In this document: one piece after another, positions 1 through 64,000 of the stretch
How positions within the stretch are numbered: position 1 is the first letter of the stretch
Layout of the letters: every line of letters starts with the position of its first letter
Assembly (NCBI GenBank): GCA_024998755.1
Contig: JACEUU010000003.1
Span: forward strand, 1,291,331 to 1,355,330
Reading direction: 5' to 3'
Source of the DNA: Vampirovibrio sp.
Lineage (GTDB): Bacteria; Cyanobacteriota; Vampirovibrionia; Vampirovibrionales; JAJTHC01
Length of the DNA stretch: 64,000 nucleotides
Notes under the pieces: generated by a model
What the model saw: the letters and a program-made list of their open reading frames with translations, nothing else
The model's database searches: none
Told to the model about the DNA's origin: nothing
Position numbers and translations under genes: made by a program

Positions 1-397
1 TATTTAACACACTTTCCGGATTTTCCAGTTGGGGTTGCAGGTGGATACCGGGTTCAAAAACCAGTGCCAACCCTAGCCCTAAAAATGAGCTAATCACCAT
101 GAAAACTAAAAACCACAGAAAGACTTTTCCGCCCATACGCCCTAGTTGTTTATGGTCGCCTACGCTGGTAACGCCTACAACCAGTGAACTAACCACTAGC
201 GGGATAACCAACATTTGTACAAGGCGAATAAATAATTGCCCGACGAATTTGAAAACGGCGTGCAGCACGCTAAAATCTTGGGCGTTACTGAATACCAAAC
301 CGAGTGTTGCACCCAAAATAATGGAAAACAGAATGTGCCAGTGGCGTTTAGTACCAAGCCCAAGGGCTAGAAGCATTAACCATAAAAATCTACTCAT
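1..397 (-). CDS. Dicarboxylate/amino acid:cation symporter (SDF/GltP family), N-terminal part; gene runs off the window start
   Basis: Minus-strand frame is open from ATG at 397-395 to position 1 and is absent from the ORF track. Hydrophobic N-terminus carries the SDF-family motif QMLVIPLVVSSLVVGV. Confidence 0.7.
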   Translation of the reverse strand, partial: MSRFLWLMLLALGLGTKRHWHILFSIILGATLGLVFSNAQDFSVLHAVFKFVGQLFIRLVQMLVIPLVVSSLVVGVTSVGDHKQLGRMGGKVFLWFLVFMVISSFLGLGLALVFEPGIHLQPQLENPESVLN

Positions 398-732
398 AGT
401 AGTCGAAAAGTCCTTTTTTAATTGTTCGTTTAATAGCAAGATAGAACTGTTTATTTGAATTCATTGAAATTGAAGGGAAAAAGAAATAACTATCCCTCAT
501 TATAATAAAAACAAAAATGAATGTCTCTTGTGCTAGCAAAAATAAACAGGTCGGATAGAAACATCTATCCGACCTGTTTATTTTCGTTTGCTTATAGTAT
601 TTTAAAAAGTTTACTGTCTTTTTTTTCTGTGTAGGGGTGGATTGCATCCACCCACTTCTGTTAATTTTAAAGCGGGCGGATGCAATCCGCCCCTACGAGT
701 TCACTAATGATTTAAAAAACTATACTTAAAAC

Positions 733-1758
733 CTACGCTCTTACGCCACGCAACCCTTTAAATAGACGACTGGGAATACCAGCAATCCAAGAAAGTGCAC
801 TTTTAACTGGTTTCGGGTTAAAGACAGTATATCCGCTAACGGCAGTTCCCGTACCCAGTGCTGTAGCTTGAACAGCGGTATTGGTTGCTAACCCAGTAGC
901 CAAACCTGAAATTGAAGCACCCACAGCAGGAGCATTTGCAGCAACTACACCACTAACAGCAGTTCCTAAGCCAGCGATTACTGGACCCAAACCTGTTACC
1001 ATTAAAAATGCAGATCCAAATAAGAAGGTTGCTGGAATAGCCACAACTTTTAATAGGTTTTCAACAGCACCGCTATTGTTAATGGCTTCGCCAGCTTTGT
1101 TTAAAACGTTTTTTGCATCTTGTTTGGCATTTTTAACAATTTCTTTACCCGCTTTGGTTAAAGCGGTTTGGGCAAACTTATTACCACTATCTTTCAACGC
1201 TCTTAATTCTGTGGCATAGGCATTTAAAGCACCTTTTGGTAACTTATTCAACAAAGCCCCATCATTACGTTCTAAAACAGCTAGCATTTTGGTTACAATT
1301 TTCTTTTTGGCTTCGTCTGTTTCGGCATTTTTAAAGTCTGTTTTAAGGGCTTCAAATTGGGTTTTGGCTCGTTCTAGTTTGCCTTCATTGCCGCCAATGC
1401 CTAATTTATCTTTAATCCAATCTAACTTAAAATAAGCTAATGCTCCTAAGCCAACTGCTCCTGCACCACCCAACACCCAAGTTACGGGTTTTTTCCAAAA
1501 TGAAACCGGTGCGGCCGCTACGGCTAATGGTGCTGCGTATGCAGGTGATGCTATTGGTTGTTGATTTGATGGCATTTCATAGGGTGCAGTTGGCTGTGCA
1601 GCCCCTTGGGCAGATGGGTTATAGCTATCAATATTACCTGCAGGTGGCTGAAAGTTGCCATAAGTGTCAGCAGGGTAAGGCGGGTTATTGGTTGATGGCT
1701 GTTGTTGTAACCCAACACGGTTTTGAATTTGGGTTGGTAGAAGAGAAAATGTTTGCAT
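733..1758 (-). CDS. Hypothetical membrane-anchored protein with Pro/Gln-rich N-terminus and Ala/Gly-rich C-terminal hydrophobic segment
   Basis: 341-aa ORF with coding-like composition, TM-like stretches and Lys-rich helical middle. No family recognised. Confidence 0.45.
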   Translation of the reverse strand: MQTFSLLPTQIQNRVGLQQQPSTNNPPYPADTYGNFQPPAGNIDSYNPSAQGAAQPTAPYEMPSNQQPIASPAYAAPLAVAAAPVSFWKKPVTWVLGGAGAVGLGALAYFKLDWIKDKLGIGGNEGKLERAKTQFEALKTDFKNAETDEAKKKIVTKMLAVLERNDGALLNKLPKGALNAYATELRALKDSGNKFAQTALTKAGKEIVKNAKQDAKNVLNKAGEAINNSGAVENLLKVVAIPATFLFGSAFLMVTGLGPVIAGLGTAVSGVVAANAPAVGASISGLATGLATNTAVQATALGTGTAVSGYTVFNPKPVKSALSWIAGIPSRLFKGLRGVRA

Positions 1759-1874
1759 TTTGATTGGTTTCCTTCGGCAAGCGTTAGGAGTGTAAAAAAC
1801 TTTACAGCCTTGGATGGCTATTTGATATTAGAGTAAAACACCCTACAATGAAAAAAATGCTACCCAATTTAAAA

Positions 1875-2816
1875 TTAGTTTATTGAAGTTAAAATACTGG
1901 TTTCAATGGCTTGATACCAGTGCGGTTGCGTAGGTTGGTTTGTCCAAAATGAAAAGGCCTCGATGCCTTGGTTTATTAGCATACCTAAACCGTTTTGATT
2001 ATTCAAGTTAAAGTGCTTTGCATAAGAAAGAAATAGGGTTTCAGTGGGCTTGTAAATTAAATCGCTCACAAAGCAGTTGGGGGGTACTGCTGCCAGTTGG
2101 GCTAAGCTTAGCGGGCTAGCTTTCACATCAGGAATCATACCCACTGGGGTTGTATTGATAATCAGTTGCGTTGAAGCCAGCAAGCTGGGTGTTACCGCTT
2201 CAAAGGTTGAAACTTCAAACGCACTACCCACTTGTTTTGCCCACTGGGTTGCCAAGTTAATAATGGGCTGGGCTTTTTCAAGATTCCGAACCACTAACGT
2301 TATTTTAGCCACCGCTGGTTTTGTAAAAAACAGAGCTTCCAACACGGCTCTACACGCCCCACCGGCACCTAATACCAGTGCATTACGTTGGTTTAGTGTG
2401 TGTTTTACGGCTTCAGGCAAGGCGGTGTAAAACCCAATACCATCCGTATTATGCCCAATATATGTGCCATCCTCTAAGTGTTTAACGGTGTTAACTGCTT
2501 GAATGCGGTTGGCTTGGGGGGTGCGTTGGCTGACCCAATTGTAGGCATCTACCTTATAAGGAATGGTTACGTTAAAGCCTGTTAGCGGTGAATGCGTTGT
2601 TACTACACCCCAAAACCCATCGGTTTGCTGGAACTGGTCTGGTTCAATGGGAATTAAATTGAAAACGCCTTTGAGGTTACAAAGCTTTAACAAGGTTTGA
2701 TGAATAATAGGCGATAAACTTTTGTTAAGCGGATACCCTACTAAGCCTAAGTGAAGGGTTGAAGAATCAGTTGTTTTTTGACTATCAGTAGTCGTCATTA
2801 ATAAAAAAGCCATCAA
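1875..2816 (-). CDS. aroE: Shikimate 5-dehydrogenase
   Basis: NADP-binding motif LVLGAGGACRAV and overall AroE architecture. True start is probably internal, near LHLGLVGYP. Confidence 0.8.
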   Translation of the reverse strand: MMAFLLMTTTDSQKTTDSSTLHLGLVGYPLNKSLSPIIHQTLLKLCNLKGVFNLIPIEPDQFQQTDGFWGVVTTHSPLTGFNVTIPYKVDAYNWVSQRTPQANRIQAVNTVKHLEDGTYIGHNTDGIGFYTALPEAVKHTLNQRNALVLGAGGACRAVLEALFFTKPAVAKITLVVRNLEKAQPIINLATQWAKQVGSAFEVSTFEAVTPSLLASTQLIINTTPVGMIPDVKASPLSLAQLAAVPPNCFVSDLIYKPTETLFLSYAKHFNLNNQNGLGMLINQGIEAFSFWTNQPTQPHWYQAIETSILTSIN

Positions 2817-2826
2817 ATTAAAAAAT

Positions 2827-2898
2827 AGGCGACACCCAGATTCGAACTGGGGAGTAGAAGTTTTGCAGACTTCCGCCTTACCACTTGGCCATGTCGCC
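2827..2898 (-). tRNA. tRNA-Cys (GCA)
   Basis: Reverse complement folds as a cloverleaf: acceptor GGCGACA/TGTCGCC, anticodon stem GAAGT/ACTTC, loop CTGCAAA, T-arm CCCAG-TTCGAAT-CTGGG. Confidence 0.8.
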
Positions 2899-3032
2899 TT
2901 AACCTATTAAGCACTATAAGCCAAACAGACCCGCCTGACAAGGGGGTATTCAACCAAGATGGAAAAACGAATTCACCTTAACACCTGACAAAAAGCGGAA
3001 CTTTCAATTTTGCTCGATTTTATTGCAATTAT

Positions 3033-3256
3033 TAGCTTCAAACCATCTGCAGTTGGCAATAGGCTGGTGCGAACGTAGTGAAGCAGACCAATTAAGAAGC
3101 CCTCTTATAGCTTCCGCTCAAGCCTATTGCCAACGTGCTAGCCAACAAGTTAACCCTTGAGAGGGGATTAATAAGGGGGCGTGGAGCCCCCTTGTTTTTG
3201 CGGGGGGTGTGGGGGGTGCCCAAACGGTACCCCCCACGAAAGCCCTAGCCCGAAGC
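3033..3256 (+). repeat. Copy 1 of a 225-235 bp tRNA-adjacent structured repeat (family E): internal 13-bp hairpin plus G-run hairpins
   Basis: About 80% identical to 9418-9652. Contains the inverted repeat TTGGCAATAGGCT ... AGCCTATTGCCAA and the hairpins GGGGGCGTGGAGCCCCC and GGGGGGTGCCCAAACGGTACCCCCC. Confidence 0.7.
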
Positions 3257-3359
3257 GATTAACCCGTCCGAATTTTTTAAAACAAAAAAAAGGTCAGGTG
3301 AAAAAATGAATTCACTAAAAATTAGCACAGTAGCATCAAAAAAGGCTATAATCGGATAA

Positions 3360-4667
3360 ATGATTCAACGTTCTGTTAGAAAGAGGTATCCATCTCCTAT
3401 GTCCACATTGATTATCGACCAATTTACTACCCCACCTAGTCTTTTTCATGTGCTAATTTTAGAAGGGCAAAGCCAGTATGGGGCAAATAACCGCTTTGCG
3501 TTGGATTTAGACCAAGCCCTTCAAGCCAGAGGCCACCAAGTAACCCGTGCCCATTTTGATGATGCTACCTTCAACGACGTCATCATCAATGCCCTTCAAG
3601 GTGGCGGAACCCCGCTTAGCTTAATTATTAGCTTCAACGGCATTGCCAAAGAATTAACTATTAATGATACCCCCTTAAGCCAACTGCTTAATATTCCGTG
3701 CATTAACTACTTTGTAGACCACCCTATGAAGCAGTATAGCAGGGCAGATTTACCTATTGAACAGCACATTAATACTTATGTAGATGAAGCCCATGTGGGG
3801 TTTGCCAAACAGTTTTTATCGCAACACTTTAACGGGCTTTCGGGGTGTTTAAAACACGCAGGGGTTCAACTTAAGTCTGCCAAAAAACCGATAGCCTATG
3901 AAAAACGAGACCATCAAATATTAGTGGCGGGTAGTTATAAACCGTTTGATGCCTGTTGGGCAGACTTAACATTTGAAGGCACGCCCGTGCTAACCCAATT
4001 GCTTCAAACCATTGTGGAAGCTCAAATTGATGATCCTGAAACACCCATGGGCAGTCGGTTTCTTTCGGCGTTTGAACAAGCTGGTATGAATACCGCCTTA
4101 TTAGACAATACGTTACTATTACAGTTGTTTTTACGGGTTGAACGAGCCGTTGAAATGCATTTTCGGGGCGGATTTATTCAAGCGGCTGAAGACTTACCTT
4201 TGCTAATTGCTGGTAATGGGTGGGAAAAATTTAAGAAGCCTTCTAAGGCATGGCAAATGGTAGGGGCTCAGCAGTTTGATTGGCTATTGGAAAAAATTCA
4301 GCAAGTAAAACTGGTATGGAGCCAAGTTTATTGTTTTACCCAAGGTGGGCATGAACGTATTTTTTATGCCCAAGCTAATGGTACGGCGGTGGCTTGTGAT
4401 GATATGCCTTGGCTACGGGAAACTTATGATGATGAAAAGGAAGCCCTACTCATTGCACCCAACGATTTTACCGCAGGGGTTGAAAAAATAGGGTACTGGC
4501 TTAATGAACAACCTACAAAAAAATTAGAAGCCCTAGCCAAGGGGGGGCAAGCAGTTTGTTTGGCGAACCATACTTGGCAACATCGGGTTCTTGAAATTGA
4601 AAGTTGGGTGGAACAATATACTGCCTATCAAACCTTATTGCATCCCAAGGAATATGGCGTTTTTTAA
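3360..4667 (+). CDS. Hypothetical protein (435 aa)
   Basis: Long ORF with coding-like composition. No motif recognised. Confidence 0.5.
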   Translation: MIQRSVRKRYPSPMSTLIIDQFTTPPSLFHVLILEGQSQYGANNRFALDLDQALQARGHQVTRAHFDDATFNDVIINALQGGGTPLSLIISFNGIAKELTINDTPLSQLLNIPCINYFVDHPMKQYSRADLPIEQHINTYVDEAHVGFAKQFLSQHFNGLSGCLKHAGVQLKSAKKPIAYEKRDHQILVAGSYKPFDACWADLTFEGTPVLTQLLQTIVEAQIDDPETPMGSRFLSAFEQAGMNTALLDNTLLLQLFLRVERAVEMHFRGGFIQAAEDLPLLIAGNGWEKFKKPSKAWQMVGAQQFDWLLEKIQQVKLVWSQVYCFTQGGHERIFYAQANGTAVACDDMPWLRETYDDEKEALLIAPNDFTAGVEKIGYWLNEQPTKKLEALAKGGQAVCLANHTWQHRVLEIESWVEQYTAYQTLLHPKEYGVF

Positions 4668-4826
4668 TACCAATTAAAAAATTAAATAGTATAAACTCTT
4701 AAAACGGGAAGCCACGGAGAGCTTCCCCTACAGTCGCATTTTCGTAGGGGCTGGTCTCTGTGCCAGCCCGCTTAGATATAGCCCAAAATACGCTATTCAA
4801 AATACTATAATGGGTATAAAAAGCCT

Positions 4827-5459
4827 TTAAGGTATAACCATGCCTGAAGGTTTAAACAGGTAAACATCCGTAGCGGTAACACCTAACTCTCCAAACGCTT
4901 GGGTAATACGCGTTTGTCTATTTTCGGGTGTTAGGGTTTCTACGGTTACTCTGGCTATTTTAACGGCTTCACCTCTACTTGGCTCTATGGTTCTTTCAAA
5001 ACAGTTGGTAACGGGTGCTGTGGTTTGGTCTCCGCAAGTAAACCTAATAGTTGCTTCCATGTAATTAGGCAAAACAGTGATGGTTGCAAAATTAATGGGG
5101 GCATCTGGGCTGGGTGTATTGCTTTGAGACCGAACCATGGTGTTATTAGTAAATGTGTAAGTAACCGTACTACTAGGGCGTCCATTCGAAGCGGGCATAT
5201 CCAGCGTTAGAATAGAAGTACCTGTACCGCTATTGGTTACTGTAAAAGAATCTGCAAAAGAAAATTCTGCTTTTAACTGCGTTAAAAATCGGTTCATTAC
5301 CCCTTGAATGAAGGTTTTGGTTTTAGCACTTTCTCTTTGTTCCATTAGCGTGCTGTTTAGGTTTGCCATAGAAAGCCCAATAATAGCCATCATCGCCATG
5401 GCAATAACCAGTTCTATGAGGGTAAAGCCTTTATTCACTGGCTTTTTCAGTTTAAGCAT
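4827..5459 (-). CDS. Type IV pilin-like or pseudopilin protein with prepilin N-terminal cleavage/methylation domain
   Basis: N-terminus is MLKLKKPVNKGFTLIELVIAMAMMAII, the classic prepilin leader plus hydrophobic helix. Confidence 0.7.
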   Translation of the reverse strand: MLKLKKPVNKGFTLIELVIAMAMMAIIGLSMANLNSTLMEQRESAKTKTFIQGVMNRFLTQLKAEFSFADSFTVTNSGTGTSILTLDMPASNGRPSSTVTYTFTNNTMVRSQSNTPSPDAPINFATITVLPNYMEATIRFTCGDQTTAPVTNCFERTIEPSRGEAVKIARVTVETLTPENRQTRITQAFGELGVTATDVYLFKPSGMVIP

Positions 5460-5487
5460 ACTGTAAAACCTTTTCTCAGATTAAAGG

Positions 5488-5570
5488 TCATCGTCATTTC
5501 GAGCTTGTAGAGGTCCCCCTAGACGGTAAGGAGATTCATCGACTACGCTCGGAATGACACGCAATTTACC
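5488..5570 (+). repeat. MITE-like 80-bp element (family D), copy 1
   Basis: About 80% identical to 17471-17550. Terminal inverted repeat GTCATTTCGAGC ... GCTCGGAATGAC. Confidence 0.6.
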
Positions 5571-5619
5571 GTTAACGTTTATATGTTATAGATGTTCCAA
5601 ATATTATTGAGCCATTTTA

Positions 5620-5717
5620 TTGTAGGGGCGGACTGCGTCCGCCCGCCTAAAGATTGACTGAAACGGGCGGATGCAATCCGCCCCGACAGGTTCAAGAATG
5701 ATTGAAAATACTATACT
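5620..5717 (+). repeat. Palindromic GTAGGGG...CCCCTAC dispersed element (family A), copy
   Basis: Two hairpins, GGGGCGGACTGCGTCCGCCC and GGGCGGATGCAATCCGCCCC, with the conserved tail TTCAAGAATGATTGAAAATACTATAC. Related copies lie at 629-730, 6262-6428, 12205-12385, 38062-38265 and 62252-62318. Confidence 0.7.
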
Positions 5718-5767
5718 AAACTTATCGGTCAGTAGGTTGCATTTCTGAAATGGCATTAGGCGTTTTA

Positions 5768-6241
5768 TTATAAGCCAGCTAAAAAATTGCAGGGGCTTAC
5801 CACCACGCTGGGGGCAGGTTCTTTGCAATCTTGTTTAGGCAAGGGCTGTAAACTAAAGGCGGTAAAGCCTGTTAAATTGGTCATGCACACATCACCACAG
5901 GTATTGGTGGTAAATTCCACACTTCTTACTCTACCTCTATTGGTGCTGGCTGTTATGTTGGTTGTATTTGTTTTGGTTAAAGTAATATATCGATGCGGTG
6001 GCATTGCAGCAATCACCGTATCAGCAGCCAGTTCATTGGGTTTAGAATTGGTTCTATCTGCCCCTTGCAACACCACGCTTTGCAAGGTGGCTTGAACGGT
6101 GTTAAACGCCCTTACGTCTTTTTGTTCATCTGCATCGCCCATGGCAACAATGGCAAATGTTGTAAAAATGCCCAGTATCGCCATAATAATAACCAGCTCT
6201 ATAAGAGTAAATCCGTGGGCTGAGACTTTTTTTCTAAACAA
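5768..6241 (-). CDS. Type IV pilin-like protein (prepilin N-terminal methylation domain)
   Basis: N-terminus is MFRKKVSAHGFTLIELVIIMAILGI. Confidence 0.7.
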   Translation of the reverse strand: MFRKKVSAHGFTLIELVIIMAILGIFTTFAIVAMGDADEQKDVRAFNTVQATLQSVVLQGADRTNSKPNELAADTVIAAMPPHRYITLTKTNTTNITASTNRGRVRSVEFTTNTCGDVCMTNLTGFTAFSLQPLPKQDCKEPAPSVVVSPCNFLAGL

Positions 6242-6261
6242 TGGTAGCTTCCTTCATTTTT

Positions 6262-6428
6262 TCAATACTATAGTATTTTAAAGTATTTCTTTCTTCTGCT
6301 TCTCTGTAGGGGTGCGATTTATCGCATCCGTTTGGTGATTGAGGGGCGGACTGATGCAAAGCATAGACCGCTAGGGCTAATAAATCACGCCCCTACGAAA
6401 CAAATTATTTAAAGCACTATATTGAGTC
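6262..6428 (+). repeat. Family A palindromic dispersed element, copy
   Basis: CTCTGTAGGGGTGCGATTTATCGCATCCG ... CACGCCCCTAC with flanking ACTATAGTATTTTAAAG tails. A near-identical module is at 38062-38160 and an inverted one at 12225-12350. Confidence 0.7.
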
Positions 6429-6620
6429 AGTCTTTTTGTTTATTATATCGTAAATTTTTCACGAAACTGTTGAGGTTTAAAAAAATGACCTTCTTTTCTT
6501 GAAATGTCAAATTTACTTTACATAAGTTTTACTTTTTCATTTCGTCTACTCGTCCTATAATATGAAGATATCTTAATTGCATCTAAAAAAAATTCAAAAC
6601 TTGGGAGAGAATAAACGCTA

Positions 6621-8963
6621 ATGATGAAAGTAATTAAACGAGATGGTAGCCGTGTTGAAGTTCGCTTTGACGAAATTATGGATAGAATTAAATCACTCAG
6701 CTTTGATTTAGACCATCGGTATGTAAAGCCAGATGAAGTGGCTATTAAAGTGGTTGAAGGCTTGTATGATGGTGTAACCACGGAACTGCTAGACCAATTA
6801 GCGGCTGAAACCGCTGCTTCTTTAACAGCAACCCACTCAGATTATGCCGTTCTTTCTGCTAGAATTGCTATTTCCAACTTGCACAAAAAAACCAAGGGCT
6901 CGTTTAGTGAAGTAGCCAAAGATTTGTATGACTACATTGACCCTCGATCCGAACAGAAAGCTCAACTGCTTTCCAAGCCTGTCTATGACTTTATTCAAGA
7001 AAACGCCAAACGCTTAGACGCGGTTGTTCGCTATGAACGGGATTATTTGTTTGATTATTTTGGCTTTAAAACCTTAGAACGTAGTTATTTATTAAAACTG
7101 AAAGGGGTTATAGCTGAACGCCCTCAGCATATGTGGATGCGGGTAGCTGTGGGTATTCATTGTGGCGATTTAGACGCTGTGATTGAAACCTACAACTTGC
7201 TTTCTGAAAAATGGTTTACCCATGCTTCGCCTACCTTATTTAATGCGGGTACGCCACAACCTCAACTTTCTTCTTGCTTCTTGTTGGGTATGCAAGATGA
7301 TAGTATTACTGGCATTTACGATACGCTTAAACAAACGGCGTTAATCTCCAAATCTGCCGGTGGTATTGGCTTACACATCCATAATGTGCGGGCAAAAGGT
7401 AGTTACATTAAGGGTACGAATGGTACTTCTAACGGCATTGTACCGATGTTACGGGTGTTTAACGATACGGCTCGGTACGTTGACCAAGGTGGCAATAAAC
7501 GCAAGGGTGCTTTTGCGGTTTACCTAGAACCTTGGCACGCGGATGTGTTTGAATTTTTAGATTTACGCAAAAACCATGGTAAGGAAGAACTGCGGACTCG
7601 GGATTTATTTACCGCCCTGTGGATTCCTGATTTATTTATGAAGCGGGTTGAAGAAGACGCTGAATGGTCGTTATTTTGCCCGAACGAAGCCCCTGGTTTG
7701 GCAGATGTTTGGGGCGATGCCTTTGAAACGCTTTATACCAGTTATGAAGAAAAAGGCAAAGCCAAAAAAGTGGTTAAGGCCAGAGAATTGTGGTTTACCA
7801 TTTTGGAATCTCAAATTGAAACGGGTACGCCTTACATGCTTTATAAGGATGCTTGTAACGGGAAATCAAACCAGCAAAACTTGGGCACCATTAAATCTTC
7901 CAACTTGTGTACTGAAATTGTGGAATACACGGCCAATGACGAAGTGGCGGTTTGTAACTTGGCTTCCATTGCCCTGAATCGGTTTGTTATTAGTGGCAAG
8001 TTTGATTTTGAAAAACTGCACAAAGTAACCAAAGTCGTTACTCGTAACCTCAATAAAATTATCGACCTTAACTTTTACCCTATTCCGGAAGCGGCGAATA
8101 GCAATTTGCGTCATCGGCCTATTGGTATTGGTATTCAAGGCTTGGCAGACGCTTTCTTGCTTATGCGGTTTGCCTTTGATAGCGATGAAGCCAAACAGTT
8201 GAACAAAGATATTGCGGAAACCCTTTATTATGCTGCGGTGGAAGCTTCAATGGAACTGGCTCAAAAAGATGGGGCTTATAGCACCTTTGAAGGGTCGCCT
8301 GCTTCTAAAGGGCAATTGCAGTTTGATTTATGGGGGCATGAACCCTCAAGCCGGTATGATTGGTTGGCACTCAAAGCGAAAGTTCAGCAATACGGGTTAC
8401 GCAACAGCTTGTTGTTAGCCCCTATGCCTACGGCGTCTACTTCGCAAATTTTGGGTAACAATGAATGTTTTGAGCCTTATACCTCGAATTTATACACTCG
8501 GCGGGTGCTTTCCGGCGAATTCACGATTATTAATCGGTATTTGGTGAAAGATTTAATTCGTCTTGGCTTGTGGGATGAACGCATTCGACACCGTATTATT
8601 GCGGGGAATGGGTCTGTTCAAGCCCTAACCAATGTGCCAGATGAAATTAAGGCGTTGTATAAAACCGTTTGGGAAATTAAACAGCGTGATATTTTGGATA
8701 TGGCGGCGGATAGAGGCCCTTTCATCTGCCAAAGCCAAAGTATGAACATTCATATGGCAAACCCGAATTTTGCGAAGATGGGGTCAATGCACTTCTACGC
8801 TTGGAAAAAAGGGTTGAAGACGGGTATGTATTACTTGCGGTCTAACGCGGCGGTTGAAGCCATTAAATTTACGGTGGATAAAGACTTGGTTCGGGATCAA
8901 CGTGAAGCTGATATTAGTTGTTCGTTGGATAACCCTGAAGAATGCTTGTCTTGCAGTGGTTAA
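6621..8963 (+). CDS. nrdA: Ribonucleoside-diphosphate reductase alpha subunit (class I) with N-terminal ATP cone
   Basis: ATP-cone start [16 protein letters not shown], catalytic-core motifs ([16 protein letters not shown]) and a C-terminal CxxC tail (ECLSCSG). Confidence 0.9.
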
Positions 8964-9004
8964 AACCAATTCAAAGTTTAACTATCGTTAGCGTATACGT
9001 TGTT

Positions 9005-9066
9005 ACTGGGCAGTTAAAAATCCTCAACGTACGTCTCTGTACGCCTGCGGTTTTTAACTGCCTAGT
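9005..9066 (+). terminator. Long hairpin downstream of nrdA, putative terminator
   Basis: Inverted repeat GGCAGTTAAAAA ... TTTTTAACTGCC encloses an inner hairpin CGTACGTCTCTGTACG. Confidence 0.45.
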
Positions 9067-9240
9067 GCCTAGTCTCCATCTAACGCTATTCAATCTTTGA
9101 ATCGGTATAAAAACCTATAAACTGCTTGATTTTCGCCCTTGAAGCGGTACACTAGAATAGTAGTTAAGCAATTCCCCTTTTAGTTTAACCCATTGCTTTT
9201 AGCAGTATGTTTTACTAAAGTTGTTTAGCTATTTAAAAAA

Positions 9241-9314
<74 letters not shown>

Positions 9315-9315
9315 T

Positions 9316-9372
9316 ACTCAGAATCCAGATAGTTTGCTTAATTGCACACCATCTGGATTTTGAGTTTTTAGG
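9316..9372 (+). terminator. Rho-independent terminator after tRNA-Pro
   Basis: Hairpin CTCAGAATCCAGAT ... ATCTGGATTTTGAG followed by TTTTT. Confidence 0.55.
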
Positions 9373-9417
9373 GGATTCCAAAAGTTAATTAGCTATTTTA
9401 GCCCAGTCTGAAATTGC

Positions 9418-9652
9418 TAGCTTCAAACCATATGTAGTTGGAGACAGGCTGGTGCGAGCGTAGCGAAGCAGGGCAATTAGGGAGCCTCTTTTGCTTCCGC
9501 CCAAGCCTGTTTTCAACGTGCTAGCCAACCAATCAACCAGTTGTTCCCCTGGGGTTTCTTAAGGGGGTGGCGAACTGCCCCTTAAGCGGTGGGGGGTTGT
9601 AAGGGGGGGGCTGACGCCAGTCCCCCCTTACGCATCCACCTTAGCCCGAAGC
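9418..9652 (+). repeat. Copy 2 of the tRNA-adjacent structured repeat (family E)
   Basis: Same order of hairpins as 3033-3256. Stem differences are compensatory: C-G becomes A-T, T-A becomes C-G, and there are two G-U wobbles. Confidence 0.7.
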
Positions 9653-9697
9653 AACTATCTCTAAAAAGTCTCAATAATAGTAGGAACAGTTATACAC

Positions 9698-10249
9698 CTA
9701 AAACAGCTGGAAAAAATCCCGCATATCGCCTTCTTTAAACCAACCCATTAATGCATAAAACCGCACCATGGTGGGGGTAGAACGCCCTTGGTTCCAATAC
9801 AACAACTGGTTGTAGGGGAAGCCCGTTAAATCTGAAAATTCTCGTAAATTCATTTTGTAATATTTCTCAATCCATTCGGTTAACCGCAACCGTAACTTAC
9901 CCGAAGGCCCTAATACAGTTCGGGTATCGGTAGGCAGGCCCAATTGGCTTTGCTTTGATGGACGCCCCCGCTTTAAGTTGCTTGCTTGCAGCCACCACGC
10001 ATCTAACTGTTCTTGTTCTTGCCGTGTAAATACCCACGAAAGCCCAATATTACTGGTATCGGGTAATTTTATATCAGAATCAGGGTGTAACACGCTTAAT
10101 GGCGAATCGGTCTCTTTTTTGGTAACTGACTCTTTTTGGGCTTCTGAAGAAGTATCAGAAATGGTCAGGTTTTCTACCTTTGCCGAAGGGTCTTCTATGC
10201 CTTCAGCGGAAAATGGATTTGAAGAATATAACGGGTCGATGCCCCACAT
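9698..10249 (-). CDS. Hypothetical protein, possible DNA-binding C-terminus
   Basis: 183-aa ORF, acidic/Ser-rich N-terminus and helix-turn-helix-like C-terminus. Divergent from the sigma factor gene. Confidence 0.4.
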   Translation of the reverse strand: MWGIDPLYSSNPFSAEGIEDPSAKVENLTISDTSSEAQKESVTKKETDSPLSVLHPDSDIKLPDTSNIGLSWVFTRQEQEQLDAWWLQASNLKRGRPSKQSQLGLPTDTRTVLGPSGKLRLRLTEWIEKYYKMNLREFSDLTGFPYNQLLYWNQGRSTPTMVRFYALMGWFKEGDMRDFFQLF

Positions 10250-10557
10250 GGTTTTATCTTTCCTACAACAATTGCAATTTACGACTAATAAAAAAACCGA
10301 CTACCAACAGATAGTTCAGTTGATTGGGTGTGATAAAAACAACATATTGTAACTATTTCGTTATAATTCGTTGTTTTTAATTAGCAAAATGTCATTGTAA
10401 CCCCTTGCCCCCTTCATTCGGATGGTTTGAAAAACGGATGATGGCTCGCCTTGCTATAATCAATTCCATCTTCCAACACAGATGCTCTCAGTAACTTTTC
10501 AAGTCAAATTTATAGATAGTATTCATTTAATCCAATTTAGAAAGTGGACAGCCCCCC

Positions 10558-11655
10558 ATGCAGACGCCCGCCTCCTCCCTTTATTACAAATCGTCTAATG
10601 CCAACAATAGTAAAAATACCAGTGGTAGTAGAACCGCTTCGTTTGACGAATTATTTGATGATGAAGCTGGTAGTAACCCTTTTGCTGTAGCCAATAGCAC
10701 TTTAAGTACCAGTGCTTCGCCTGATGCTGAAGTTATTCGCTTTGAAGAGGAAGAACCTGCGGAAGACATGGTGGCTTTGGCGGAATTTATTCCGGCAGAA
10801 GAAAGCAATGCGGATGATTCGGTTAAAATTTACTTGCAACAAATTGGACGCATTAAATTATTGGTACTAAACGAAGAATTAGAATTAGCTAAACGCATTG
10901 CGGATGGCGACAACCAAGCCAAGCATCAGTTGGTTCGTGCCAACTTGCGGTTGGTGGTTTCTATTGCCAAAAAATACATTGGCAGAGGGCTTTCTTTTTT
11001 AGATTTAATTCAAGAAGGCAATTTGGGGTTGATTCGGGCGGCTGAAAAATTTGATTACCGCCGTGGCTTTAAATTTTCAACTTATGCCACTTGGTGGATT
11101 CAACAATCGATTATTCGGGGTGTTTCTGAAAAATCTCGAACCATTCGGTTGCCTATTCACATGATTGAAATGCTGAGCAAGGTGAAGCGGGCTACTCGGG
11201 AATTGACTACGCAGCTTCATCGTCCGCCAACCAAGGAAGAAATTGCTGAACGGATGGAAATTCCTGTTGAAAAGCTGCGATCTGTTTTACGGGCAACGCA
11301 AACGACGCTTAGCTTGGAAACCCCGTTGAATACTCGGGATGAACGGTCGTCGTTGTCTGATTTTATTGTGGATGAAACGTTGGAAGCCCCTGAAGTTCGG
11401 GTTCAGAATGAATCTCTCACGCAGGATGTGTTTCATATTCTGCTCATGTTACGCCCTCGGGAACGGGACGTGTTGAAGCTTCGGTTTGGCTTGGCAGATG
11501 GTAACAGGCGTACGTTGGAAGAAATTGGTCAGTTGTTTGGGGTTTCTCGGGAACGGGTACGCCAAATTGAAACCAGAGCCATTAATAAGCTACGTCGCTT
11601 ATGTAGAAGTAGTAAAGGGGCGTATAATTTACGCAACTATCTTCAAGCCAACTAA
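10558..11655 (+). CDS. RNA polymerase sigma-70 family factor (RpoD/RpoS-like)
   Basis: Region 2 ([26 protein letters not shown]-like), region 3, and region 4 HTH ([20 protein letters not shown]). Confidence 0.85.
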
Positions 11656-11732
11656 TATAGAGTGTTTTGAATGATTATTGACCCCTACATAGAAAAAAAA
11701 GACGGTAAATTTTTTTCAAATAGTATAACGAA

Positions 11733-12083
11733 CTATTTTTGATTAGTTGTTACAGAAGCCTGAGCCACAACCACAGTGGTTTGGGCTTTTGCTTTAGCCA
11801 TTAAGGCAACAGGTTCTTTGTTATAATCATGGACGGAAACGGTTTCAAGTGAAAGAAAGCCTAATGCCAGCAGAAGTGTTGCTATAATGCAAAATTCTGG
11901 GGCAAACCACTTTGTAGCAACAAGGGTTTTAGAAAGCGTATTTAATTGAGTAGTACAAAAAGATTGAAACGACATAATAAGCGTGAAGGGCCTTATAACC
12001 AGCGAATAGAGATAAAAAAAGAAGTACAGGGACTTTCTTACTAAGTAGATAAAAACAGAAAAATTAGGTTTGATGCACCCCAA
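11733..12083 (-). CDS. Questionable small hydrophobic ORF
   Basis: Hydrophobic 116-aa ORF in an AT-rich intergenic region. Weak. Confidence 0.2.
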   Translation of the reverse strand: MGCIKPNFSVFIYLVRKSLYFFFYLYSLVIRPFTLIMSFQSFCTTQLNTLSKTLVATKWFAPEFCIIATLLLALGFLSLETVSVHDYNKEPVALMAKAKAQTTVVVAQASVTTNQK

Positions 12084-12204
12084 ACATCCTCTATTTGAAT
12101 CTATGATTATTGTTGCTTACACACTCTCTAAAGGCAATCCTCCAGTTTGAAATTGTAACAATTTATACATAATTGAATATTTCAATTCTAATATCACTTT
12201 TCAG

Positions 12205-12385
12205 ATTAAATAGCGTATCGAATGTAGTGGCGTGATTAACTAGCCCTAGCGGTCTATGCGATGCATCAGTCCGCCCCACAATCCCCAAACGGATGCGTTG
12301 CCCTGCATAGACCGCTAGGGCTAGTTAATCGCACCCCTACACAGAAAAAATTTACACTATTCAATCTTTAAAATGCTATATTACT
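12205..12385 (-). repeat. Family A palindromic element (inverted orientation, internally duplicated)
   Basis: TAGCCCTAGCGGTCTATGC ... GCATAGACCGCTAGGGCTA around GTCCGCCCC. Flanked by TTAAATAGCGT and ACTATTCAATCTTTAAA motifs. Confidence 0.65.
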
Positions 12386-12464
12386 TTGATTCTTGGTTTT
12401 GGTTGTTGGATGATAGACATAGTTGTTTATTGCCTGTTCATCTTGCTAGAAAATCTTCATCCCC

Positions 12465-13460
12465 ATGACGCATACCTTTAAAACCACTTTTGTCAAACCT
12501 AAGCAAAGCCAAGTGCATCAGCAATTATTGGGCTTTGCTAGCCAGTATGCTTGGCAAACTTTGACTGAACAATATTGTTTATATCGGGTTGATGGACAAG
12601 CTCCGCACCAACAGGGCTGGATTCGTGTTAAGCAGTACACCAAGGGGACGTTTTGGGTACAGGCTCAAACGGCGGAAGGCTTGGCTCATTTATTGAAAAA
12701 CCTTGGGTTGGCAGTGCCTGCAGACCAAGAATTATCAACTGCTTCACTTCCTTCTAATGCGTTGCCTTCTGTGAATGCTTCGCCTAATTTTCCTTATATG
12801 GGGTGTGATGAAAGTGGTAAGGGCGATTATTTTGGCCCTTTGGTTACGGCGGGTGTGCTGATTGAAACTGCTCAGCAAGGGGCAGCCTTGAAAGCCTTGG
12901 GCGTGGCGGATTCTAAAACCTTGAACGATGCGAAAATTGAGGCGTTGGCTCATGAAATTTTAGGCATTGTGGGGCAGCAGGCGGTGGGGTTTGTGGTGTT
13001 AATGCCGGAAGCTTATAACAGCACCTACACGCAGTATCAGCAACAAAAAAAGAATTTAAATCATTTGCTAGCCAAAATGCACGCTCGGTGTGTGGCGGGT
13101 GTGTTGGCTAAACGAGCTGAACCCACTGCTGGTGTACCCTTAACCGTGATTGTTGACCAATTCGGTAATGAGCGGTACTTGAAAGATAGTTTTGCCCAGC
13201 AAAACATTACCACTGCAGCTGTTACGTTAATTCAGCAAACCAAGGCGGAACGGCACTTGGCGGTAGCGGCGGCTTCTATTGTGGCACGGTATAAATTTGT
13301 GGCGTTAATGCGAGAACTGTCTACCCAGTGGGGGGTACACATTCCGTTTGGGGCGAACCCCATTGTGTTGAAGGTGGCGAAGGGGTTGGTTGCTACGCAT
13401 GGCAGAGACGTTTTGGGTAAGGTGGCGAAGCTTCATTTTAAAACCACCCTTCAGGTATAG
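12465..13460 (+). CDS. rnhC: Ribonuclease HIII
   Basis: Active-site motif GCDESGKGDYFGPLVTAGV and an N-terminal TBP-like domain, typical of RNase HIII. Confidence 0.8.
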   Translation: MTHTFKTTFVKPKQSQVHQQLLGFASQYAWQTLTEQYCLYRVDGQAPHQQGWIRVKQYTKGTFWVQAQTAEGLAHLLKNLGLAVPADQELSTASLPSNALPSVNASPNFPYMGCDESGKGDYFGPLVTAGVLIETAQQGAALKALGVADSKTLNDAKIEALAHEILGIVGQQAVGFVVLMPEAYNSTYTQYQQQKKNLNHLLAKMHARCVAGVLAKRAEPTAGVPLTVIVDQFGNERYLKDSFAQQNITTAAVTLIQQTKAERHLAVAAASIVARYKFVALMRELSTQWGVHIPFGANPIVLKVAKGLVATHGRDVLGKVAKLHFKTTLQV

Positions 13461-13464
13461 TATT

Positions 13465-14622
13465 GAAGTTACGGAAAAAGGGCAAGGTAAAATAGAAGGG
13501 ACATTATTCCACCTCTCATAGGATACCCCACCCCCATGACTACCTTTGCCGACATCCAAATTCAACAAGCCACACCGACTCACAAATTCCTAGAGGAAAT
13601 GAACCAAACCCTACCATGGCAACTATTTGAAACCATCCTCAAAACACACATCCACCACAAACCCAACGGCAGACCACCCTACAAACGCCTACTACTGCTC
13701 AAAATGAACCTCCTCAAAATATGGTTCAATCTCTCCTATGAACAAACCGAATTTCAATGCCACGACAGACTCTCCTTCCGAAAGTTTCTCGGCTTCTCCT
13801 TAGAATCCCCCATCCCTGAAGCCACGACACTCGAAAACTTCCAACACGAACTGCAAAACACCCCAGCCCAAGAAGCCCTTTTCTTAGCCTTAGACACCTT
13901 CTTCCAAGAGAACAACCTCATTCTTAAAGAAGGCAACTTGGTAGATGCCGCCTTTATTAAAGCCAATAGCAAACAGAGAAAAAAGCCTGAAGACCAGAGC
14001 GACCCTGATGCCACTTATGGCTACAAAGGCTTTGGTTACAGTGCCACGGTTAATGTAGATGCTAAAAGCAAGTTGATTCGCAAGGTGGTTGTTACTGGTG
14101 CCAATGTGCATGACAGTCAGAGTTTACTGCCTGTACTGGTGGGCTATGAGCAGACTGTTGGTGCGGATAGTGGGTATGTGGTTAAGGAGAAGGATTTGAA
14201 GGCGTTGGGGATACAGCCGAGGATTATTAAGCGTCGTGTTCGGGGTAAGCAGCATGAACCAACGCCTGAGTTGACGGCTTCGCAGAAGCGGTTTAATGGG
14301 TTGGTTTCTAAGGTTCGGGCTAGGGTGGAGCATGTGTTTGCGGGTTGGAAGACGGTGTTTAAGAAGGTTCGTGTGTCTTGTCGTGGGTTAGTGCGTGTTT
14401 CTGCGGAGATTTTGGGCTTGGCATTTGGGTATAATTGTCGTCGGTATGGTTTTTTGGTGAGGAGGGGGGTAGGTTTTAGTGGATTCTTGTATGGTTTTTA
14501 GGTAATTATGATCCGAAAAGAGTGGAAACAAGGGGTATTGTTCTGTTTTTTGAGCATTTTTGGTTGAATTTTATTAAAAAACACTCACTACTCCCACCTG
14601 CACACCCTTATTCCGTAACTTC
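13465..14622 (+). mobile_element. IS5/IS4-superfamily insertion sequence, copy 1 (1158 bp), 17-bp terminal IRs GAAGTTACGGAAAAAGG, 4-bp TSD TATT
   Basis: Ends defined by alignment with copies at 25586-26710 and 49327-50485. TATT is duplicated at 13461-13464 and 14623-14626. Inserted 4 bp after the rnhC stop. Confidence 0.85.
13536..14501 (+). CDS. IS5-family DDE transposase (321 aa)
   Basis: Conserved transposase of three near-identical IS copies. Intact full-length ORF. Confidence 0.85.
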   Translation: MTTFADIQIQQATPTHKFLEEMNQTLPWQLFETILKTHIHHKPNGRPPYKRLLLLKMNLLKIWFNLSYEQTEFQCHDRLSFRKFLGFSLESPIPEATTLENFQHELQNTPAQEALFLALDTFFQENNLILKEGNLVDAAFIKANSKQRKKPEDQSDPDATYGYKGFGYSATVNVDAKSKLIRKVVVTGANVHDSQSLLPVLVGYEQTVGADSGYVVKEKDLKALGIQPRIIKRRVRGKQHEPTPELTASQKRFNGLVSKVRARVEHVFAGWKTVFKKVRVSCRGLVRVSAEILGLAFGYNCRRYGFLVRRGVGFSGFLYGF

Positions 14623-14699
14623 TATTATAAATAATTTTTGACTTCTTTTTTTGAGACATTTAACTAATTAGTTATTATAATATCCTTAAGTCTATTAAG

Positions 14700-15380
14700 G
14701 AGTGTTTAAAATGCAGTGTCCAAAATGTGGTAGTTTAGATAAAGTTAAAGCAGGGTTCATTGGAGAAAAGTAACGGTATCAATGCAAAAACTGTGCCTGT
14801 AAATATACACGTTCAACCCCGAAAGGGCTTGCACCCATCACATGGACGCTAGCCAACCCAGCTATACGCTTCAGGGCTTTCCCTTCGAAAAACTGGTAAT
14901 TTAATTGGGGTTTCAACGCCTGCTGTACTCAAACAAATTCGTAAAATAGACACCACTGCTTGTCGGTTAGAGCCACAGAAAACCACTGTTGTTGAGCTCG
15001 ATGAACTCTGCACGTTTCTTACCGAAAAAAACGCAAAATCTGGGTATGGGTGGCTGTTTGTCGAGAAACAAGGCGAATCTTGGACTGGGAAGTGGGTTGT
15101 CGTGGCATTAAAACCTTGAAAAAATTATGGAAACGGCTTCAGTTATTCAAGGTTGAAGTTTATTGTGCTGACCATTGGAAAGCCTACAATGCCGTGTTGC
15201 TAGTGGAAAATTGGTTCAAAGCAAGGCTGAAACGTATACAGCAGAACAGACTTGGAGCGATTTGCGACATTGGTTTGCTCGGTTTAAACGACGAGGTAAA
15301 GTCGTCTCTCGGTGTTTGGGTGATTTGATTCATGCCATAGCCATTTACTTTCACCGAGTTAATTTAAGATATAGCTAATT
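14700..15380 (+). pseudogene. Degraded IS1-family element (insA/insB remnants)
   Basis: InsA zinc finger MQCPKCGSLDKVKAGFIGEK*RYQCKNCACKYT with in-frame TAA. InsA HTH GVSTPAVLKQIRK is in another frame. InsB fragment VCRETRRILDWEVG...ADHWKAYNAVL also present, with frameshifts. Confidence 0.7.
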
Positions 15381-17297
15381 GGTTAAAACCCTCGAACCAT
15401 TTTTAGAAAATGATATAGGTGTTGTAGATAATTCATTATTTTCTTCGCCAGCAACCGTTAAAGAAGTATCTTCCTGAGCAGTAGGCTTAATAACTTTTCC
15501 TTTTTTAGGGAAATTCACTGGGTCTGCTTCCATTCTAGCAAAATACTGAGCCGCCCGAATCGCTTTCAAACGGTCAATATTATCAGAAAAATTTCTGGCA
15601 ACATAAAGTACTTTATTGTCATCTGTTTTTTTGTCTTTGTCGTAAGGCCGAATGTAATAATCAATAACGGTTCTTTTTTCGCTATCGGTTTTAATCATAC
15701 TGGTATCAATATTGGTTTTGGGCTTCTTGCGGTTTTTATCATAAAATACCAGTTCAGGGTCTACTTGGGCAATACCAGTAGTAATAACCGAACCCGTTCC
15801 TGCCTTTTGTCTGTCATAAAAACGAACAAAATAATTACCATCTCGCTCTAATAAAACACCTGGCATCCCTCTAAAATTGATAATAGCGGTTTCCTTTTTA
15901 GAGTTTTTTACAACATCGTAGTTCCCATTTACCATAACATCAAAAGGCTTGCCATCCGCCAGTTTTATTTTGGCTACAGACCTACCACTAAAGTCCCTAA
16001 CGGTATTAATGGGAATGGGTTTAATTTCTTTCAAAGCCGTTTCTCTATTAGCATCAGAAGCACCCTCGATTTCCTTAGATACGTCTGCTGGAGCATTAAG
16101 TACTTTGCCATCCTTATCTATCAGAATAGGACCAATACCCGATTCCGTGTTTAAAATGGAGCTCTTGGTTACTTTTGGCTTGCCACTAACATTGTAAATT
16201 GCTTCAATATTATCTGTAAACGTTGCATTACCTAATAATGTGTCAAACGCATCTAAGGTTAACCCTTTTGAACTACCATCTTTAGCTTTAAGGGTCGCTA
16301 ATTCTTTTTGTATTAACAATGCTGCTGGTAGTAAGCTTTTCTTTGTGGCATCTTCGCTACCAAACGCTTTTTTAAATTTTTCTTTATCAAAGGTATATCT
16401 TACCTTGCCTCTGCTAGTACTAGTAGGCAGAGGAGCATCACCTGTTGTTTCATCTAATACACCATCAAGGTCATCAATACCCGCCGCTTTGGCTTTAGTA
16501 CGTGTTTCATCTAATTGGTTTCTTAATGCTAATAGCCGTCCAGCTTTAGTGTTTTTATCCGCATCAACCCCTAAGCCTGTTTCACCTGAAGCCACTTTGA
16601 ACTCAGGGTCAAACTTTTCGTTTAATTTAATGTTTTCTAAAGCGGCTTCCGCTGTTTTGCCTTCTGTAAATTCAATAATGCCTTTTTTCTTAGCTTCTTT
16701 TAACGCTTCAATATAAACCTTTTTTTGTTCTGCATAATTCTTCAAAACTTGGGTTTCTGTTATATCACCAGTACTCAAATTTTGAGGAATTGCGGAATCA
16801 TTTTCAATTTTTTTGTATTCTTGCATTTTAGCTAAAAATTCCCCAGCCAATTTCTTTTTAGTATCAGCAGAAATATCTTTAGCATCAATCAGCTTATCAA
16901 CACCGCCTACGCTTTTGGCAACTTTTGCGTAGTTTTGAGTAACAGCAGGAGCACCGTCATCATTATTAGGCGTATTGGCTTGCTCCTTAATTCCTGCTTC
17001 TGTCTCCAACGTTTTCGCTGAAACATCGCCGGTTCTCTGCATTTCCTTCATCATTTCTTCCAAAATATCATATTGTTGCTTCTTCTGCTCGATAACCTTC
17101 AATTTAGTAGCAGCGTATCTGTATGCATTTTCAGTATTGGAATTTTTGTCAACAGTATTTTGCAAGGCTGGTTTATCTGCCAAAATAGCATCAGCAATTT
17201 TAACATTTTTATATTGCGTTAAACTGTTTAGTAAGCCCGTTTTAACGGATTCTAAAGTCATCATCATCATGATGGAAGGGTTCCTTTTGCATGGCAA
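15375..17297 (-). CDS. Lys-rich hypothetical protein (640 aa), compositionally atypical
   Basis: Long intact ORF, Lys/Asp/Glu-rich and AT-rich relative to neighbours. No recognised domain. Flanked by IS1 remnant and a family D repeat. Confidence 0.5.
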   Translation of the reverse strand: MPCKRNPSIMMMMTLESVKTGLLNSLTQYKNVKIADAILADKPALQNTVDKNSNTENAYRYAATKLKVIEQKKQQYDILEEMMKEMQRTGDVSAKTLETEAGIKEQANTPNNDDGAPAVTQNYAKVAKSVGGVDKLIDAKDISADTKKKLAGEFLAKMQEYKKIENDSAIPQNLSTGDITETQVLKNYAEQKKVYIEALKEAKKKGIIEFTEGKTAEAALENIKLNEKFDPEFKVASGETGLGVDADKNTKAGRLLALRNQLDETRTKAKAAGIDDLDGVLDETTGDAPLPTSTSRGKVRYTFDKEKFKKAFGSEDATKKSLLPAALLIQKELATLKAKDGSSKGLTLDAFDTLLGNATFTDNIEAIYNVSGKPKVTKSSILNTESGIGPILIDKDGKVLNAPADVSKEIEGASDANRETALKEIKPIPINTVRDFSGRSVAKIKLADGKPFDVMVNGNYDVVKNSKKETAIINFRGMPGVLLERDGNYFVRFYDRQKAGTGSVITTGIAQVDPELVFYDKNRKKPKTNIDTSMIKTDSEKRTVIDYYIRPYDKDKKTDDNKVLYVARNFSDNIDRLKAIRAAQYFARMEADPVNFPKKGKVIKPTAQEDTSLTVAGEENNELSTTPISFSKNGSRVLTN

Positions 17298-17470
17298 GTA
17301 AAGGGTGGGTATAAAATTATGAAAAGCTGTTTGTGTGTGTTCATCCTAATTGAAAGAAAAAAGAAAAGTCTGTTGGTTTAGCGGGGTAAAGCCTAGCTAT
17401 TTTAAAACGGCTCTACAAATGGATAAAAACAATCTTCAACGGTTTTTGTGCTAGTTGTAACAAAAAACAC

Positions 17471-17550
17471 CTGTCATGCTGAGCTTGTCGAAGCATCCCC
17501 CTAGCCAGATAAGGAGATTCCTCGACTACGCTCGGAATGACACGCATTGT
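17471..17550 (+). repeat. MITE-like 80-bp element (family D), copy 2
   Basis: Matches 5488-5570. Overlaps the annotated 5' extension of purL. Confidence 0.6.
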
Positions 17551-17605
17551 TTATGATAAAATTTTACTAACTTACTTTACCGTTACTACAGGACACACCA
17601 CCATC

Positions 17606-19945
17606 ATGATGACCGCATCCGCCACCCTTGAAACCATCGATACCGCAACACAACACCAGCTAAAAGCACTCAACCTACGCCCCAGCGAATACCAGCTGAC
17701 TGTAGAAACACTCCACCGCCAACCCAACTTCACCGAACTGGTCATGTTTTCCGCCCTCTGGAGCGAACACTGTAGCTACAAACACAGCAAACACCTGCTA
17801 CGTACCCTGCCCACAACCGGCGAATTCGTCGTACAAGGACCTGGCGAAAATGCAGGCATTATAGATGCTGGCAACGGCATCCACGTTGCTTTCAAAGTAG
17901 AAAGTCATAATCATCCCACCTACGTTGAACCATTCCAAGGTGCTACAACCGGTGTTGGCGGTATTCTTCGAGATATTATTACGTTGAACGCTCGCCCTGT
18001 TGCATTGTTGAATGCTTTACGCTTTGGCACGCAACAAACGGAAAACCCTCTCAATCCATCAGAAAACGCCTGCACCCCTGCTGAACTCAAGGGTAATAGG
18101 TATCGCTTTAAACGGGCGGTTCAAGGCATTGCCCATTATGGCAACTGCATGGGCGTACCCACTGTGGCGGGCGATGTTCATTTTCACCCATGCTATACGG
18201 GCAATCCGCTCGTCAATGCCATGGCAATTGGCATTATGCAACCTAGCGGGCTAATGCTTTCAGGCGTGAAAGGCGTTGGCAACCCCGTGGTTTACGTCGG
18301 TTCACCCACAGGCAAAGATGGCATTGGCGGAGCATCTTTCGCTTCAAGAGCGTTAGATAAAGAGCCTTCGGAAGCTGACCGCCCAGCCGTGCAAGTAGGC
18401 GACCCGTTCGCTGAAAAATGCGTGATGGAAGCCTGTTTGGAAGCCTTCGCTTCGGGCTTGGTGGTTTCCGCACAAGATATGGGAGCAGCAGGGCTAACCT
18501 GTGCCACGGCGGAAATGGCTGCCAAAGGCGGGCTAGGCATGGAAATTGAGCTCGATTTAGTACCCGCCCGTGAACCCAATATGTTGGCGTGGGAATATTT
18601 GGCTTCGGAATCTCAAGAGCGGATGTTGTTTATTCTGGAAAAGGGCAAAGAAGCTCCCGTTTTAGAAATTTTCAAAAAGTGGCAAGTGCCTGCCGTTACT
18701 ATTGGTACAGTGATTGAGGGCGAACGGCTAATTGTTAAACACCATGGTGAAGTGGTGGTTGATTTACCTACCCGCTTTTTGACTGAAGACGCTCCTATGT
18801 ATCCGCCAGAGGCTCCTTCGGAAGAATCCGCCGAAGCGAAAACTCGCAGGTTAACGCCTGCTACCCAAGGCATTGAAGATTTATCTGCTGAGCAAGTGCT
18901 TCCCACCTTACAAGCCCTGTTAGCATCGGATAATTTACGCAGTAAAGCCACCGTTTTTTCTCAGTACGACCGTCACGTTCAAAATGCCACTCTGCTTTGT
19001 TCTAATAATCAATCAGCAGGATTAATTCGATTAAAAACGCCTGTTACCAACCAACCAACAGGCACTGCCTTAGCTACGGCATTGGAAGGCAACCCCTTCT
19101 ACACCTACCTAAACCCCTATGAAGGTGGAAAAGCAATCGTTGCCCAAGCGGCTAGAAATGTGGCTTGCGTAGGAGCAAAACCGCTGGCATCTACCAATAA
19201 CTTGAACTTTGGCAATCCAGAAACCAGCACTGTTGCTTACCAAATGGAACAATCCGTTCGTGGGTTGGGCGATGCGTGCTTGGCGTTCAATACCCCTGTA
19301 ACAGGCGGAAACGTGAGCCTTTACAACACCAACGGCACGGAAGCCATTTTACCTTCGCCTACCTTGGGGATGGTCGGTATTTTGGCAGATGAAACGAAAA
19401 CGTGTACCCCTCACTTCAAACAAGCAGGGCATAAAATTGCGTTAGTGGGTAAGTTTTCGCCGAGTTTAGGCGGTAGCCAATATCAGTGGATGAAAACCAA
19501 CACCTTGCTTGGCGAACCTCCCACGGTGGATTTAGAAGCCGAAAATGCCATGCTGCAGTTGCTAACCCAACAGTGGATTCCGCAAGGATTGTTGGCTAGC
19601 GTGCAAGATTTAGCAGGCGGTGGCTTATTACCCACTTTGGCCAAATGCACGTTTAACAACAACAATGCGAATCAAACCACGGTGGGTGTACAGGTAGATT
19701 TTTCTGCATTGCAGGCGGTAGTTGGTAGATTAGACGAAACACTCTTTGGGGAAAGCCATGCTAGCTACCTTATTAGTTACGCTACTGAAAACGAGGATGC
19801 CATTAAAGCCAATTTATCGGCTACGAATGAATGCTTGCAGTTTTATAGCCTAGGCGAAATAACATCGAACACAACCATTAATTTCGTGGTGAGGAACACT
19901 CGTCTTGAAACCAAGGTTGAAGTATTACAATCGGCTTGGGCTTAA
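17606..19945 (+). CDS. purL: Phosphoribosylformylglycinamidine synthase subunit PurL (small type)
   Basis: Conserved block NFTELVMFSALWSEHCSYKHSK and PurL AIR-synthase-like domains. Start set at MMTAS because the longer ORF start at 17537 lies within a dispersed repeat. Confidence 0.9.
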   Translation: MMTASATLETIDTATQHQLKALNLRPSEYQLTVETLHRQPNFTELVMFSALWSEHCSYKHSKHLLRTLPTTGEFVVQGPGENAGIIDAGNGIHVAFKVESHNHPTYVEPFQGATTGVGGILRDIITLNARPVALLNALRFGTQQTENPLNPSENACTPAELKGNRYRFKRAVQGIAHYGNCMGVPTVAGDVHFHPCYTGNPLVNAMAIGIMQPSGLMLSGVKGVGNPVVYVGSPTGKDGIGGASFASRALDKEPSEADRPAVQVGDPFAEKCVMEACLEAFASGLVVSAQDMGAAGLTCATAEMAAKGGLGMEIELDLVPAREPNMLAWEYLASESQERMLFILEKGKEAPVLEIFKKWQVPAVTIGTVIEGERLIVKHHGEVVVDLPTRFLTEDAPMYPPEAPSEESAEAKTRRLTPATQGIEDLSAEQVLPTLQALLASDNLRSKATVFSQYDRHVQNATLLCSNNQSAGLIRLKTPVTNQPTGTALATALEGNPFYTYLNPYEGGKAIVAQAARNVACVGAKPLASTNNLNFGNPETSTVAYQMEQSVRGLGDACLAFNTPVTGGNVSLYNTNGTEAILPSPTLGMVGILADETKTCTPHFKQAGHKIALVGKFSPSLGGSQYQWMKTNTLLGEPPTVDLEAENAMLQLLTQQWIPQGLLASVQDLAGGGLLPTLAKCTFNNNNANQTTVGVQVDFSALQAVVGRLDETLFGESHASYLISYATENEDAIKANLSATNECLQFYSLGEITSNTTINFVVRNTRLETKVEVLQSAWA

Positions 19946-20051
19946 TCTTAATATTTCTTTCACTCTAAAAACTGACATAAAGTGCTACTATTATCGCAGG
20001 ACAAACGTTCAATAGTCGTTCTAATCTTGATAAAGAGAAGGATTGTGGACA

Positions 20052-21416
20052 ATGCGATTAATTATTGCCACCAACAGGGCACCATATAATATTAAAAAGC
20101 CAAAAGACGATATTCTCTTAGAAAAATCACCCGGTGGGCTGGTTGCCGCCCTAGACCCCGTGATGAAGAAGAATCAAGGCATCTGGGTGTGCGGCGGAGA
20201 AAAACTGCTAGAAGACTACGGCTTAACCCTACCCTACCCCGTCAAACAAGTTAAACTAACCCCCAAAGAAACCAAATACTACTACGAAGGCTTCTGCAAT
20301 ACGCAAATTTGGCCGTTATTCCACTATTTTACCTCTCGTTATAAAATGGACATCAAAGATTGGGGCTTCTACAAGCAAGTCAATCAAAAATTCGCCAATC
20401 AAATCATGGAAATCATCGAACCCGAAGACCGCATTTGGGTGCACGACTACCAACTAATGATGGTACCCAAACTATTAAGGGAAAAGGGAGCCACCCAAAA
20501 AATAGGCTTTTTCCTCCATATTCCCTTCCCCAACCTGGAAATATACCGTATTTTCCCCAAACGCTATGAAATTTTAGAAAGCCTGCTAAACTGTGATTTA
20601 ATTGCCTTCCATACCGAAAGCTATAAACGCCACTTCCTCGAATGCGTCGACCATTTTATGGGGCACGACGTGGAACGAGTCGATAATAAAATCATCTACA
20701 AAGGCAGAACCATCAGCGTAGAAGCCCTCCCCATTAGCATAGACTATAAAGAAATTGAAAAAATAGCCGCTAGCGAACCCACCGAACTGAAATTAGCGGA
20801 ACTCAAAAAAATGTACGCTGGTCAACTAGTTGGGCTGGGCGTAGATAGACTAGACTACACCAAAGGCGTGAATGAAAAACTTGAAGGGCTGGAATATTTT
20901 CTGGATAACAATCCCGAATACATCAAACGACTTTCCTACATACAAATAGCCGTGCCCACCCGCTCCAACGTGCATGATTATATGAAAATAAAACGCCAAA
21001 CTGATGAAATGGTCGGGCGAATTAACGGTAAATTTTCCAAAGATGGCTGGTCGCCCATTCAGTACCTTTACAGCAACCTAAAATTTGAAGACTTGGTGGG
21101 GTACTATCGGCTGGCAGATTTCATCATCGTTTCCGCTTTGCGGGATGGGCTCAATTTAGTGGCTAAAGAATACGTTGCCGCCAGAATACACAATGGGGGG
21201 CAGCTCATTCTTAGCGAATTCACTGGGGCTGCGGAAGAAATGCCTTATCGTGCTTTAATTAACCCGTTCGATGTTACCTCTATTTCCGAAGCCATTGCGA
21301 AGGTTCTCAAAACCGACGAAACTATCCGTTATAAAAGTATGAGCGAAACCCGTGCCTATGTGAAGGAAAACGATATTTATAAATGGTTAGATAAATTTTT
21401 AGAGCATTTGGGGTAA
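20052..21416 (+). CDS. otsA: Alpha,alpha-trehalose-phosphate synthase
   Basis: GT20 family features (RLIIATNRAPY, GFFLHIPFP, ISVEALPIS). Start taken at MRLIIATNR. Confidence 0.85.
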   Translation: MRLIIATNRAPYNIKKPKDDILLEKSPGGLVAALDPVMKKNQGIWVCGGEKLLEDYGLTLPYPVKQVKLTPKETKYYYEGFCNTQIWPLFHYFTSRYKMDIKDWGFYKQVNQKFANQIMEIIEPEDRIWVHDYQLMMVPKLLREKGATQKIGFFLHIPFPNLEIYRIFPKRYEILESLLNCDLIAFHTESYKRHFLECVDHFMGHDVERVDNKIIYKGRTISVEALPISIDYKEIEKIAASEPTELKLAELKKMYAGQLVGLGVDRLDYTKGVNEKLEGLEYFLDNNPEYIKRLSYIQIAVPTRSNVHDYMKIKRQTDEMVGRINGKFSKDGWSPIQYLYSNLKFEDLVGYYRLADFIIVSALRDGLNLVAKEYVAARIHNGGQLILSEFTGAAEEMPYRALINPFDVTSISEAIAKVLKTDETIRYKSMSETRAYVKENDIYKWLDKFLEHLG

Positions 21417-21420
21417 CTTC

Positions 21421-22203
21421 ATGGCATGCTTAGCACTGATTCAAACCAAACTAAAGAGAAAAGAACCAGTTCTACTGATGTTAGATTACGATGGGACACT
21501 TACCCCCATTGTTGAATTACCCGAAAAAGCCGTCCTTGCCAAAAATATTGGGTTGGCTTTAGAAGCGTTGGCTAGCCTACCCACCGTAACCCTAGCCGTG
21601 GTTTCGGGTAGAAGGATTGAGTCCATTTTAGCCGTTTCAGGGCTAAACACGGAAAAAATATTATTTTACGGGCTACACGGGGGCGAAAGTTTGGTTGCAG
21701 AAAGCATTATCAATCACACCACTATCGCTCAAAAAGCTAACATTCAATCTATCCGAACCCTGTTAGAACAAAGTCTTCAAACCATTGCTGGCGTTCGCAT
21801 AGAAGACAAAAGGTCTTCCGTTGCCGTCCATTTTAGAAAGGTTCATTCAGATTTAGTTATTAAGAGTATCGAAGCAAGGGTGTTATCCATTTTTTATGCC
21901 AACAACGACGCTCATCAATTACGATTGCTAACAGGGAAAAAAGTGTTAGAAATACTACCTGCCCAGTTCAATAAATCCCATGCCGTTGAAAAGCTGATAC
22001 AAACAGTTCCCACGCATTACCCTGTTTATTGCGGTGATGATACGACTGATTTAGACGCATTGGCAGTGGTGCTTTCTGCAGGCGGCAGTGCGATTGGGGT
22101 TGTAGAAGCAGGCGAAGCCTTTATTGCTGATACGCCATTGAGTGGCATTGTTACACGGCAAGCCTTAATCGAATTTTTAATAGCAGCAAGTAACCAAGAT
22201 TAA
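21421..22203 (+). CDS. otsB: Trehalose-6-phosphate phosphatase (HAD family)
   Basis: HAD motif I LMLDYDGTLTP, CGDDTTDLDA motif. Starts 5 bp after otsA. Confidence 0.8.
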   Translation: MACLALIQTKLKRKEPVLLMLDYDGTLTPIVELPEKAVLAKNIGLALEALASLPTVTLAVVSGRRIESILAVSGLNTEKILFYGLHGGESLVAESIINHTTIAQKANIQSIRTLLEQSLQTIAGVRIEDKRSSVAVHFRKVHSDLVIKSIEARVLSIFYANNDAHQLRLLTGKKVLEILPAQFNKSHAVEKLIQTVPTHYPVYCGDDTTDLDALAVVLSAGGSAIGVVEAGEAFIADTPLSGIVTRQALIEFLIAASNQD

Positions 22204-22229
22204 AACTAATCCACCCGAAAGCAATAAAA

Positions 22230-22266
22230 AAAGACCCAACATACTTCGTGTTGAGTCTTTTTTTGT
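22230..22266 (+). terminator. Rho-independent terminator after otsB
   Basis: Hairpin GACCCAACATACTTCGTGTTGAGTC followed by TTTTTTT. Confidence 0.6.
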
Positions 22267-22555
22267 GGAGGAAATCCCGGAAATTATCCGAGCCATACAA
22301 GAATAACAGGGAATTAACAGGGAAAATACCAAAAATCAGGGCTGTAATTCGAGTGAAGACCTAATTCAGAATCCTTGAAACAGCCTACATATAAGGCTTT
22401 AAAGAAAGCACCCCTCTAAAATATTACTGAATTTTTCAAAAAAGAACAGGGAATATTTTAGAAGTATCAGGGATTTTTCACCAAAAATACTCCCGAACAC
22501 TACTGTGAACCTGCGGAAAAAGGCTAAGTTTTGATGAATAAAACTTATTAATTTA

Positions 22556-22596
22556 TCTATATATTATGATATTATGATATTATGATATTATGATGT
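22556..22596 (+). promoter_or_regulatory. Tandem 8-bp repeat (TATGATAT x4) bracketed by ATCTATA/TATAGAT, directly upstream of the ArsR-like gene RBS; candidate operator
   Basis: Seen directly in sequence. AAGGAGG Shine-Dalgarno lies at 22597-22603, ATG at 22611. Confidence 0.4.
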
Positions 22597-22610
22597 ATAG
22601 ATAAGGAGGC

Positions 22611-22931
22611 ATGCGTGTGAAGCCAAGCCAAAAAGAGCAAATCGAAAAAGCATCCCGATGCTTAAAGGCGTTGTCCAATCCTGTGCGACTCGCTATTTTG
22701 TGTGTACTAAAAGACGGCGAAAAATCCGTACAACAACTCGAACTCGCTGTCGGCACGTCGCAATCCAATATGTCTACACATCTCGCCACCATGCGAGACA
22801 AGGAACTTTTACTCACCCGACGTGAAGGGGTGCAAGTATTTTATTCTGTTAAAGATGAAAAACTCTTCCTGCTCCTTGCCTTGTTACAAGAAATGTACTG
22901 CCCTGAAGACCCTGAGGAATCCGAATCATGA
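22611..22931 (+). CDS. ArsR/SmtB-family transcriptional repressor, SqrR/BigR-like two-cysteine type
   Basis: wHTH SNPVRLAILCVLKDGEKSVQQLELAVGTSQSNMSTHLATMRDKELL. Cys31 and Cys97 are 66 residues apart, the same spacing as the persulfide-sensing cysteines of SqrR/BigR. Confidence 0.75.
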   Translation: MRVKPSQKEQIEKASRCLKALSNPVRLAILCVLKDGEKSVQQLELAVGTSQSNMSTHLATMRDKELLLTRREGVQVFYSVKDEKLFLLLALLQEMYCPEDPEESES

Positions 22932-23446
22932 TTAAAGTCATTAAAGCCGAAGATATTCACGCCAATGAATTGAAGCATATTATAGACGTCCGCTCAAGAG
23001 ACGAGTATTTTCAAGAACACATCCCTCAATCGCTCAACATTCCGTTGGATGAATTGCCCAATTATCTCAACACGTTACGGCAAATGGAATCCATTATCGT
23101 CAGTTGCCGAAGTGGTCAACGAGCCAATCAAGCCTGCTTACAGCTGGAACAACTTCAGTTAAACAACCTGCAATTGTTGGAAGGCGGTTTAAACGGCTGG
23201 AAGTCTAGCCAACGAGAAACGGTTTCGCTGAAAAAGGGCTTTAGCATTATGCAACAGGTGCAAATGATTGTGGGGGTCATGGTGTTGACAGGTATTTTGT
23301 ATCCGCCTCTATGGTTTTTGGGGCTGATTGCGGGCATGGGTATGCTGGTTGCTGGACTCACCAATACCTGTATGATGGCTCGTATTCTAGGTAATATGCC
23401 TTGGAATAAGGGCGTTCAAACCGAATCCTGTTCTATAGTATTTTAA
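22928..23446 (+). CDS. Rhodanese-domain protein with C-terminal 2-TM DUF2892-like segment (YgaP-like)
   Basis: Rhodanese active-site loop CRSGQRA and two C-terminal hydrophobic helices. Overlaps the ArsR-like gene by 4 bp. Confidence 0.7.
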   Translation: MIKVIKAEDIHANELKHIIDVRSRDEYFQEHIPQSLNIPLDELPNYLNTLRQMESIIVSCRSGQRANQACLQLEQLQLNNLQLLEGGLNGWKSSQRETVSLKKGFSIMQQVQMIVGVMVLTGILYPPLWFLGLIAGMGMLVAGLTNTCMMARILGNMPWNKGVQTESCSIVF

Positions 23447-23465
23447 ATAATCAATCATACAGTGT

Positions 23466-23555
23466 CTCTTCTTTGTCGCTACGATTCTCGATGTGCTTAT
23501 GTACGTTTGTGTACACCTCACACATCTGCGAGTCTAGACTTCTAGAATAGCCTAC
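23466..23555 (+). repeat. Family C dispersed 90-bp element, copy 1
   Basis: TTGTCGCTACGATTCTCGATGTGCTTATGTACG...CACATCTGCGAGTCTAGAC. Near-identical to 27171-27262 and related to 54298-54385 and 59218-59305. Confidence 0.65.
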
Positions 23556-23609
23556 TGTCTGCTTAATTATTAAAAACACTATATCCGTTAAATTTTCAAT
23601 CTCTAAAGG

Positions 23610-25319
23610 ATGCTTATTATGACCGCATTTCATTCAAATCAAGCTAAAAAGATCGTCATCGTCGGAGGCGTAGCAGGAGGCATGAGTGCTGCCGCTCGTC
23701 TAAGACGCCTTTCCGAAAAAGCGGAAATCATTATTTTTGAGCGTGGGGGCTATGTGTCTTACGCCAATTGTGGACTCCCTTACTATTTGGGTGGCGAAAT
23801 TAAGGATCGTGGTAATTTATTACTCCAAACCCCACAATCTTTAGCGGCACGCTTTAATCTGGACGTTCGCGTCCTGCATGAAGTCATTGACATTCGTGCC
23901 GAAGACAAAACCGTTGTCGTTCGTTCGCTCGCCACGCAAGAGGTCTTTGAAGAAAGCTACGATGATCTTATTCTTTCCGTGGGAGCAAGCCCCATTCGTC
24001 CGCCATTGAAGGGTTTGGACTTACCAGGTGTTTACTCCCTGCGTAGTGTTGAAGATATTGATGCCCTAGACGATTGGATGAATATGCAAGACGTTAAGCG
24101 TGTTTTGGTCGCTGGGGGAGGCTTCATCGGCTTAGAAGTCGCTGAGCAATTGAAGCATCGGGGGCTAGACGTTACGCTGGTGGATTCTAATCCGCAAGTG
24201 TTAAAACCGCTGGATCTTGAAATGGCGGTGCTAATTCAAGAAGAACTAGAATCAAACGGTGTAAAACTCTTGTTGAACGCTCCCTTAAAGGCGGTTCACG
24301 ACCCACAATCGCATCAAGATGCTGAGCAAGAGGCTCCTAAGGTCGGGTGGGTTGAAGCAGGAGACAATGCCCTTATCGCAACGGACTTATTGATTTTAGG
24401 CTTGGGCGTGCGTCCTGAAACGGCACTCGCTCAAAAGGCAGGCGTTGCCCTTGGCGAGCGTCGGGGAATTAAGGTTTCGCCCAGTATGGAAACGAACGTC
24501 CCTCATATTTATGCGGTAGGTGATGCCATTGAAGTCTTGCATCCGATTAGCGGTCAGCAAACCCTTATTGCTTTAGGCGGGCCCGCCAATCGACAAGGGC
24601 GTATTGTGGCGAATTCGATTATGGGCTTGCAAGATGCGTATTTGGGGACTTACGGCACGGCGATTTTGCGTGTCTTTGAGTTGACGGCGGCATCCACAGG
24701 TTTGAATGAAGCCCAATTGCAAGGGATGTTCTTCCCTTATGAAGCGATCCACTTGCACCCTATGCAACATGCAGGATACTACCCAGGTGCGGAAAAGATT
24801 GCCTTAAAAGTCTTGTTTAATCCTAAAACAGGTGAGCTTTATGGCGCTCAAGCCGTCGGAAAAGACGGCGTTGACAAACGCATCGATGTGATTGCCACGG
24901 CGATTAAAGCCCGTTTGACCATTCGAGACCTCGCCGAGCTGGAACTCTGTTATGCTCCGCCCTTTGGTTCCGCGAAAGATGCCGTCAATTTGGCTGGCAT
25001 GATTGGCGAAAACATTCAAGACGGCTTGCTTGAGCAGGTGCAATGGCATCAAGTGGCAAACCTTTCCAAAACAGACACGGTTTTGCTGGATGTTCGCAGT
25101 CTCGCTGAACGCAAGAAGGGATGTATTGCGGAAAGCGTGCATATTCCCTTAAATGAATTACGTCAACGCCTGAATGAATTGCCAAAAGACAAAACCCTTG
25201 TGGTCTATTGTCAAAGTGGGCAACGTTCGTATTTTGCGACTCGACTGTTGGTGCAACATGGCTTTAAAGCCAAGAATCTTTCAGGTGCTTATATGACGTA
25301 TGTAGCAAATTGTAAATGA
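23610..25319 (+). CDS. CoA-disulfide reductase family flavoprotein with C-terminal rhodanese domain (persulfide reductase-like)
   Basis: FAD site GGVAGGMSAA, redox Cys in SYANCGLPYY, second dinucleotide fold GGGFIGLE, C-terminal rhodanese CQSGQRS. Confidence 0.85.
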   Translation: MLIMTAFHSNQAKKIVIVGGVAGGMSAAARLRRLSEKAEIIIFERGGYVSYANCGLPYYLGGEIKDRGNLLLQTPQSLAARFNLDVRVLHEVIDIRAEDKTVVVRSLATQEVFEESYDDLILSVGASPIRPPLKGLDLPGVYSLRSVEDIDALDDWMNMQDVKRVLVAGGGFIGLEVAEQLKHRGLDVTLVDSNPQVLKPLDLEMAVLIQEELESNGVKLLLNAPLKAVHDPQSHQDAEQEAPKVGWVEAGDNALIATDLLILGLGVRPETALAQKAGVALGERRGIKVSPSMETNVPHIYAVGDAIEVLHPISGQQTLIALGGPANRQGRIVANSIMGLQDAYLGTYGTAILRVFELTAASTGLNEAQLQGMFFPYEAIHLHPMQHAGYYPGAEKIALKVLFNPKTGELYGAQAVGKDGVDKRIDVIATAIKARLTIRDLAELELCYAPPFGSAKDAVNLAGMIGENIQDGLLEQVQWHQVANLSKTDTVLLDVRSLAERKKGCIAESVHIPLNELRQRLNELPKDKTLVVYCQSGQRSYFATRLLVQHGFKAKNLSGAYMTYVANCK

Positions 25320-25585
25320 AATAAGATCCTCGTCTAGGCAACTATCCCGAAAATTCTAAAGAAGGCTAAACACTGTTAACAAAGGGTTAACTTGAGCCCG
25401 TTTTTAGGGGGCTGTCTTCAAAAAGCACATAATGGGTATTTTCTGTGTCAAAACAAGCCGTTTTTTTCGTTATGTAGTTCGTCTACACGCCTCAAAAGCC
25501 GTTTGTTTTTCCTTGAAATTCCACCATTCTTGACTATTTGAAGACAGCTCCTAATAAAGGCAAGTGCTATGATAGACAAGAAATG

Positions 25586-26710
25586 AAGTTACGGAATAAG
25601 GGTGTGCAGGTGGGAGTAGTGAGTGTTTTTTAATAAAATTCAACCAAAAATGCTCAAAAAACAGAACAATACCCCTTGTTTCCACTCTTTTCGGATCATA
25701 ATTACCTAAAAACCATACAAGAATCCACTAAAACCTAACCCCTCCTCACCAAAAAACCATACCGACGACAATTATACCCAAATGCCAAGCCCACAATCTC
25801 CGCAGAAACACGCACTAACCCACGACAAGACACACGAACCTTCTTAAACACCGTCTTCCAACCCGCAAACACATGCTCCACTCTGGCCCTAATCTTAGAA
25901 ACCAACCCATTAAACCGCTTCTGCGAATCCGTCAACTCAGGCGTTGGTTCATGCTGCTTACCCCGAACACGACGCTTAATAATCCTCGGCTTTATCCCCA
26001 ATGCCTTTAAATCCTTCTCCTTACCCACATACCCACTATCCGCACCAACAGTCTGCTCATCGCCCACCAGTACAGGCAGTAAACTCTGACTGTCATGCAC
26101 ATTGGCACCAGTAACAACCACCTTGCGAATCAACTTGCTTTTAGCATCTACATTAACCGTGGCACTGTAACCAAAGCCTTTGTAGCCATAAGTGGCATCA
26201 GGGTCGCTCTGGTCTTCAGGCTTTTTTCTCTGTTTGCTATTGGCTTTAATAAAGGTGGCATCTACCAAGTTGCCTTCTTTAAGAATGAGGTTGTTCTCTT
26301 GGAAGAAGGTGTCTAAGGCTAAGAAAAGGGCTTCTTGGGCTGGGGTGTTTTGCAGTTCGTGTTGGAAGTTTTCGAGTGTCGTGGCTTCAGGGATGGGGGA
26401 TTCTAAGGAGAAGCCGAGAAACTTTCGGAAGGAGAGTCTGTCGTAGCATTGAAATTCGGTTTGTTCATAGGAGAGATTAAACCATATTTTGAGGAGGTTC
26501 ATTTTGAGCAGTAGTAGGCGTTTGTAGGGTGGTCTGCCGTTGGGTTTGTGGTGGATGTGTGTTTTGAGGATGGTTTCAAATAGTTGCCATGGTAGGGTTT
26601 GGTTCATTTCCTCTAGGAATTTGTGAGTGGGGGTGGGGTATCCTATGAGAGGTGGAATAATGTCCCTTCTATTTTAACCCAAAATTACCTTGCCCTTTTT
26701 CCGTAACTTC
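25586..26710 (-). mobile_element. IS5-like element copy 2 (inverted, 1125 bp, internally deleted variant), TSD AAAT
   Basis: Same terminal IRs. AAAT at 25582-25585 and 26711-26714. Relative to copy 1 it carries a ~50-bp 5' deletion, a 10-bp insertion and a 2-bp deletion that truncates the transposase. Confidence 0.8.
25735..26607 (-). pseudogene. IS5-family transposase, truncated at both ends (290 aa)
   Basis: Lacks the first ~30 aa, and a 2-bp deletion near the 3' end creates an early stop relative to copies 1 and 3. Confidence 0.65.
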
Positions 26711-26737
26711 AAATGAATATCATACCATTTTTTAAGG

Positions 26738-27133
26738 TCAATGTGCCGTGTCCTCGGAAGAAGCCATATTCATAGGAGTTCCTTTAACAAACGCAATCAT
26801 GAAGTTAATGCCTACCATCATGGCCATATGAACAGGGGCCATATATAGCGAATGCTTCATCGACATTTTGAAGGGCTTTGGGAAAAGTGGGAAGAGTAAG
26901 GTGCTTGCACCCATGAGGGCAATATTCAAAGCGTGGTGTCTGACTGCCATTGTACCCTGGTCTAGCCGTGTGTGGAAGGAATCCTGCTCGTTGGGTATGA
27001 GCTTATCAGATCGTGGAGTACTCATCATCGAAGACCGAGCCGATACTAACACCCATGGCCTATGGATGATCTGACTATTGGGCTGAATGAGTGACATACA
27101 TCTAGTCTCCTGATAATCGATGAAGTTGAGCAA
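26738..27133 (-). CDS. Small Met/His-rich hypothetical protein, possibly metal-related
   Basis: 131-aa ORF with HMAMMVG and MSMKHSLYMAPVHMAMM segments. Sits downstream of copA on the same strand. Confidence 0.35.
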   Translation of the reverse strand: MLNFIDYQETRCMSLIQPNSQIIHRPWVLVSARSSMMSTPRSDKLIPNEQDSFHTRLDQGTMAVRHHALNIALMGASTLLFPLFPKPFKMSMKHSLYMAPVHMAMMVGINFMIAFVKGTPMNMASSEDTAH

Positions 27134-27170
27134 TACTTATTCACCAATTCTTAGTTTAAATAGCTTCTGG

Positions 27171-27262
27171 TATCTTCGTTGTCGCTACGATTCTCGATGT
27201 GCTTATGTACGTCTCTGTACACTTCACACATCTGCGAGTCTAGACTCCTAGAATCCACCTCT
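27171..27262 (+). repeat. Family C dispersed element, copy 2
   Basis: About 95% identical to 23466-23555. Followed by ACGTTATTCAATCTAAGAATGGGG (family B-like end motif). Confidence 0.65.
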
Positions 27263-27361
27263 ACGTTATTCAATCTAAGAATGGGGATTAGTTCATAAGG
27301 ATAAACCCACTTTGTATGGTTTCATATGATTAGTTTGACCTAGACCGATCCTAACCATGAG

Positions 27362-29542
27362 CTAAAGCTTCTTCCATTTAAGACGTAATGCGTTAAGCAC
27401 AACGCTGACGGAGCTTAACGACATGGCTACCGCCGCAATGATGGGCGAGAGTAAGATGCCAAAAGCTGGATAAAGTATCCCCGCCGCCAAAGAAACCCCA
27501 ACCCCGTTATAGACAAAAGCAAAAAATAGATTTTGACGAATGTTTCGCATTGTCGCTTTGGATAAGTGAATGGCGGTAACTAGGTCTTTTAAATCCCCAC
27601 GAAGGAGCGTAACGCCTGCACTTTTCATGGCCACATCGGTCCCAGTTCCCATAGCAATACCCACTTCAGCAGTTGCCAGTGCAGGCGCATCATTAACACC
27701 ATCTCCTGCCATTGCCACAGAATGCCCTTTATCTTTTAGGGTTTGAACAATGCGGCTTTTGTCCTGAGGAAGAACGTCTGCATAAACCTCATCAATCGCA
27801 AGCTGCTTTGCAACGGCTTTGGCTGTGGTTTCATTGTCCCCAGTCAGCATGACGACACGAAGCCCTAACTGATGCAGTGCTTCAATAGCTTGCGGTGTGC
27901 TGGCTTTAATTGGATCGGTAACGGTAAGGAATCCGGCCAAGTCTGAGCCAATCGTCATAAAAACGACCGTTGCACCTTGGTTGCGGTACGTGTCAGCCTT
28001 TTTCTTTTGTTCCTCTGGCAACATAACCCCAACATCCTAGAGCAGGGCTTGATTACCCAAAGAAACCTGCTTGTCTTCTAACGAACCCGTGACCCCTTTG
28101 CCTGTTATCGATTTAAACTGTTTTACCTGGGTTAGGGTCAGCTGTTTTTTTAATGCCTTACGAACAATCGCTTCACCCAGTGGGTGCTCACTGCTTTGCT
28201 CTAAGCTTGCCGCTAAACGGAGCATTTCAGGTTCGGTAAAAGATTCAAGAGAAATGATGCTGGTTAAAACAGGATGGCCTTCTGTTAGGGTACCTGTTTT
28301 ATCAATGACTAACGTATCCACTTTTTCCAGGACTTCGAGAGCTGAGGCGTTTTTAATCAGGATTCCCAATCCAGCCGCGCGACCCATCCCAACCATAATA
28401 GACATAGGAGTAGCCAAGCCCAGGGCACAGGGGCAAGCAATAATAAGCACAGAGACGGCGGCAATTAATCCGTAGCTGAGGCCCTGAGTTTCTGCAAAAA
28501 GCGTCCACGCAACAAAGGCAACTGCTGCGATGAGTAAAACAATGGGCACAAACCATGCGGCCACTTTATCTACAACCCGTTGGATGGGTGCTTGGCTCAG
28601 CTGTGCGTCGGCCACCATTTTCACAATCTGAGACAGCATTGTATTGCTGCCAACTTTTTGAGCCCTGATGACAAGAGTGCCTTTGGCATTGATGGTTCCA
28701 CCAATAACCCCATCACCGACGCTTTTTGCAATAGGCATAGGTTCCCCAGTTATCATGGCCTCATCAACGTGGCTTTGTCCTTCAGTAACTTCACCATCCA
28801 CTGGGATTTTCTCTCCTGGACGGATTCGTAACAGATCACCAAGAACAATGGACTCAAGAGGAACTTCTTCTTCAGCCCCATCCTGTAACCGTCGAGCGGT
28901 TTTCGGAGCCAGATTCAACAGTGCTTTAATCGCTCCGCCAGTTTGCTCACGGGCTTTTAATTCCAAAATTTGCCCCAATAGTACCAAGACAATGATCACA
29001 GCCGACGCTTCGAAATAGACTGGAACGGTGCCGCCCGTCTGAAACGACGCTGGAAAGCTTTGAGGCGTTATAGTTGCCACAACGCTATAGAGCCAGGCAA
29101 CACCAGTGCCAAGAGTAATCAGAGTAAACATATTGAGTGACTGGTTAATAAGCGACTGCCAGCCTCGCCTAAAAAATGGCCATCCCGACCAAAAAACAAC
29201 TGGCGTAGCCAATGCGAATTGTATCCACGTTGAAAGCGTCTGCTCAATGAAATGAATATTGAATAAATGGTTCCCCATCTCTAAAACCAGAAGAGGAACG
29301 CTCAGCACCAGCCCCACCCAAAATCTTCGACTAAAATCAAGGAGTTGAGGACTTTTACCTTCTTCCTCTCCTGTGACAGTTTCAGGCTCAAGCCCCATGC
29401 CACACTTGGGGCAGATTCCAGGGCCTTTATGTTCGACTTCAGGGTGCATGGGACAGGTGTAGACAACCGTGCCTAGATCAATCCCAAAGACATCATCAGA
29501 GGTGGTTTTTTTTGTTTTGGCGTCATGATTGCAACAGTCCAT
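27362..29542 (-). pseudogene. copA: Copper-translocating P1B-type ATPase interrupted by an in-frame TAG
   Basis: N-terminal CPMHPEV/CPKCGM metal-binding site, CPC, DKTGTLT, and [10 protein letters not shown] hinge. The two ORF-track pieces (28037-29542 and 27362-28024) are in the same frame, separated only by the amber codon at 28037-28039 (...[15 protein letters not shown]...). Confidence 0.8.
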
Positions 29543-30097
29543 TTTATACTTTTTCCTCTTAGTTAGAAACTTCTAATCCGAAAAAAATGGGGCCGTATTT
29601 GACCTCTCCTGAACCAACGCACGTTCCAAGTAAATAACAGGCGTTACGCAGCAGGTTTAAAAGCTCTCATTCTAAGTAGGTACATAGTAACGCTTTTAGT
29701 CAGGCAAAGCAAGTTCAGTTTTAAAGCTGCGGAATACAGCATAAATAAGCGCTAGAGCGGGCACTTCTTGAAACCGTTACGTTTGACGTAAAGATGCTAC
29801 CCCCCAGCGACTTACTGATTGATGAAGTAATTATTGATAAACCCTTTAGTGAAGTCAATGAGGATGTTTACCAGACAACCAGCACTACGTTAAGGGCTAT
29901 GCACTTGTACTTTTTTTCTGGCATGGCCTCGACAGCAGAAAACGAGTGGTGCACATGGAGTCGTGGCGGGCAGGACAGGCGATGGCGAAGAATGACCTAT
30001 TTCGTAAAGGCATTGACGTGTATTCGATAGTAACTAAGGATGGTCTATAAAAAGGAAATAGAAGACTTACATAATCAGGGAGTGTAAGCTGTAATAG

Positions 30098-30135
30098 TCG
30101 GTACAGTTCTAAAAAAGCATTTAGAACTGTACCGA
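30098..30135. promoter_or_regulatory. Perfect 16-bp inverted repeat TCGGTACAGTTCTAAA / TTTAGAACTGTACCGA with 6-bp spacer
   Basis: Seen directly. No adjacent intact gene. Candidate operator or orphan hairpin. Confidence 0.4.
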
Positions 30136-30180
30136 AATATTTATTGTAGAATTAGGTAGCTTAGATGTATCTACATAGAA

Positions 30181-30360
30181 AAAAATGATGCCCTTAATCG
30201 ACAATCAAGAAGAAAACGTCGCTAGTTTTCTGCATAAGCACCTACAGGAAGATTCGTCTTTACGTTTAGTTTCTGCTTATTTTACGATTTATGCTTATGC
30301 TGGTTTGCGTGATCACTTGGCACAGTTAAAATCTGTTCGCTTTTTATTGTTTCATAAATA
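30181..30360 (+). pseudogene. 59-codon remnant resembling the N-terminus of a PLD-domain helicase/nuclease
   Basis: MMPLIDNQEENVASFLHKHLQEDSSLRLVSAYFTIYAYAGLRDHLAQLKSVRFLL resembles the N-terminal PLD-like module of defence helicases. Ends abruptly. Confidence 0.3.
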
Positions 30361-30719
30361 AGGTATCGGGTAAAAACGCGAAAAAGGTTGCTTGGGGGAT
30401 TACACAGGCGTTGAGGGGGTTTTACGTTCATACCGTGACGTTTGACAACAAAAAGAGTTTACGTGGCATTGGAAAATTGGGGAATCATTAGGGGTACAGA
30501 CGTTTTTTGCGGATTCTTATTCATCTTGGTAACGAGGGATAAATGAAAATACGAATGGGTGCGTATAAGGTTTGACACAATTCTACAGATTTTGCAGGTA
30601 TTCGATTTTATTGGATTTGAGGCAAAGTAAGTAATGAAATAGGTTGTTATTTTTCCCGCTAATTTGATGTGTTTTGCAGAAAAATTACACAGGAATTACA
30701 CAGAGATTCCACCTAAAAA

Positions 30720-30786
30720 TTACCGAACGGTAACAAATAGCCATTTTAGGCTAAAAATAGGCTATACTATTACCGTACGGTAACAA
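30720..30786 (+). promoter_or_regulatory. Two 17-bp palindromic boxes TTACCGAACGGTAACAA and TTACCGTACGGTAACAA, 50 bp apart, upstream of the hipB-like remnant; putative operators
   Basis: The second box is a perfect palindrome. HipB-type XRE regulators bind paired palindromic operators. Confidence 0.45.
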
Positions 30787-30814
30787 GGTTGAAACATAGG
30801 AATACTCTGCTAAA

Positions 30815-31030
30815 ATGACGGTTTTCATCAAAAAAGTGGCAGATATTGCTAAGCTGGTAAAAGAAGCCCGTTTGGAATAAGGCTTTACCCAAGTACGGCT
30901 ATCCCAATTGTGCAATGTAGGCACTCGGTTTATTGTGGATTTAGAAAAAGGCAAGCCCACCTGCCAGCTAGATAAAACGCTCAATGTCTTAGTAAATTTA
31001 GGTATCCGTCTTGAATATAATCAACTGTAA
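30815..31030 (+). pseudogene. HipB-like XRE-family HTH antitoxin with in-frame TAA; no hipA partner
   Basis: MTVFIKKVADIAKLVKEARLE * GFTQVRLSQLCNVGTRFIVDLEKGKPTCQLDKTLNVLVNLGIRLEYNQL. The stop replaces the Lys/Gln of the usual EARLxKGLTQ motif. Confidence 0.45.
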
Positions 31031-31197
31031 CCGCCATAAAATGATAGATGTTGTTGAACAACCTTTAATAAGACCGTCTCGTTATTAAAGAAAAATGTGT
31101 TAAGCTTTAATAACGTTGTTCGCTTATTAAAGGTTTAGAGTCATATATCCTCAAAAGAGGAAACAATTAAAGTCCAAATAGGAATAATAAAAACATC

Positions 31198-31740
31198 ATG
31201 ACAAAAAAATTATGGCAAAAATCGGCTATTTTGGGTGGCAAGTCGCAAGAGTATCGCTACCATCTGGCGAGACAGTGTTCAGGTCAAATACAGAAGCTGG
31301 AACATCCAGAGCAAGAGTTAAAAATGTCTTTTTTGTTGGTTGTGATGCTAAACCCAAGCACAGCGGATGCCGAAAAAGACGATAATACGATTACAAGGCT
31401 TATGAATTTTGCACGCCGACATGGCTTTGAACGGTTGGAAGTGGTAAATCTCTTTGCATTGAGAACGTCTAAGCCCTCTGAACTAGATAAAAATCCCAAT
31501 CCCGCTGGAGAAGATAATCCCAAATGGGTAGAAGGAAGGTTAAAGCAAGCCTCAAAAATTCTATTAGCCTACGGAACCAATTCGTTAAGCTCGCCATATA
31601 GTGCTATTTTAAAAGATCAATTGAAAGCTCTTGGCTTGGTAGAAAAAGTCTATTGTTTTCGTAAGAACAAAGATGGTAACCCAACTCATCCGAGTCGCCA
31701 CATGACAGATTCGTCCACTTTAATCCAATTTAATTTGTAA
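31198..31740 (+). CDS. DUF1643-family protein
   Basis: Family hallmarks MLNPSTADAEKDDNTITRL, VVNLFALRTSKPSEL and GNPTHPSRH. Confidence 0.7.
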   Translation: MTKKLWQKSAILGGKSQEYRYHLARQCSGQIQKLEHPEQELKMSFLLVVMLNPSTADAEKDDNTITRLMNFARRHGFERLEVVNLFALRTSKPSELDKNPNPAGEDNPKWVEGRLKQASKILLAYGTNSLSSPYSAILKDQLKALGLVEKVYCFRKNKDGNPTHPSRHMTDSSTLIQFNL

Positions 31741-31764
31741 AAATTCGAGCTAATAAAAGCTATA

Positions 31765-31932
31765 ATGTACCACCCGTATGCGTCAAAAGCCTTGGCATTA
31801 TCCCAGCCGACGGTTACGAAAGCGTTTCAAAAATTGGAGGCGTTGGGTATTGTGGTAGAAGTAAGCGGTAAGCAACGAGGACGCTTTTTTGCCTATTCGG
31901 CTTATACCGCTTTATTGAGCAACCCTTCATAG
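31765..31932 (+). CDS. Small winged-helix ORF (55 aa), possibly a Fic-type C-terminal wHTH remnant
   Basis: LSQPTVTKAFQKLEALGIVVEVSGKQRGRFFAY resembles the C-terminal wHTH of Fic-family proteins. Below the ORF-track length cutoff. Confidence 0.3.
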   Translation: MYHPYASKALALSQPTVTKAFQKLEALGIVVEVSGKQRGRFFAYSAYTALLSNPS

Positions 31933-31945
31933 GCTAAATTTTTAA

Positions 31946-31990
31946 AACGCCCCCGTTGCGATTGCGAAAGTTGCGAAAGTTGCGATTTTA
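31946..31990 (+). repeat. Tandem 9-bp repeat GTTGCGAAA/GTTGCGATT (about 4 units) upstream of the SIR2 gene
   Basis: CGTTGCGATTGCGAAAGTTGCGAAAGTTGCGATTTT, seen directly. Confidence 0.6.
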
Positions 31991-34900
31991 CCCTTCCTGT
32001 TTTAAAAACTGGTGGGCTTTTTGGTTTGCTACAAGGTTTGAAATTCGTTATAATACTTCTATTCTCGTTAATGTTTATAATGAAAGCTTATCATTGTTGA
32101 AATTTATACAACACCCCGCAGATTTACCGCCTGAATTACTGCAAGCCTATCAAGAACAAAAGCTCATCTTCTTTTGTGGGGCGGGGGTTTCCAACTATGG
32201 TGAGGAAATAGATAGCCATTACCATTCATTTGATGAATTATGTAGAGCCGTTTTAGATAGGTTTGATTTATCTTGGGAGTATAGACAATCCAATCTTGCC
32301 CAACAGTTGTATATACAACAAAGGTACGATGAATTACTTGAATATATGGTGGCACAGTATGGTTCTAAACAATTAAATGATTTTATTCAGCAATTGTTTA
32401 CAGAGCCACCAGCCCGTTTGAATTGTTCTCAGCATCAAACTATTTTAAAGTTGGCAAGTGGTGTAGGTGGTAGAATTGTAACCACTAACTTTGATACGTT
32501 ATTTACCAACGCACAGGAGCAATTACCTGAAAGTAAGCGTTTTAAAAATTTGTATGCACCTACCCTACCTATTGCTAGAGAAGAGCATTGGGAAGCGTCT
32601 TCTATTGTGTATTTGCATGGGGGTATGGAAGATACCAACCCCAAAAAACGACTAATTTACAGGAGTTCATGCTTTGGACAAGCCTATATTACTGATGGGT
32701 GGGCTGCCCGTTTTATTACAGAATTAGTGCAACATTTTCATCTTTGTTTTGTGGGTTATAGCATTAACGACCCTATTATGAATTATATGATGCAGGCTAT
32801 TAAAGTAAACGAAAAGAAACACTCTTGTCGTCGTTTTGTATGTCATGTTTCTGATTCGTTTATAGCTGCTAAAGAAGCTCAAACATTATTCAAAATTAAA
32901 GGGGTTGAACCAATAGCATTTAATACTTATCTTGATATGTGGAAAATACTGGATGAATGGCATGCCTTACAGCAACAAGATATTATTACTTTATGCCAGC
33001 AAGCATTTCAGTTGTTTGATCCTAAAGCCAACACCTTAATCCCTGAACAACGTTACGTCATTCAGCATCTAATCACTAAAGAAGAAAAAGAGTTTCGAAA
33101 ACTGGTAGAAGCGGTTACCGCAAAACAACTGCCCATAGGGTTGCTATATGCCATTGGACGCATCGATACCTTACAACGGATGGATAAAAGTGAACGAAAG
33201 AGAAAAAGCCAAGAGGCTGAAACGGATTTCGCTTTGTTTGATACGTTACCGAACTTAATCCAACCAGATTTTAAGCCAAACTGTTCGAATCCTTCATTTA
33301 GCCAATACGGGTACTTGTTTAGTCCAGCCAGCCAGCCGTTACACCCAGTAGCTTCTATATGTGCAACGCTTATTTGTCAAAACATCCATCAACCTGAAGT
33401 GTTGATGTGGGTATTGGAACAAAACGATGGTGGTTATTTAGCTCCATCTTTGGTGAATCAACTTAGTATTGCTTTACAGTTTTCTCAACATGAAGCCATG
33501 CCTGAAGGGCTGAAAAAGGGGTGGGAGCTTTTGTTGTTGAATCAACGGCTATTGCCTCGGGCAATTTCGAATGGGTTTGATTGTTTACCAGATGACCAGT
33601 TACAAAACAATACGCTTGCAACCCGTACCTATTTTACGCAAAAATTACGCCCTTACTTAAAGCTAACACCGCCTTATTACTATCGATTTTTTTTAGAACA
33701 GGATGATGAAAACAATCAACCCCTAGTTTACTATGAAGCAAAAATTGAATTTCAACAAAAGGATTTAACCTTTCACGAACTTGAAAAATGTAGCGAACAA
33801 ACAACAGACCCTGAGATGTTAATAGCGTTAATGGGGATTATTGAAAATACGGTGCATCAGTACTTACAATTGTTTGCTGAAATTGAAAAAGATGAGAGCT
33901 TTATACGTCTTTTTGAAATACCTTCTATCATAAGGCATGGACAAAATCAGGGTTATAGGCAGTTACCGCAGTTGTTTGCTGTTATAGAACTTTTGTTGGA
34001 CAAATTGGTTAAACAAAAAGTAGGCTGGTGTAATCAAACGATGGAACGCTATGCACAACAACCGCATACGTTATGGCATAGAATGGTATTAGCCTACACC
34101 ACTAAATATGAATTAAACCTAGAACCTGCATTGGCACTATTACGGGCTAATCAATACGCTTATATAGAAGTATTTAGCAGAATTAAAAAAGAATTTTATG
34201 AATTGCTAGAATATAAAGCAGACCGATTGCCTGATGATATAAGGCAAACTTGTTTTGAACTGTCACGCCAACCATCGAGAGATTATCAACAACACATTGA
34301 AGTAGGATGGGATAAAAACGAAAAATACAATGTGTTACGGTTGTTAAAAGCTCAAGGTATTGCGTTACCTGATGAAGCCTTAGAAACAGTGTATCAAACC
34401 TTATTGGAAGAACGTCAACAGTATCAACAGGCAGAAGACGCTACAGACCAATTCAAGTTTAGTGCTTATTCTACAGGGTTTACACGGGTTCAGCCCGATG
34501 CGATACCTGAAGAATTAAACGAAGGAAAAACTGACGCTGCGTTATTTGCGTACTTTAAAGGGGAGGGGGTTACCCATCGTTACCACTTGGATTTAGAAGA
34601 AACCTTCAGAGCATTTGTAGAAAAATACCCTGTACGGGCGTTTAATCAAGTATTTAAACCGTTATTGAATGAAAATGCTGCTCAATATAGCAAACTTTAT
34701 TTACGAGCGTTTGATTGGGGATTAGCTGCTTATATTGAACCCATCCATTCTTCTCCTAAGCAATCAGAACCTGAAGCATCGCCTCCTCCTCTGGTTACCC
34801 TACCAGATTTATGGACGTTAGTAGAATCGTTTTTTATGCTTGATACCGTGCATGATACCTGTCAAGCCCTTTACAGTAGTACCGCTTTTATTAGGAAGCA

Positions 34901-36011
34901 GTATAGAGCCTTATGGCAGGAAGATACCCATCGGTTTTGGCGGTTTTTTGAAATGGTGTGGCAACGGGCGGTACAAAAACTAGCCATTAGCGAGCAGAGC
35001 CGTCCAGATTTTTTATCTGATGCTATTAACGCACCCATTGGCAGATTAGTGGAAACATTATTGGATTTAGAACTTCAACGGTTGAATGAGAACCGTATTA
35101 GCACATTATTACCTGAAACGATTACTTATTTAGAAAGTATCCCCACCCTAGAAAACGGTACAATGTTGTACAGCCTGCTAGGTAGCAATTTAGCTTTATT
35201 GCTTAAAATGCACCTTGTTTGGACGGAAACACAGTTGATACCCCTACTAACTTCCACCACAGAACCTGAAAAAACCAAAGGGCTTGCTCTTTCAGAAGGC
35301 TTAATTGGCTATGGGCAGTGGACTGATTTAGTTCACAATCATTTAAAAGAATCGTTACTACAGTTAGATATGGGTGTTCATTTCAACGAACAGAGAGACT
35401 ACCAATTATTTAACAACTATGTATCTCGTATATTGGAATCTTATTTTGTTCCTCAGAATGAAGCACCTGATGTAGAAAAAATAACGCTGATAGAATTGCA
35501 CGCATGGTTGGCTTCCTTACCAACGCCAAAAAGTTTGGATTGTGTGGCTAGAGAACTGGTTGTATATTACAAACAGGTTTCTGTTGATGAAGCTGAAACG
35601 TTGATTGAACAGTTTTTAGCACCACTACTAACGAAGGGGTGGGTTAATACGGTAGATAAAAGAACCCCTCAGCAAACCAGTTGTTTTTTACAACTTGCAT
35701 TGGTGCATCCTAAGTATTTTGGTAAAATTATCAGCATCGTGAAAGAAGCAAACTTGATACTACGCTTACCTGATGAAGCCACATTCCATGATTTGTGTTT
35801 TTATTGGCTTGAAAAAGAACAGCTAGAAGCCTTAGCCCTAGAAGATTTTGAGTTATTTTGCAATGTAATATTAGATTATTTACCCCTGCAACCAATTAAT
35901 ACGAGTACGTATTTATTACAAGAATACTTGTATAAAAGGTTATTAGCACAGCAAACATATCCATTACCGAAAGCATTGGAAGCGTATTTTACTAGAATGT
36001 TACGCAACTAA
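31956..36011 (+). CDS. Defence-associated sirtuin (DSR2-like): N-terminal SIR2_2 NADase domain plus ~1000-aa helical C-terminal region
   Basis: SIR2_2 motifs in DSR2/ThsA order: KLIFFCGAGVS, IVTTNFDTL, IVYLHGG, CFVGYSINDP. The ORF-track start lies in a tandem repeat. The real start is probably TTG near 32094 (LKFIQHPADLPP...). Confidence 0.8.
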   Translation: MRLRKLRKLRFYPSCFKNWWAFWFATRFEIRYNTSILVNVYNESLSLLKFIQHPADLPPELLQAYQEQKLIFFCGAGVSNYGEEIDSHYHSFDELCRAVLDRFDLSWEYRQSNLAQQLYIQQRYDELLEYMVAQYGSKQLNDFIQQLFTEPPARLNCSQHQTILKLASGVGGRIVTTNFDTLFTNAQEQLPESKRFKNLYAPTLPIAREEHWEASSIVYLHGGMEDTNPKKRLIYRSSCFGQAYITDGWAARFITELVQHFHLCFVGYSINDPIMNYMMQAIKVNEKKHSCRRFVCHVSDSFIAAKEAQTLFKIKGVEPIAFNTYLDMWKILDEWHALQQQDIITLCQQAFQLFDPKANTLIPEQRYVIQHLITKEEKEFRKLVEAVTAKQLPIGLLYAIGRIDTLQRMDKSERKRKSQEAETDFALFDTLPNLIQPDFKPNCSNPSFSQYGYLFSPASQPLHPVASICATLICQNIHQPEVLMWVLEQNDGGYLAPSLVNQLSIALQFSQHEAMPEGLKKGWELLLLNQRLLPRAISNGFDCLPDDQLQNNTLATRTYFTQKLRPYLKLTPPYYYRFFLEQDDENNQPLVYYEAKIEFQQKDLTFHELEKCSEQTTDPEMLIALMGIIENTVHQYLQLFAEIEKDESFIRLFEIPSIIRHGQNQGYRQLPQLFAVIELLLDKLVKQKVGWCNQTMERYAQQPHTLWHRMVLAYTTKYELNLEPALALLRANQYAYIEVFSRIKKEFYELLEYKADRLPDDIRQTCFELSRQPSRDYQQHIEVGWDKNEKYNVLRLLKAQGIALPDEALETVYQTLLEERQQYQQAEDATDQFKFSAYSTGFTRVQPDAIPEELNEGKTDAALFAYFKGEGVTHRYHLDLEETFRAFVEKYPVRAFNQVFKPLLNENAAQYSKLYLRAFDWGLAAYIEPIHSSPKQSEPEASPPPLVTLPDLWTLVESFFMLDTVHDTCQALYSSTAFIRKQYRALWQEDTHRFWRFFEMVWQRAVQKLAISEQSRPDFLSDAINAPIGRLVETLLDLELQRLNENRISTLLPETITYLESIPTLENGTMLYSLLGSNLALLLKMHLVWTETQLIPLLTSTTEPEKTKGLALSEGLIGYGQWTDLVHNHLKESLLQLDMGVHFNEQRDYQLFNNYVSRILESYFVPQNEAPDVEKITLIELHAWLASLPTPKSLDCVARELVVYYKQVSVDEAETLIEQFLAPLLTKGWVNTVDKRTPQQTSCFLQLALVHPKYFGKIISIVKEANLILRLPDEATFHDLCFYWLEKEQLEALALEDFELFCNVILDYLPLQPINTSTYLLQEYLYKRLLAQQTYPLPKALEAYFTRMLRN
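32026..32054 (+). promoter_or_regulatory. Sigma-70-like promoter: TTGCTA - 17 bp - TATAAT
   Basis: The -35 at 32026-32031 and -10 at 32049-32054 with exact 17-bp spacing. A 6-codon out-of-frame uORF (ATG 32080, MKAYHC) overlaps the likely TTG start at 32094/32097. Confidence 0.5.
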
Positions 36012-36289
36012 AACGCTTCTATGGTGTTTTTGCAATCTTGAAACAACTGTTTAATCATCTGCCATTCATCCTTAGTCTCTTGGCTATAACAACCGTGCTT
36101 AAAATTACCCAAGCGTTGCCCCGCCTTCCCTTGAGGTGTTTTCGTCCCTGTGGATTTTCCCCCATGCAACCGACACCGCCCATTTTTCATGGCAGGTTGC
36201 TTACAAGGTAAACCGCTTCTTTTCCCCGTAGCTCCGCATTGCTTAAAAGGGTGAAGTATCGGGACAAGGGGTAGATCTTCAGTTTTCAT
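36008..36289 (-). CDS. Small Cys/His-rich protein with HGGxSTG motif (zinc-ribbon-like)
   Basis: CGATGKRSGLPCKQPAMKNGRCRLHGGKSTGTKTPQGKAG...FKHGCYS. Convergent with the SIR2 gene, overlapping it by 4 bp. Confidence 0.45.
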   Translation of the reverse strand: MKTEDLPLVPILHPFKQCGATGKRSGLPCKQPAMKNGRCRLHGGKSTGTKTPQGKAGQRLGNFKHGCYSQETKDEWQMIKQLFQDCKNTIEAF

Positions 36290-36299
36290 TATAGTCCTC

Positions 36300-36395
36300 C
36301 CCTATGCCACAAGGGCATTGACGGCGGGATGTTCTTTTTGCCCCGCTGGTGGACGGAACGCATCGGCAACTGCAGAGCAAACGCGATGGTCGTTC
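36300..36395 (-). repeat. Family F dispersed element (inverted copy)
   Basis: Reverse complement matches 55434-55530 at ~85%: GAACGACCATCGCGTTTGCTCTGCAG...GGGGCAAAAAGA.CATCCC...GTGGCATAG. Confidence 0.6.
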
Positions 36396-36504
36396 AAGGG
36401 CTGGTACAGCCGAACGGTTTACCCTTGAACGGCAGGCGATGCCTGCTAGAACGCGATCATTACGGAGGGATTGTTTAACACCCAAAAAAAGGGGGAGTTA
36501 AGGG

Positions 36505-36555
36505 CTTATTTCGCTATGTCCACCGATACCCTTGAACATAGGGATTGTGCCTCCA
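36505..36555 (+). repeat. 50-bp direct repeat, left flank of the Fic cassette
   Basis: CTTATTTCGCTATGTCCACCGATACCCTTGAACATAGGGATTGTG is ~80% identical to 38003-38055. Confidence 0.6.
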
Positions 36556-36862
36556 AGACACCGAACATTGTGCGAAGCCTCCACAACAGAACGGCTGGTT
36601 ATGGTATTCTCTATCCAAAGCGGTGGCATGACAGTTTGATTGAGACCCTACAATAGCTGTGAAATCTGAGAAGACTTGTAGAGAATTCAAGCAAAAGGTA
36701 GAGTCTACAGGACGTTTTTTCGGCTATATTACGGCTACTTTTTGGCTATGAAAGCAACGAATCCATCAAGCTAAGCCATCAAAAAACCCTGACAAAGGCT
36801 TGCTTATTTCATCCGTATCGGGTAAAATCGGGTATAATCAGGTATGTTATCGGGTATTTTTT

Positions 36863-37918
36863 ATGAATGAAGTCACACTTTCTTTATCTTCCGACCTTGT
36901 CAAACTCATTGCTGAGATTGACGAGTTTAAAGGGCGTTGGGATGCCTTAAAAGTTTTGTCTCCTGAACGCTTGAATGCCTTAAAACATACGGCAACTATT
37001 GAAAGCATTGGCTCTTCCACCCGTATTGAAGGGGTTGCCTTAACAGATGTTCAAGTAGAAACATTACTTTCTAACCTGCAAATGACCTCTTTTAAAAGCA
37101 GAGATGAGCAAGAAGTGGCGGGTTATGCCGAAGCGATGGATCTGGTGTTTCAAGCCTATGCGGAACTTCGCCCCACGGAAAACCATATCAAACAACTGCA
37201 CCAGCTTTTATTGAAACACAGCTCCAAAGATGACCGTCACCGTGGACAGTATAAAACACTCGCCAATCACGTTGTGGCGAAGAACGCTCAAGGTGTTGAA
37301 GTAGGCATTGTTTTTGAAACTACCACACCCTTTGACACCCCCCGTGAAATGGAAGAGTTGGTGCATTGGCTTAACAAGGCTATTCAGGAAGAGAGTTTTC
37401 ATCCGTTGTTGCTCGTGGCGGTGTTTGTCGTGTGTTTTCTTGCCATTCACCCTTTTCAAGATGGGAATGGTCGGTTATCCCGTGTTTTAACAACCTTACT
37501 GCTCTTGCGGGCGGGCTATGCGTATGTGCCTTATGCGTCTTTGGAACATGTGATTGAAGAAAATAAGGATTTATATTACAAGGCGTTACGCCGTACGCAA
37601 TTGACCCTCAACTCAAGCCAACCCGATTGGGAGCCTTGGCTGGGATTCTTTTTGCGTTGTCTAAAAAAACAAAAAGACAGGCTTCAACAGCGATTGGATA
37701 AGGAACGCCAAACCTCTAGCATAGATGAGGCACTGCCGTCCTTGTCTATAGAAATTTTAAAACTGCTAAGCCTTCATGAACGGTTGACCATTGCGGAGAT
37801 AGTGGGACTTACCAACGCCAACCAAAACACCCTCAAGGTAAGGCTTCGGGAGTTAGTGGCACTCGGTCGAATACAGCGTTTTGGCAAGGCCAGAGCAACT
37901 TGGTATAGATTGGCATAG
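36863..37918 (+). CDS. Fic/DOC family protein (AMPylation fold) with C-terminal winged helix
   Basis: Fic motif HPFQDGNGRLSRVL and C-terminal wHTH LTIAEIVGLTNANQNTLKVRLRELVALGRIQRFG. Start taken at MNEVTLS. Confidence 0.8.
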   Translation: MNEVTLSLSSDLVKLIAEIDEFKGRWDALKVLSPERLNALKHTATIESIGSSTRIEGVALTDVQVETLLSNLQMTSFKSRDEQEVAGYAEAMDLVFQAYAELRPTENHIKQLHQLLLKHSSKDDRHRGQYKTLANHVVAKNAQGVEVGIVFETTTPFDTPREMEELVHWLNKAIQEESFHPLLLVAVFVVCFLAIHPFQDGNGRLSRVLTTLLLLRAGYAYVPYASLEHVIEENKDLYYKALRRTQLTLNSSQPDWEPWLGFFLRCLKKQKDRLQQRLDKERQTSSIDEALPSLSIEILKLLSLHERLTIAEIVGLTNANQNTLKVRLRELVALGRIQRFGKARATWYRLA

Positions 37919-38002
37919 ACAAATGCCAAGACCTTGTGAGACCTTGGTGTGAAACGGTTTACCACCACGAGTCATAAAAGACGGCCTGCTCTTGGGCAAT
38001 GG

Positions 38003-38055
38003 TTTATTTCGCTATGCCTACCGACACCCTTTTATCTTGGAGATTGTGTATCAAA
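38003..38055 (+). repeat. 50-bp direct repeat, right flank of the Fic cassette
   Basis: TTTATTTCGCTATGCCTACCGACACCCTTTTATCTTGGAGATTGTG. Confidence 0.6.
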
Positions 38056-38061
38056 CCCATT

Positions 38062-38265
38062 CAAAGATTAAATAGCGTAAGTTTTCCTCTGTAGGGGTGC
38101 GATTTATCGCATCCGTTTGGGGATTGTGGGGCGGACATGATGAATCACGCCCCTACATTCAACACGCTATTTAATCATTGAATTGGTATAATACAGCGTG
38201 GGTGAAATCGTTCGCCTATTTCCCCTATATTCAACACGCTATTTAAACTTGGAATTGGTATAAGC
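38062..38265 (+). repeat. Family A palindromic element plus tandem family B end motifs
   Basis: TCTGTAGGGGTGCGATTTATCGCATCCG...CACGCCCCTAC followed by two copies of ATTCAACACGCTATTTAA.C.TTGGAATTGGTATAA spaced 71 bp apart. Confidence 0.65.
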
Positions 38266-38532
38266 CCTTATTACGGATCCATGTCCATGTGAAGTCCAGA
38301 ACTCTTATCGGGTTTTTGGGCAATTTTACAGCAATGGTGATAGATGCTTAGCCGTTCCACGATAACGCCCCGCCTACGGCTATAAAACCCGATGAGTGAG
38401 GCACGGCCTGAAACGGAAAGGAAGAGTGACCGAAACGAATTGCCCAAACAAAAACAAGCCCTGCAAAGCAGACAATATGTGGGTTACAGCAGCAAAATTC
38501 CACGCTGCTAAAGGAATAAGGAGAAGTGATGG

Positions 38533-41520
38533 TTACCTAGCAAGACCATATCGTTCTTCCCTTTTTTGAAAGGCAGTTTTTCCTCCTTCCAAAATGCCAC
38601 ATATGCGATCTCTAATCCCTTCGGCACGACAGTCTTCCAGAGGACCAGATGAATATCTAATACAAGGAAGTCCCCCACTCTTATCGCATTCAGCAATAAT
38701 TACTTGTTCTGAATCAGTATTCACAACTAAATTAGGGTTATGAGTAACTAGAAAAATTTGGCGACGTTTTTTTGCTTCTCGGAAATGGGGAACCAGTAAA
38801 GAGTAAACAGACTCATTATCTAAATTTTCTTCTGGCTGATCAACAATCAAAGGCCGAGTGTCATCAACATCTAAAATAAGATAAAGAATTAGTAACACAA
38901 TCCCCTTGGTACCTGGAGAAAGTTTATCCAGTTCAGTGTTGTTGTATCGCAAACCATACTCAAGAGTGAATGATGCCACGGATACTATAGCCCTCAAAAT
39001 ATCATCAGGCTTGCTCGATTTCTTTAGAAAGGTATCATAAACAGCCTGTTCACAATCGAATGCTATAAATAAATCTTTGACTGATTCTATAAGTAAATCA
39101 TTTTGCAAGTTGCTCCAATAAGATTGGAGTTGTTCAGCTATATTGGCTACCTCATCAATGCTCTTAGGAAGAGACGAAAAACGGCGACCATCAAACAGGT
39201 TCTCTATTCTTTCGTTCCAACCTTTAGTATCAAATCGCTGTCGAATATAAAAGCTTAATTGTTGGTTGCCCAGTCCTGTCCTGTTGAGATGCTCCTCAAC
39301 AGGCTTGTAAAGCTCTGTTAGCAAATCATTCTCTTTTTTGAACGACTCAAAAATCTTTCCGAAGTGTACCCAAATTTGGGATAATTTGTTAGTTATAGCA
39401 GCAACGTCGCTTTCCTCAATCCGCTTTACCTCAATACGAAGTTGGTTCAGTTCGCCGTTAATTTTACTTAGCTGTGTCTGCAAGGATTGTATTTTTTCCC
39501 TAGTTGCTTGGTTCGATGAAACCTGTGTTTCCAGCTCCTTCAGCTTACCTTCAGTCCAAAGAACTGTACCCTCACTCGCAGGCTCGTTGCCGAGGATACC
39601 CTGAACCTTGGATTGAATGCTTGTTTTTGACTCTTCAAAAAGGTTACTAAATGTAGGGAGTAATGCAGTTTTTGGGATTAGAATATCATTGCTATTGGAA
39701 TGCACCAGTCCGAGGTCTGAAACCCGCAATTTAATGGATCTAATAAATTCATCTGTATTTGAATCAAATGAGGCAATATCTTGATACAATTCATCGATAG
39801 AAAGAAGGCGTTCCCGTAAAGAGGCAACCTGCTGATTTAAGCTCTCCAAGTCACTTTGATACTTTGCTAAAGACTCGGTAAATATTGCTTCATCTCCTAT
39901 AGCAAGGGAATCAATTTGATCTTTGAACTGCTTACTATTCTCCTCAAGCTCTTGTATTTTTATACGCTTTGCAGGCAGTGTTGAAATCCTGTCTCGGAGT
40001 GCAAGTCTCTCCGTAATCAAGCCCTCTATAGTTGTGACGTGTTCACTACGCTCCTTATAGATCTGTGCAGTTTGACGCGATCTCAGTTGGTTGAATGAGG
40101 AGGTGCCATAGCGCAAGTCTATTGGAATGTGAGAAAAGACGACCTTCTCAACTTCGGTTGCCAGGGTACCTCCCGCATGATCTTCAGAGCAGAGTTGCTC
40201 AACAAATCGTTGCGAAAGGTATCTTACGCCAGAAGAAGTGGAAGGGGCTTGATTGAGAGTAGCCTCAGATTGCTTTCCGTCAACCCATGCAAGGGTAACT
40301 TTTGTGCCATCAAGGTGTTCTTTTGCACGCTCAATAAATGTTTGTTTCTGATCTGATGACCATCCCCCAGCGGCATAAGCAATTAACTCAGCTAGAGCGG
40401 ACTTGCCTGATCCTCGTGCACCTACGATGGATACTAAGCCACGATTAAGTGGTATTTGAGTACTCCCACCAAACCAGAGATCATTTGCGGATGTAATAGA
40501 TACAGACTCAATAACATGAGCATCCACGTGATGAATGGGTGGAACCTCGCCAATGAAAACACGATCGGCGGGTTCTGCTAATATTTGTCGAAGACCATCA
40601 AAGGTTGGATCTGCCTTTATCCAGCAATAACGTTTCTGGGCTGGCTCTAATAAAGTGGTAAGATCATGTGCATCACAGCCATGTAGACAAGCTTTTTGCC
40701 CACCGCATTGATGTAAAGTATCATCGTTAGAAGGGACTCCAGTTTTCCCAAGCCAAAAATTCCTATCCTGCGGATTCGCAGAAAAAATGGCGTGAGATCT
40801 GGCAGAAATATTTATCCGTAAAGCTCCAAATCCACCTTGGAAACTAAGCCCACCAATACCATCTTTTCCTCCTGAGACAATAATAATCGAGTTAACTTTT
40901 AACCAAGCTTGATTGTCATACCATTCGAAGAATGCAGTTTGTTCGATTTTGAACTGATTAACGCCTTCACGGTATGCAGAAGCGTCATCCTGTATAGAAG
41001 GTTCATAATCTTTGCCCAGTCGAGTTATATCATTCTTAGTACAACGGTAACGCCTGCCGTTACTGTACGAAAATGTTAGCTCTTCTAGAGCTCGATTAAT
41101 TTCGTTCTCGTGAGATGGATCATCAGGTGATATCAAAAGATGTAGGTTAACACCTTGACCAGAAGACGTTTGTGGAGAAATACGAAACTCTATGTTGGGG
41201 AATATCTCGCAAATATTTTGGATTCGGTTGTTTGTGTACTTTTCTAAACGTACTTTAGAGTAGTTGGTTATTGACAGATAATCTGTAATTCCAAGCACAG
41301 CAACATCATTCTTCGATTCAATAATTGAAAAATACGCATCCCAGTCACCTTTAAAACGATCTTCCAAAGCTGTGCCCGGTGTGTGTATATGTAAATCCCA
41401 TCGCTTCCACTCGGAACCTCGTTCAATAAACAGCCTTTGGCCTGACTGTAACCCTTTTTCAATAGGTGATTTTAGAACTGTGGTTATCACAGACGACGCT
41501 TCCATTTTCTGCTCCATCAC
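38533..41520 (-). CDS. PHP-domain phosphoesterase fused to a coiled-coil SMC/Rad50/OLD-like ABC ATPase (995 aa)
   Basis: N-terminal PHP motif [10 protein letters not shown]. Walker [15 protein letters not shown]. Central heptad-rich region. C-terminal ABC signature/Walker B/H-loop [16 protein letters not shown]. Overlaps the DUF499 gene by 4 bp, so operonic. Confidence 0.8.
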
Positions 41521-44348
41521 TCAAACTCCGCATTCTTGAATTTCAGAACAGAACAGTTTTCTTTCACATCACGTTGAATCTTATCATCAAAGGCTGAAGC
41601 AGTTTCAGCTCTGAGTTCAATATGTAGGCTAACCTTGACATCGTGCCGTGCTGAAAATTTTTGTACTACCTCATCAACGATTTCGGCAAAGGCTAACTTG
41701 GCCTTGATCGGATCAAGCTCGACTGTGCCATAGAATGAACGCTTTACCTGTAGAGACTCAACAGGCATAGATCCTGGCTTGGTTGAGAACACTCCTAGTT
41801 TAGTAGGAAATGGGCTTACAGTTCCTGTTGCTTCCGATACAGATCCAGGTTGAGCATCAGGATTTGTAGGAATTTTAACAGCTTCGGCGGCAGCTTTCTG
41901 CACAAGCTGCTCCAAAGCTACCGAGGGCTCTACCAACAAAAGACTTGCATCCAGAATTGGTATTGTTTCGTTTCCAAGTGTCAAGCCCAAATACCCGTTT
42001 GCATCCTTCCCATAAGCCAGGCCAAAAAAGTCTTTACTACTTGCTCCAATTGCCAAAGTCTTCTTGAATGTCTCCTCATCCCGCAAGCGTGGCAGATAAA
42101 GATAGTTACAGCATTTCTGCCACACTTCGAGAGCCCCTGCGTTATGTTGAGGCTCTTTCCAGAACCAATTTTTCAGGAGGTTTGCTAAATGAATCGGAGC
42201 CCATTCGCTAATCAGTAATTCGTTTTCTCGCAGCCTTAACTCGACCTCTTTCACAAGATTCTGGCTACCACTAGATAGCGCAATAGGTTCCCAGATGATT
42301 TCGGAAAGTCCCTTCCCTAGTCTTTCTTCCTGAATAGGAACAAGCAACCATCGGTAAGTTTCTCGCACCATACGAACCAGAGCCTGTTTTGTATCCTCTT
42401 CATTCTTCTGTGCTTGCCGCGTTTGATATTGATCAAGATTAAGCCTCAGCTCTTTGATATCTGCGTTGATTGATTGCCATGCAAGCACACTACGCACCTG
42501 ATCGCGGAGTCGGGCAAGACTATCAGAGTCTGCAGCAAGGAAAAGTAAGCGATTTTGGCGAAGACGGGGCTGGTCTCCACGTCCTTTGAGGATTTCGGTA
42601 GCCTTTTCCACCGCTATACTAGCGGTAGCCTTTAAGTAACCTGCATCCAAACCCAAAACCACTAGGCGAAGGCTGGAATCATCCGGTACATCACCACTTT
42701 GGGCAAAAATATGAGAAGAGAATACCCCTCCTCTTAACAGCACTTGTAGTTGTTGTTTAACGAGCGGAGACACGTCTTCGCGATCCTGAAAACGACGCTT
42801 GCGGTCTTCCATCTCACGACGTAAGTTTGGTCGAGTATCAAACCAAAAACGACTATTGCCACTGTTGAGGTAGTGAAGGCGGTCAGTCAGCCGCTTGAGC
42901 GCATCCTTGAAAACCGCTACTTGTTGGCCGGGCTGAACACATCCCAGAATGACCCGCTCCAGCTCGATCCCGCGCACCATTTGTCCACCAGTCGTGGGTG
43001 CGCTACCTAAAAAAATCGTCCGAGCTGCTCGACGTGCTGCCTGAACGGAACCAAATCGACCCTCATTGTCAATATTGACAGTCGTCTCTGCTTTTTCTCC
43101 GTCGATATCACGCTCTAGTACAGGATCCCAACCTTGGGGCAGGTAGTAGATCGCTTCGTTACGAACGTCAGAGTCATATAGGGGGATGCTTCCTGGCATC
43201 ACCAGCAAATCGGTGTTGTTATCCTTCCAAAGCCTGTGTATGACCTTGGCCATTAGCTTTAGGACGCCCCGAGTACGCTGGAACTTATCCAAGGTTGACC
43301 AGTCTTCATACAGCCGATCAAAAACTTCTGGATGAATGGGGTAAGCATTCTTCAGCCGGTCGAAATATCGCCCTTCAATGGTTTCATGGGGAAACTCCCC
43401 ATCGTTTTGAATGTAGGTGTCGGCGAAGGCCCGACATACCTCGTCCATAGCTTTGGGGTCACTGAAGCGAACGAATAAACGTCGGCGGACGATCTCGAAG
43501 GCTTCTTCGGTTGCAACAGGCTTCCAAATGGCCTGAACCCGACCAAAATATTTCTCTAGCGCATCTAGTGCAGCCTCAGCCCTTGCACTACCAACCTCCA
43601 GCTTGGATTCTGGTAGCGAGGCCAACAATATGGCGTTGGGCACCGATTTTAGTGCTTCGGTCAGCGATTGAATAAAGGTTAAATTGCTATCAAACGTGCC
43701 GGCCGGATAGCGTTTCCCTTCATCAAACTGGCGCAGATAAGCAACCAGCTCGTCCATGAGGATGACGCAGGGTGCATGTTCCTTGAGCAGTTGAGAAAGT
43801 GTGTCCTTGGCTGGAGACGTTCCGTTGGCATCCGATTCTTTAATCTGATCGAACGCAGTAGCACCGCCTAGTTGCCAGGCAAGTTCACCCCACAAGGTAC
43901 GGATTTCATGGCCATTACGTTTGCTGGGTTTGCTGGGGTCAAGATTGATACCGTCCAGCACCACCAAACGCGCTTTGGGTAGTTCGGTAATACCTGCTGC
44001 ATCCAGGATAGCGGAGATTCCTTGCAGTTCGCTAGCGGGAACCTCGCCTTTGGCTAAGTGATAGACGGCCAGCATGGTATGGGTTTTACCGCCACCAAAC
44101 GCCGTTTGAAGCTGGATAACCGGATCCCCACCTTGTCCTGTGATTCTTTTTGCCACGCTACCAAGCAACAAGCGCATGCCTTCGGTAATGTAAGTACGTT
44201 CAAAGAAATAAGCAGGGTTCTGGTACTCTTCAGTTGCCGACCCGGCATGAACACGCGACAGATCAGCGGCAAACTCGGCTTGCTGGAAAGTGCCTTTCAG
44301 CACGTCTTCATGGGGAATGGCGACTTCACGCCAAGGTTTTAAGGTCAT
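41517..44348 (-). CDS. DUF499-family ATPase (BrxC/PglY-like)
   Basis: Canonical DUF499 N-terminus [30 protein letters not shown] and P-loop [12 protein letters not shown]. Confidence 0.8.
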
Positions 44349-44367
44349 TGTGTCAATGTCTCCAAGT

Positions 44368-47277
44368 CTACACTTCCAGTTTCATCTGGGTATTAACGCG
44401 GCCTGCCTCGTGCGATGCTTTTTCGACAGCATACCAGGCGGTAATCAGCTCATTATAGAAGCGGGCTTCTTCTGCCCAGCCTTTACGCTCGCATAGGGTA
44501 TAAAGGCGATAAGCCAGTTGGCGAATGGCTTCCGTACGTTCCGGCATACCTGCTAAAAGGCTTCCTGCTTCGCTTTCGCCGCCTTTGTTCAAGGCACGAA
44601 TCATCTGGTGCAGGGCTTCCCACACCGGCGTGTTGTTATCTCTGGCCGGATGCCAGTCATCGGGGTATTCCAGAACTTTGAGCAGGCGCACTTTGCCAGC
44701 CCCAGACTCAATCACACCAGCGTCTTTTAGACCTTCAACACTGGTGCCCTTGGCACGTGCCAAAACATCTGCCTGGCCAAACACGCCAGAAGCCCAGTTA
44801 TATTCATCAAACCAAGCGATGCAAAAGCGGGTATCGGCATCCAGTTCGCCTTCGGCTTCGTTAAAATAATCGTCAATTGATTTATTGATCAGGGTAAGTG
44901 CTGTATGGACGCTCATCGGTGAGCCGTCGGCTTCTAGCACTTCGGTATATTTGCTAAACACGCCCATACCGGGGCCAATGGCGGCTTGCGCCAAATCCAC
45001 TGGGGCAATGGGGCTGTGGGCACCTTTACCGCCAATCATGGCTTCCAACGCTTCGGGAAGTGTTTCTTTCAATTCTGCCAGAAACTGACGGCGATTAATG
45101 GTTTCGGCATGGGCAGGGCGTGGGCGACAGACCAGCACAATGCTGGATGCTAGTGCATTGGCACCAGAGCCGATCATGCGGTTTGCTAGCTCGGTACGCA
45201 TGGGCCAAGTGCCTGTTAAGGCAAAACCTGATCGAATGACCGCTTCCAGAAAGGTTTCCCAGCCGGTAGAAGAGGTGCTTCCTTCTTTGGTTTCGGCCTG
45301 TTTGAAGGCATAGTAAATGCTGACGGGGAAGGCCCCATGAGCTTGCACTGCCAGATTATGCATCGCTTGGGTCATGCCATCGAGAAAGAATTTTTCGGCG
45401 TTTTGCTTGTTGCCGTGGCGGTATGGCGTGGCCACCAGTTCTTCGGCCTTGGGCACAGCTAGTGTACCCAATAATTCGGGTAGCACGGTTTTCAAACTTT
45501 TACGCAGCCAAACATAGAAAAAGTCAGACAAATCAGCATAGCCGATATTGTCGTAATAGGGGGGATCCGTGGAAACGACCTTGTTTTGGCTAATAGTTTG
45601 GGTTTGGGCATCATTCTGCCTAACGCTTGAATCAGTTGTTGCGGGCAAATTATGAAGCAACTTAATTCCCGATTCGATGCCGAGCAGAAAATTTCCAGAA
45701 GAATCACTAAATGGATTTGCTTCTGAAAAATCCCAGACCATTGGTAGAGCTTGACGGCCGAAGGTACTTGTAATTGTATCTCTTCCGGAGTGCCAAGAAC
45801 ATATATTGGACCAATAGTTGGCTCCCTTATCAACCGCAAAAGCCAAATAAACCGAGACAGCATCAGCATAGGCGGTGGGGCCTGTGCCGCCTTGCTCCAG
45901 TCCAAGGCCATCGTCTGCCCATTCGTTGGCCAAGGCGTCTTCCAGCACTTTGTTGCGGGCTTCCTGCACCAGGTCGCTAAAGGTGGTCAACGCCACCAAT
46001 TGCCGTGGCGTGAATAGATCGCCATAAGTCTTTAGTCCATACAACGGGGGAGAGAACCAACGAGGATTCTCTGGCATCGCCACGTCTGGCTTCCAAGAGG
46101 GTTCAGCAATTCGTGCGATTGCTTCCATCTCTTGCGTGGGCTCCAGATAAACTCTCCCCCTAGAGCCTTCTGCAACAATGGCCATCAAGCGAGAGCCCAT
46201 TCGCCCTGCATTTGCTTCAGAATAAATGTAGGCTGGCGCAATGGGCGTATCGGTCATCAGACAGCGGAAATTTGCTCCTCGTGACAGCTTGGTACCTGTC
46301 TTCACCGTTTCGGCATGTTTTGGCGTACCCGTACGGATAGTAAACTGATAGCGGTCGCCTTCAATCACTGGCTCAACATAGGCTTCCTTGCCCTTTTTGG
46401 TGCTTAGGTAAAAGGTGCTGGCCAGTGGTACATCCACATGGCTAAAGGCCGGGTTGGGGCTTTTCACCGTTCTTGCCCAAATCCAGGCAATCACGGTGGC
46501 TTCGCCACCACCGTATTCTTTGGGCAACGTTACCTTGGGGTATAAATGGCCAATACGTTTAAAGGCTTCTTCCCGCATCCAATGGCCATAGCGTCGTACA
46601 TCTTCCGCCAGGCCTTTCGCACCGCTCCAGTCTTCAATAAACTGAGCAGGTTTTTTCTTATCTTCTAGACCTTCCTTTGTTAAAGGGCCAATCGGTTTAC
46701 GCCCAGCAAATTTGGGTGGTATTTCAATCATTGCCTTGTTAATCAGCACAGCTACCGGGTTTAAATCGCTAGCCCAGCTTTCCAGCCCCAACCGTTGTGC
46801 TTCCAGCGGAATCGCTCCACCGCCAGCAAAGGGATCGTGAAAGGCGGGCAATTTCTCGGGGTTAAACAGTTCGGCTGCTTCCGGGTGGTTCTTGTTCAGA
46901 TCGCAGGTTTCACGCCAGCTTTTCCAGATTTCGGCGCGGGCTTCGTTCAGCACGGCTTCGTTATTGGTATTTTCCCACAGCACCAGCTTGCGAATAATTT
47001 CAAACAGCCGTTCCCGATCTAGCTGGGCGGCTTGCTTGTTCATCCCTCGGTTCAGGTGGCGTTCATAGCCGGGGTCATTGACCAGTTGGGCAAATAATAC
47101 CGCCCGTGCTGCAGCCAAAGGCCGTCGTGCCCACCACAAATGCAGGGTAGAAGGATGCCCATGCCGAATAGATTTTTCTCGTGCCGATGCCACATTGATG
47201 TCATCCAGGGGCAAGGCCACTTCAATCAATTTTTTGGGTGCCTTAATGGGCACAGATTTATCAGTAGCAGGTGGCAT
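44368..47277 (-). CDS. DUF1156-family N6-adenine DNA methyltransferase
   Basis: DUF1156 signature [41 protein letters not shown] and catalytic motif [14 protein letters not shown]. Confidence 0.85.
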
Positions 47278-47295
47278 GGAAGTTCCTCAATATCT

Positions 47296-49326
47296 TTAGT
47301 TTATTTCTGGCAGTATTAACGGGCATTCATGGGGCGCCACTGCTCGTGATAATAGCTCATCAAGTTCAAGGTTGACGCTGGCAGCAAAGTCTTCGGGTTC
47401 TTTGCTAAACGGCTGGTGAATATAGAACGGCCCTTCGGTTGTGTCACCGTCGACCAGCACCAACGCCAAAATAAACTTTTCCTTTTGGTTTAGTCCGTAC
47501 AAAATCTCGTTACGGCTCACGGTTATGATGCTTCCATCTTTTTGTCGCCCTTTTACTTCAATGTGCCGCTCTAGGGGTAACACCATGCGACCATCTGGCA
47601 AGCATTGCCTGCCTGGCCGAGAGGTGATATCCCAGCCCACCTTATCCGCTGAGACATCTGTCACTGTATGCCCCAAGGCTTCTTCTGCCAAAAGTACAGC
47701 TTGCATGGCCAATTGTTCCACACGCAGGCGTGCCAACACATCAACGGGAGGGGCTGGCTTGCCCTGTTGTTTTGCTAGGAACCCTGCAGGAATAATCAAT
47801 GCCCCACCTACAATAATAGGCGTGGCAGAAACCACATGGCGCATGGCATTGAGTTCTTTGGTACGTTGCTTCAGTCTGGCAACCAGTTCGTCCATGGTTC
47901 GGCGGGCATTTTCTGGCTGCATACGGGGTTGTTTTCCGGCTTCCATATCTTCTTTCAGTTTTATGTAGCGATCCTCCCAATAGCCAATTTCCTTTGCCAA
48001 CCGTTCATGCACAGCCGCCAGTGTTTTTTCAACCAAATGCTCACGCAGTTCTTTTATCTCGCTGTAATGCTCTGGTACCAGTTGGGTAGAAGCGTAATTT
48101 AATGCCAATTGCTCCAGATTTTGCGTGAGCCAAGGCTGTTGTAATAACTCCTGAACCAAGAGCTGTTGATGCTCATCCAAGGCTTCATAATCCAGATGTG
48201 GCCCCCATCCTGCAAACGTCGCCTTGCCATCTGGAGTAATTTCCACAAACTGAATTCGACGAGAGAGTGTCCGCTTGCCGTCGTCGTCGTTACCGTCTTT
48301 CACCGCTTGGTCTATTAGAAACATCATGCGGGGCGTTTCGCCAGCATCATTGGGATCTAACAAAACAGCACCCTGTTTTAAGTGGTTGCGAGACTGTTCC
48401 AGAATCAAGTCTACAAGCGACTGCATTAGCGGGTGTCCCGGATGAATCAAGCTGGCTTTGGGCTTATTACGAAGATCAATTTCCTTCTTTTCAAAGCAGA
48501 TGCGCTCGTACTTTAAAACCACAGGGTTACGGTTCGCCCGATTTCGTCCTGATAAAACACGATCACGCTCGCGAATGATGCCTGGTACATGACTGATTTC
48601 AAAACGACCTGGTTCACGCGGCTTTAAATCGCCACCCAACTGAGCAAAGGCTTTTTGGAAAAAAGCACGAATAAAGTAAGGCTGGAGCTTTCGGGCTTCT
48701 GCCTTGTCCATTTCTTCTTTCACCTGAAACAATTGCTTTTCTGAAAAAATCTGTTCACATAATGCATCATTGTCAATAAGCTTTTGCAAATTACTTGTAT
48801 CCAGTGCACCAGAGACTTTTTCATCTTGCCTAGCCAGAACTTCTGGGTCATCGCCATAGCGAATAGCTTCAACCAGCACATCCTTAAGAGAGACACCTTG
48901 AAAAACCTTGCCTAGAATGTCGTAAACGCGACCGCCTAAAGCTTTTCGTTCTATCTCCAGCTTGTTAAACAAGGTTTGAAAGACATGACCTTCTGCTGTT
49001 TCACCAGCTAAAAGATTCCATAAATGGCAGATCTGTTTTTGCCCTATGCGGTGTATACGTCCAAAACGCTGTTCCAATCGATTGGGGTTCCAAGGCAAAT
49101 CATAATTGACCATTAGATTGGCATTTTGCAGGTTTACCCCTTCCCCTGCAGCATCTGTTGCCACTAAAACACGGGTTTCAGGATCATTACGAAACAGCTC
49201 TTGCGCCTTGCACCTATCTTCACGCTTGGTCCCCCCGTGTATTTCAATGACCGCTTCCTGTTTGCCTAACAGGGTCCGAATACGATCTGTCAAATAGATA
49301 AGCGTATCCCTGTGCTCTGTAAAAAT
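47296..49326 (-). pseudogene. SNF2/DEAD-type helicase C-terminal half with C-terminal DUF3883 (restriction-endonuclease-like) domain; N-terminal motor half lost at the IS junction
   Basis: Helicase motifs IV-VI ([33 protein letters not shown]) and DUF3883-like tail GWDITSRPG...IEVKGRQ. The first 40 codons of the track ORF ([19 protein letters not shown]...) are read-through into the IS terminus, not helicase. Confidence 0.75.
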
Positions 49327-50485
49327 GAAGTTACGGAAAAAAGGGCAAGGTAAAATAGAAGGGACATTATTCCACCTCTCATAGGATACCCCACCCCCAT
49401 GACTACCTTTGCCGACATCCAAATTCAACAAGCCACCCCCACTCACAAATTCCTAGAGGAAATGAACCAAACCCTACCATGGCAACTATTTGAAACTATC
49501 CTCAAAACACACATCCACCACAAACCCAACGGCAGACCCCCCTACAAACGCCTACTACTGCTCAAAATGAACCTCCTCAAAATATGGTTCAATCTCTCCT
49601 ATGAACAAACCGAATTTCAATGCCACGACAGACTCTCCTTCCGAAAGTTTCTCGGCTTCTCCTTAGAATCCCCCATCCCTGAAGCCACGACACTCGAAAA
49701 CTTCCAACACGAACTGCAAAACACCCCAGCCCAAGAAGCCCTTTTCTTAGCCTTAGACACCTTCTTTCAAGAGAAAAACCTCATTCTCAAAGAAGGCAAC
49801 TTGGTAGATGCCACCTTTATTAAAGCCAATAGCAAACAGAGAAAAAAACCTGAAGACCAGAGCGACCCTGATGCCACTTATGGCTACAAGGGGTTTGGTT
49901 ACAGTGCCACGGTTAATGTGGATGCTAAAAGCAAGTTGATTCGTAAGGTGGTTGTTACTGGGGCCAATGTGCATGACAGTCAGAGTTTAATCCCTGTATT
50001 GGTGGGCGATGAGCAGACTGTTGGTGCGGATAGTGGTTATGTGGGCAAGGAGAAGGATTTAAAGGCATTGGGGATACAGCCGAGGATTATTAAGCGTCGG
50101 GTTCGGGGTAAGCAGCATGAACCAACGCCTGAGTTGACGGCTTCGCAGAAGCGGTTTAATGGGTTGGTTTCTAAGGTTCGGGCAAGAGTGGAGCATGTGT
50201 TTGCGGGTTGGAAGACGGTGTTTAAGAAGGTTCGTGTGTCTTGTCGTGGGTTAGTGCGTGTTTCTGCGGAGATTTTGGGCTTGGCATTTGGGTATAATTG
50301 TCGTCGGTATGGTTTTTTGGTGAGGAGGGGGGTAGGTTTTAGTGGATTCTTGTATGGTTTTTAGGTAATTATGATCCGAAAAGAGTGGAAACAAGGGGTA
50401 TTGTTCTGTTTTTTGAGCATTTTTGGTTGAATTTTATTAAAAAACACTCACTACTCCCACCTGCACACCCTTATTCCGTAACTTC
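49327..50485 (+). mobile_element. IS5-like element copy 3 (1159 bp), no target-site duplication
   Basis: Same IRs as copies 1 and 2. Flanks are AAAT and ATCG. Left flank is mid-helicase, right flank is mid-hsdM. Confidence 0.85.
49399..50364 (+). CDS. IS5-family DDE transposase (321 aa), intact
   Basis: About 98% identical to 13536-14501. Confidence 0.85.
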
Positions 50486-50881
50486 ATCGGTAAATCCAGT
50501 GTTCAAACCTATATTTATGTATTTAAAGTCAATGAGCCTCATCATCGAGATGAAGTTGTGAAGTTTATTGATTTTTCAAACGACGGCTACACACGAACGA
50601 GCCGAAAAAAAGCAAGCAATAATTTGAAGGATACAGACAGAGCGAAAGAACGCTATGAAGAAGTGGTAAACTTGGTTCGTTTTGGGAAAAATAAGCTCAA
50701 CATTTTTACCGAACACGAGTATTACGAAGGACACATAGACCCTAAAAATGGGGCAGATTGGAATCAACGTTCACCGATTGACACCAAACCTACCTTTGAG
50801 GATTTTAGAAAAACGGTGGCGGACTACCTTGCTTGGGAGGTAGAACAACTCATTAAAGGGGAAGACGGCTTGGGAAAGTAG
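50486..50881 (+). pseudogene. hsdM: C-terminal ~130-codon remnant of a type I restriction-modification methyltransferase
   Basis: Frame is open from the IS edge. VVKFIDFSNDGYTRTSRKKASNNLKDTDRAKERYEEVV resembles the HsdM C-terminus (FIDAS...N.L....I..I). Stop lies 11 bp before hsdS. Confidence 0.45.
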
Positions 50882-50892
50882 CGTGCCATTCG

Positions 50893-51990
50893 ATGCAAGC
50901 CCAACTAACGCAGTTGGAAGCCGACTACGGCATCGAGTGGCAAGACTATCGATTGGGTGATTTGTTTGAAGTAGGTAGAGGTAATATTTTCAATCAAAAA
51001 AAACTAATCCCTGACTCGAAAGGTATTGCTTTTATTGCTCAAAATGATTGTAATAATGGATTTGTTGGTAAAGTTCAAAAACAATTACATAGGATATTTA
51101 AAGGTAATTCTCTAATTATCGGAAGGCAAACAGGTGTTGTCTACTATCAAGAAAATGAGTTTATAACGACAGATGGCGTATTGGTATTAAGTGCAATCCA
51201 TAACTTTATAAAGAATAATTGCATTGGTTTGTTCGTTGGGAGCATTTTAAGTAAAAAATTAGGTGGTTCCTTTGGATACACCAATACGGTATCCGCCACA
51301 AAATTAAACAAAATCACTATCCAGCTACCCACGATACGCCAAAACGGAAAAACCCAAATAGCGTTTGACTTCATGGAGGCGTTTATAGCAACGCTCAAGG
51401 CGTACCTTACCGTAACAGGCTTAACGGATACCACCCTCACCTCAGCCGAACAAACCGCCCTCGACAGTCTCGACGCTCTCGCTTGGGGGACGTTCAAAAT
51501 CGAAGCGTTGTTTGGAAAGTCTTCTCGCGGTCGTCGTTTAAAATCAGCAGATCGTATAGAGGGTAACCTACCTTTTGTAACAGCAGGAGAAGCAAATGCA
51601 GGAATTTCTGCTTGGATTGGTAATGATGTACATATTTTTTCTAAAAATACCGTTACGATTGACATGTTCGGTTCTGCTAAGTATCGAGGCTATAACTACG
51701 GAGCTGATGACCATGTGGCGGTTGTACATAGTGAAAAATGGCTTCCGCATGCTGTTTTGTTTTTAACTGCGTGTATCCATAAGTCATCTCATGCAGGGCA
51801 ATTCGATTACTCGAGAAATTTTTATGCGAGTGATGCAGATGACTTGACTATCCAGCTCCCCATCACAGCGGAGGGGATACCCGACTATGACACGATGAGC
51901 CTTGTGGTTTCCGCCTTGCAAAAGGTGGTCATTCGGGGCGTGGTCTCGTATTTGGATGCTCGTATTGAAACAACAGCCGAACTGGTGTAA
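50893..51990 (+). CDS. hsdS: Type I restriction-modification specificity subunit
   Basis: Two target-recognition halves (WQDYRLGDLFEVGRG; WGTFKIEALFGKSSRG) separated by conserved linkers ITIQLPTIRQ and LTIQLPITAEGIPDYDT. Confidence 0.6.
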   Translation: MQAQLTQLEADYGIEWQDYRLGDLFEVGRGNIFNQKKLIPDSKGIAFIAQNDCNNGFVGKVQKQLHRIFKGNSLIIGRQTGVVYYQENEFITTDGVLVLSAIHNFIKNNCIGLFVGSILSKKLGGSFGYTNTVSATKLNKITIQLPTIRQNGKTQIAFDFMEAFIATLKAYLTVTGLTDTTLTSAEQTALDSLDALAWGTFKIEALFGKSSRGRRLKSADRIEGNLPFVTAGEANAGISAWIGNDVHIFSKNTVTIDMFGSAKYRGYNYGADDHVAVVHSEKWLPHAVLFLTACIHKSSHAGQFDYSRNFYASDADDLTIQLPITAEGIPDYDTMSLVVSALQKVVIRGVVSYLDARIETTAELV

Positions 51991-51999
51991 ACACCTTAA

Positions 52000-52842
52000 A
52001 GCATATGGAAAAGGGCATCATTCAAACTCATAAAACGACTCGCTAAGGTCTATGAGGGTCAGCATGAGCCCATTATTTCAGAGGCAGTCTTTGAACAAGT
52101 GCAAAATCAGCTCAAGCAACGCTTTAAAGACAACGAGGCTCGTAAGGTGTATACCCTTCAAACCAACTTATTAAAGGGTGTTTTTTATACCGAAGCAGGG
52201 GAACGCTTTAAGTATTCCAATGCCAAAAAACACCAGAAACGCTTCAATTATTACGCTGTCAAAGGATGCTACTTACCCGCCGAACAAATCGATGAGCCAG
52301 TGCTTCAAGCACTGGCTTTTTTAAACCTCACTCAAGACACATTGAAATCATCTATTGCCAAAGTGATTTATACCAAACAAAAAGATTTCGGCCAACTGGA
52401 AATCCATCTTACCCTAGATGAGACACTCGGCAGGTTAAAATTGCCCCCTCAAGCAGTTTTAAGCATGGATCAAAAAACCCTCATCTTAAGCACCAGCATC
52501 CTCATTAACAATCAAGCACAAACCACTTTAAGAGGGCATCGAAACAAACGGATTCTATCGATTCACGAGATGAATGAACAGTTGATTCAAGGACTTTCCT
52601 TAGCGTGGCATTACAAAACCCAATGGAAGCAGGGAGTCAGCGTTCAAGACATAACCCTCGCCGAAGCATCAGGGAAAAGAAAAATACAAAAGTATCTAGC
52701 CTTAACGCTTCTGTCCCCTCCGATTATTGAATCAATACTCGACTACCAAAACCCCCAGCAACTCACGCTGACCCAGCTAATCGATCTCGCTGAAAGCACC
52801 TCGGATTTTGAACAACAAGCACTGGCTTGGTTTGGGGCATAA
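52000..52842 (+). pseudogene. Degenerate C-terminal fragment of a large serine recombinase
   Basis: Frame opens 10 bp after the hsdS stop: SIWKRASFKLIKRLAKVYEGQHEPIISEAVFEQVQNQLK resembles the recombinase domain, but the zinc-ribbon cysteines are lost and there is no catalytic N-terminal domain. Confidence 0.5.
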
Positions 52843-53157
52843 ACACACTGGCTTATCTTTATCCTAAATACCAATTCTAAGATTGAATAGCGTCATGTTG
52901 AGCGACTGCGAAACATCTCCTGTGTCTGTCTAAGGGGATTTTTCTCGTTCGTTCAGAATGACAAAACACCACATTTCATAATGAACTTGGTATTAAAGGA
53001 TGACCCTGCCGCCATAGTCGTGCCTTTTGAAATAAGGGCATGGTATAGAAACACCAAAAAAAGGAACGACTTGAGGTTCTGAAAAGGCTTACCTGAATAA
53101 AACGTCAATACGGGTTCGCCCTAAACCCCCAAGCAGGGGGCATTCTTAACATTAAAA

Positions 53158-53195
53158 CCCGAAAACCATCTGTATGACTGGCTTTCGGGTTTTAA
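53158..53195 (-). terminator. Hairpin terminator immediately 3' of tRNA-Ala
   Basis: AAAACCCGAAAGCC...GGCTTTCGGGTTTT, bidirectional hairpin with U-tracts. Confidence 0.6.
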
Positions 53196-53271
53196 TGGTG
53201 GAGGATAGGAGACTCGAACTCCTAACCCCCTGCTTGCAAAGCAGGTGCGCTACCAATTGCGCCAATCCCCC
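53196..53271 (-). tRNA. tRNA-Ala (UGC) with encoded CCA
   Basis: Reverse complement GGGGGAT...: G3:U70 wobble in the acceptor stem (an Ala identity element), anticodon loop TTTGCAA, T-loop TTCGAGT, 3' ACCA. Confidence 0.8.
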
Positions 53272-53422
53272 AAGGAAGAAGTATTATCTCTTCTCTTTAT
53301 ACTATTATAATATCTCAAACAAATTTAAAATCAAGCCATTTTTTTAAAAATATTCGATGTAAAAAAGGCCCTAGGCGGGAGTGAATCCTAACCTAAAGCC
53401 TTTTTTAAAAACAGTAAAAAAC

Positions 53423-53782
53423 CTAAGCAGAAGCTAATGCTAGTTTTACTTGGTCTGCAATTTGTACAAACGTTTCTGGGCTATTAACAGCAATATCTGC
53501 TAAAAATTTACGGTTAACGTTAATACCAGATTTCGCCAACCCATTAATAAACCGGCTATAGCTCAAGCCTTGCAATCTTGCAGCAGCGTTAATACGTACA
53601 ATCCACAACCGACGAATATCACGCTTTTTATTACGTCTATCTCTGTAAGAATGACGCATAGCCTTCATAACGGCCTGATTAGCTACTTTAAACAACTTGC
53701 TTCTAGAACCACGGAAACCTTTAGCAAGTTTTAAAACCTTTTTGTGCCGATTCCGAGACACATTACCACGTTTAACGCGCAT
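53423..53782 (-). CDS. rplT: 50S ribosomal protein L20
   Basis: [25 protein letters not shown]... is the canonical L20 sequence. Confidence 0.95.
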
Positions 53783-54025
53783 AGTGAGTGTTTTTCCTTA
53801 ATTTAACGATTGTATAGGCACAAGAAGCATTACTTTCTTGATTTGCTTTGTTTTCATTCAAAGAGCCTGCTACCTCGTGTAACACGTAGATAATAATCAT
53901 CAACTGAACTACTTAAAAGTAAGACCCTTGATTAGTTAGTTATAGTTTCATCTTCTAACAAACAAATACGGAAGACAAGCCCAATGCAAAAACGCATTGA
54001 TAACCAAGGCACTACAGTAAACCGC

Positions 54026-54238
54026 TTACTTGCGTTTATGGTTCATGTAAGGCAACTCTTTTTTAATTTTAGCCATACACGTTTCATGAACAGAAGCTGG
54101 TCCATCTAACCGACGTTTCTGTTTTGAATTCATTTTTGAGTTCAAGTGATTACGCCCAGCTTGGTTACGGACAATTTTACCCGTAGCCGTTACTTTATAA
54201 CGTTTAGCACCCGCTTTGTGGGTTTTCATTTTTGGCAT
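54026..54238 (-). CDS. rpmI: 50S ribosomal protein L35
   Basis: [22 protein letters not shown]... is the canonical L35 sequence. Confidence 0.9.
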
Positions 54239-54297
54239 TATACATCAAGTTCCATTCTATGGGGTCTTAATACTGCGGATAATAACGCTCTAATGGG

Positions 54298-54385
54298 CAT
54301 CTTCTTTGTCATTTACGGTACTCCTTCAGTTATGTAGTGTTACCTACACGCCCTCAGTCCGTTCCGCATTCCTCGAATCTGCTCC
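54298..54385 (+). repeat. Family C-related dispersed element in the infC-rpmI intergenic region
   Basis: CATCTTCTTTGTCATTTACGGTACTC...CCGTTCCGCATTCCTCGAATCTGC shares both ends with 59218-59305. Confidence 0.5.
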
Positions 54386-54410
54386 AACCGTTCATCATTA
54401 CCCACAGCAT

Positions 54411-55073
54411 TTAGTCGGCTGAAATAACTGGTTTTTCGGTAGAAACCTTCGGGGCTTTTGAAGCAGATGAAACAACCGTTTCTTCAGTGGCGGGTTCTTC
54501 TACTTTAGCAGCCGGTGGGGTTTTAACCACTGTTGCAGTTGGTTTCGATTGAGGAGCCGATTTGGCAACTGGTTTTTTAACAGAAGCAGGCTTCGGGTTA
54601 AACGTGGCAGAAATGGTGCGTCCTTCTGAACGAACACGCCCTTCTATCACGCCAACTTCTTCTAAGTCTAATACAAACTGGTCCGCTAAATCAAATGCTA
54701 AATTTGCGTGTTGTATTTCTCTTCCTTTTAAGCGAATGGTTAATTTGACTTTATCGCTATCTTCAAGGAATTTTTTGGCACGGTTCACCTTGGTTTCATA
54801 GTCGTGATCGTCAATTCTAACGCCCATTTTAATTTCTTTTACGGTTGTAACGTGTTGCTTTTTCTTTGCTTCACGTTGTTTTTTTTCTTGTTCGTATTTA
54901 AATTTACCAAAATCAACCAGCCTTACAACAATAGGGGAAGAATCCATGCTAACAATCAGCAAATCGTTACCAGTTTCTTTGGCTCGGCGTTCAGCTTCTT
55001 CACGAGGTACTACATCGTTAAAATCACCGTCAATAAGGCGTACTTCTGTTGCCCGAATTCTCGGATTCAACAT
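54411..55073 (-). CDS. infC: Translation initiation factor IF-3 with Lys/Pro/Ala-rich C-terminal extension
   Basis: Conserved IF-3 N- and C-domains (IRATEVRLIDGDF..., FKYEQEKKQREAKKKQ). Standard infC-rpmI-rplT order. Confidence 0.85.
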   Translation of the reverse strand: MLNPRIRATEVRLIDGDFNDVVPREEAERRAKETGNDLLIVSMDSSPIVVRLVDFGKFKYEQEKKQREAKKKQHVTTVKEIKMGVRIDDHDYETKVNRAKKFLEDSDKVKLTIRLKGREIQHANLAFDLADQFVLDLEEVGVIEGRVRSEGRTISATFNPKPASVKKPVAKSAPQSKPTATVVKTPPAAKVEEPATEETVVSSASKAPKVSTEKPVISAD

Positions 55074-55433
55074 TTGTGGGCCTTTATCTTTTTTGGCATC
55101 AGGATTGTAGGGGGTTCTTTCTCCTGTACCGGTAGGTCTGTTTTGAGAATACGGAGGTTGTTGAGAGGAAGCGGCACCGCCAGTTGTGGCAGATGGTGTA
55201 AACGGTCTAGAAATGAGAAAACCCTCCTTGGGTTACAATTTAACAATACATTCATAATATCGTTTGGTGTAGAAAACACGTTGAGTTTTAGCAACACCTG
55301 ATTTTCCTTTTATTCTACACCGAATAAGCAAACAAAGCTAGCTACTAATGATGAAATATCACTTTTAAATGACAATTTGATGACCTATACCCGTTAAACG
55401 ATTAAATAGCGTAAAAAATTGACCAACCAGCAG

Positions 55434-55530
55434 GAACGACCATCGCGTTTGCTCTGCAGCCGTCGATGCGTTCAGTCCACCGGAGGGGCAAAAAGAGCAT
55501 CCCCTCGTCAGTGCCCGTAGTGGCATAGAG
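55434..55530 (+). repeat. Family F dispersed element (direct copy) followed by G-run hairpins
   Basis: Matches the reverse complement of 36300-36395. Downstream are GGGGGGATCTTAGGGGGATACCCCC hairpins like those in family E. Confidence 0.6.
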
Positions 55531-55639
55531 GGGTGTCTTTTTGGGGGGATCTTAGGGGGATACCCCCTGACAAACCAACCAGCTAAAGCTAGGAACCACA
55601 ATCTATGAGAGAATACACTATTCAATCTTTAAATTGGTA

Positions 55640-57007
55640 TTAAACACCATCCAGTTGGTTGGCGATGGCACAAGCAACGGTATTAGCGGAAGCCCAACAA
55701 TGGTGAAAATTAAAGCCACCAGTCAACCCATCCACATTCAGTAATTCGCCTACCACATAACACCCCGCAGTGGTTTTCGCCTCTAACGAATTAGGATTCA
55801 CACTAGGCAAAGCTACACCACCCGCCGTAACAAATTCTTCTTTAAAAACACCCTTACCCACAATAGGCAACGCTAATCGCTTCAATACTTCGCACAATTG
55901 GGTAATGGCTTTCTTTTCACCCACTTCTTGCCACGGCGTATAACCATCTATGCCGGCTTTATCAATTAAATAAAACCACCATCGTTTAGGTAAGGCTTCA
56001 AAAGGGCACGCATTGGCTATCCATTTTTTGGCAGAAGTAACCCGCTCATCCCGCAACGCTGTTAAAATCGACTCATCGGGCAAATCAGGCAAACAATCTA
56101 GCAGTAAGGTTGCTTGATACTTGCTGGCTTCCAACGCAAATGCTCCCCAAGCGGAAAGTTTTAGCACCACAGGACCACTAACGCCCCAATGGGTTACTAA
56201 AAACGCCCCTTCTTGAGTAATGCCACCTTTAGGAATAGCCTTTTGCACCGCTTTCGGAAACGATTCTTGCATCGCTTTAGGAAATTGTAACTTCGCTTTA
56301 ACCCAAGGCAAACTAACGCCTGCTAGTTCCGTCAAATCAACATCATCAATTTTAAACGTAAACAACGAAGGCACTTTTGGCGTCAACGTTAACCCCAGCT
56401 GTTCTGCCAACCGATACCCATTTTCGCTGCCGCCTGTAGCTAGCACAATGGTTTTAGCCTCTATCAACACATTAGAAGACAAGCGTAAAATAAAGTTTGC
56501 TTCAGCGTGTTGAAATTGGGGCAAATGAGGCTCAACTTCAATGGTAGACCGCTTCACCACATCCGTTACCCTAGCCCCCGTACGAATAGGAATCCCCCAA
56601 GCTTCACAGGCAGATTCAAAAACATGAACAATCGAACCAGAATCATCACTAGCGGGGAACGCTCGACCATCTTTTTCCACTTTGGTTGGCACGCCGTGCT
56701 TTTCCAACCAACCCAGCATTTGTGCAGGAGACCATTCAATAAAATGCCCCAACAATTGCGGATATTGCCTTGGGTAAAAGCCCATTAACGCTTTGGGGAT
56801 GGCACTATCTTCAGTTGTCTCAGGTAAAATGTGGGTTACGTTACACCGCCCCCCACCAGAAATCTTCACTTTACCCAAAGTAGATTGTTGGGCTTCCAAA
56901 ATGCAAACGCTTAAATGCGGTGCTTCTTCTTTTAGACGAATAGCCGTAAAAAAACCTGAAGCCCCTCCGCCAATAACCACGCAGTCATAATAAGGTGAAG
57001 TAGCCAT
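55640..57007 (-). CDS. HI0933/BaiN-family NAD(P)/FAD-dependent oxidoreductase
   Basis: DCVVIGGGASGFFTA Rossmann start, ISGGGRCNVTH motif, and GVSGPVVLKLSAWGA. Confidence 0.8.
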   Translation of the reverse strand: MATSPYYDCVVIGGGASGFFTAIRLKEEAPHLSVCILEAQQSTLGKVKISGGGRCNVTHILPETTEDSAIPKALMGFYPRQYPQLLGHFIEWSPAQMLGWLEKHGVPTKVEKDGRAFPASDDSGSIVHVFESACEAWGIPIRTGARVTDVVKRSTIEVEPHLPQFQHAEANFILRLSSNVLIEAKTIVLATGGSENGYRLAEQLGLTLTPKVPSLFTFKIDDVDLTELAGVSLPWVKAKLQFPKAMQESFPKAVQKAIPKGGITQEGAFLVTHWGVSGPVVLKLSAWGAFALEASKYQATLLLDCLPDLPDESILTALRDERVTSAKKWIANACPFEALPKRWWFYLIDKAGIDGYTPWQEVGEKKAITQLCEVLKRLALPIVGKGVFKEEFVTAGGVALPSVNPNSLEAKTTAGCYVVGELLNVDGLTGGFNFHHCWASANTVACAIANQLDGV

Positions 57008-57051
57008 AGAGAGTTTGTTCCAGTCAAAATAAAAGAGATGTAGAAAGACAA

Positions 57052-57744
57052 TTAACTGATGCTAGACAAAAATTCGCCTAACAACTGCGGGGCGTTTCGC
57101 AAAACAGGTTCGCCATCGCCCACAAAAATAGCCGAAACAATAGGAGTAAAGTGCGAAAACGACTTGATTAAACTGGCTTTAGCCAACGATACATCGGCAT
57201 ATTTTTCAGGGACTAACAAAGAAAGTTGGTTTAGCGTTGGGGCAATAAAGGCATCGCCTACAAATAAGGTTGCATCTGTTTTGCACCACAAAGCTATTTC
57301 GCCAGCTGTCTTTTGATGAGGTACACCAACAACCTGAAAATAGTCAAACAACACATCGCCCGTTTTAAACGTTTTTTCAGCAGACCGCTTTAATAACGGG
57401 GCATCTGCTTCATGCACCCAAACAGGCACAGTAAGAGCCTCTGCTATTTCAGCACTGGCACGTTCATGGTCTGCATTGGTGAGGATAATCCCTTGAACGG
57501 CTCCAAACACCTCAAACGCTACTTGTAAGTATTCATCGCACACAGGGGGGTCAATTAACACCGTCCCCTGTGGCGTTCTAACCAAGTAGCCATTGAAATA
57601 AAGTTGGCGAGCCTCTTGCCAATCGCTCCAAGTATAAACGGTAGAATGAATGTGTTGAAGTAGTGCGAGCGATTCTCTATCGACCGCACTAGGAAACCCA
57701 TCTTCATCGACTGTTATTTCAGGTGATTGGCTCATCATCATCAT
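57052..57744 (-). CDS. Hypothetical protein, possible MBL-fold hydrolase
   Basis: LIDPPV...GIILTNADHERA is loosely like a metallo-beta-lactamase-fold motif. Weak assignment. Confidence 0.4.
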   Translation of the reverse strand: MMMMSQSPEITVDEDGFPSAVDRESLALLQHIHSTVYTWSDWQEARQLYFNGYLVRTPQGTVLIDPPVCDEYLQVAFEVFGAVQGIILTNADHERASAEIAEALTVPVWVHEADAPLLKRSAEKTFKTGDVLFDYFQVVGVPHQKTAGEIALWCKTDATLFVGDAFIAPTLNQLSLLVPEKYADVSLAKASLIKSFSHFTPIVSAIFVGDGEPVLRNAPQLLGEFLSSIS

Positions 57745-57749
57745 TGCCG

Positions 57750-58781
57750 TTATAGCACCACTTTTGAAACGGTGTTGGTTTCTTGTTCGCTAACAAATAA
57801 GGTATGAGAAGCTACATCAAAATAAAGCATATAAGGTTTACCAAAACCCGTGGCTAACAGGGTCATTTTACCATCTGGGGTAATACGCACCAAGTTATTT
57901 TTTAAGTAATTGGCAACATACAAATGACCATTTCTGGGGTCTTTGGCTAAGCCAATAGGGCCTGCTAATAAGCCACCTTGAGCCAACACTTGCTGTTTAC
58001 CATTAGGCAGAACCTTAACAATACTGTTTTTAGAATAGTTTGCCACATACAATTCACCAGCTGCACCTGTGGCAATACCTGTAGGTCCACCCAAACCACC
58101 TGAAACTACTAATTGCCGTTTACCAATACCCCCAAACCATGTTGAAGGTTTCGTAACATTCGGCGAAGCAGGAGTAGGACGCAACCCTGTATTACTATTA
58201 GAAACAGCGGTATTGTTGCCCGCCTGTAACAACCGAGCTAATTGAGCCATTTTTTGTTGAGCTTGTCCATAAACCGCACTACCCGTAGGTACTTGTTGGT
58301 AAGCATCATAAGCTTCTTTCGTTTTACCTAAATTTTCCAAGCTCCATGCTAGGTTATAACGAGATTCAGGGTCTTTAGGATTCCGCCAAACCGCTTTTTG
58401 AAACGCAAACCGAGCAGGTTCATACTTTTTAATACGGAAATTAACAGACCCCAAGTTATACCAAGCATCGCCATAAGCAGGGTCGATGCTAACGGCTTGC
58501 CCAAAAGCCTGAACAGCAGCTTCATACTGCCCTTTTTCAAATGCCCGCATACCCATATTAAAAGCTTCAATCGCCTGAGGACTTTCAGCCTGCACTTGCT
58601 GGGAAACCAACGATAACGATAGCGGATTCATTCCCAACCCAGCGAAACCGACACCAGTGTAAACAAGGGCAACCATCAACAAGGCAAAACGCCGAACAAT
58701 CAAACTCATAATATAGACGAGGCTCCTTAGTACAAAAACAATGATAGACAAGTAAAACAGAAAAAACAATACAAAATTCAA
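57750..58781 (-). CDS. Secreted or membrane-anchored TPR-repeat plus NHL/beta-propeller repeat protein
   Basis: N-terminal signal-anchor, TPR-like AxxAxxxGxYxxA repeats, and C-terminal repeated LYVANY..N.(V/I) blades. Confidence 0.55.
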   Translation of the reverse strand: MNFVLFFLFYLSIIVFVLRSLVYIMSLIVRRFALLMVALVYTGVGFAGLGMNPLSLSLVSQQVQAESPQAIEAFNMGMRAFEKGQYEAAVQAFGQAVSIDPAYGDAWYNLGSVNFRIKKYEPARFAFQKAVWRNPKDPESRYNLAWSLENLGKTKEAYDAYQQVPTGSAVYGQAQQKMAQLARLLQAGNNTAVSNSNTGLRPTPASPNVTKPSTWFGGIGKRQLVVSGGLGGPTGIATGAAGELYVANYSKNSIVKVLPNGKQQVLAQGGLLAGPIGLAKDPRNGHLYVANYLKNNLVRITPDGKMTLLATGFGKPYMLYFDVASHTLFVSEQETNTVSKVVL

Positions 58782-58828
58782 TTACTACCACTGATGGCAA
58801 TACTAAACCAAAACCAATAAAAAAACAA

Positions 58829-59095
58829 TTAAAAGTAATAGCCCAATACAAAAGAAGTGGCTAAAAACAACCCTGCCATCCAATAGGTGAAGTTATTTAA
58901 CGTAGCTTCTGCACCGCGTTGGCTTGAAAACAAATTGCCAGCTGCCCCGCCAATACTAACACCATCGCTTTTTGGGGAATGAAGCAAAATCAACAAAATC
59001 AATAAAATTGAGGTTACCACTTGCACACCCAATAACAAAAACCGAACGGTTGTAAACCAAGTAGGTACATCACCTTGTAACGCATTTAACGGCAT
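58829..59095 (-). CDS. secG: Preprotein translocase subunit SecG
   Basis: TSILLILLILLHSPKSDGVSIGGAAGNLFSSQRG matches the SecG LLQxGKGxGxxxxFGG pattern. True start probably downstream of the annotated Met. Confidence 0.65.
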   Translation of the reverse strand: MPLNALQGDVPTWFTTVRFLLLGVQVVTSILLILLILLHSPKSDGVSIGGAAGNLFSSQRGAEATLNNFTYWMAGLFLATSFVLGYYF

Positions 59096-59217
59096 TATAA
59101 CCAGTTCCTTTCAAACAATTACAATAAAAATAACACCTAAATCCTATCATACCAAGACCCTTTATGTTAAGCTAGTACCAAAATAATCAGACTGGCTGTA
59201 TTGCTTAATATCTGGGG

Positions 59218-59305
59218 CATCTTCGTTGTCATTTGCGGTACTCAAATCCTCATGTACTTATTTGTACACTCCGGTTTTCCGTTCCTCATTCCTAGAATCT
59301 GCACC
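59218..59305 (+). repeat. Family C-related dispersed element upstream of nadE
   Basis: CATCTTCGTTGTCATTTGCGGTACTC...CCGTTCCTCATTCCTAGAATCTGC. Confidence 0.55.
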
Positions 59306-59373
59306 CACCTATTAAACAATACAACCAGTCTAATTCGTCGCTATCAACGCTTAAAATCAACGGTGTTTAAATA

Positions 59374-61632
59374 ATGATTGCTTCTAAAAAATCCACCAAA
59401 ACTATTCCGGATACCTCAGCCAGTATGACCGTTGAAACCTATCAACAGTGGGCTAATACAAAAGCCAATACCCAGTTAATAGACCAGCTTGAAGCCTTTT
59501 TTAAAACTGCTAATCCTACCGTTATTCAGTCGTTTTGTTCAGTGATAGATGACCTACTAACCCAAGAAGACCACCCCACGCTGGATTTCATTATTGCAGG
59601 GGTGCAAGCCCTTTCCCCCAAGCGTCCGTTGGCATTTCAGCAATTGGCGGGGATCTTTCAATTCAACCCCATTGTGGGTGCGGTTGCCCGTAATGCCAAG
59701 CTCATTAAAAAAGCCATTTTAATAGCTGATGCTGTTGGCTTAGACTTACTGGTATTACCGGAAATGGCATTAATGGGCTACCCATTGAAAGATTTAATTA
59801 TTCGGTTTCCGCATTTGGTAGACCAAGGCGTAGACGCCCTCCATGAATTAGCATTAGCCACCTATCACACCCGAGTTATTTTGGGCTTTGTAGAACCTCG
59901 TAAGCTTTCCTTAGCCGAAGATGAACCCTTAATTGGCAAGCCTTATTATATTAGTGTGGCAGTCTTGGGCAACAGGCAAATACAAGGCCTGGTGCGTAAA
60001 AGCTACCTGCCCACTTACCAAGATTATGACGATGCCCGAACCATCGAACCGGCTTCGCAACCGGGCATTTACCGCCCTGTTTGGGTAAAACAATGCTATC
60101 CTCATGCCAATGATACTCTAGAAAATGGCTTACTAACTGTTCATGGATTCAACGTGGGCATTACCATTTGCGAAGACTTGTGGAATCAAGCTAATTTTAA
60201 CACCACCCACTATACGCAACCTGCCGATTGCCCCATTTTAGCCTATCTATCGCAACCCGAATTAGATTGGCATATTAATGTGTCTGCCTCCGTTTCAAGG
60301 GCGGGAAAAGAAGCCCAAAAACAGACGATGTTAAAGACAATCGTTGAACAAACTCAGCGTCCGCTACTATACGTTAATGCGGTAGGCGGGCAAGATGAAT
60401 GCATTTTTGATGGGGCTAGCCGCCTATACAGTGAAGAGGGAGAACTACTGGGTAGAAGCAAAGCCTTTGCCCAACAACTAACCATTTTTCAACTAACAAA
60501 AGAAACAGATTCTGCTTGGAATCAAATAAATGCCCTGCCTGCGGGAATGGAAAAACCACTCTACCCTACTGCCGTTTCAGCAGATTGTTCATTTTCAAGT
60601 ATGGAAACCAATGATTTAGCACGTACTTATCAATCCCTTATTTTGGGTATTCAAGATTATTTTAAAAAAACAGGGTTTAATAAAGCGGTATTAGGCATTT
60701 CTGGTGGGTTAGATTCCGCCGTAACCGCCGTTTTATTGGCAGATGCGTTGGGTGCAGAAAACGTTTTTGGTTTTAGTTTTCCTTCCCAGTTAACACCAGA
60801 AGCAAATCAATCAGACGCTGAAATACTGGCAAAAAACCTAGGCATAGGCTTTGATACTTGTGCCATTGCTCCTATTACGCAACAATTTTTAACACCGCTA
60901 GAAACGACCATTGCCAAAACTGTTGACCCACTTTGGGGCAACGCAACAACATCTTCATTTGCCAAAGATAATGTACAAGCAATGAGCCGTGCCACAATGC
61001 TTAGGTTGGTCAGCAATAACTATAACGCCTTACCTGTTGCTACTTCTGATAAGAGCGAACTTTACATGGGTTATGCCACCATCAATGGCGATTTATCAGG
61101 GGCTTTAGCCCCTTTGGGCGATGTTTGCAAAACCAAACTTCGCTTGCTGGCTACTTGGCTGAACGACAACGGCAAAACCAAAAATGCGATGCCCAGAAGT
61201 ATTATTGAACGCCCTTCAGGGGCGGATTTAGCGGTAAACCCGCAAACAGGGGCTTTATTAACCGCTGAAGAAGCCTTAATGCCTTATGTGTTTTTAGATG
61301 AAATTATTTGGCGGATAGAAGTGCTACAGCAGCCCTTTGAAGACCAATTAATTGCAGTTTTTGAATACGAACAAACCCATCCACTGAACTATGAAGAAAA
61401 ACGAGCTTGGTTGGAAAAATTCTTCCAGCGGATGCAATTTGCCGTTTTCAAGTGGCAAATTTCCCCACCCATTTTGATTGTAGATGGTTACGGTTCATTG
61501 GCAAAGACGGCTTATCGGCATCCTATTTTGGCGACCCAATGCCAGTGGTGGAATAAAAAAGCGTCTGAATCAGCCCTTCGCCAAGCTTTTGAAGCCAATC
61601 GGGTCGTTGAAGAACCTCCAGTCGATTGCTAG
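59374..61632 (+). CDS. nadE: Glutamine-dependent NAD+ synthetase (nitrilase-like domain plus NAD synthetase domain)
   Basis: N-terminal CN-hydrolase region and C-terminal PP-loop LGISGGLDSAV. 752 aa, longer than typical. Confidence 0.85.
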   Translation: MIASKKSTKTIPDTSASMTVETYQQWANTKANTQLIDQLEAFFKTANPTVIQSFCSVIDDLLTQEDHPTLDFIIAGVQALSPKRPLAFQQLAGIFQFNPIVGAVARNAKLIKKAILIADAVGLDLLVLPEMALMGYPLKDLIIRFPHLVDQGVDALHELALATYHTRVILGFVEPRKLSLAEDEPLIGKPYYISVAVLGNRQIQGLVRKSYLPTYQDYDDARTIEPASQPGIYRPVWVKQCYPHANDTLENGLLTVHGFNVGITICEDLWNQANFNTTHYTQPADCPILAYLSQPELDWHINVSASVSRAGKEAQKQTMLKTIVEQTQRPLLYVNAVGGQDECIFDGASRLYSEEGELLGRSKAFAQQLTIFQLTKETDSAWNQINALPAGMEKPLYPTAVSADCSFSSMETNDLARTYQSLILGIQDYFKKTGFNKAVLGISGGLDSAVTAVLLADALGAENVFGFSFPSQLTPEANQSDAEILAKNLGIGFDTCAIAPITQQFLTPLETTIAKTVDPLWGNATTSSFAKDNVQAMSRATMLRLVSNNYNALPVATSDKSELYMGYATINGDLSGALAPLGDVCKTKLRLLATWLNDNGKTKNAMPRSIIERPSGADLAVNPQTGALLTAEEALMPYVFLDEIIWRIEVLQQPFEDQLIAVFEYEQTHPLNYEEKRAWLEKFFQRMQFAVFKWQISPPILIVDGYGSLAKTAYRHPILATQCQWWNKKASESALRQAFEANRVVEEPPVDC

Positions 61633-61699
61633 ACCAAAATCATCGTTCCATCTTATAATAAAACAATAATTTAAACAAAAGATTGGATTTTTTCATACG

Positions 61700-62203
61700 A
61701 TGAATGGCGTTAGGCTAAGCAATCAACTTGAATTACCCCTAAGGCAAGTGGCACAACTTCTACAAGTGCCTACTTATGTGGTAGCTCGATTGGCTATTCG
61801 GTTGCAGAATACCTTGCAAACACACCCGAAAAATAAAGAACCACTAGCAACGCCACTAGAGTCACATTCAGCCCAAGAAAATTTTTTCACTCTGGCACAA
61901 ATTCAATTGCTAGAAGACTGTATTCACGCCATTCGTCAGGGCTATAGTTTGGTAAGCATTCTTGAAGAAATAAAACAACAGGGTTCAACCAAGCATCTAA
62001 ATCTTCATTTACCGAAGGGAAAACAAAAGCCAACGCCTTCCATCCATATGAATCGACTTCCAGCTTATCGGGCGAAAACACCGCTAACTCGTCCGCAAAA
62101 AAAAGCGATTCCCCCTGTAAAGAAAAGCGTTTACACTACGCCTCAACCCTTTCCAGTACTTAAAAAACGAACTAATCCGCCAGCAGATTGGTTTAACTAT
62201 TAG
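61700..62203 (+). CDS. Hypothetical protein, possible N-terminal HTH
   Basis: 167-aa ORF. LPLRQVAQLLQVPTYVVARLAIRL is helix-turn-helix-like. Lys/Pro-rich C-terminus. Confidence 0.4.
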   Translation: MNGVRLSNQLELPLRQVAQLLQVPTYVVARLAIRLQNTLQTHPKNKEPLATPLESHSAQENFFTLAQIQLLEDCIHAIRQGYSLVSILEEIKQQGSTKHLNLHLPKGKQKPTPSIHMNRLPAYRAKTPLTRPQKKAIPPVKKSVYTTPQPFPVLKKRTNPPADWFNY

Positions 62204-62251
62204 TAACCGTATTTTTTAAAATACTCTATTTAAAAAAATTTATGACTCTCT

Positions 62252-62318
62252 GTTAATTTTAAAGCGGGCGGATGCAATCCACCCCTACGAGTTCACTAAT
62301 GATTTAAAACACTATACA
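62252..62318 (+). repeat. Family A half-copy (near-identical to the right half of 629-730)
   Basis: CTGTTAATTTTAAAGCGGGCGGATGCAATCCACCCCTACGAGTTCACTAATGATTTAAAACACTATAC. Confidence 0.7.
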
Positions 62319-62320
62319 CA

Positions 62321-62352
62321 AAAAAAAGAGGGGCTTTCGACCCTCTTTTTTA
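62321..62352. terminator. Bidirectional Rho-independent terminator
   Basis: AAAAAAAAGAGGGGCTTTCGACCCTCTTTTTT. Serves the convergent 61700-62203 gene and the adhesin gene. Confidence 0.6.
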
Positions 62353-62370
62353 ACGTTAAGAACTTAAAAA

Positions 62371-64000
62371 CTACAATGTAGGTAAGAAACTATTACCATT
62401 AGTAGTGGGTGTTAACGCATTGTTAGAAAATTCCGTTTCATCAGATCCGCCACCTTCAGCATTCACGTTACCAATATTGTTTTGAATTGAAACTGTGCCC
62501 CGTTGGCTTAAAGGTCCAGCAAAGTTCCGTAAGCTACTGGCTTGTAAACCGTCTTGAGGGGTGGCGGTGGTGCTATTTGTTGCAAGCGGTTGAACTAGCG
62601 GCAAAACCCCTTCAGGGTTTAAATTATCTGCAGTAACGCCTATACCAGTCGTAGAAATAGTAGATGTACCATTAACCATCAAGCCTGTCGTTACCAAGGC
62701 TTCTCTATCTACAAATAAAGCATCTCCAGCCACAGTACCTGATGTGCTTACAAAGTCAACATTGGGTAAATCAACCCCACGGTTACCAATATTTAATTGT
62801 AAAGCATCACCTTGCAATACCCCATTTGGTCGCCCAGCTACCACTTGGGTTACCCCATCAGCCGTTAAGCTAACGGTACCATTATTGGCGGAAACGACCC
62901 CCGGAATTTGTACAAATTCATTGGAAAGGGAAATGTCTTGACCTGAAATGACATTACCTGAAATGAAGGTTTGCTCAGGCGTACCGTTATTGGTACCATC
63001 ATTATTACCAGTTAAAAATACACTACCATTGGGGGTTGTAACACTACCATTTCCAAAAACACTCAAGTTATCATCAGCTGTCACGTTAACATCGCCGTTG
63101 GCTGAACTAACTTGTCCCCAAACATTAACCGTATTACTGGTAGCAGCTGGGTTTTGAGGAGCCAAGCCACCTGGAACAAAGGGTATATTAACTGAAGATT
63201 TAGCCGTAATAACCACACCATTATCGCCTGAAATACTAGCTAATGTTTGGGTTGGTGAACCGATAGAAATATTCTGACGAGCATTCAACGTCGTAACACC
63301 CGTTGAATCAACAAAGGCATTATTTCTGACTGAAATATTATAATTGGCATTTAATGTGGTATCCCCTTGGGTGGTAATACCTTCATTAATGGTAATATTT
63401 CGACCAGCCGTTAGGGTTAAATTACCCACATTATCCCGAGAAACAGCGTTATTGACACTCAAATCACGTTGTGCTTGGAAATCCAAATTGCCCACGGCGG
63501 TTTTAATAAAATCAGTATCAACAAAATGAGTCGTAGTAGTATCTACACCACCCCCTGTTTTGATATTTAAGTCAAATGGGTCAAATAAAATTGAACCAGA
63601 CTCACCCACATTGGCATAGCCTGAAACACCCAGTAAGCCTTTTGAAGATATTTCTGCGTTGCCACCGCCGTTGCCACCAGCAGCCAACAATCTACCCGTA
63701 AAGCTAGTATCCTTGTTGCTCCAAACCACGATAGAACCACCCTTGCCAGCATCACCACCATTGGCTTTCAACGTACCAGCAACAACCGTAAATTCAGCTG
63801 TTGGCGTTAAGCCCTTGCCTTTAAAATCGCCGCCAACCCGAATACTACCACCGTTGCCCACAGCGGAATCAGTATCAATGGTTCCGGCTACTGAAACGGT
63901 TTTACCCAATACATCAACCGAACCGCCTGCGGCTTGAATTAACCCATCAGAACTAGCAGACCCATTGGCTGCTAATAAAACCACTTCTCCTTTAACATTT
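62371..64000 (-). CDS. C-terminal portion of a large beta-helical repeat exoprotein (filamentous haemagglutinin/adhesin-like); 5' end beyond window
   Basis: Gly/Asn/Thr/Ser/Val-rich degenerate repeats (GNVISG, TVTGGN, SVSANNGTVSLTA) typical of TpsA-type or autotransporter beta-helices. Open to the window edge. Confidence 0.65.
   Translation of the reverse strand, partial: NVKGEVVLLAANGSASSDGLIQAAGGSVDVLGKTVSVAGTIDTDSAVGNGGSIRVGGDFKGKGLTPTAEFTVVAGTLKANGGDAGKGGSIVVWSNKDTSFTGRLLAAGGNGGGNAEISSKGLLGVSGYANVGESGSILFDPFDLNIKTGGGVDTTTTHFVDTDFIKTAVGNLDFQAQRDLSVNNAVSRDNVGNLTLTAGRNITINEGITTQGDTTLNANYNISVRNNAFVDSTGVTTLNARQNISIGSPTQTLASISGDNGVVITAKSSVNIPFVPGGLAPQNPAATSNTVNVWGQVSSANGDVNVTADDNLSVFGNGSVTTPNGSVFLTGNNDGTNNGTPEQTFISGNVISGQDISLSNEFVQIPGVVSANNGTVSLTADGVTQVVAGRPNGVLQGDALQLNIGNRGVDLPNVDFVSTSGTVAGDALFVDREALVTTGLMVNGTSTISTTGIGVTADNLNPEGVLPLVQPLATNSTTATPQDGLQASSLRNFAGPLSQRGTVSIQNNIGNVNAEGGGSDETEFSNNALTPTTNGNSFLPTL

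Follow-up and report, generated by a model that had tools for sequence, protein, structure and literature searches.

The 64-kb window, by which we mean the whole stretch of 64,000 nucleotides that was analysed, very probably holds two copies, one full (2977-3300) and the other degenerate (9409-9656), of a non-coding repeat of MITE type that is restricted to one lineage, is present in many copies and has a + strand that must fold. Several identities for the element had been put forward in a preliminary description of this DNA, and the structured MITE fits best among them, because the family has terminal inverted repeats, flanking direct repeats and many intergenic copies in either orientation. 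The full family unit is ~325 bp long and non-coding.

The relatedness of the two copies, described at the outset as ~80% identical, is borne out by MAFFT alignment of their cores at 3025-3264 and 9410-9660 (mean column identity 80%), by BLAST of copy 1 against copy 2 (E = 3.7e-30), by a family HMM (E = 6e-70 for copy 1 and 3e-64 for copy 2) and by a covariance model (90.7 and 105.2 bits). A repeat finder lists them as families D5 and D12, and neither the HMM nor the covariance model matches anything else in the 64-kb window. The interval first given for the repeat, 3033-3256, does lie in a real repeat but covers only its interior. When copies are aligned together with their flanks, family similarity reaches ~55 nt further leftward and ~45 nt further rightward, and comparison with ~40 related copies sets the ends of copy 1 at 2977 and 3300, a full element of 324 nt on the + strand. 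No ORF of at least 50 aa overlaps copy 1 or copy 2, and indels among the family copies ignore any reading frame.

Copy 1 consists, in order, of a terminal repeat, an A/T-rich leader, a 5' three-way-junction domain, a small hairpin, a terminator-like hairpin, a 3' G-rich domain, a trailer and a second terminal repeat, with all of the following features on the + strand. The 5' terminal inverted repeat, of type A (CTTAACACCTGAC, 2977-2989), is a 13-mer common to many copies, which with at most two mismatches opens, or reverse-complemented closes, many members of the family. A weak promoter-like site may be present at 3010-3038 (TTGCTC, 17-nt spacer, TAGCTT). The 5' domain (3052-3134), predicted by RNAalifold as helices 2-6 and scoring 90.7 bits with covariance model R1, has a 14-bp stem (3052-3065/3121-3134) that closes the three-way junction, and it includes the near-invariant 22-nt core (GCTGGTGCGA[A/G]CGTAG[T/C]GAAGC, 3063-3084), for which there are 41 exact matches in the related genome described below. 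At 3174-3200 a terminator scanner identifies a terminator-like G/C hairpin and then a T tract (GGGGGCGTGGAGCCCCC TTGTTTTTG), the hairpin itself being reported at 3174-3193 with GTTTTTG after it. The 3' G-rich domain (3200-3256; RNAalifold helices 9-12) has an outer stem GCGGGGGG/CCCTAGCCCG around the hairpin GGGGGGTGCC-CAAAC-GGTACCCCCC; this domain is also found by itself in another repeat family. The 3' terminal inverted repeat (GTCAGGTG, 3293-3300) is truncated, being without the last 5 nt of the family consensus GTCAGGTGTTAAG, and in the whole-element fold of copy 1 it pairs with 2982-2989. A direct repeat, AAAAACGAATTCAC at 2963-2976, abuts the element on the left and is identical at 13/14 positions to its partner on the right, AAAAATGAATTCAC at 3302-3315. 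Copy 2 (9409-9656, + strand) keeps the core in its G..C variant (9448-9469, + strand) and has no recognisable terminal repeats; it has lost pairing at six of the 63 consensus pairs as well as the T tract behind the terminator-like hairpin, and its 5' flank is a module common to copy 2 and one other locus, L026.

Further copies were sought with a 22-nt pattern, GCTGGTGCGANCGTAGNGAAGC, taken from the most conserved part of the element and scanned against one genome per bacterial species. The scan returned 38 stretches, 37 of them from a single MAG, Candidatus Melainabacteria bacterium JAPLIO01 from Lac Pavin, which contains 41 exact core matches as well as further fragments. Its copies are 75-88% identical to copy 1, and its ribonucleotide reductase gene shows 87% nucleotide identity to that of the window, marking it as a relative of the window organism with a distinct genome. 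A match in a Patescibacteria MAG (L057) was rejected as a family member, having no similarity outside the 22-nt pattern. JGI metagenomes scanned with the core pattern gave one contig only (freshwater). BLAST of the full element against plasmid and phage collections gave no match, and a 16-mer scan of viral contigs gave 22 matches, all chance, with dissimilar flanks. Among Rfam 15 models run over the whole window at gathering thresholds only three tRNAs pass, and permissive scans of copies 1 and 2 gave chance-level matches only, with no model at even E = 0.08. In the databases searched the family is confined to one lineage. Because essentially two related genomes supplied the copies and one conserved 22-mer was used to retrieve them, the invariance of the 22-nt core is partly a matter of ascertainment; in a single copy located without the pattern, the core differs at 1 base.

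The 43 copies examined are without exception intergenic and occur in both orientations, with no bias relative to the neighbouring genes (upstream neighbours, 19 opposite and 14 same; downstream neighbours, 15 and 15). Because orientation to the neighbouring genes is random, a cis-regulatory or host-terminator role was rejected as a general explanation. The 13-nt terminal inverted repeats occur as two types, type A (CTTAACACCTGAC / GTCAGGTGTTAAG) and type B (TACGCTTCCTAAC / GTTACGAAGCGTA), and hybrid copies combine a type A 5' end with a type B 3' end; several MAG copies, like copy 2, are without recognisable ends. Other sequences have entered some copies: L034 and L061 are each interrupted by an IS630-type element or its MITE; L028, L029 and L059 by an IS5-type element; and L028, L037 and L042 by a 33-nt insert. 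Where the two related genomes can be compared, they have no insertion site in common. Only two gene blocks are present in both the window and the MAG, neither with a family copy at a comparable site, and beside the ribonucleotide reductase gene, which is 87% identical between the two, the adjoining sequence differs.

Flanking direct repeats were scored against a control of mismatched 5'/3' flank pairs (n = 812; 99th percentile score 10, maximum 12). Six of 29 true flank pairs lie above the 99th percentile of the controls, where 0.3 would be expected, and 8 of 29 above the 95th. In copies with both termini intact the repeats abut the element and are a clean 8-10 bp long (9 in L033, 10 in L037, 8-10 in L041, 7-8 in L028). 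Longer repeats flank copy 1 (14 nt), L046 (15), L045 (26), L039 (36) and L031 (51). Their length, at 8-51 nt, is not fixed, which is atypical for a MITE; long repeats are found where the 5' or 3' terminus is truncated, and a clear target duplication is missing in about half of the copies. Duplications that are long and variable and accompany truncated termini are not expected from a classical DDE transposase. Rolling-circle-like terminal redundancy, in which the consensus 5' end would be copied in the 3' flanks, found no support when the family consensus was used (mean score 7.5, against 7.9 in controls). In a few copies, the flanking repeat runs into the copy's own terminus.

Bacterial MITEs are short (< ~400 bp), non-coding and present in many copies, with terminal inverted repeats and flanking direct repeats (PMC3184786, Delihas 2011). 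The family described here is like them in being short and without an ORF, in its terminal inverted repeats and target duplications, in its many intergenic copies and in its long stem-loops. All the structural features of a MITE are thus present except an identified parent IS, and the family is MITE-like by definition. It is unlike other MITEs in having two terminal-repeat types with hybrids between them and no cognate IS found, in flanking repeats that range from 8 to 51 nt instead of having a fixed length, and in an interior that is not just a long imperfect palindrome but a conserved multi-domain fold with an invariant 22-nt core. Neither the 64-kb window nor ~250 kb of MAG sequence surrounding the copies yielded a transposase element whose ends match, and no multi-copy ORFs that could be candidate transposases were found near the MAG copies. 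The three IS copies in the window are of the IS5 family, with ends GAGGTTACGGAAAAAG unlike the family termini, and the IS630-family element at L061 has ends TACCAATT... that are also unlike them. The IS5-family IS of the window was rejected as mobiliser because its ends differ from those of the element. Target duplications that are both long and variable are known from IS1634 and IS1549 of an IS4-related family, in which they span 8-514 bp by a mechanism that is not known (PMC2266710). The resemblance of the present element to these is in the duplications only (8-51 nt here): IS1634 and IS1549 are autonomous ISs of 1.5-2 kb with ends C-----YT, which CTTAACAC and TACGCTTC do not fit, and no IS1634-type transposase was found.

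The compensatory changes by which copy 2 was said to differ from copy 1 can be read directly from the two copies, exactly as they had been described. The long stem of copy 1 is a perfect 14 bp (GTTGGCAATAGGCT, 3052-3065, with AGCCTATTGCCAAC, 3121-3134), and in the same stem of copy 2 (9437-9450 with 9504-9517) a C-G pair has become A-T, a T-A pair has become C-G and two pairs have become G·T wobbles. The G-run hairpins described alongside them are present in both copies. Relative to shuffled sequences, the + strand folds better, with z = -5.9 in copy 1 and z = -3.4 in copy 2; the whole copy 1 unit, whose two ends pair with each other, reaches z = -5.9 under RNA parameters and -6.1 under DNA parameters.

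Selection on secondary structure, which the preliminary description had proposed from these two copies, receives much broader support from the family, in which covariation across 28 copies is far above shuffled and slid controls. The 28 clean copies were aligned without reference to structure (alignment A2). On their + strand RNAalifold predicts 63 pairs in 12 helices, with the 14-bp stem closing a three-way junction, a small hairpin, the G/C hairpin and the 3' G-rich domain. Seventeen of the 63 pairs are changed on both sides (10.9 ± 1.6 in shuffled alignments), 96.8% of pair cells form a standard pair (91.4 ± 0.3%), and the cells changed on both sides, a count inflated by kinship among the copies, number 101 (32.7 ± 4.9); none of the 500 shuffles reaches the observed value for any of these measures. 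Sliding the 3' partners by 1-3 columns leaves 38-55% paired and 4-7 pairs with both-side changes. Helices 2-6 are 98.5-100% paired, with 9 pairs changed on both sides, and helix 8, the G/C hairpin, has 4 such pairs. Helix 5 occurs as AG/CU, GG/CC and AC/GU, and in the last hairpin the three innermost pairs vary among copies as GCC/GGU, GGU/ACC, GUU/AAC, UGC/GCA and ACC/GGU. The two variable positions of the core are only ever A..U or G..C, columns 49:55 being GC in 23 copies and AU in 5 and never mixed. Most copies have 0-2 broken pairs, though ~10% of paired sites diverge from the consensus.

Paired columns have somewhat fewer changes private to one copy (0.29 per column) than unpaired columns do (0.44 per column), and of the 37 singleton changes that fall at pairs, 19 keep the pair and 18 break it. 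That 18 of 37 break pairs means that individual loci decay, as exemplified by copy 2 with its six broken pairs. The most economical reading is that the fold is required in those lineages that keep propagating.

This structural constraint is on the + strand only. Consensus folding yields -70.5 kcal/mol on the + strand as against -32.3 kcal/mol on the - strand, there are 156 G·U cells and only 14 A·C cells, and in 27 of 28 copies it is the + strand that gives the better fold. Strand-biased mutation was rejected as the source of the G·U excess because C/T and G/A polymorphic columns are equally frequent (29 and 29 in unpaired columns, 25 and 25 in paired columns). With covariation that is strand-specific and that mutation bias does not explain, the earlier view that the repeat is not a passive one holds.

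Several features of the + strand resemble those of a transcript. G·U pairs are comfortable in RNA and costly in DNA, and at several paired columns G·U is found in most copies (columns 190:243 in 23/28, 198:239 in 24/28 and 32:107 in 15/28). At least 5 T are found within the 8 bases after the helix 8 stem in 27/28 copies on the + strand, as compared with 8/28 on the - strand. The element therefore contains what defines an intrinsic terminator, a G/C hairpin and then a U tract, with termination itself being putative. Given this terminator-like hairpin and the T tract kept in 27/28 copies, the + strand is probably transcribed. In the leader, a -10-like TAnnnT hexamer is present in 27 of 30 copies, and in 18 of 30 a -35-like hexamer (at least 4/6 positions) lies 16-18 nt upstream of it; this promoter-like site is weak, agreeing with the consensus at 7/12 positions and falling under the threshold of a consensus scanner. 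The arrangement is like that of sRNA genes with an intrinsic terminator, with a promoter-like site, ~130 nt of structured region, and a G/C hairpin with a T tract following one another on the covarying strand. It is unlike such genes in that the family is without an Rfam match and has dozens of copies and transposon-like ends, with expression being putative. The closest functional counterpart is bcr1 of the Bacillus cereus group, a dispersed, MITE-like and transcribed unit, flanked by direct repeats, in which compensatory changes keep a multi-stem RNA (PMC3184786). Both are dispersed MITE-like units whose structure is kept by compensatory changes, but bcr1 is ~155 bp long, has a fixed 5-bp direct repeat and belongs to the Firmicutes, no kinship in sequence would be expected, and transcription is putative for the present family.

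In the reading that we favour, that of a MITE-type element whose + strand must fold, a transposase acting in trans would recognise the terminal repeats and move the DNA, although no such transposase was found, and the lineages still propagating would be those with a + strand that is able to fold. As the likeliest course, at about even odds, a weak promoter inside the element (TTGCTA, 17 nt, TAGCTT) would drive transcription of the + strand. The transcript, ~160 nt in length, would comprise the three-way-junction domain with the invariant 22-nt core and would end at the conserved hairpin and U tract, and the element would need it in order to persist or to spread. Constraint on the + strand extends to the 3' domain, downstream of the putative terminator, which a ~160-nt RNA is not sufficient to explain on its own.

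The folded + strand could instead be single-stranded DNA, that is, a strand-specific intermediate in movement or replication as in IS200/IS605, REPINs and rolling-circle elements, which we consider somewhat unlikely. On this account the hairpins would serve in recognition or priming, much as a single-strand origin does. Strand-specific constraint agrees with a single-stranded intermediate, as does the equally good folding of the unit under DNA parameters (z = -6.1). The G·U composition of several pairs in most copies points away from DNA, however, and a conserved T tract behind a G/C hairpin is a signal used in transcription. HUH-type ssDNA elements are without terminal inverted repeats or target duplications, whereas this element has both, and no gene for an HUH, Rep or RAYT protein is encoded in the 64-kb window. 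Compensatory changes like those seen here do occur in the ssDNA hairpins of REPINs, which are non-coding units replicating within genomes, with compensatory hairpin changes being common and selection acting on the replicating entity (PMC3116915). Alongside bcr1, REPINs are the nearest functional analogue, the likeness being in these compensatory changes in a replicating hairpin unit. REPINs differ in being doublets of ~20-40-nt palindromes, ~70-110 nt in total and tied to RAYTs, and in having neither terminal inverted repeats nor target duplications, in contrast to the 325 nt of the present element, which has both as well as several independent hairpins. A REPIN/REP-RAYT system was accordingly set aside on its differing architecture, with no Y1/HUH transposase among the window proteins scanned. 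Derivation from IS200/IS605 (PATEs, TnpB/IscB guide-RNA modules) was also rejected: such elements have subterminal hairpins in place of terminal inverted repeats, do not duplicate the target and insert beside a fixed motif of 4-5 nt, whereas here terminal repeats and duplications are present and there is no conserved motif at the ends and no Rfam match. As a weak lead in favour of single-stranded DNA, TAGCGA in the core matches the CS-6 motif TAGCGT of ssoA at 5/6 positions (PMC4598088).

A bolder form of the RNA-dependent reading, which we regard as unlikely, is that the element is a mobile small-RNA gene. Each copy's own promoter would give the ~160-nt RNA, and this RNA would be needed for spread by an unconventional, RNA- or single-strand-dependent insertion pathway undescribed in bacteria, and not by DDE cut-and-paste. 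Duplications that vary from 8 to 51 nt and imprecise ends are what such a pathway would produce.

The copies might alternatively be multi-copy small RNA genes of the host, each kept at its locus for use by the cell and not part of a selfish mobile element. Covarying structure, an invariant core and conserved promoter-like and terminator-like signals would all be expected of such genes, and so would the deficit of singleton changes in paired columns (0.29 against 0.44 per column) and the 19 of 37 that keep the pair. We nevertheless find this explanation quite improbable. The copies have terminal inverted repeats and flanking duplications, some are truncated or interrupted, and their positions are not conserved between two genomes with genes that are 87% identical. 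Loci decay, with 18 of 37 private changes breaking pairs, and copy 2 no longer has its ends, its T tract or 6 of the pairs; the family, moreover, is limited to one lineage.

SINE-like spread via an RNA intermediate, with reverse transcriptase provided in trans, would account for RNA-type constraint, variable duplications and truncated ends alike, and it agrees with flanking repeats of 8-51 nt of which the long ones accompany truncated termini, with the fold constraint on the + strand and with the internal promoter-like signals. It is very unlikely all the same: truncations affect both ends and not mainly the 5' end, terminal inverted repeats are a feature of DNA transposons, there is no A-rich or other priming tail, and neither the window nor the sequence next to any copy encodes a reverse transcriptase. 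Duplications of 8-514 bp are, in addition, already produced by the DNA transposons IS1634 and IS1549 (PMC2266710).

Proximity to tRNA genes had first drawn attention to the repeat. ARAGORN places tRNA-Cys at 2826-2899 on the - strand and tRNA-Pro at 9241-9314 on the + strand, in agreement with the positions claimed for them beside the two copies, and both window copies lie ~80-130 nt from a tRNA gene. Beyond the window this association disappears: none of the 41-42 MAG copies has a tRNA gene within ~1 kb, the nearest being ~1 kb away, and only 4 of the 37 MAG stretches hold any tRNA gene at all. The copies do not always neighbour tRNA genes, and their distribution is unrelated to tRNAs, an outcome that the preliminary description had itself counted against its proposal. 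The element also differs between the window copies in its side and orientation relative to the tRNA, copy 1 being upstream of and divergent from tRNA-Cys and copy 2 downstream of tRNA-Pro. Between tRNA-Cys and copy 1 is a promoter-like site fit for that gene (TTGTCA, 17 nt, TATAGT; 2941-2913), and a strong hairpin with a T run separates tRNA-Pro from copy 2. Flanking direct repeats consist of locus-specific local sequence and not of tRNA 3' ends, and no integrase was found near the window copies. It is thus extremely improbable that the element is tied to tRNA genes, whether as a processing signal, as an RNA transcribed together with the tRNA or as an integrative element's attachment site, and the earlier suggestion of a tRNA-processing or attachment-site-associated element falls on the MAG copies that are not near tRNAs, the differing orientations and the flanks that are not tRNA-derived. 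The element lands in intergenic DNA generally, so the neighbouring tRNA genes are bystanders and the adjacency is coincidental.

Melainabacteria are the non-photosynthetic sister group of cyanobacteria and are poorly studied. Structured, covarying interspersed repeats are known in few bacterial groups, bcr1 and REPINs among them, and the present family is a clear additional case, in Melainabacteria; it is new to Rfam and to plasmid and phage collections, and its fold is unusually elaborate and well supported. For genome analysis, such elements break MAG assemblies, with many copies lying at contig ends, and they can be mistaken for sRNA genes or tRNA-linked islands. For the host, they bring terminator-like hairpins, and possibly promoters, into intergenic regions. 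The variable length of the duplications bears on the unexplained behaviour of IS1634 and IS1549. The data indicate that something selects for a folded + strand in the lineages that are still spreading, and the family offers a test case for whether non-autonomous bacterial elements need an RNA or single-stranded DNA form of themselves.

Direct repeats of 14-51 nt flank copies of the element that have lost part of their terminal repeat at the 5′ or the 3′ end. This arrangement occurs around copy 1 (window 2957-3315) and in four of the retrieved stretches that carry family copies, nearly all of which come from the related Melainabacteria MAG JAPLIO01 (L031, 6773-7160; L039, 7360-7760; L045, 7060-7440; and L046, 130-500). 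In some copies with long repeats, the flanking repeat extends into the element's own terminus. The combination of flanking repeats of this length with truncated ends does not fit a fixed-stagger transposase.

The G-rich 3′ hairpin domain of the element is also found alone, fused to a different 5′ sequence (GGTGGACGGAACGCATCGGCA...) at L034 93-182, L037 4474-4576, L056 2424-2524, and L033 2014-2066. Therefore, the element and related repeats appear to be assembled from exchangeable modules. The near-invariant 22-nt core contains TAGCGA, with TAGTGA in copy 1 (window 3072-3084 and 9457-9469), and its G..C variant, the form present in copy 2, includes GCGAAGC, a very stable DNA mini-hairpin sequence that serves only as a lead. 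Similarly as a lead only, TAGCGA agrees at five of six positions with TAGCGT, the CS-6 motif found in single-strand origins of the ssoA type (PMC4598088). Between tRNA-Pro and copy 2 stands a long hairpin, ACTCAGAATCCAGAT...ATCTGGATTTTGAGT, which is followed by TTTTT (window 9316-9366), lies directly 3′ of the tRNA gene, and is probably its terminator.

An IS5-family insertion sequence with ends GAGGTTACGGAAAAAG is present in three window copies that share 97-99% identity (13475-14622, 25583-26676, and 49338-50487), and encodes a transposase of 321 aa with DDE_Tnp_1 and DUF772 domains. The same IS5-family element interrupts the 3′ part of three family copies from the MAG (L028, L029, and L059). 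The window also holds an Hma defence system (41517-50487), with HmaC (41517-44348), HmaB (44368-47277), and HmaA (47296-49446) all encoded on the minus strand. The HmaA ORF aligns only to positions 516-1173 of a profile 1176 positions long, and the IS5-family copy at 49338-50487 appears to have severed its N-terminal half. Further defence-type genes adjoin the system on both sides. At 31956-41520 these are a Dsr1-like SIR2 protein of 1351 aa (31956-36011), SoFic (36800-37918), and an SMC/AAA protein of 995 aa with Ppl- and Lmu-like matches (38533-41520), while a restriction-modification specificity subunit is found at 50893-51990.

A heavy-metal P-type ATPase is encoded by two adjacent minus-strand ORFs (27362-29542). 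The ORF at 28037-29542 carries the E1-E2 ATPase and HMBD domains, and that at 27362-28024 carries the HAD domain. The split points to a gene that is frameshifted or a pseudogene, or else to a sequencing error. Beside this locus lies one unit of an 85-nt direct repeat (27170-27254); the other unit, 93% identical (23464-23548), is upstream of a CoA-disulfide-reductase/rhodanese-type gene (23610-25319). The repeat may represent a shared regulatory region.

A second small inverted-repeat family, with ends of the form TACCAATT...AATAGCGT, is found in the window at 4663-4699, 9069-9110, 12188-12264, 27143-27173, 38047-38263, 52868-52997, and 55601-55644. In L061 an end of this family adjoins an IS630-family transposase (DDE_3 and HTH_33), and in both L034 and L061 its end sits inserted within copies of the element studied here. 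Two additional short palindromic repeat families were seen in the window, the first being of the type GTAGGGG(C/T)G..ATT..CGC (6302-6396, 12224-12341, and 38087-38156) and the second consisting of 75-nt units that contain the hairpin GGGCGGATGCAATCCGCCC (657-731, 5648-5722, and 62249-62323). The genome is densely populated by small repeats.

Follow-up and report, generated by a model that had tools for sequence, protein, structure and literature searches.

The window, a 64,000-nt stretch of DNA from a Vampirovibrio-like metagenome-assembled genome, contains three open reading frames (ORFs) on the forward strand, as first described: a DUF1643 gene, a 55-aa ORF, and a large ORF whose longest form in the ORF list runs from position 31956 to 36011 (1351 aa). 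These genes and the neighboring features are listed in Table 1. The large protein was compared with its counterpart at L001, the one close sister locus, which encodes a relative with 87% amino acid identity and carries an intact SoFic-type Fic gene (395 aa) on the 5' side, without DUF1643.

Table 1. Features of the locus, with positions counted from the first letter of the window
Feature	Position	Strand	Remarks
Former SoFic-type Fic gene, conserved 5' flank	31062..31156	+	91.6% identical to L001 8555-8649
617-bp cassette with DUF1643	31157..31773	+	No L001 counterpart; breakpoints from blastn and MAFFT
DUF1643 gene	31198..31740	+	Intact, 180 aa; PF07799
55-aa ORF, Fic 3' remnant	31765..31932	+	Last 51 codons, from ~31774
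Tandem TTGCGAAAG repeat	31962..31985	+	2.7 perfect copies; TRF score 48, 100% matches
Sigma-70-like promoter TTGCTA-17-TATAAT	32026..32054	+	10/12 consensus match; 43 bp 5' of start codon
Putative uORF MFIMKAYHC*	32071..32100	+	9 codons, ATG 32071 to TGA 32100
Dsr1-family defense-associated sirtuin gene	32097..36011	+	1304 aa, TTG start
HGGxSTG-domain ORF	36008..36289	-	93 aa; NF041373, 51.9 bits vs 29-bit cut-off
Second, intact SoFic-like gene	36800-37918		PADLOC; 0.8 kb downstream of Dsr1-like gene

The original prediction had placed the true start of the large gene at a TTG codon 3' of the longest-ORF start, and the comparisons agreed with this. At L001, an in-frame TAA lies one codon 5' of the counterpart of TTG 32097, and the Dsr1 family profile alignment begins at residue 1 of the N terminus read from this codon (MKFIQHPADLP). 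No in-frame ATG, GTG, or TTG was present between 32097 and the GAGVS motif, and the next candidate start was found only at 32307. These results confirmed TTG 32097 as the start codon, from which residues are numbered here. The original remark on an annotated ATG start has no counterpart in the window, which carries no annotation. Because the start lies at this codon, the gap between the DUF1643 and SIR2 genes is 356 bp and not the 216 bp originally given.

The protein read from TTG 32097 has an N-terminal SIR2 NADase domain (aa 1-288, positions 32097-32960), which matched SIR2_2 (PF13289, E = 5.7e-16). The SIR2_2 motifs reported from the sequence were all in place, with the NAD-binding GAGxS and the catalytic Asn and His among them; FFCGAGVS, TTNFD, YLHGG, and GYSINDP stand at aa 25, 129, 172, and 220, respectively. 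The domain is followed by a poorly conserved linker (~aa 290-420) and by a predicted all-alpha solenoid sensor (~aa 422-1216 and beyond); the AF2 model of the C-terminal part was all-alpha with moderate confidence (pLDDT 69). Against the L001 gene, which differs at ~9% of nucleotides, the dN/dS value was 0.30 for the whole gene and lower (0.22) within the SIR2 domain, and the SIR2 domain and the sensor were 97% and 90.5% identical, respectively. The gene is intact and under purifying selection.

The expectation that the large protein is a defense effector of the sirtuin type was borne out, although not in the family first named. It had been called DSR2-like; over its whole length, however, it proved to be Dsr1-like. 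PADLOC matched it to Dsr1 (E = 1.8e-59), and Dsr1 (NF041818) was its best and sole NCBIfam match (E = 6e-75). A profile built from 115 homologues aligned aa 1-288 with positions 1-290 (E = 1.2e-68) and aa 422-1216, the C-terminal sensor, with positions 417-1190 (E = 1.4e-36); the alignment failed for ~130 aa (residues 290-420) and for the last ~90 aa. A total of 270 homologues were detected at E <= 1e-5, and among the matches listed (120 of the 270), most were 1217-1312 aa long and several carry the NCBI name Dsr1. The length, which had been noted as an oddity (~350 aa more than DSR2), is therefore within the normal Dsr1 range. Identity to typical Dsr1 proteins was only 18-25%, a word-indexed search across 5.8 billion proteins returned the L001 protein as the one close relative, and the NF041818 score of 252.8 bits was below the 1400-bit equivalog cut-off. 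We regard the protein as a divergent relative and not as an NCBI-grade equivalog.

Dsr1 shares with the window protein a single polypeptide of ~1250-1300 aa, an N-terminal SIR2_2 domain with GAGxS, TTNFD, YLHG, and GYSINDP, a long all-alpha C-terminal sensor, and a stand-alone gene in a defense island. The window protein differs in its low identity and profile score (253 versus 1400 bits), in the unaligned linker and C-terminal end, and in its Vampirovibrio-like host. DSR1 consists of one SIR2-domain protein, which confers defense when cloned alone and depletes NAD+ upon infection (bioRxiv 10.1101/2021.12.14.472415). The sensor of Dsr1 is made up of helical repeats and is homologous to that of Avs7, and the phage major capsid protein sets off the toxicity of EcDsr1 (PMC12803255). 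Given the distance from canonical Dsr1, neither this trigger specificity nor NADase activity can be assumed for the window protein. Judged from sequence, the gene belongs to Dsr1, a known family of single-gene anti-phage sirtuins that destroy NAD+, as a divergent, intact, stand-alone member, and in this respect it is an ordinary new one.

DSR2 of Bacillus subtilis (e.g., PDB 8K98 and 8WKS) likewise combines an N-terminal SIR2 NADase with a helical sensor region and, like the Dsr1 type, acts as a single-gene NAD+-depletion defense, but its chains have ~1005 aa compared with 1304 aa in the window protein. Among the profiles proposed for checking the call, PF13289 and Dsr1 matched, whereas the PADLOC Dsr2 model did not. 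The single sequence matched none of the DSR2 PDB chains at E <= 0.01, and the Dsr1-family profile reached them through SIR2 residues 13-141 only (E = 1.6e-3). The 50 best Foldseek matches to the C-terminal model likewise did not include DSR2, and the middle and C-terminal domains of DSR2, which form a tail-tube-binding solenoid, were not encountered. Membership in DSR2 was rejected, the likeness being confined to the SIR2 domain. Thoeris ThsA was rejected in the same way, with ThsA models matching the SIR2 part alone (PADLOC, E of ~2e-6; PDB 8wc0, E = 8e-4). ThsA joins SIR2 to a SLOG/STALD signal-binding domain and lies adjacent to a TIR-domain ThsB gene; in contrast, no SLOG domain was found in the large protein, and its neighbors in the window are DUF1643, a Fic remnant, the HGGxSTG ORF, and a Fic gene.

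The comparison with L001 also accounted for the DNA upstream of the Dsr1-like gene. The L001 Fic gene (SoFic score, 382 bits) starts at 8636 and lies 177 bp 5' of its Dsr1-like gene in the same direction. In the window, the homologous 5' flank extends ~14 nt into the Fic ORF, with the ATG mutated to ATA at 31143-31145, and contains two REP-like palindromes (31063-31090 and 31105-31132; 0.03 expected). Homology then breaks at 31156/31157 and resumes at 31773/31774, and the cassette between these breakpoints stands in place of ~1018 bp of the Fic interior (L001 8650-9667). The same junctions were present in a metagenome contig that is 99% identical. The 55-aa ORF begins with an ATG and three codons derived from the cassette and continues with 51 residues, all of them identical to the C terminus of the L001 Fic protein (residues 345-395). 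It matched positions 313-359 of the 361 in the PADLOC SoFic model (E = 1.8e-6), that is, the C-terminal winged-helix end of this single-gene Fic-domain defense candidate (PDLC03963), and lacked the Fic catalytic domain with HxFx(D/E)GNGR. What had been taken for a small winged-helix gene is a gene remnant and not a regulator gene. The possibility that it was copied from the Fic gene at 36800 was rejected (BLASTP E = 0.14).

These results indicate that the DUF1643 cassette is a recent insertion which destroyed the neighboring Fic gene. The direction of the replacement is fixed because Fic remnants flank the cassette on both sides, and the history is based on a single comparison with one close sister locus; protein-pattern and exact promoter-DNA scans of metagenome contigs returned no further sister loci. 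No terminal inverted repeats surround the cassette and no convincing mobile-element signatures were found around it. TCAAAAG occurs near both junctions, but a clean target-site duplication was rejected, the L001 homology running ~10 nt past the right-side copy.

The signals upstream of the Dsr1-like gene were examined in both arrangements. The near-consensus sigma-70 promoter of the original prediction is present, but such matches are not rare here, because shuffles of this AT-rich DNA give as many (12 sites in 6.3 kb versus 16.3 +/- 3.8 in shuffles). TTGCTA-17-TATAAT is identical in L001; this does not amount to extra conservation, because the whole 5' region is equally similar (95-97%). Identity to L001 was 95.7% in the intergenic DNA, compared with 96.9% in the Fic remnant and 97.1% in the SIR2 domain. 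We consider the site a plausible promoter of the Dsr1-like gene's own. The predicted tandem 9-mer lies 41-64 bp 5' of the -35 hexamer, and one extra unit is present in L001, so copy number varies between strains. The 6-codon upstream ORF described as overlapping the TTG also exists (from ATG 32080) and overlaps it as TTGA, but it is nested in a 9-codon frame, which alone is retained in L001 (MFIIRAYNR*, without the internal ATG). The longer frame is a putative uORF of unproven function; its ATG follows the predicted transcription start (near 32061) by only ~10 nt, and it has no Shine-Dalgarno sequence. No terminator was predicted in the DNA that separates DUF1643 from the Dsr1-like gene, so the two may at present be co-transcribed by read-through. 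No known RNA family was detected by Rfam (E <= 1) between 29500 and 37000.

On the 3' side, the HGGxSTG ORF converges on the Dsr1-like gene, overlapping its stop by 4 nt, and is kept in the same position in L001 (13936-14220). Several genes in the surroundings are broken: hipB is interrupted by a premature stop, its partner position no longer holds hipA, an IS5-family copy has cut HmaA short, and a copper ATPase gene is split. A 58-aa ORF (30185-30361) was tried as the missing HmaA N terminus and rejected, having no PADLOC match. The surroundings are a decaying defense island of a Vampirovibrio-like genome.

The locus is best explained as three independent items that are neighbors by history, namely, a stand-alone Dsr1-like gene, what is left of a SoFic-type Fic gene, and a DUF1643 cassette (probability of about 0.8). 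The original prediction had instead proposed a two-gene defense module, with DUF1643 as a sensor, regulator, or nucleotide-modifying partner of the SIR2 protein, and this now seems exceedingly improbable. The two genes do share a strand without a predicted terminator between them, the DUF1643 fold is weakly like those of nucleotide- or DNA-processing enzymes, and the arrangement recurs in short metagenome contigs; these contigs, however, represent the same locus at 99% identity and are not independent. DUF1643 is embedded in the remains of the Fic gene, at the sole other close Dsr1-like gene an intact Fic gene takes the place of DUF1643, and the promoter-like site is unchanged in both arrangements. 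The proposed co-occurrence was not observed either: a Dsr1-type SIR2 gene was found within +/-10 kb at 0 of 80 DUF1643 loci from other genomes, in a screen with a Dsr1-type profile that very different SIR2 subfamilies could escape. The 155 immediate neighbors of DUF1643 genes were heterogeneous; SIR2_2 was not among their recurrent Pfam families, and only 7 of them matched any PADLOC model at E <= 1e-10. Conversely, DUF1643 was missing at L001 and at three distant Dsr1 loci examined, where the neighbors of the Dsr1 genes differed and included no conserved partner. Because DUF1643 has no conserved link to SIR2 genes, its position here is incidental. A false lead is thereby averted, in that a sirtuin-partner annotation should be avoided for DUF1643, as should a regulator annotation for the 55-aa ORF.

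The evidence from L001 could also be read as an ancestral SoFic and Dsr1-like pair, so that the window would hold a module with its Fic half destroyed and its Dsr1 half crippled or rewired. The short co-directional spacing at L001, the second SoFic-like gene in the window, and the perfect identity of the winged-helix remnant are in favor of this reading. That identity, however, fits a recent event equally well, the flanking DNA being 95-97% identical. Moreover, the PADLOC models for SoFic and Dsr1 are separate and each protein matches its own model only, no Fic neighbor was found at the three distant Dsr1 loci, DSR1 defends when cloned alone (bioRxiv 10.1101/2021.12.14.472415), and the Dsr1-like gene is still intact under purifying selection. 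We therefore consider such a pair very unlikely. The broken genes around (hipB/hipA, Fic, HmaA, and the copper ATPase) would suit a Dsr1-like gene that is a decaying, functionally dead passenger, like many of its island neighbors; yet its frame is open for 1304 codons with all SIR2 motifs intact, and the dN/dS value speaks against decay, which leaves this explanation a low probability.

Under the preferred reading of three independent items, the Dsr1-like gene has a plausible promoter of its own and encodes a divergent sirtuin with intact NAD-binding and catalytic motifs. By analogy with characterized Dsr1, its C-terminal helical-repeat sensor would bind a phage structural protein, possibly the major capsid protein as reported for Escherichia coli Dsr1; binding would release the SIR2 NADase, NAD+ would fall, and phage replication would stall. 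The Fic corpse consists of the surviving 5' flank, the first ~14 nt, and the last 51 codons. The 617-bp cassette replaced the ~1-kb Fic interior, leaving DUF1643 behind the former Fic 5' region. The Dsr1-like gene encodes a deeply divergent variant of the Dsr1 sensor, found in a predatory Vampirovibrio-like lineage, which could help the study of Dsr1/Avs7-type sensor diversification. The Fic-to-DUF1643 swap is a clean, datable case of an accessory gene overwriting a defense gene in place with the victim's 5' region kept; it illustrates gene turnover in defense islands and is unsurprising to specialists.

The DUF1643 protein itself scored 114.1 bits against PF07799 (Pfam gathering cut-off, 22.5 bits; profile positions 11-133 of 134) and had no PADLOC or NCBIfam match. 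Its identity to relatives outside the locus was 30-43%. Records that contain the family number 1091 for plasmids and 136 for phages. Members from the IncC backbone of pYR1 and from Caulobacter phage CcrColossus belong to the same Pfam family, have ~150-190 aa, and share the motifs MLNPSTAD, VNLF..R, and P.HP with the window protein, which differs from them in standing as a lone cassette within a destroyed Fic gene. The AF2 model (pLDDT 90) showed an alpha/beta three-layer fold with weak PDB matches, weakly resembling UDG, Toprim, and nucleoside deoxyribosyltransferase folds. A speculative and on balance unlikely extension is that DUF1643 is a single-gene defense or counter-defense enzyme acting on nucleic-acid bases, which displaced SoFic by a cassette swap at a defense hotspot and now relies for its expression on the 5' region that SoFic left behind, and that, separately, the trigger recognized by the divergent Dsr1 sensor is not the major capsid protein. 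The base-acting part of this reading is compatible with the abundance of the family on conjugative plasmids and phages, with the weak fold likeness, and with the situation in Nostocales, where DUF1643 is flanked by a 5-hmdU DNA kinase gene and a gene for a MazG_C-type protein.

The original prediction read the locus as a DUF1643 gene, a small wHTH ORF and a DSR2-like SIR2 gene on one strand, and suggested that the DUF1643 and SIR2 genes form a two-gene module. The three ORFs were recovered as reported from the ORF list, and the SIR2 effector call was confirmed by the PF13289 match and by Dsr1 models. The DSR2 assignment was rejected. The top PADLOC matches to the large protein were three Dsr1 models (E = 1.8e-59, 3.7e-54, and 2.2e-07), whereas the Dsr2 models gave no match and the ThsA and LmuA models reached only E of about 1e-6. 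The sole NCBIfam match was Dsr1 NF041818 (E = 6e-75), with a score of 252.8 bits, far under the equivalog cut-off of 1400 bits. A search of 5.8 billion proteins yielded 270 matches at E ≤ 1e-5. Among the 120 matches listed, the length was mostly 1217 to 1312 aa, identity to the query was 23 to 37%, the best local alignments spanned up to 93% of the query, and several carried the name "anti-phage defense-associated sirtuin Dsr1." A Dsr1-family profile built from 115 of these matches aligned in two blocks, aa 1-288 with positions 1-290 (E = 1.2e-68) and aa 422-1216 with positions 417-1190 (E = 1.4e-36). Against PDB sequences, this profile reached DSR2 chains only via SIR2 residues 13-141 (E = 1.6e-3), and a single-sequence search with the large protein reached ThsA only (E = 8e-4). 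Thus, only the SIR2 domain is in common with DSR2, and the surplus length relative to DSR2 is the usual Dsr1 length. The C-terminal 1014 aa were modelled as an all-alpha solenoid (pLDDT 69), which gave generic HEAT/karyopherin matches and no specific fold match. Judged by sequence, the protein is Dsr1-like along its entire length, and its gene adds a divergent new representative to an already known family of single-gene defence systems.

Features of the Dsr1-like locus and its surroundings
Feature	Position	Strand	Details
Second IS5-family copy	25735-26607		opposite orientation to 49399-50364 copy
Copper/heavy-metal P-type ATPase	27362-29542	-	split: adjacent ORFs, 501 aa and 220 aa
58-aa ORF (MMPLIDNQEENVASFLHKHLQ...)	30185-30361	+	by eye, resembles helicase/PLD-type defence protein N-terminus
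hipB	30815-31024	+	premature TAA (Q22*) versus intact hipB on sister contig; L001 region 331-1771
Upstream match to L001 8555-8649	31062-31156		91.6% identity
Two REP-like 28-nt palindromes, CTTTAATAA-N10-TTATTAAAG	31063-31090, 31105-31132		42-nt period; 0.03 expected by chance
Insert with DUF1643	31157-31773		617 bp, no counterpart; in place of L001 8650-9667 (about 1018 bp, nearly entire Fic ORF)
DUF1643 ORF	31198-31740	+	180 aa; PF07799, 114 bits versus 22.5-bit cut-off
Small ORF	31765-31932	+	55 aa
Downstream match to L001 9668-14232	31774-36304		91% identity
Large ORF, longest form	31956-36011	+	1351 aa; SIR2_2 PF13289, E = 5.7e-16 (Pfam)
Tandem TTGCGAAAG repeat	31962-31985	+	2.7 copies
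Promoter-like site TTGCTA-17-TATAAT	32026-32054	+	10/12 positions match
HGGxSTG-domain ORF	36008-36289	-	93 aa; convergent, 4-nt overlap with Dsr1-like stop codon
Second SoFic-like Fic gene	36800-37918	+	372 aa, intact; PADLOC SoFic, E = 3.4e-50
Hma (helicase-methylase-ATPase) region	38533-50364	-
SMC/AAA ATPase	38533-41520		995 aa; partial Ppl similarity; adjoins HmaC
HmaC	41517-44348	-	full length
HmaB	44368-47277	-	full length
HmaA	47296-49446	-	first ~515 aa missing, cut by IS5-family copy
IS5-family transposase copy	49399-50364		interrupts HmaA
Type IIG restriction-methyltransferase C-terminal fragment, then specificity subunit	50558-51990	+	107 aa; 365 aa

The proposed TTG start was correct. 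The Dsr1-family profile alignment begins at residue 1 of MKFIQHPADLP; in the sister locus on metagenome contig L001, the gene call begins at the equivalent TTG, with an in-frame TAA one codon 5' of it; and the next in-frame candidate in the window, 32307, lies 3' of the GAGVS motif. Because all four observations favour TTG 32097, the gene spans 32097-36011 (1304 aa), and the 47 codons between 31956 and this TTG are not coding. The promoter-like site, tandem repeat, and short upstream ORF (uORF) were found where they had been placed. The promoter-like site lies 43 bp upstream of the TTG; the region has fewer such sites (12) than its shuffles (16.3 +/- 3.8), and a single 10/12 match is therefore unremarkable by itself. 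The TGA of the short uORF overlaps TTG 32097; a 9-codon uORF (ATG 32071) is kept in L001, and the 6-codon version is not. L001 has one more TTGCGAAAG unit than the window. In this comparison, the promoter, repeat, and uORF showed no extra conservation relative to their flanks, and an Rfam scan of 29500-37000 found no known RNA families.

The sole close relative of the large protein, P0001 (87% amino acid identity), is encoded on L001, a 16.8-kb JGI contig that carries no DUF1643. The gene upstream of the Dsr1-like gene on this contig encodes an intact 395-aa Fic protein with Fic_N and Fic domains (382 bits against PADLOC SoFic); 177 bp separate the two genes. The two loci were matched by blastn and MAFFT. 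The Fic ATG of L001 reads ATA in the window, and the supposed wHTH ORF proved to be a Fic remnant: it is identical to L001 Fic residues 345-395 (51/51), aligns to SoFic profile positions 313-359 of 361, and takes its ATG from the inserted DNA. Because Fic remnants lie on both sides of the insert, the order is unambiguous: the Fic gene preceded the insert. Short contigs from other samples carry a 99%-identical DUF1643 protein (P0121); the contig compared, L002, is the same locus with identical junctions, so these contigs are not independent support for a DUF1643-SIR2 association. The DUF1643 gene next to the Dsr1-like gene is an unrelated gene replacement. At the nucleotide level, the window and L001 were 97.1% identical in the SIR2 domain, 96.9% in the Fic remnant, 95.7% in the intergenic region, 91.3% in the linker, and 90.5% in the C-terminal sensor. 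Together with a dN/dS of 0.30 for the whole Dsr1-like gene (SIR2 domain, 0.22; remainder, 0.31), these identities indicate that the gene is maintained, with the sensor evolving faster than the effector.

Whether DUF1643 is linked to SIR2 or defence genes elsewhere, a question that the original prediction had named as its own refutation test, was examined at 80 loci of this family, drawn from species-representative genomes of GTDB and taken with flanks of up to 10 kb per side. None of the 5315 ORFs matched the Dsr1-type SIR2 profile at E ≤ 0.01, a profile that remote SIR2 subfamilies might escape. The Pfam content of 155 immediate neighbours (77 upstream and 78 downstream) was heterogeneous; the sole recurrent families were HMUDK_hel upstream (6/77), MazG_C/MazG downstream (6/78), and DnaE-like polymerases (up to 4/78), in tallies of the top 25 families, which a lone SIR2_2 neighbour could escape. 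PADLOC matches (E ≤ 1e-10) were found for 1/77 upstream and 6/78 downstream neighbours, with no sirtuins among them. Three distant Dsr1 loci had unrelated neighbours, namely, a helicase, DUF2971 with a reverse transcriptase, and CBASS-like genes. With no Dsr1-type SIR2 match in the 80 loci, heterogeneous neighbours, and unrelated genes at three distant Dsr1 loci, the two-gene module is not supported.

The Dsr1-like protein has an intact SIR2 NADase-type domain and a Dsr1-type helical sensor, and is encoded by a stand-alone gene under purifying selection. DSR1 lowers NAD+ in infection, and in B. subtilis the depletion is transient and the culture does not collapse (bioRxiv 10.1101/2021.12.14.472415). 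In another study, the Dsr1 sensor was described as a TPR-type domain of helical repeats that shares homology with the sensor of Avs7, and EcDsr1 toxicity had a single trigger, the phage major capsid protein (PMC12803255). By analogy, the mechanism is most likely that of other Dsr1 proteins: the C-terminal sensor would bind a phage structural protein and switch on the SIR2 domain, which would hydrolyse NAD+ and block phage replication. Because sensor identity to canonical members is only ~18 to 19%, the trigger may differ from the canonical one.

The DUF1643 protein was modelled by AF2 as a three-layer alpha/beta fold (pLDDT 90, pTM 0.87). Neither structure nor sequence comparison assigned it: the best Foldseek match had an E value of 0.02, a profile search of PDB sequences gave no match, and hhalign against an approximate E. 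coli Ung sequence gave a probability of 1%. Invariant residues include MLNPSTAD, which follows strand three (model E45-50), the pair N84-L85, R89, and P162-x-H164-P165. The family occurs in 1091 plasmid records (883 conjugative), mostly large enterobacterial plasmids among those sampled, and in 136 phage records, some of them from Pseudomonas phages and from Caulobacter jumbo phages. On the IncC-typed plasmid pYR1 (NC_009139.1 19403-19891), it lies amid small hypothetical genes. DUF1643 is also cargo of an ISL3-family element (PMC13231603). Papers on SCCmec elements and on Stenotrophomonas phages name it as well. HMUDK_hel, a 5-hmdU DNA kinase, is upstream of DUF1643 in six loci, and a MazG_C-type gene is downstream in six; from neighbour gene sizes and spacing, these are probably the Nostocales loci L007, L008, L035, L037, L049, and L052. 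Such neighbours point tentatively to a connection with the modification of DNA bases. For the biochemistry of DUF1643, activity on nucleotides or DNA is our leading guess.

The surroundings of the Dsr1-like gene are a decaying defence island. The Type IIG fragment and specificity subunit, directly 3' of the IS5-family copy, are a broken defence system; the window lacks hipA as well as the kdpABC-kdpD cluster that separates hipBA from Fic in L001; the split ATPase is probably a pseudogene; and the 58-aa ORF, which had no PADLOC match, is probably a further gene fragment. The HGGxSTG-domain ORF keeps its position in L001. The second SoFic-like gene lies 0.8 kb 3' of the Dsr1-like gene; it is not a paralogue of the Fic gene that was destroyed. 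A protein encoded in the window has the same sequence as MCS6267999.1, which carries the annotation "NAD(+) synthase." The REP-like palindromes have an extra unit in L002, and since the L001 copies lie on either side of the kdp cluster, they may be recombination substrates. Upstream of hipB, a promoter-like site (30789-30816) is flanked by two 14-nt palindromes, TTACCG(A/T)ACGGTAA (30720-30733 and 30770-30783, 50 bp apart), which resemble operators for HipB.

Follow-up and report, generated by a model that had tools for sequence, protein, structure and literature searches.

The window analysed here, a 64,000-nucleotide stretch of Vampirovibrio DNA, carries four large genes on the minus strand: hmaA' (47296-49329), hmaB (44368-47277, 969 aa), hmaC (41517-44348, 943 aa) and a trlF-like gene (38533-41520, 995 aa). 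ORF calling recovered the spacing that an earlier note on this DNA had described, with gaps of 18 bp and 19 bp and a 4-bp overlap. The ORF of hmaA' spans 47296-49446 (716 aa), and gives a product of ~677 aa when begun at 49326, the start proposed in that note.

The first three genes can be assigned by sequence to the Hma system, named by Payne et al., 2021 (PMC8565338) and also known as the Type-1 DUF499-centred BREX-related (BR) system (PMC12839542). This agrees with the earlier description of a helicase-DUF1156-DUF499 triad that is restriction-modification-like and related to BREX. The triad had also been taken for an unnamed and uncharacterised neighbourhood, which it is not, as experiments have demonstrated an HmaA defence against T4 that depends on its nuclease (Liu et al., 2024, PMC11232893). 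Loci L081 and L163-L165 and 80 metagenomic loci show the same co-directional A-B-C order. The constituent families are likewise shared, namely a DUF1156 N6-methyltransferase with a DPPY motif, a DUF499 ATPase and a C-terminal NOV_C PD-(D/E)xK domain on the helicase. The window differs from other Hma loci in that its hmaA is without the first ~505 codons and abuts an insertion sequence, in that no genes are embedded between A and B or between B and C, where its closest relatives carry a HEC-02-like pair, and in the TrlF gene joined to its 3' end. BREX and DISARM were rejected as candidate systems: BrxHII and DrmD score 141 and 121 bits in PADLOC against 1048 bits for HmaA, BrxC models do not match HmaC, and matches to PglZ and DrmABC are absent among the four proteins.

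HmaB and HmaC are near full-length and reach very high PADLOC scores. HmaB matches its PADLOC model with 1668 bits (positions 3-966 of 967) and Pfam DUF1156 (107 bits) together with MethyltransfD12, and has the motifs DPFAGGG at residue 148 and DPPY at residue 571. These features mark it as a predicted full-length DUF1156 N6-adenine DNA methyltransferase, in line with the earlier assignment. HmaC, also correctly recognised before as a DUF499 ATPase, scores 1467 bits against its PADLOC model (positions 1-940 of 941) and 138 bits against Pfam DUF499, and carries a Walker A motif, GGGKTH, at residue 85. It is predicted to be a full-length STAND/ORC-like ATPase, and is 64-77% identical to homologues across many phyla. 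Comparison with the sister strain L082 gives dN/dS values of 0.20 for hmaC and 0.01 for the 3' part of hmaB, indicating purifying selection on both, at values that may predate the truncation of hmaA.

The first gene is a 5'-truncated remnant of hmaA. It had been read as an SNF2 helicase with a C-terminal DUF3883 domain; Pfam confirms the DUF3883 (NOV_C, 63.8 bits) and Helicase_C portions, which are its only matches, while the SNF2 portion is missing. By tblastn, hmaA' aligns at 69% identity with residues 506-1171 of the 1175-aa HmaA of L081 and the alignment stops at 49329, leaving the C-terminal 57% of the protein. Coverage of the PADLOC HmaA profile (1048 bits) is limited to positions 516-1173 of 1176. 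Neither SNF2-rel_dom nor ResIII is matched by Pfam in hmaA', and HmaA residues 1-505 have no tblastn match anywhere in the 64-kb window. Among the 120 best HmaA homologues, 118 are 1148-1183 aa long and bear an SNF2 domain. The ~505 N-terminal residues that are gone include the SNF2 ATPase lobe, and the part that is kept comprises the RecA2/Helicase_C lobe with an 11-residue motif VI, the middle region, and the C-terminal NOV_C PD-(D/E)xK nuclease with residues D567 and E591-V-K593 (D, ExK). As encoded, the Hma copy in the window is without an intact effector and a native 5' end. Because hmaA lost its start and native promoter along with these codons at the insertion sequence, restriction by this copy has most likely been lost or crippled, which would leave a methylase-ATPase remnant. 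Against a loss of HmaA function, the 677-codon frame remains open and preserves both motif VI and the nuclease triad.

The element that abuts the hmaA break (49326-50487, plus strand) belongs to the IS5 family, as indicated by Pfam DDE_Tnp_1 and DUF772 and by terminal inverted repeats, and contains a transposase ORF at 49399-50364. The window holds three copies of it that are 97-99% identical, the other two at 13464-14622 and ~25583-26745. Copy 1 is flanked by a TATT/TATT duplication, while the flanks of copy 3 differ (AAAT and ATCG). Across the element from hmaA' sits a second decapitated defence operon, of the type IIG restriction-modification kind. Of its restriction enzyme-methyltransferase, the last 130 aa remain (50489-50881, plus strand; PADLOC REase_MTase_IIG, 150 bits, positions 580-715 of 721), in a reading frame that is open from the end of the element on, and next comes a specificity subunit (50893-51990, plus strand; PADLOC Specificity_II, 112 bits; Pfam Methylase_S). 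The element at which hmaA is broken decapitates this divergent operon as well. The contig comes from a metagenome-assembled genome with three near-identical copies of the element, and the join across it may be chimeric, an artefact of assembly. The missing 5' half of hmaA may sit elsewhere in the genome, and the gene would be interrupted even so. The earlier placement of an immune-type locus inside a small defence island is borne out.

The fourth gene matches the NCBIfam model TrlF_fam_ATP (NF045780) over its entire length (positions 1-944 of 944) with 612.4 bits, against a cutoff of 350, and its product is on this basis classed as a full-length TrlF-family protein that is a distant relative of Ppl. 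As a fourth operon gene it had been placed in no named system; it falls in the named family TrlF and has the architecture of Ppl, a validated single-gene system. An N-terminal PHP phosphoesterase domain (~residues 34-330) is followed by an SMC/RecN/Rad50-like ABC ATPase, as the earlier note had recognised, in which a coiled-coil insertion of ~480 aa extends from the Walker A motif (367-374) to the signature motif (867-873). Pfam PHP (PF02811) does not match residues 31-335 even at E = 10. The PHP identity is instead supported by the TrlF match, by the invariant catalytic motifs DLHIHTP, NIEFR, NLHLL and CLHGCDAH, and by a model of the N-terminal domain with matches to the PHP domains in RNase AM and Pol III alpha.

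The likely start codon of trlF (ATG, 41517-41515) overlaps the hmaC stop codon (TGATG), and a Shine-Dalgarno-like GGAG lies 8 nt before it. These features suggest that trlF is probably co-transcribed and translationally coupled with hmaC. The overlap and the internal GGAG resemble those of a genuine operon partner, and count against a division of the locus into two modules. Third-position GC content (GC3) is.335 for TrlF,.349 for HmaA',.460 for HmaC and.513 for HmaB, and gives no clean separation of the Hma genes from TrlF. Downstream of trlF a ~600-bp non-coding stretch is followed by a convergent Fic gene.

Ppl is a single-gene anti-phage system that combines an ATPase with a PHP domain (PMC11482910). 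Like Ppl, the window protein joins an N-terminal PHP domain to an ABC ATPase that carries a long helical insertion, in one polypeptide of ~900-1000 aa. Both occur as stand-alone, mobile genes, and Ppl is also found inside Hma loci, in four of the 80 surveyed here and in Halomonas, where Septu and PARIS have been found within hma loci as well (PMC11232893). Good alignment between the two is limited to the C-terminal ~130 residues of the window protein, a member of the separate TrlF family. Identification as Ppl itself was rejected: the NCBIfam model NF042955 (Ppl_antiphage, cutoff 1000 bits) gives 125 bits and the PADLOC model PDLC02208 gives 102 bits, with its best match at residues 862-990; the PADLOC scores of true Ppl proteins are 420-450 bits over their full length.

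The modelled head and coiled coil also resemble SbcCD/Mre11-Rad50, Wadjet JetC, Lamassu LmuB and RecN, with Foldseek E values of 2e-10 for JetC and 3e-9 for Rad50. By analogy, the protein may share with SbcCD/Mre11-Rad50 the logic of an ATP-gated clamp that works with a metal-dependent nuclease. In the window protein this nuclease would be the fused PHP domain, in contrast to the separate calcineurin-like Mre11/SbcD, the Toprim protein JetD, or LmuA. Identity to these SMC-like systems is 10-17%, and the window is without their partner subunits. TrlF of the Photorhabdus temperature restriction locus trlR-trlF-trlG belongs to the same family by the curated cutoff; it is annotated as a large histidinol-phosphatase-type (PHP) protein, and trlF itself has been assigned no phenotype (PMC7554251). 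The Photorhabdus locus differs in its partners, as neither trlR nor trlG is found in the window or in the 80 closest loci.

The four genes had been described as one system, with the PHP-ATPase as its possible effector, and two neighbourhood censuses contradict that description. Around TrlF homologues, HmaA or HmaB was found within 10 kb in none of 80 genomes, and 79 of the 80 loci have no Hma component nearby at all. No conserved neighbour family emerges from these loci, the largest being an integrase in eight of them, and clustering finds no conserved same-strand family downstream. With regard to trlR and trlG, AlbA_2 and HATPase_c_4 fall outside the 25 commonest Pfam families among the 123 ORFs that flank the 80 loci. 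TrlF occurs elsewhere alone, in contexts associated with integrases, transposases and conjugation. Since 79 of 80 TrlF loci are free of Hma and no neighbour is kept, TrlF does not need Hma. Conversely, TrlF follows hmaC in none of 80 Hma loci; the sequence beyond hmaC extends for at least 1 kb in 59 of these loci and for at least 3 kb in 41. The three closest intact loci read A-B-[HEC-02-like pair]-C, with TrlF absent. Conserved co-occurrence of the PHP-ATPase with the triad, on which the earlier note had made its proposal depend, is therefore not seen.

The hmaC-trlF junction recurs in a single sister strain, which is 97.4% identical, and this repetition indicates that the junction is real. 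PHP-ABC genes do recur in Hma operons at low frequency. Four of the 80 Hma loci have a true Ppl gene in the hmaB-hmaC interval, and in locus L032 a truncated HmaC-like (DUF499) gene lies directly upstream of a TrlF gene 33% identical to that of the window. This frequency is above a chance-like expectation and is a further observation against a two-module view. The L032 pair is degenerate, with its DUF499 gene truncated, the methyltransferase absent and a transposase adjoining.

These patterns bear on whether TrlF could serve Hma in this lineage as an accessory effector or a backup, expressed together with hmaC and called into action by inhibition or failure of Hma. A similar role has been proposed for OLD-ABC/PARIS-like modules of BREX and BR systems, and on this reading TrlF might even stand in for the HmaA nuclease that was lost. 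The retention of the TGATG overlap and its upstream GGAG in the sister strain is consistent with such a role, as are the Ppl genes embedded in Hma operons and the gene order in L032. Embedded genes have been reported in 62.7% of 1,485 Hma systems, with ABC ATPases the commonest; 96.7% of embedded genes run in the direction of their host system, and co-regulation has been suggested (10.1101/2024.01.29.577857). At least 1242 BREX/BR taxa have auxiliary nucleases linked to ABC ATPases (PMC12839542). However, TrlF is missing from all 80 related Hma loci, 79 of the 80 TrlF loci are free of Hma components and show no conserved neighbour, the L032 example is itself degenerate, and the embedded systems HEC-01 to -09, Septu and PARIS function when cloned alone (10.1101/2024.01.29.577857). 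We therefore consider an accessory effector unlikely. That the locus is a genuine new system of helicase-nuclease, methylase, DUF499 ATPase and PHP-ABC effector, caught after an insertion hit, is scarcely credible. It would account for four closely spaced ORFs on one strand that all belong to defence-type families, but the 160 loci surveyed yield no second example outside the same lineage, another pair is embedded in each of the three closest intact Hma operons and a fourth gene is absent there, and gene 4 shares 45% identity with its best homologue, where HmaC reaches 77% and genes 1-3 span 69-77%.

A different question is whether the truncated locus still works as a reduced system, in which HmaA', its translation begun at a new codon in or at the end of the insertion sequence, would supply a nuclease to HmaB and HmaC without SNF2 ATPase activity. 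The open frame of 677-716 codons, its preserved motif VI and D/ExK residues, and the low dN/dS values would fit this, and so would the reports that the isolated C-terminal nuclease domain of HmaA nicks plasmid DNA in vitro and that the motif I mutant T136A defends better, not worse (PMC11232893). On the other hand, with the entire RecA1 lobe and the N-terminal region gone no ATP site can form in HmaA', and the motif VI mutant R610A no longer defends (PMC11232893), which points to a role for the motor. HmaA' has lost its native promoter and start as well, promoter-like matches in the region number 12 against 16.9 expected from shuffled sequence, and the selection may have acted before the truncation. 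We regard a functional reduced system as highly improbable.

We favour, with a probability of roughly 75%, the interpretation that the locus represents two adjacent defence modules, a decayed Hma system and an appended TrlF gene, rather than one four-gene system. In an intact Hma system, HmaB is thought to methylate host adenines and the DUF499 ATPase HmaC to scan and assemble the complex, while foreign DNA is restricted by HmaA, which combines an SNF2 translocase and a PD-(D/E)xK nuclease. The window copy retains intact hmaB and hmaC with hmaA broken at the IS5-family element, and TrlF has become joined to the 3' end of hmaC in this Vampirovibrio lineage. TrlF would then act alone as an ATP-gated, coiled-coil DNA clamp or sensor whose PHP domain cuts nucleic acid, a putative single-chain analogue of SbcCD/Mre11-Rad50. 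On this two-module interpretation the locus is no new four-gene immune system; it combines the known Hma system, in decay, with a PHP-ATPase gene that usually stands alone.

Hma-type operons may nonetheless have captured two PHP-ABC families independently, Ppl in the gap between hmaB and hmaC and TrlF after hmaC (in the window lineage and L032). This could reflect functional coupling, in which the TrlF or Ppl clamp-nuclease would monitor the HmaB/HmaC machinery and back up or replace its effector, an idea that we put forward tentatively and consider unlikely. If true, the TrlF family would constitute a putative new single-gene anti-phage system, and the temperature-restriction phenotype of Photorhabdus would possibly be tied to abortive defence.

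The four genes lie on the chromosome of a Vampirovibrio sp. MAG as long minus-strand ORFs (38533-49446; 995, 943, 969 and 716 aa), within a defence island (~31-52 kb of the window) that also holds DUF1643, Dsr1-like SIR2 and SoFic-like Fic genes, an IS, and a type IIG RM remnant with an S subunit. Housekeeping genes (RNR, sigma-70, RNase HII, purL, otsAB, rplT, infC) are found in the first 30 kb and beyond 53 kb. The spacing described in the earlier note is correct: gaps of 18 bp (genes 1-2) and 19 bp (genes 2-3), then genes 3 and 4 overlapping by 4 bp. That note took the four for a novel defence operon; this is a defence locus, but Hma matches and two censuses show that the system is not new and that the four genes are not conserved as a unit. 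It is a degraded Hma system, of a known kind, next to a stand-alone gene of a known family.

Genes 1-3 score 1048, 1668 and 1467 bits against the PADLOC models of HmaA, HmaB and HmaC, with BrxH/DrmD models at 141 bits or less. Pfam places Helicase_C and NOV_C in gene 1 (47296-49329), DUF1156 and a D12 MTase in gene 2 (44368-47277) and DUF499 in gene 3 (41517-44348). HmaB is full length, with DPFAGGG at 148 and DPPY at 571, as is HmaC, with the Walker A motif GGGKTH at 85. Judged from sequence, genes 1-3 are an Hma system. Hma was named in 2021 (1,638 instances, 26 phyla; PMC8565338), HmaA by itself protected E. coli from T4, for which its C-terminal PD-(D/E)xK nickase and helicase motif VI were needed (PMC11232893), and a 2026 survey treats the same triad as a Type-1 DUF499-centred BREX-related RM-like system in 2,446 taxa (PMC12839542). 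The earlier note's view of the triad as a predicted neighbourhood with no characterised mechanism is therefore outdated.

This copy of hmaA lacks its 5' 43% and lies beside the IS. In PADLOC, the match to the HmaA profile does not begin until position 516 of 1176, at residue 40 of the 716-aa ORF, and Pfam finds no SNF2-rel_dom, DEAD or ResIII match in gene 1. Residues 506-1171 of HmaA from the comparison locus L081 (1175 aa) align to gene 1 at 69% identity up to window position 49329, where the alignment stops; the first 505 residues have no match anywhere in the 64-kb window, and the missing 5' half lies beside neither of the window's other two IS copies. By comparison, 118 of the 120 best database HmaA homologues are 1148-1183 aa long and carry the SNF2 domain. 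The proposed SNF2-type helicase with DUF3883 thus retains Helicase_C and NOV_C but is a remnant without the SNF2 lobe. The truncation looks recent, since motif VI and the nuclease D/ExK residues are kept and there are no internal stops.

At its broken end hmaA directly adjoins an IS5-family element, at the terminal inverted repeat; the element occupies 49326-50487 (plus strand; transposase ORF 49399-50364, DDE_Tnp_1 and DUF772). Two further copies lie at 13464-14622 (plus strand, ~1.16 kb) and ~25583-26745 (minus strand, with a small insertion near the left end). The three copies (~1.16 kb, ends GAAGTTACGG...CCGTAACTTC) are 97-99% identical within 64 kb, which indicates recent transposition in this Vampirovibrio genome. 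Beyond the third copy, the plus strand (50489-51990) encodes the C-terminal ~130 residues of a type IIG restriction-methyltransferase (PADLOC 150 bits, positions 580-715 of 721) and then an apparently intact specificity subunit. The type IIG frame is open from the first base past the IS end, opposite the hmaA break, and a single IS copy therefore parts two divergent, 5'-decapitated defence operons. This arrangement is the footprint of an IS-associated deletion or rearrangement. The first IS copy has a clean target-site duplication (TATT/TATT); the unmatched flanks of the third (AAAT / ATCG) are suggestive of rearrangement without being decisive, the duplication length of the family being uncertain. 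A chimeric assembly could account for the hmaA'-IS-type IIG join, as the MAG has three near-identical IS copies, and hmaA would be interrupted by the IS even so.

Gene 4 (38533-41520) matches the NCBIfam model TrlF_fam_ATP over its full length (612 bits, cutoff 350), compared with 125 bits (cutoff 1000) for Ppl_antiphage and 102 bits for the PADLOC Ppl model, strongest over the final ~130 residues. The family is named after the Photorhabdus temperature restriction locus trlR-trlF-trlG, where trlF is a large "histidinol phosphatase" gene whose phenotype is unassigned (PMC7554251); TrlG and TrlR partners of the Photorhabdus kind are absent from the window locus and from 80 TrlF loci. A 30-sequence alignment contains invariant PHP-type motifs (DLH(I/V)HTP, NxEFR, NxHxL, HGxDAH) and ABC motifs (Walker A GxxGSGKS, signature LSPGTKG, Walker B DQPExNLD, H-loop THNPN), all present in the window protein. 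The HMM searches proposed for the four proteins recovered DUF499, DUF1156 and NOV_C/DUF3883, but the Pfam PHP model matched neither gene 4 nor its isolated N-domain at E = 10. An N-domain profile found no match among PDB sequences, a whole-protein search of which gave marginal Rad50 matches only. The PHP identity thus had to rest on structure prediction: a separate N-domain model (pLDDT 72) matches the PHP domains of RNase AM (E 6e-7, prob 1.0) and Pol III alpha (E 5e-4). Foldseek matches the whole gene 4 model (AlphaFold, pLDDT 77.6) to the heads, with coiled coils, of JetC, Rad50, SMC, MukB, RecN and LmuB (E down to 2e-10). Motifs, N-domain model and head matches together bear out the suggested fusion of PHP to an SMC-like ABC ATPase; its closest matches are not OLD-type ATPases.

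Do the four genes amount to a new four-component system? When one genome per species was scanned, at least 579 stretches encoding TrlF relatives were recovered, and among the best 80 (32-42% identity, flanks up to 10 kb) none has an HmaA or HmaB homologue. Neighbour clustering of these 80 loci yields no partner that is conserved (integrases form the largest family, in 8 loci, followed by hsdM in 6 and hsdR in 4), and Pfam families among 123 flanking ORFs include integrases, other AAA_15/21 ATPases, HipA, TraG/TraI and transposases. With no HmaA or HmaB, no conserved partner and mobile neighbours, TrlF behaves as a stand-alone, mobile single-gene module like Ppl, with which it shares both its PHP + ABC architecture and its mobile context. 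Conversely, the A-B-(inserts)-C order is kept in all of 80 metagenomic Hma loci (HmaC 54-68% identical), where at least 1 kb of sequence is available past hmaC in 59 and at least 3 kb in 41; a same-strand ORF directly follows hmaC in 17, and TrlF in none of the 80. Inserts above 300 bp occupy 26/52 B-C gaps and 23/39 A-B gaps, which fits the published 62.7% of Hma systems with embedded genes (bioRxiv 10.1101/2024.01.29.577857). The three closest intact arrangements (L081, L163/L164 and L165; HmaA 69-73% identical, 1175-1183 aa) are ordered HmaA, HmaB, an AAA_21 ATPase with a 170-180-aa protein, and HmaC, again with no TrlF after hmaC; the embedded pair of L081 matches HEC-02. The best non-self homologue is 45% identical for TrlF, versus 77% for HmaC and 69-73% for HmaA'. 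The hmaC-trlF junction is real but lineage-specific, because it recurs base for base only in the sister strain L082 (a 3.9-kb contig from another sample, 97.4% DNA identity). The gene-neighbourhood census suggested in the earlier note, run both ways, thus reveals no conserved co-occurrence, and a conserved or new four-component system is very improbable. We further note candidate defence genes at the comparison loci: a SIR2 protein after hmaC in L081 (11239-12999; PADLOC PDC-S65, 681 bits), and paired DUF1802 genes with a resolvase upstream of hmaA in L163-L165.

The reading we favour, with a probability of about 0.75, is that of two adjacent modules, one of which has decayed. A functional link, with TrlF as a coupled backup effector, is unlikely, though several findings speak for some linkage. 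The hmaC stop TGA overlaps the trlF ATG (TGATG), GGAG lies 8 nt upstream, and trlF is very probably co-transcribed and translationally coupled with hmaC. Relative to L082, hmaC has a dN/dS of 0.20, the 3' part of hmaB 0.01 and the 5' part of trlF 0.13 (from 17 substitutions only); purifying selection has acted on all three, possibly before the truncation. A promoter/terminator scan (12 promoter-like sites versus 16.9 +/- 4.6 in shuffled sequence) has no bearing on current hmaB-hmaC-trlF transcription. Base composition is ambiguous as a sign of separate origins, the GC3 of HmaA' (.349) being close to that of TrlF (.335) and host genes, with HmaB and HmaC higher. Bona fide, full-length Ppl genes (PADLOC 420-450 bits) sit between hmaB and hmaC in 4/80 metagenomic Hma loci (L086 1465-4434, L101 5592-8732, L103 5918-8731, L140 295-3168), in line with the Ppl genes described within hma loci of Halomonas (PMC11232893); they differ from the window TrlF in both PHP-ABC family and position. 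In L032 (7486-13009), a Candidatus Marinacidobacterales MAG locus, an HmaC-like DUF499 ORF (750 aa, N-terminally truncated) directly precedes a 33%-identical TrlF, the DUF1156 methyltransferase gene is absent and a DDE transposase lies downstream; it is a second DUF499-TrlF adjacency, independent of the first and degenerate as well. PHP-ABC genes thus travel with Hma operons repeatedly but not obligatorily, an instance of the known "embedded defence" phenomenon, whose commonest cargo is ABC ATPase modules (10.1101/2024.01.29.577857; PMC12839542).

That HmaA' is still active, although its motif VI and nuclease residues are intact, is very unlikely. Under the two-module reading, restriction by this Hma copy would be lost or crippled, since HmaA' lacks the RecA1 lobe, an ATP site and the native promoter, while hmaB and hmaC persist. 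TrlF would work on its own, as a dimer forming an ATP-gated coiled-coil clamp, with nucleic acid hydrolysed by its PHP domain, a possible single-chain analogue of SbcCD/Mre11-Rad50. Such action would parallel Ppl, a single-gene anti-phage system (ATPase+PHP) that impairs T7 and is otherwise uncharacterised (PMC11482910).

Elsewhere in the island (31198-36011, plus strand), a DUF1643 protein precedes a SIR2-domain protein of 1351 aa, whose PADLOC Dsr1 match (199 bits, profile positions 2-229 of 1248) is confined to the first ~290 residues, leaving ~1000 residues with no family assignment. A Fic/DOC protein with a C-terminal wHTH (36800-37918, plus strand; PADLOC SoFic 169 bits, nearly full length) faces trlF convergently across ~600 bp of non-coding DNA, in which short direct repeats AATAGCGTGTTGAAT[AG]TAGGGG occur at ~38150-38245. 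Neither a 640-aa ORF (15375-17297, minus strand) nor a 247-aa ORF at the island edge, adjoining rplT (52099-52842, plus strand), has a Pfam or PADLOC match. Several families of 75-85-nt intergenic repeats are scattered through the window (657-731, 5648-5722 and 62249-62323, and the pairs 23464-23548 / 27170-27254, 36313-36395 / 55434-55516, 6323-6396 / 12224-12297 and 3024-3101 / 9409-9486), one with a GC-rich hairpin GGGCGGATGCAATCCGCCC; REP/MITE-like or terminator elements may account for them.

The main value of these observations is a correction, from an apparent novel four-gene immune operon to an Hma system probably inactivated beside an IS, plus TrlF. The locus is a clear case of defence-island turnover in a predatory Vampirovibrio MAG. 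Only the TrlF family is worth experimental follow-up, and the window adds little on it beyond what a family-level survey would yield. TrlF is a widespread PHP-SMC-like ATPase family, sometimes next to DUF499 genes, and its architecture, mobile context and DUF499 adjacency make it a reasonable candidate for cloning.

Follow-up and report, generated by a model that had tools for sequence, protein, structure and literature searches.

The 64,000-nucleotide window analysed here comes from a Vampirovibrio sp. contig (JACEUU010000003.1) and contains, on its minus strand, a trlF-like coding sequence at 38533–41517. According to the open reading frame list and its translation, the gene encodes 994 amino acids from an ATG at 41517, with the stop codon at 38533–38535, and all residue numbers for the protein follow this 994-aa numbering. 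An alternative GTG start at 41520 would give an ORF of 995 codons (38533–41520), but judged from the sequence the ATG is the more likely start. It shares 1 nt with the stop codon of the upstream hmaC (TGATG), and a GGAG precedes it by 8 nt. The ORF had been placed correctly in a preliminary description of this DNA, which left its strand unstated. The gene is intact. A protein from a Vampirovibrio sp. MAG (P0001) is 100% identical to the window protein, with an NCBI call of 985 aa; the current label of the gene in this Vampirovibrio (Melainabacteria) MAG is "hypothetical protein". The search returned 2915 database proteins matching at E ≤ 1e-10, and the best 120 of these 2915 are 40–45% identical over >95% of the length. 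Such homology, together with the motif set described below, is far beyond chance.

The gene lies in a defence island, with Dsr1-like SIR2 and SoFic genes adjoining. The 614-nt region 3′ of trlF holds no credible ORF, none of ≥80 aa, and no TrlG- or TrlR-like partner. A promoter and terminator scan gave no more sites than shuffled sequence.

A broken Hma operon upstream of trlF

Three co-oriented genes of an Hma system precede trlF on the minus strand, with gaps of 18–19 nt between the hmaA remnant and hmaB and between hmaB and hmaC. The nearest, hmaC (41517–44348), encodes a DUF499 AAA+ ATPase that matches the PADLOC HmaC model over its full length at 1467 bits and also matches Pfam DUF499. 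hmaB (44368–47277) encodes a DUF1156 N6-adenine DNA methyltransferase, again full length (PADLOC HmaB, 1668 bits; Pfam DUF1156 and MethyltransfD12). The third gene, at 47296–49326, is a remnant of hmaA that retains only the C-terminal ~670 aa with Helicase_C and a NOV_C nuclease domain, and its PADLOC HmaA match covers profile positions 516–1173 of 1176 only. Nowhere in the window, not even next to the two further IS copies, is there a sequence for the N-terminal ~500 aa that carry the Snf2 ATPase lobe: four full-length HmaA proteins used as tblastn queries match the remnant alone, beginning at residue ~465–510. Abutting the break is an IS with an IS4/IS5-type DDE transposase (49327–50485, plus strand). 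It is flanked by AAAT and ATCG, that is, by no target-site duplication, whereas each of the two further copies in the window has one.

The complete hmaABC set by which an Hma system is recognised is therefore not present, hmaA being partial, and this DUF499/BREX-related system has been broken by IS-associated loss of the helicase half of hmaA. The neighbouring genes had been described as a methyltransferase/helicase module co-transcribed with trlF. The module is indeed an Hma system, but its helicase gene is cut short at the IS. Gene packing alone suggests co-transcription of trlF with the hma genes, and trlF is probably translationally coupled to hmaC. A 1-nt stop/start overlap of this kind would also be expected of a functional partnership with Hma.

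A PHP domain fused to an SMC-like ATPase head

The N-terminal part of the protein (aa 34–325; 40543–41418, minus strand) is a PHP (polymerase/histidinol-phosphatase) phosphoesterase domain. A Foldseek search with the full-length model yields SMC-type matches only, because the larger domain masks the PHP domain, and aa 30–330 were modelled separately to reveal the fold. The resulting model has the distorted (β/α)7-barrel of PHP proteins, with a helical insert of ~100 aa between strands 4 and 5. The domain retains the full complement of His/Asp/Glu metal-ligand motifs (HxH; D-H; E; H; H; D-x-H). The putative metal ligands H43, H45, D79, E110, H126, H279, D282, and H284 lie at strand ends and are invariant or ≥90% conserved in sets of 63 and 36 sequences; the His of the second motif is replaced by Tyr (TD-Y80). 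The metal-binding motif from which a PHP domain had been proposed in the preliminary description lies at aa 40–49, and the structure prediction that it had put forward as a check returned the fold. All of the PHP and ABC motif residues that it had quoted are invariant in the 63-sequence alignment. Other PHP enzymes act as 5′–3′ exoribonucleases (RNase AM) or as endonucleases (EndoQ); RNase AM and EndoQ each rank among the top structural matches of the domain, a point that counts against the reading favoured below.

Sequence searches for the PHP relationship gave little. Pfam PHP (PF02811) did not match the full protein, and seven N-terminal domains searched on their own gave no match to it even at E ≤ 10; Ppl alone among these domains had a PHP_C match (E 0.026). 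An HMM of the PHP domain only found 0 matches among PDB sequences at E ≤ 10, and phmmer with the full protein against the PDB returned weak Rad50/SMC P-loop matches only and no Ppl structure. When the PHP-domain profile was compared by hhalign with E. coli YcdX, for which an approximate sequence was used, the local mode gave a probability of 9%, which is not statistically significant; the HxH, TD[H/Y], and GSD[A/S]H motifs were paired in the local alignment, a pairing that is suggestive only. The PHP relationship of the TrlF N-terminus is visible by fold and motifs alone.

The remainder of the protein forms an ABC-ATPase head split by a coiled coil. The N-terminal lobe (aa 336–480; 40078–40512, minus strand; Pfam AAA_23 and SMC_N) carries Walker A at aa 366–374 (40396–40422), close to the ~370 aa previously proposed, and a Q-loop at Q436. 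An antiparallel coiled-coil insertion follows (aa 484–746; 39280–40068, minus strand), assigned by DSSP of the AF2 model, in which ascending helices at 484–601 and descending helices at 626–746 give ~120 residues per arm. The region had been called heptad-rich from a string that lies at ~aa 676–700, and this agrees with the long predicted helices and with weak SMC/SNARE-type coiled-coil matches in Pfam and NCBIfam. The apex (~602–625) is modelled with low confidence and has a conserved F-x-P-x-F; no Cys occurs in the apex region (~600–650) that could form a CxxC Zn hook. In the C-terminal lobe (aa 750–994; 38536–39270, minus strand; Pfam AAA_21 and SMC_N), the motifs quoted earlier are present, at aa 866–929 (38731–38922): the signature LSPGTKG, Walker B LIVD893-Q894 (LIVDQ), the D-loop NLD (L899-D900), and the H-loop H926 (VTHNPN). 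Walker A, Q-loop, signature, Walker B Asp, D-loop, and H-loop are thus all present. Foldseek matches of the head and coiled coil include JetC (2.6e-9) and Rad50 (5.6e-9) as well as MukB, SMC, RecN, and LmuB, in line with the SMC head and coiled coil that structure prediction had been expected to reveal.

A Gln follows the Walker B Asp in 63 of 63 sequences, leaving no catalytic Glu at this position, and Ppl also has Gln here (LLLDQPEDDLD). Rad50 and SbcC need the catalytic Glu for ATP hydrolysis. The invariant D893-Q894 suggests that the head is mainly a nucleotide-sensing dimerisation switch and not a fast motor. The whole TrlF/Ppl clade carries a natural "EQ-type" (Asp-Gln) Walker B, which fits such a switch. 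The preliminary description had likened the architecture to SbcCD/Rad50–Mre11 or OLD nucleases, with a PHP domain fused in cis as the phosphoesterase. The SMC-like head and coiled coil bear out the first likeness, and a PHP domain and SMC-like head do occur in one polypeptide. The comparison with OLD is loose, as no Toprim match was found in Pfam, NCBIfam, or PADLOC and the ABC C-lobe is the last domain of the protein. Among the scanned neighbours there is no calcineurin-like phosphoesterase gene that could encode an Mre11/SbcD-like partner.

A TrlF-family protein and its probable role

With 612.4 bits (E 2.3e-183), the protein clears the curated 350-bit cut-off of the NCBIfam model NF045780 ("TrlF family AAA-like ATPase"), aligning aa 34–992 of the 995-aa translation with profile positions 1–944 of 944, and PGAP gives the same name to its plasmid homologues. 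By this profile match the window protein is a TrlF-family member, and its architecture, already a named family, is not new. The Ppl model NF042955 scores 125.4 bits against a cut-off of 1000, and the PADLOC Ppl model gives a partial match of 102 bits; as this falls below the Ppl cut-off, TrlF is a sister family of Ppl and not Ppl itself. Profile comparison by hhalign aligns TrlF columns 262–985 with Ppl 195–888 (probability 99.6%, E 1.5e-23, ~23% identity), and the BLASTP segments shared with Ppl follow in order from the HxH motif through the GSDAH-to-Walker-A stretch to the C-lobe (37% identity). These alignments show the TrlF family and E. coli Ppl to be homologous and collinear. Ppl is also the entry behind the earlier remark that the protein resembles single-gene PHP-plus-ATPase systems in defence catalogues. 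At ~23% identity, the substrate and trigger could differ between the two.

At least 577 species-representative genomes and 1142 plasmids, 819 of them conjugative, carry TrlF relatives; on the plasmids these lie beside Abi, PLD, and Gabija-like genes. Clustering of neighbours (823 ORFs from 82 loci) found no family in more than 7 of 80 loci; the recurrent ones were integrase, HsdM/HsdR, VirB4, and VirD4. No conserved partner gene emerged from these loci or from the plasmids examined. The family members thus stand by themselves on mobile elements and in defence islands. Adjacency to polA, as in Photorhabdus, was seen in Brevundimonas at 1 of 84 TrlF loci and recurred at none of the others; it was set aside as coincidence.

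We favour, with a probability of about 0.7, the reading that TrlF is a self-contained, single-polypeptide putative nuclease directed against phages or other mobile elements that landed at the 3′ end of the hma genes and is independent of Hma. Ppl is a validated single-gene phage defence and is reported to be an NTP-gated (NTP-inhibited) ssDNA 3′–5′ exonuclease (Xu et al., Mol Cell 2026, as summarised in PMC12904381). PhageMaP data also bear on Ppl as a single-gene defence. By homology with Ppl, the PHP domain of TrlF may act as a metal-dependent exonuclease on DNA 3′ ends. Nucleotides occupying the ABC head, and perhaps the PHP site too, would keep TrlF off; NTP depletion driven by infection, together with exposed DNA ends, would switch it on and lead to destruction of replicating phage DNA. 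Hma operons are established hotspots at which defence genes insert (10.1101/2024.01.29.577857), and Ppl itself has been reported inside hma regions (PMC11232893). Because Hma is broken here by the loss in hmaA, TrlF most likely acts independently of it. A search of the literature found no published phage-defence test of any TrlF-family member and no paper containing both "TrlF" and "phage".

The gene packing would also fit TrlF as a functional fourth component of the Hma/BREX-related system, in which HmaB methylation status or HmaC sensing would license it as an accessory or back-up nuclease. The short co-oriented gaps, the overlap with hmaC, and the good Shine–Dalgarno sequence all agree with such a partnership, and diverse auxiliary or back-up nuclease effectors are found around BREX-related systems (PMC12839542). 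It is nevertheless distinctly unlikely, since none of 80 TrlF loci had Hma and none of 80 Hma loci had TrlF, 40 of the latter being informative (≥3 kb downstream of hmaC). The Hma–TrlF linkage is not conserved and is not a family trait. Moreover, hundreds of plasmids carry TrlF by itself, and the sister protein Ppl needs no second gene. HmaA, truncated in the window, already brings a nuclease domain of its own and is the essential effector of Hma. We consider it very unlikely that TrlF was recruited as a replacement or back-up nuclease, with HmaB methylation and HmaC sensing gating the PHP–SMC exonuclease after loss of the HmaA helicase–nuclease; if true, this would be natural effector swapping in an epigenetic defence system.

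Two further readings look beyond phage defence. The family takes its name from trlF of the Photorhabdus TRL operon, an operon that arrests growth at 36 °C, and TrlF could in principle be a stress or growth-arrest module of this type and not anti-phage. We regard this as unlikely: in the Photorhabdus study, the only genetic work on the prototype, the phenotype mapped to trlG, none of the temperature-tolerant mutants carried a change in trlF, and the role of trlF was left unsettled; neither the sequence downstream of the window gene nor the 80 related loci and examined plasmids offer a TrlG/TrlR-like or recurrent partner. TRL itself, moreover, resembles an abortive-type defence locus. A housekeeping repair machine that processes hairpins or double-strand breaks in the manner of SbcCD/Mre11–Rad50 would share the domain logic, and Rad50 and RecN are among the structural matches. 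This is highly improbable given the patchy, horizontally mobile distribution of the family (conjugative plasmids; integrase, T4SS, and R-M neighbours), the unconserved synteny, the defence-island site in the window, the lack of a Zn hook, and the Gln in place of the Rad50/SbcC catalytic Glu.

For annotation, the preferred reading of a stand-alone nuclease turns a "hypothetical protein" into a TrlF-family PHP-nuclease/ABC-ATPase and probable stand-alone defence gene. The findings on TrlF and Hma open no new category of system. The family is very large, its >1100 plasmids being mostly conjugative, and PADLOC-DB v2 contains no model dedicated to it; with a mechanism now described for its sister Ppl, TrlF is a cheap and well-motivated candidate for defence testing.

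Relation to known systems

Within its own curated family, the window protein can be set beside the prototype of NF045780, the TrlF of the Photorhabdus laumondii temperature-restriction locus, whose annotation reads "histidinol phosphatase" and includes an ATPase. The prototype subgroup is represented here by plasmid-borne enterobacterial members, that of Y. ruckeri among them, which are only ~25% identical to the window TrlF. The prototype lies in a trlR-trlF-trlG arrangement beside polA, whereas the window gene follows hmaC and has neither TrlG nor TrlR. As this context is absent from the NCBIfam definition, its absence is no bar to TrlF membership.

In SbcCD/Mre11–Rad50, too, an antiparallel coiled coil interrupts an SMC-type ABC head that works with a metal-dependent phosphoesterase on DNA ends. 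In TrlF the phosphoesterase is a PHP domain fused in cis instead of a separate calcineurin-like subunit, the coiled coil is short and without CxxC, Walker B reads D-Q and not D-E, and the gene is mobile and non-core. The Hma-embedded ABC-ATPase cassettes (HEC-01 to HEC-04, Septu, and PARIS; Payne et al. 2024 preprint) pair an ABC-ATPase with a nuclease in the same orientation in or against the hma operon, like the window TrlF. Weak matches link the TrlF C-lobe to the HEC-01A, AriA, PtuA, and LmuB models. The nuclease partners of the cassettes are TOPRIM, NERD, PIN, or HNH domains in contrast to the PHP domain of TrlF, and they lie between hma genes, whereas TrlF is appended after hmaC.

Ppl (NF042955; PADLOC PDLC02208; for example WP_015059139.1, from E. 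coli IncF plasmids) is a single polypeptide with the same domain order as TrlF and, like the TrlF family, is borne on plasmids and in defence islands. Both share GSxWxxxDxHxHTP … GSDAH, a Walker A of the form GxRGSGKS, and a coiled-coil insert, and their C-lobes have SPGxKG, DQPExxLD, and the H-loop in common. The window TrlF is ~100 aa longer and has a larger PHP insert. Ppl has been experimentally tested as a defence gene, whereas the defence role of TrlF is putative and drawn from this likeness.

The trlF gene and its family

The preliminary description placed an open reading frame at 38533–41520 and left its strand unstated; these coordinates proved right, and on the minus strand the interval 38533..41520 holds a single long frame of 995 codons counted from GTG. 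We number the protein, TrlF (994 aa), from the ATG that forms the second codon of this frame, at 41517, since that start shares one base with the stop of the gene before it (TGATG) and follows a GGAG at a distance of 8 nt. Because 2915 database proteins match it at E ≤ 1e-10, we consider trlF a real gene; the best 120 of these matches share 40–45% identity with TrlF across >95% of its length. An identical protein is on record as a "hypothetical protein" from a 1.49-Mb contig of a Vampirovibrio sp. MAG.

Over its whole length TrlF matches NCBIfam NF045780 ("TrlF family AAA-like ATPase"; cut-off 350) at 612 bits, whereas the models of two sister families, Spaf_1101 (150 bits) and Ppl (125 bits against a cut-off of 1000), match it only in part and less strongly. 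A TrlF model is lacking in PADLOC-DB v2, where Ppl scores highest (102 bits) and the ABC-ATPase models LmuB, AriA, PtuA, and HEC-01A give weak matches below it. The Pfam search returned only SMC_N, AAA_21, and AAA_23 and did not detect a PHP domain. The gene belongs to a curated, named family with a characterised sister, and is thus an already known kind of protein; we hold its identity and architecture, as described here, to be nearly certain.

Predicted fold and active-site motifs

A 63-sequence alignment gave a confident AlphaFold2 model of TrlF (mean pLDDT 85.9, pTM 0.72), with disorder restricted to the first 29 residues. In the model, the ABC head is split into an N-lobe (aa 336–480) and a C-lobe (aa 750–994), which are separated by antiparallel helices 484–601 and 626–746, ~120 residues per arm. 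The apex of this coiled coil has low model confidence and contains no Cys, and TrlF therefore lacks a Zn hook. Searching the PDB with the whole model by Foldseek returned SMC-type ABC heads and coiled coils, among them JetC (2.6e-9) and Rad50 (5.6e-9), and further MukB, SMC, RecN, LmuB, and RecF.

A Rad50/SbcC-like ATPase with a PHP nuclease fused in cis had been proposed from the sequence alone, and all the motifs quoted for it were located: the PHP motif at aa 40–49, the Walker A at aa 366–374, the helical, heptad-rich centre that follows, and the C-terminal ABC block LSPGTKG...VTHNPN at aa 866–929. Sequence profiles cannot see a relationship of TrlF to PHP proteins, and in an hhalign comparison with YcdX the motifs pair correctly with a score that is not significant. 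The putative metal ligands H43, H45, D79, E110, H126, and H279-G-x-D282-A-H284 are each invariant or conserved at 90% or more, and they are positioned at strand ends. The outcome that was to disprove the PHP proposal, a structure prediction lacking the fold, did not occur. The proposed structural interpretation was therefore correct, the SMC-like head and coiled coil being matched by Foldseek and the PHP assignment upheld.

The Walker A, Q-loop Q436, signature LSPGTKG, Walker B Asp (D893), D-loop (L899-D900), and H-loop (H926) are invariant in the alignment. SMC, Rad50, and SbcC have a catalytic Glu after the Walker B Asp, whereas TrlF has a Gln there (Q894; motif region 38731–38922, minus strand) in 63 of 63 aligned proteins. 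In ABC ATPases, an E-to-Q substitution traps the ATP-engaged heads and slows hydrolysis. Given this effect, the invariant Gln suggests by analogy that the natural "EQ" head of TrlF may be a nucleotide-sensing switch rather than a rapidly hydrolysing motor.

Genomic setting of trlF in the window

Three genes lie upstream of trlF in the same orientation: hmaC (41517..44348; PADLOC 1467 bits; DUF499), hmaB (44368..47277; 1668 bits; DUF1156 N6-MTase), and an hmaA fragment (47296–49326) that matches only positions 516–1173 of the 1176-position PADLOC profile. The three genes of an Hma system encode a helicase, a methylase, and an ATPase (PMC8565338); a recent reclassification makes Hma a Type-1 BREX-related DUF499 system (PMC12839542). 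HmaA bears the defence activity via its Snf2 and nuclease domains (PMC11232893). Four full-length metagenome HmaA proteins match the window from residue ~465–510 onward only, at 49329..47305, and their N-terminal ~500 aa, the Snf2 ATPase lobe, is absent from the whole 64 kb. Since the Snf2 domain needed for Hma defence is missing, Hma is probably inactive here; trlF is intact.

The break in hmaA coincides with an IS4/IS5-type element at 49327–50485 (+), one of three ~1.15-kb copies in the window that carry a DDE_Tnp_1 and DUF772 transposase and the terminal inverted repeat GAAGTTACGGAA. The copy at 13465–14622 (+) has the 4-bp target-site duplication TATT, and that at 25585–26710 (transposase on the minus strand), which has lost 42 nt internally and gained 11 nt near one end, has AAAT. 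The copy at hmaA has no target-site duplication, being flanked by AAAT and ATCG, so the sequences on either side of it were not neighbours to begin with. The likely cause is an IS-mediated deletion or recombination, and an assembly misjoin at the repeat is a further possibility.

Just beyond this copy lies an orphan hsdS-like specificity-subunit gene (50893–51990, +; Methylase_S, PADLOC Specificity_II), whose surroundings show no cognate methylase or restriction gene, and then a 247-aa ORF without a Pfam match (52099–52842, +). On its other side, trlF is flanked by a defence island of a DUF1643 protein (31198–31740, +), a 1351-aa SIR2 protein (31956–36011, +; PADLOC Dsr1, 199 bits, N-terminal SIR2 part only), and a SoFic-type Fic protein convergent with trlF (36800–37918, +; 169 bits). 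About 650 nt from the second IS copy, two adjacent ORFs (27362–28024 and 28037–29542, minus strand; E1-E2_ATPase/HMBD and HAD hydrolase parts) together make up a heavy-metal P-type ATPase broken by a frameshift, pseudogenization or sequencing error, and a 640-aa ORF without a Pfam or PADLOC match (15375–17297, minus strand) adjoins the first.

Distribution, function and relation to Ppl

TrlF relatives occur in at least 577 genomes of many phyla (one genome scanned per species). Across the best 80 loci and 4 others, the most recurrent neighbour families reach at most 7 loci each and include P4-type integrases, HsdM, HsdR, VirB4, VirD4, and an AAA_21 ATPase. Of 1142 plasmid records with a match, 819 are conjugative and 317 hold a match over 80% or more of the query; plasmid trlF stands alone, with Abi, PLD, and Gabija-like genes as neighbours. 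Phage matches are rare (7 of 50,697 records). The pattern is that of a defence gene that stands alone and moves horizontally.

The sole long phage match is in Microcystis phage Mwe-JY31 (PP438423.1, 16108–18786; aa 33–990 at 32% identity, with 54% covered); in the remaining six records the match is confined to the C-terminal ~100 aa. At three homologous loci (L071 12998–15537, L067 13182–14876, L072 13109–15672), a same-strand AAA_21/AAA_15 ATPase of ~554 aa directly follows TrlF, and may form a two-gene ABC-ATPase defence cassette travelling with it; in L071 and L072 a ~292-aa protein without a Pfam match comes next. The closest non-identical homologue (45% identity) sits in another defence-island setting (L168 5772–9712), with a HATPase_c_3 gene upstream and, downstream, a 402-aa SIR2_2 protein and one of 911 aa without a Pfam match.

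The one-base overlap with hmaC could suggest that TrlF is a functional fourth Hma subunit. Inserted genes, mostly ABC-ATPase defences, occur in ~63–66% of Hma loci, and Ppl has been seen inside Halomonas hma regions (10.1101/2024.01.29.577857; PMC11232893); the placing of an ABC/PHP defence gene next to an hma operon has therefore been described before, and trlF beside Hma is an instance of the published "defence-gene hotspot". Hma is absent from all of the best 80 TrlF loci, one of which contains a DUF499 further away, and none of 80 metagenome Hma loci (HmaC at 56–82% identity; 40 with at least 3 kb downstream of hmaC) has a TrlF-like gene. Hma linkage is not a property of TrlF, and a subunit role is improbable.

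The family name comes from the Photorhabdus temperature-restriction locus trlR-trlF-trlG, which lies between polA and dsbA and whose TrlF carried the annotation "histidinol phosphatase" (PMC7554251). A Brevundimonas MAG likewise has its homologue directly downstream of polA (L003 6958–12895), an adjacency that recurs in no other locus examined. All temperature-tolerant Photorhabdus mutations were in trlG and none in trlF, so that study left trlF function open (PMC7554251); a TRL-type growth-arrest role is unlikely here, if marginally less so than an Hma subunit. SbcCD-like housekeeping repair would suit the SMC-like head and coiled coil; set beside the Gln after Walker B and the mobile, stand-alone context, we regard it as very improbable. 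We favour a defence role, with a probability of roughly 70%, while no paper treating TrlF and phage together was found in the searchable literature.

Ppl, whose action as a single-gene defence has been validated, is described in a 2026 review (PMC12904381; primary reference Xu et al., Mol Cell 2026) as an ssDNA 3'–5' exonuclease that is inhibited by NTPs bound at both its PHP and NTPase domains and switched on by 3'-OH ends from phage homing endonucleases. A counter-defence gene against ppl was found in phage by PhageMaP. By extension, NTP-bound head dimers of TrlF would hold its PHP exonuclease off; infection would lower NTP pools and expose free DNA 3' ends, and the PHP domain would then degrade DNA and halt phage replication. 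This mechanism builds on the PHP fold with its conserved ligands, the SMC-like ABC head and its coiled coil, the homology with Ppl, and a genomic context in which the gene is mobile and stands alone; that the gating is Ppl-like in detail is a tentative proposal, at slightly under even odds. The value of the case lies in a very large family with a putative defence role and a natural Asp-Gln Walker B.

For comparison we used the PGAP-annotated ppl of an E. coli IncF plasmid (WP_015059139.1). BLASTP segments are collinear, comprising the N-terminal GSxWxxxDxHxHTP, the stretch from GSDAH to Walker A, and the C-lobe (37% identity), and a profile comparison aligns TrlF columns 262–985 with Ppl 195–888 (probability 99.6%, E 1.5e-23). 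Judged from these alignments, TrlF and Ppl are homologues of one architecture in two distinct families, and Ppl, like TrlF, has a Gln after the Walker B Asp (LLLDQPEDDLD in E. coli Ppl).
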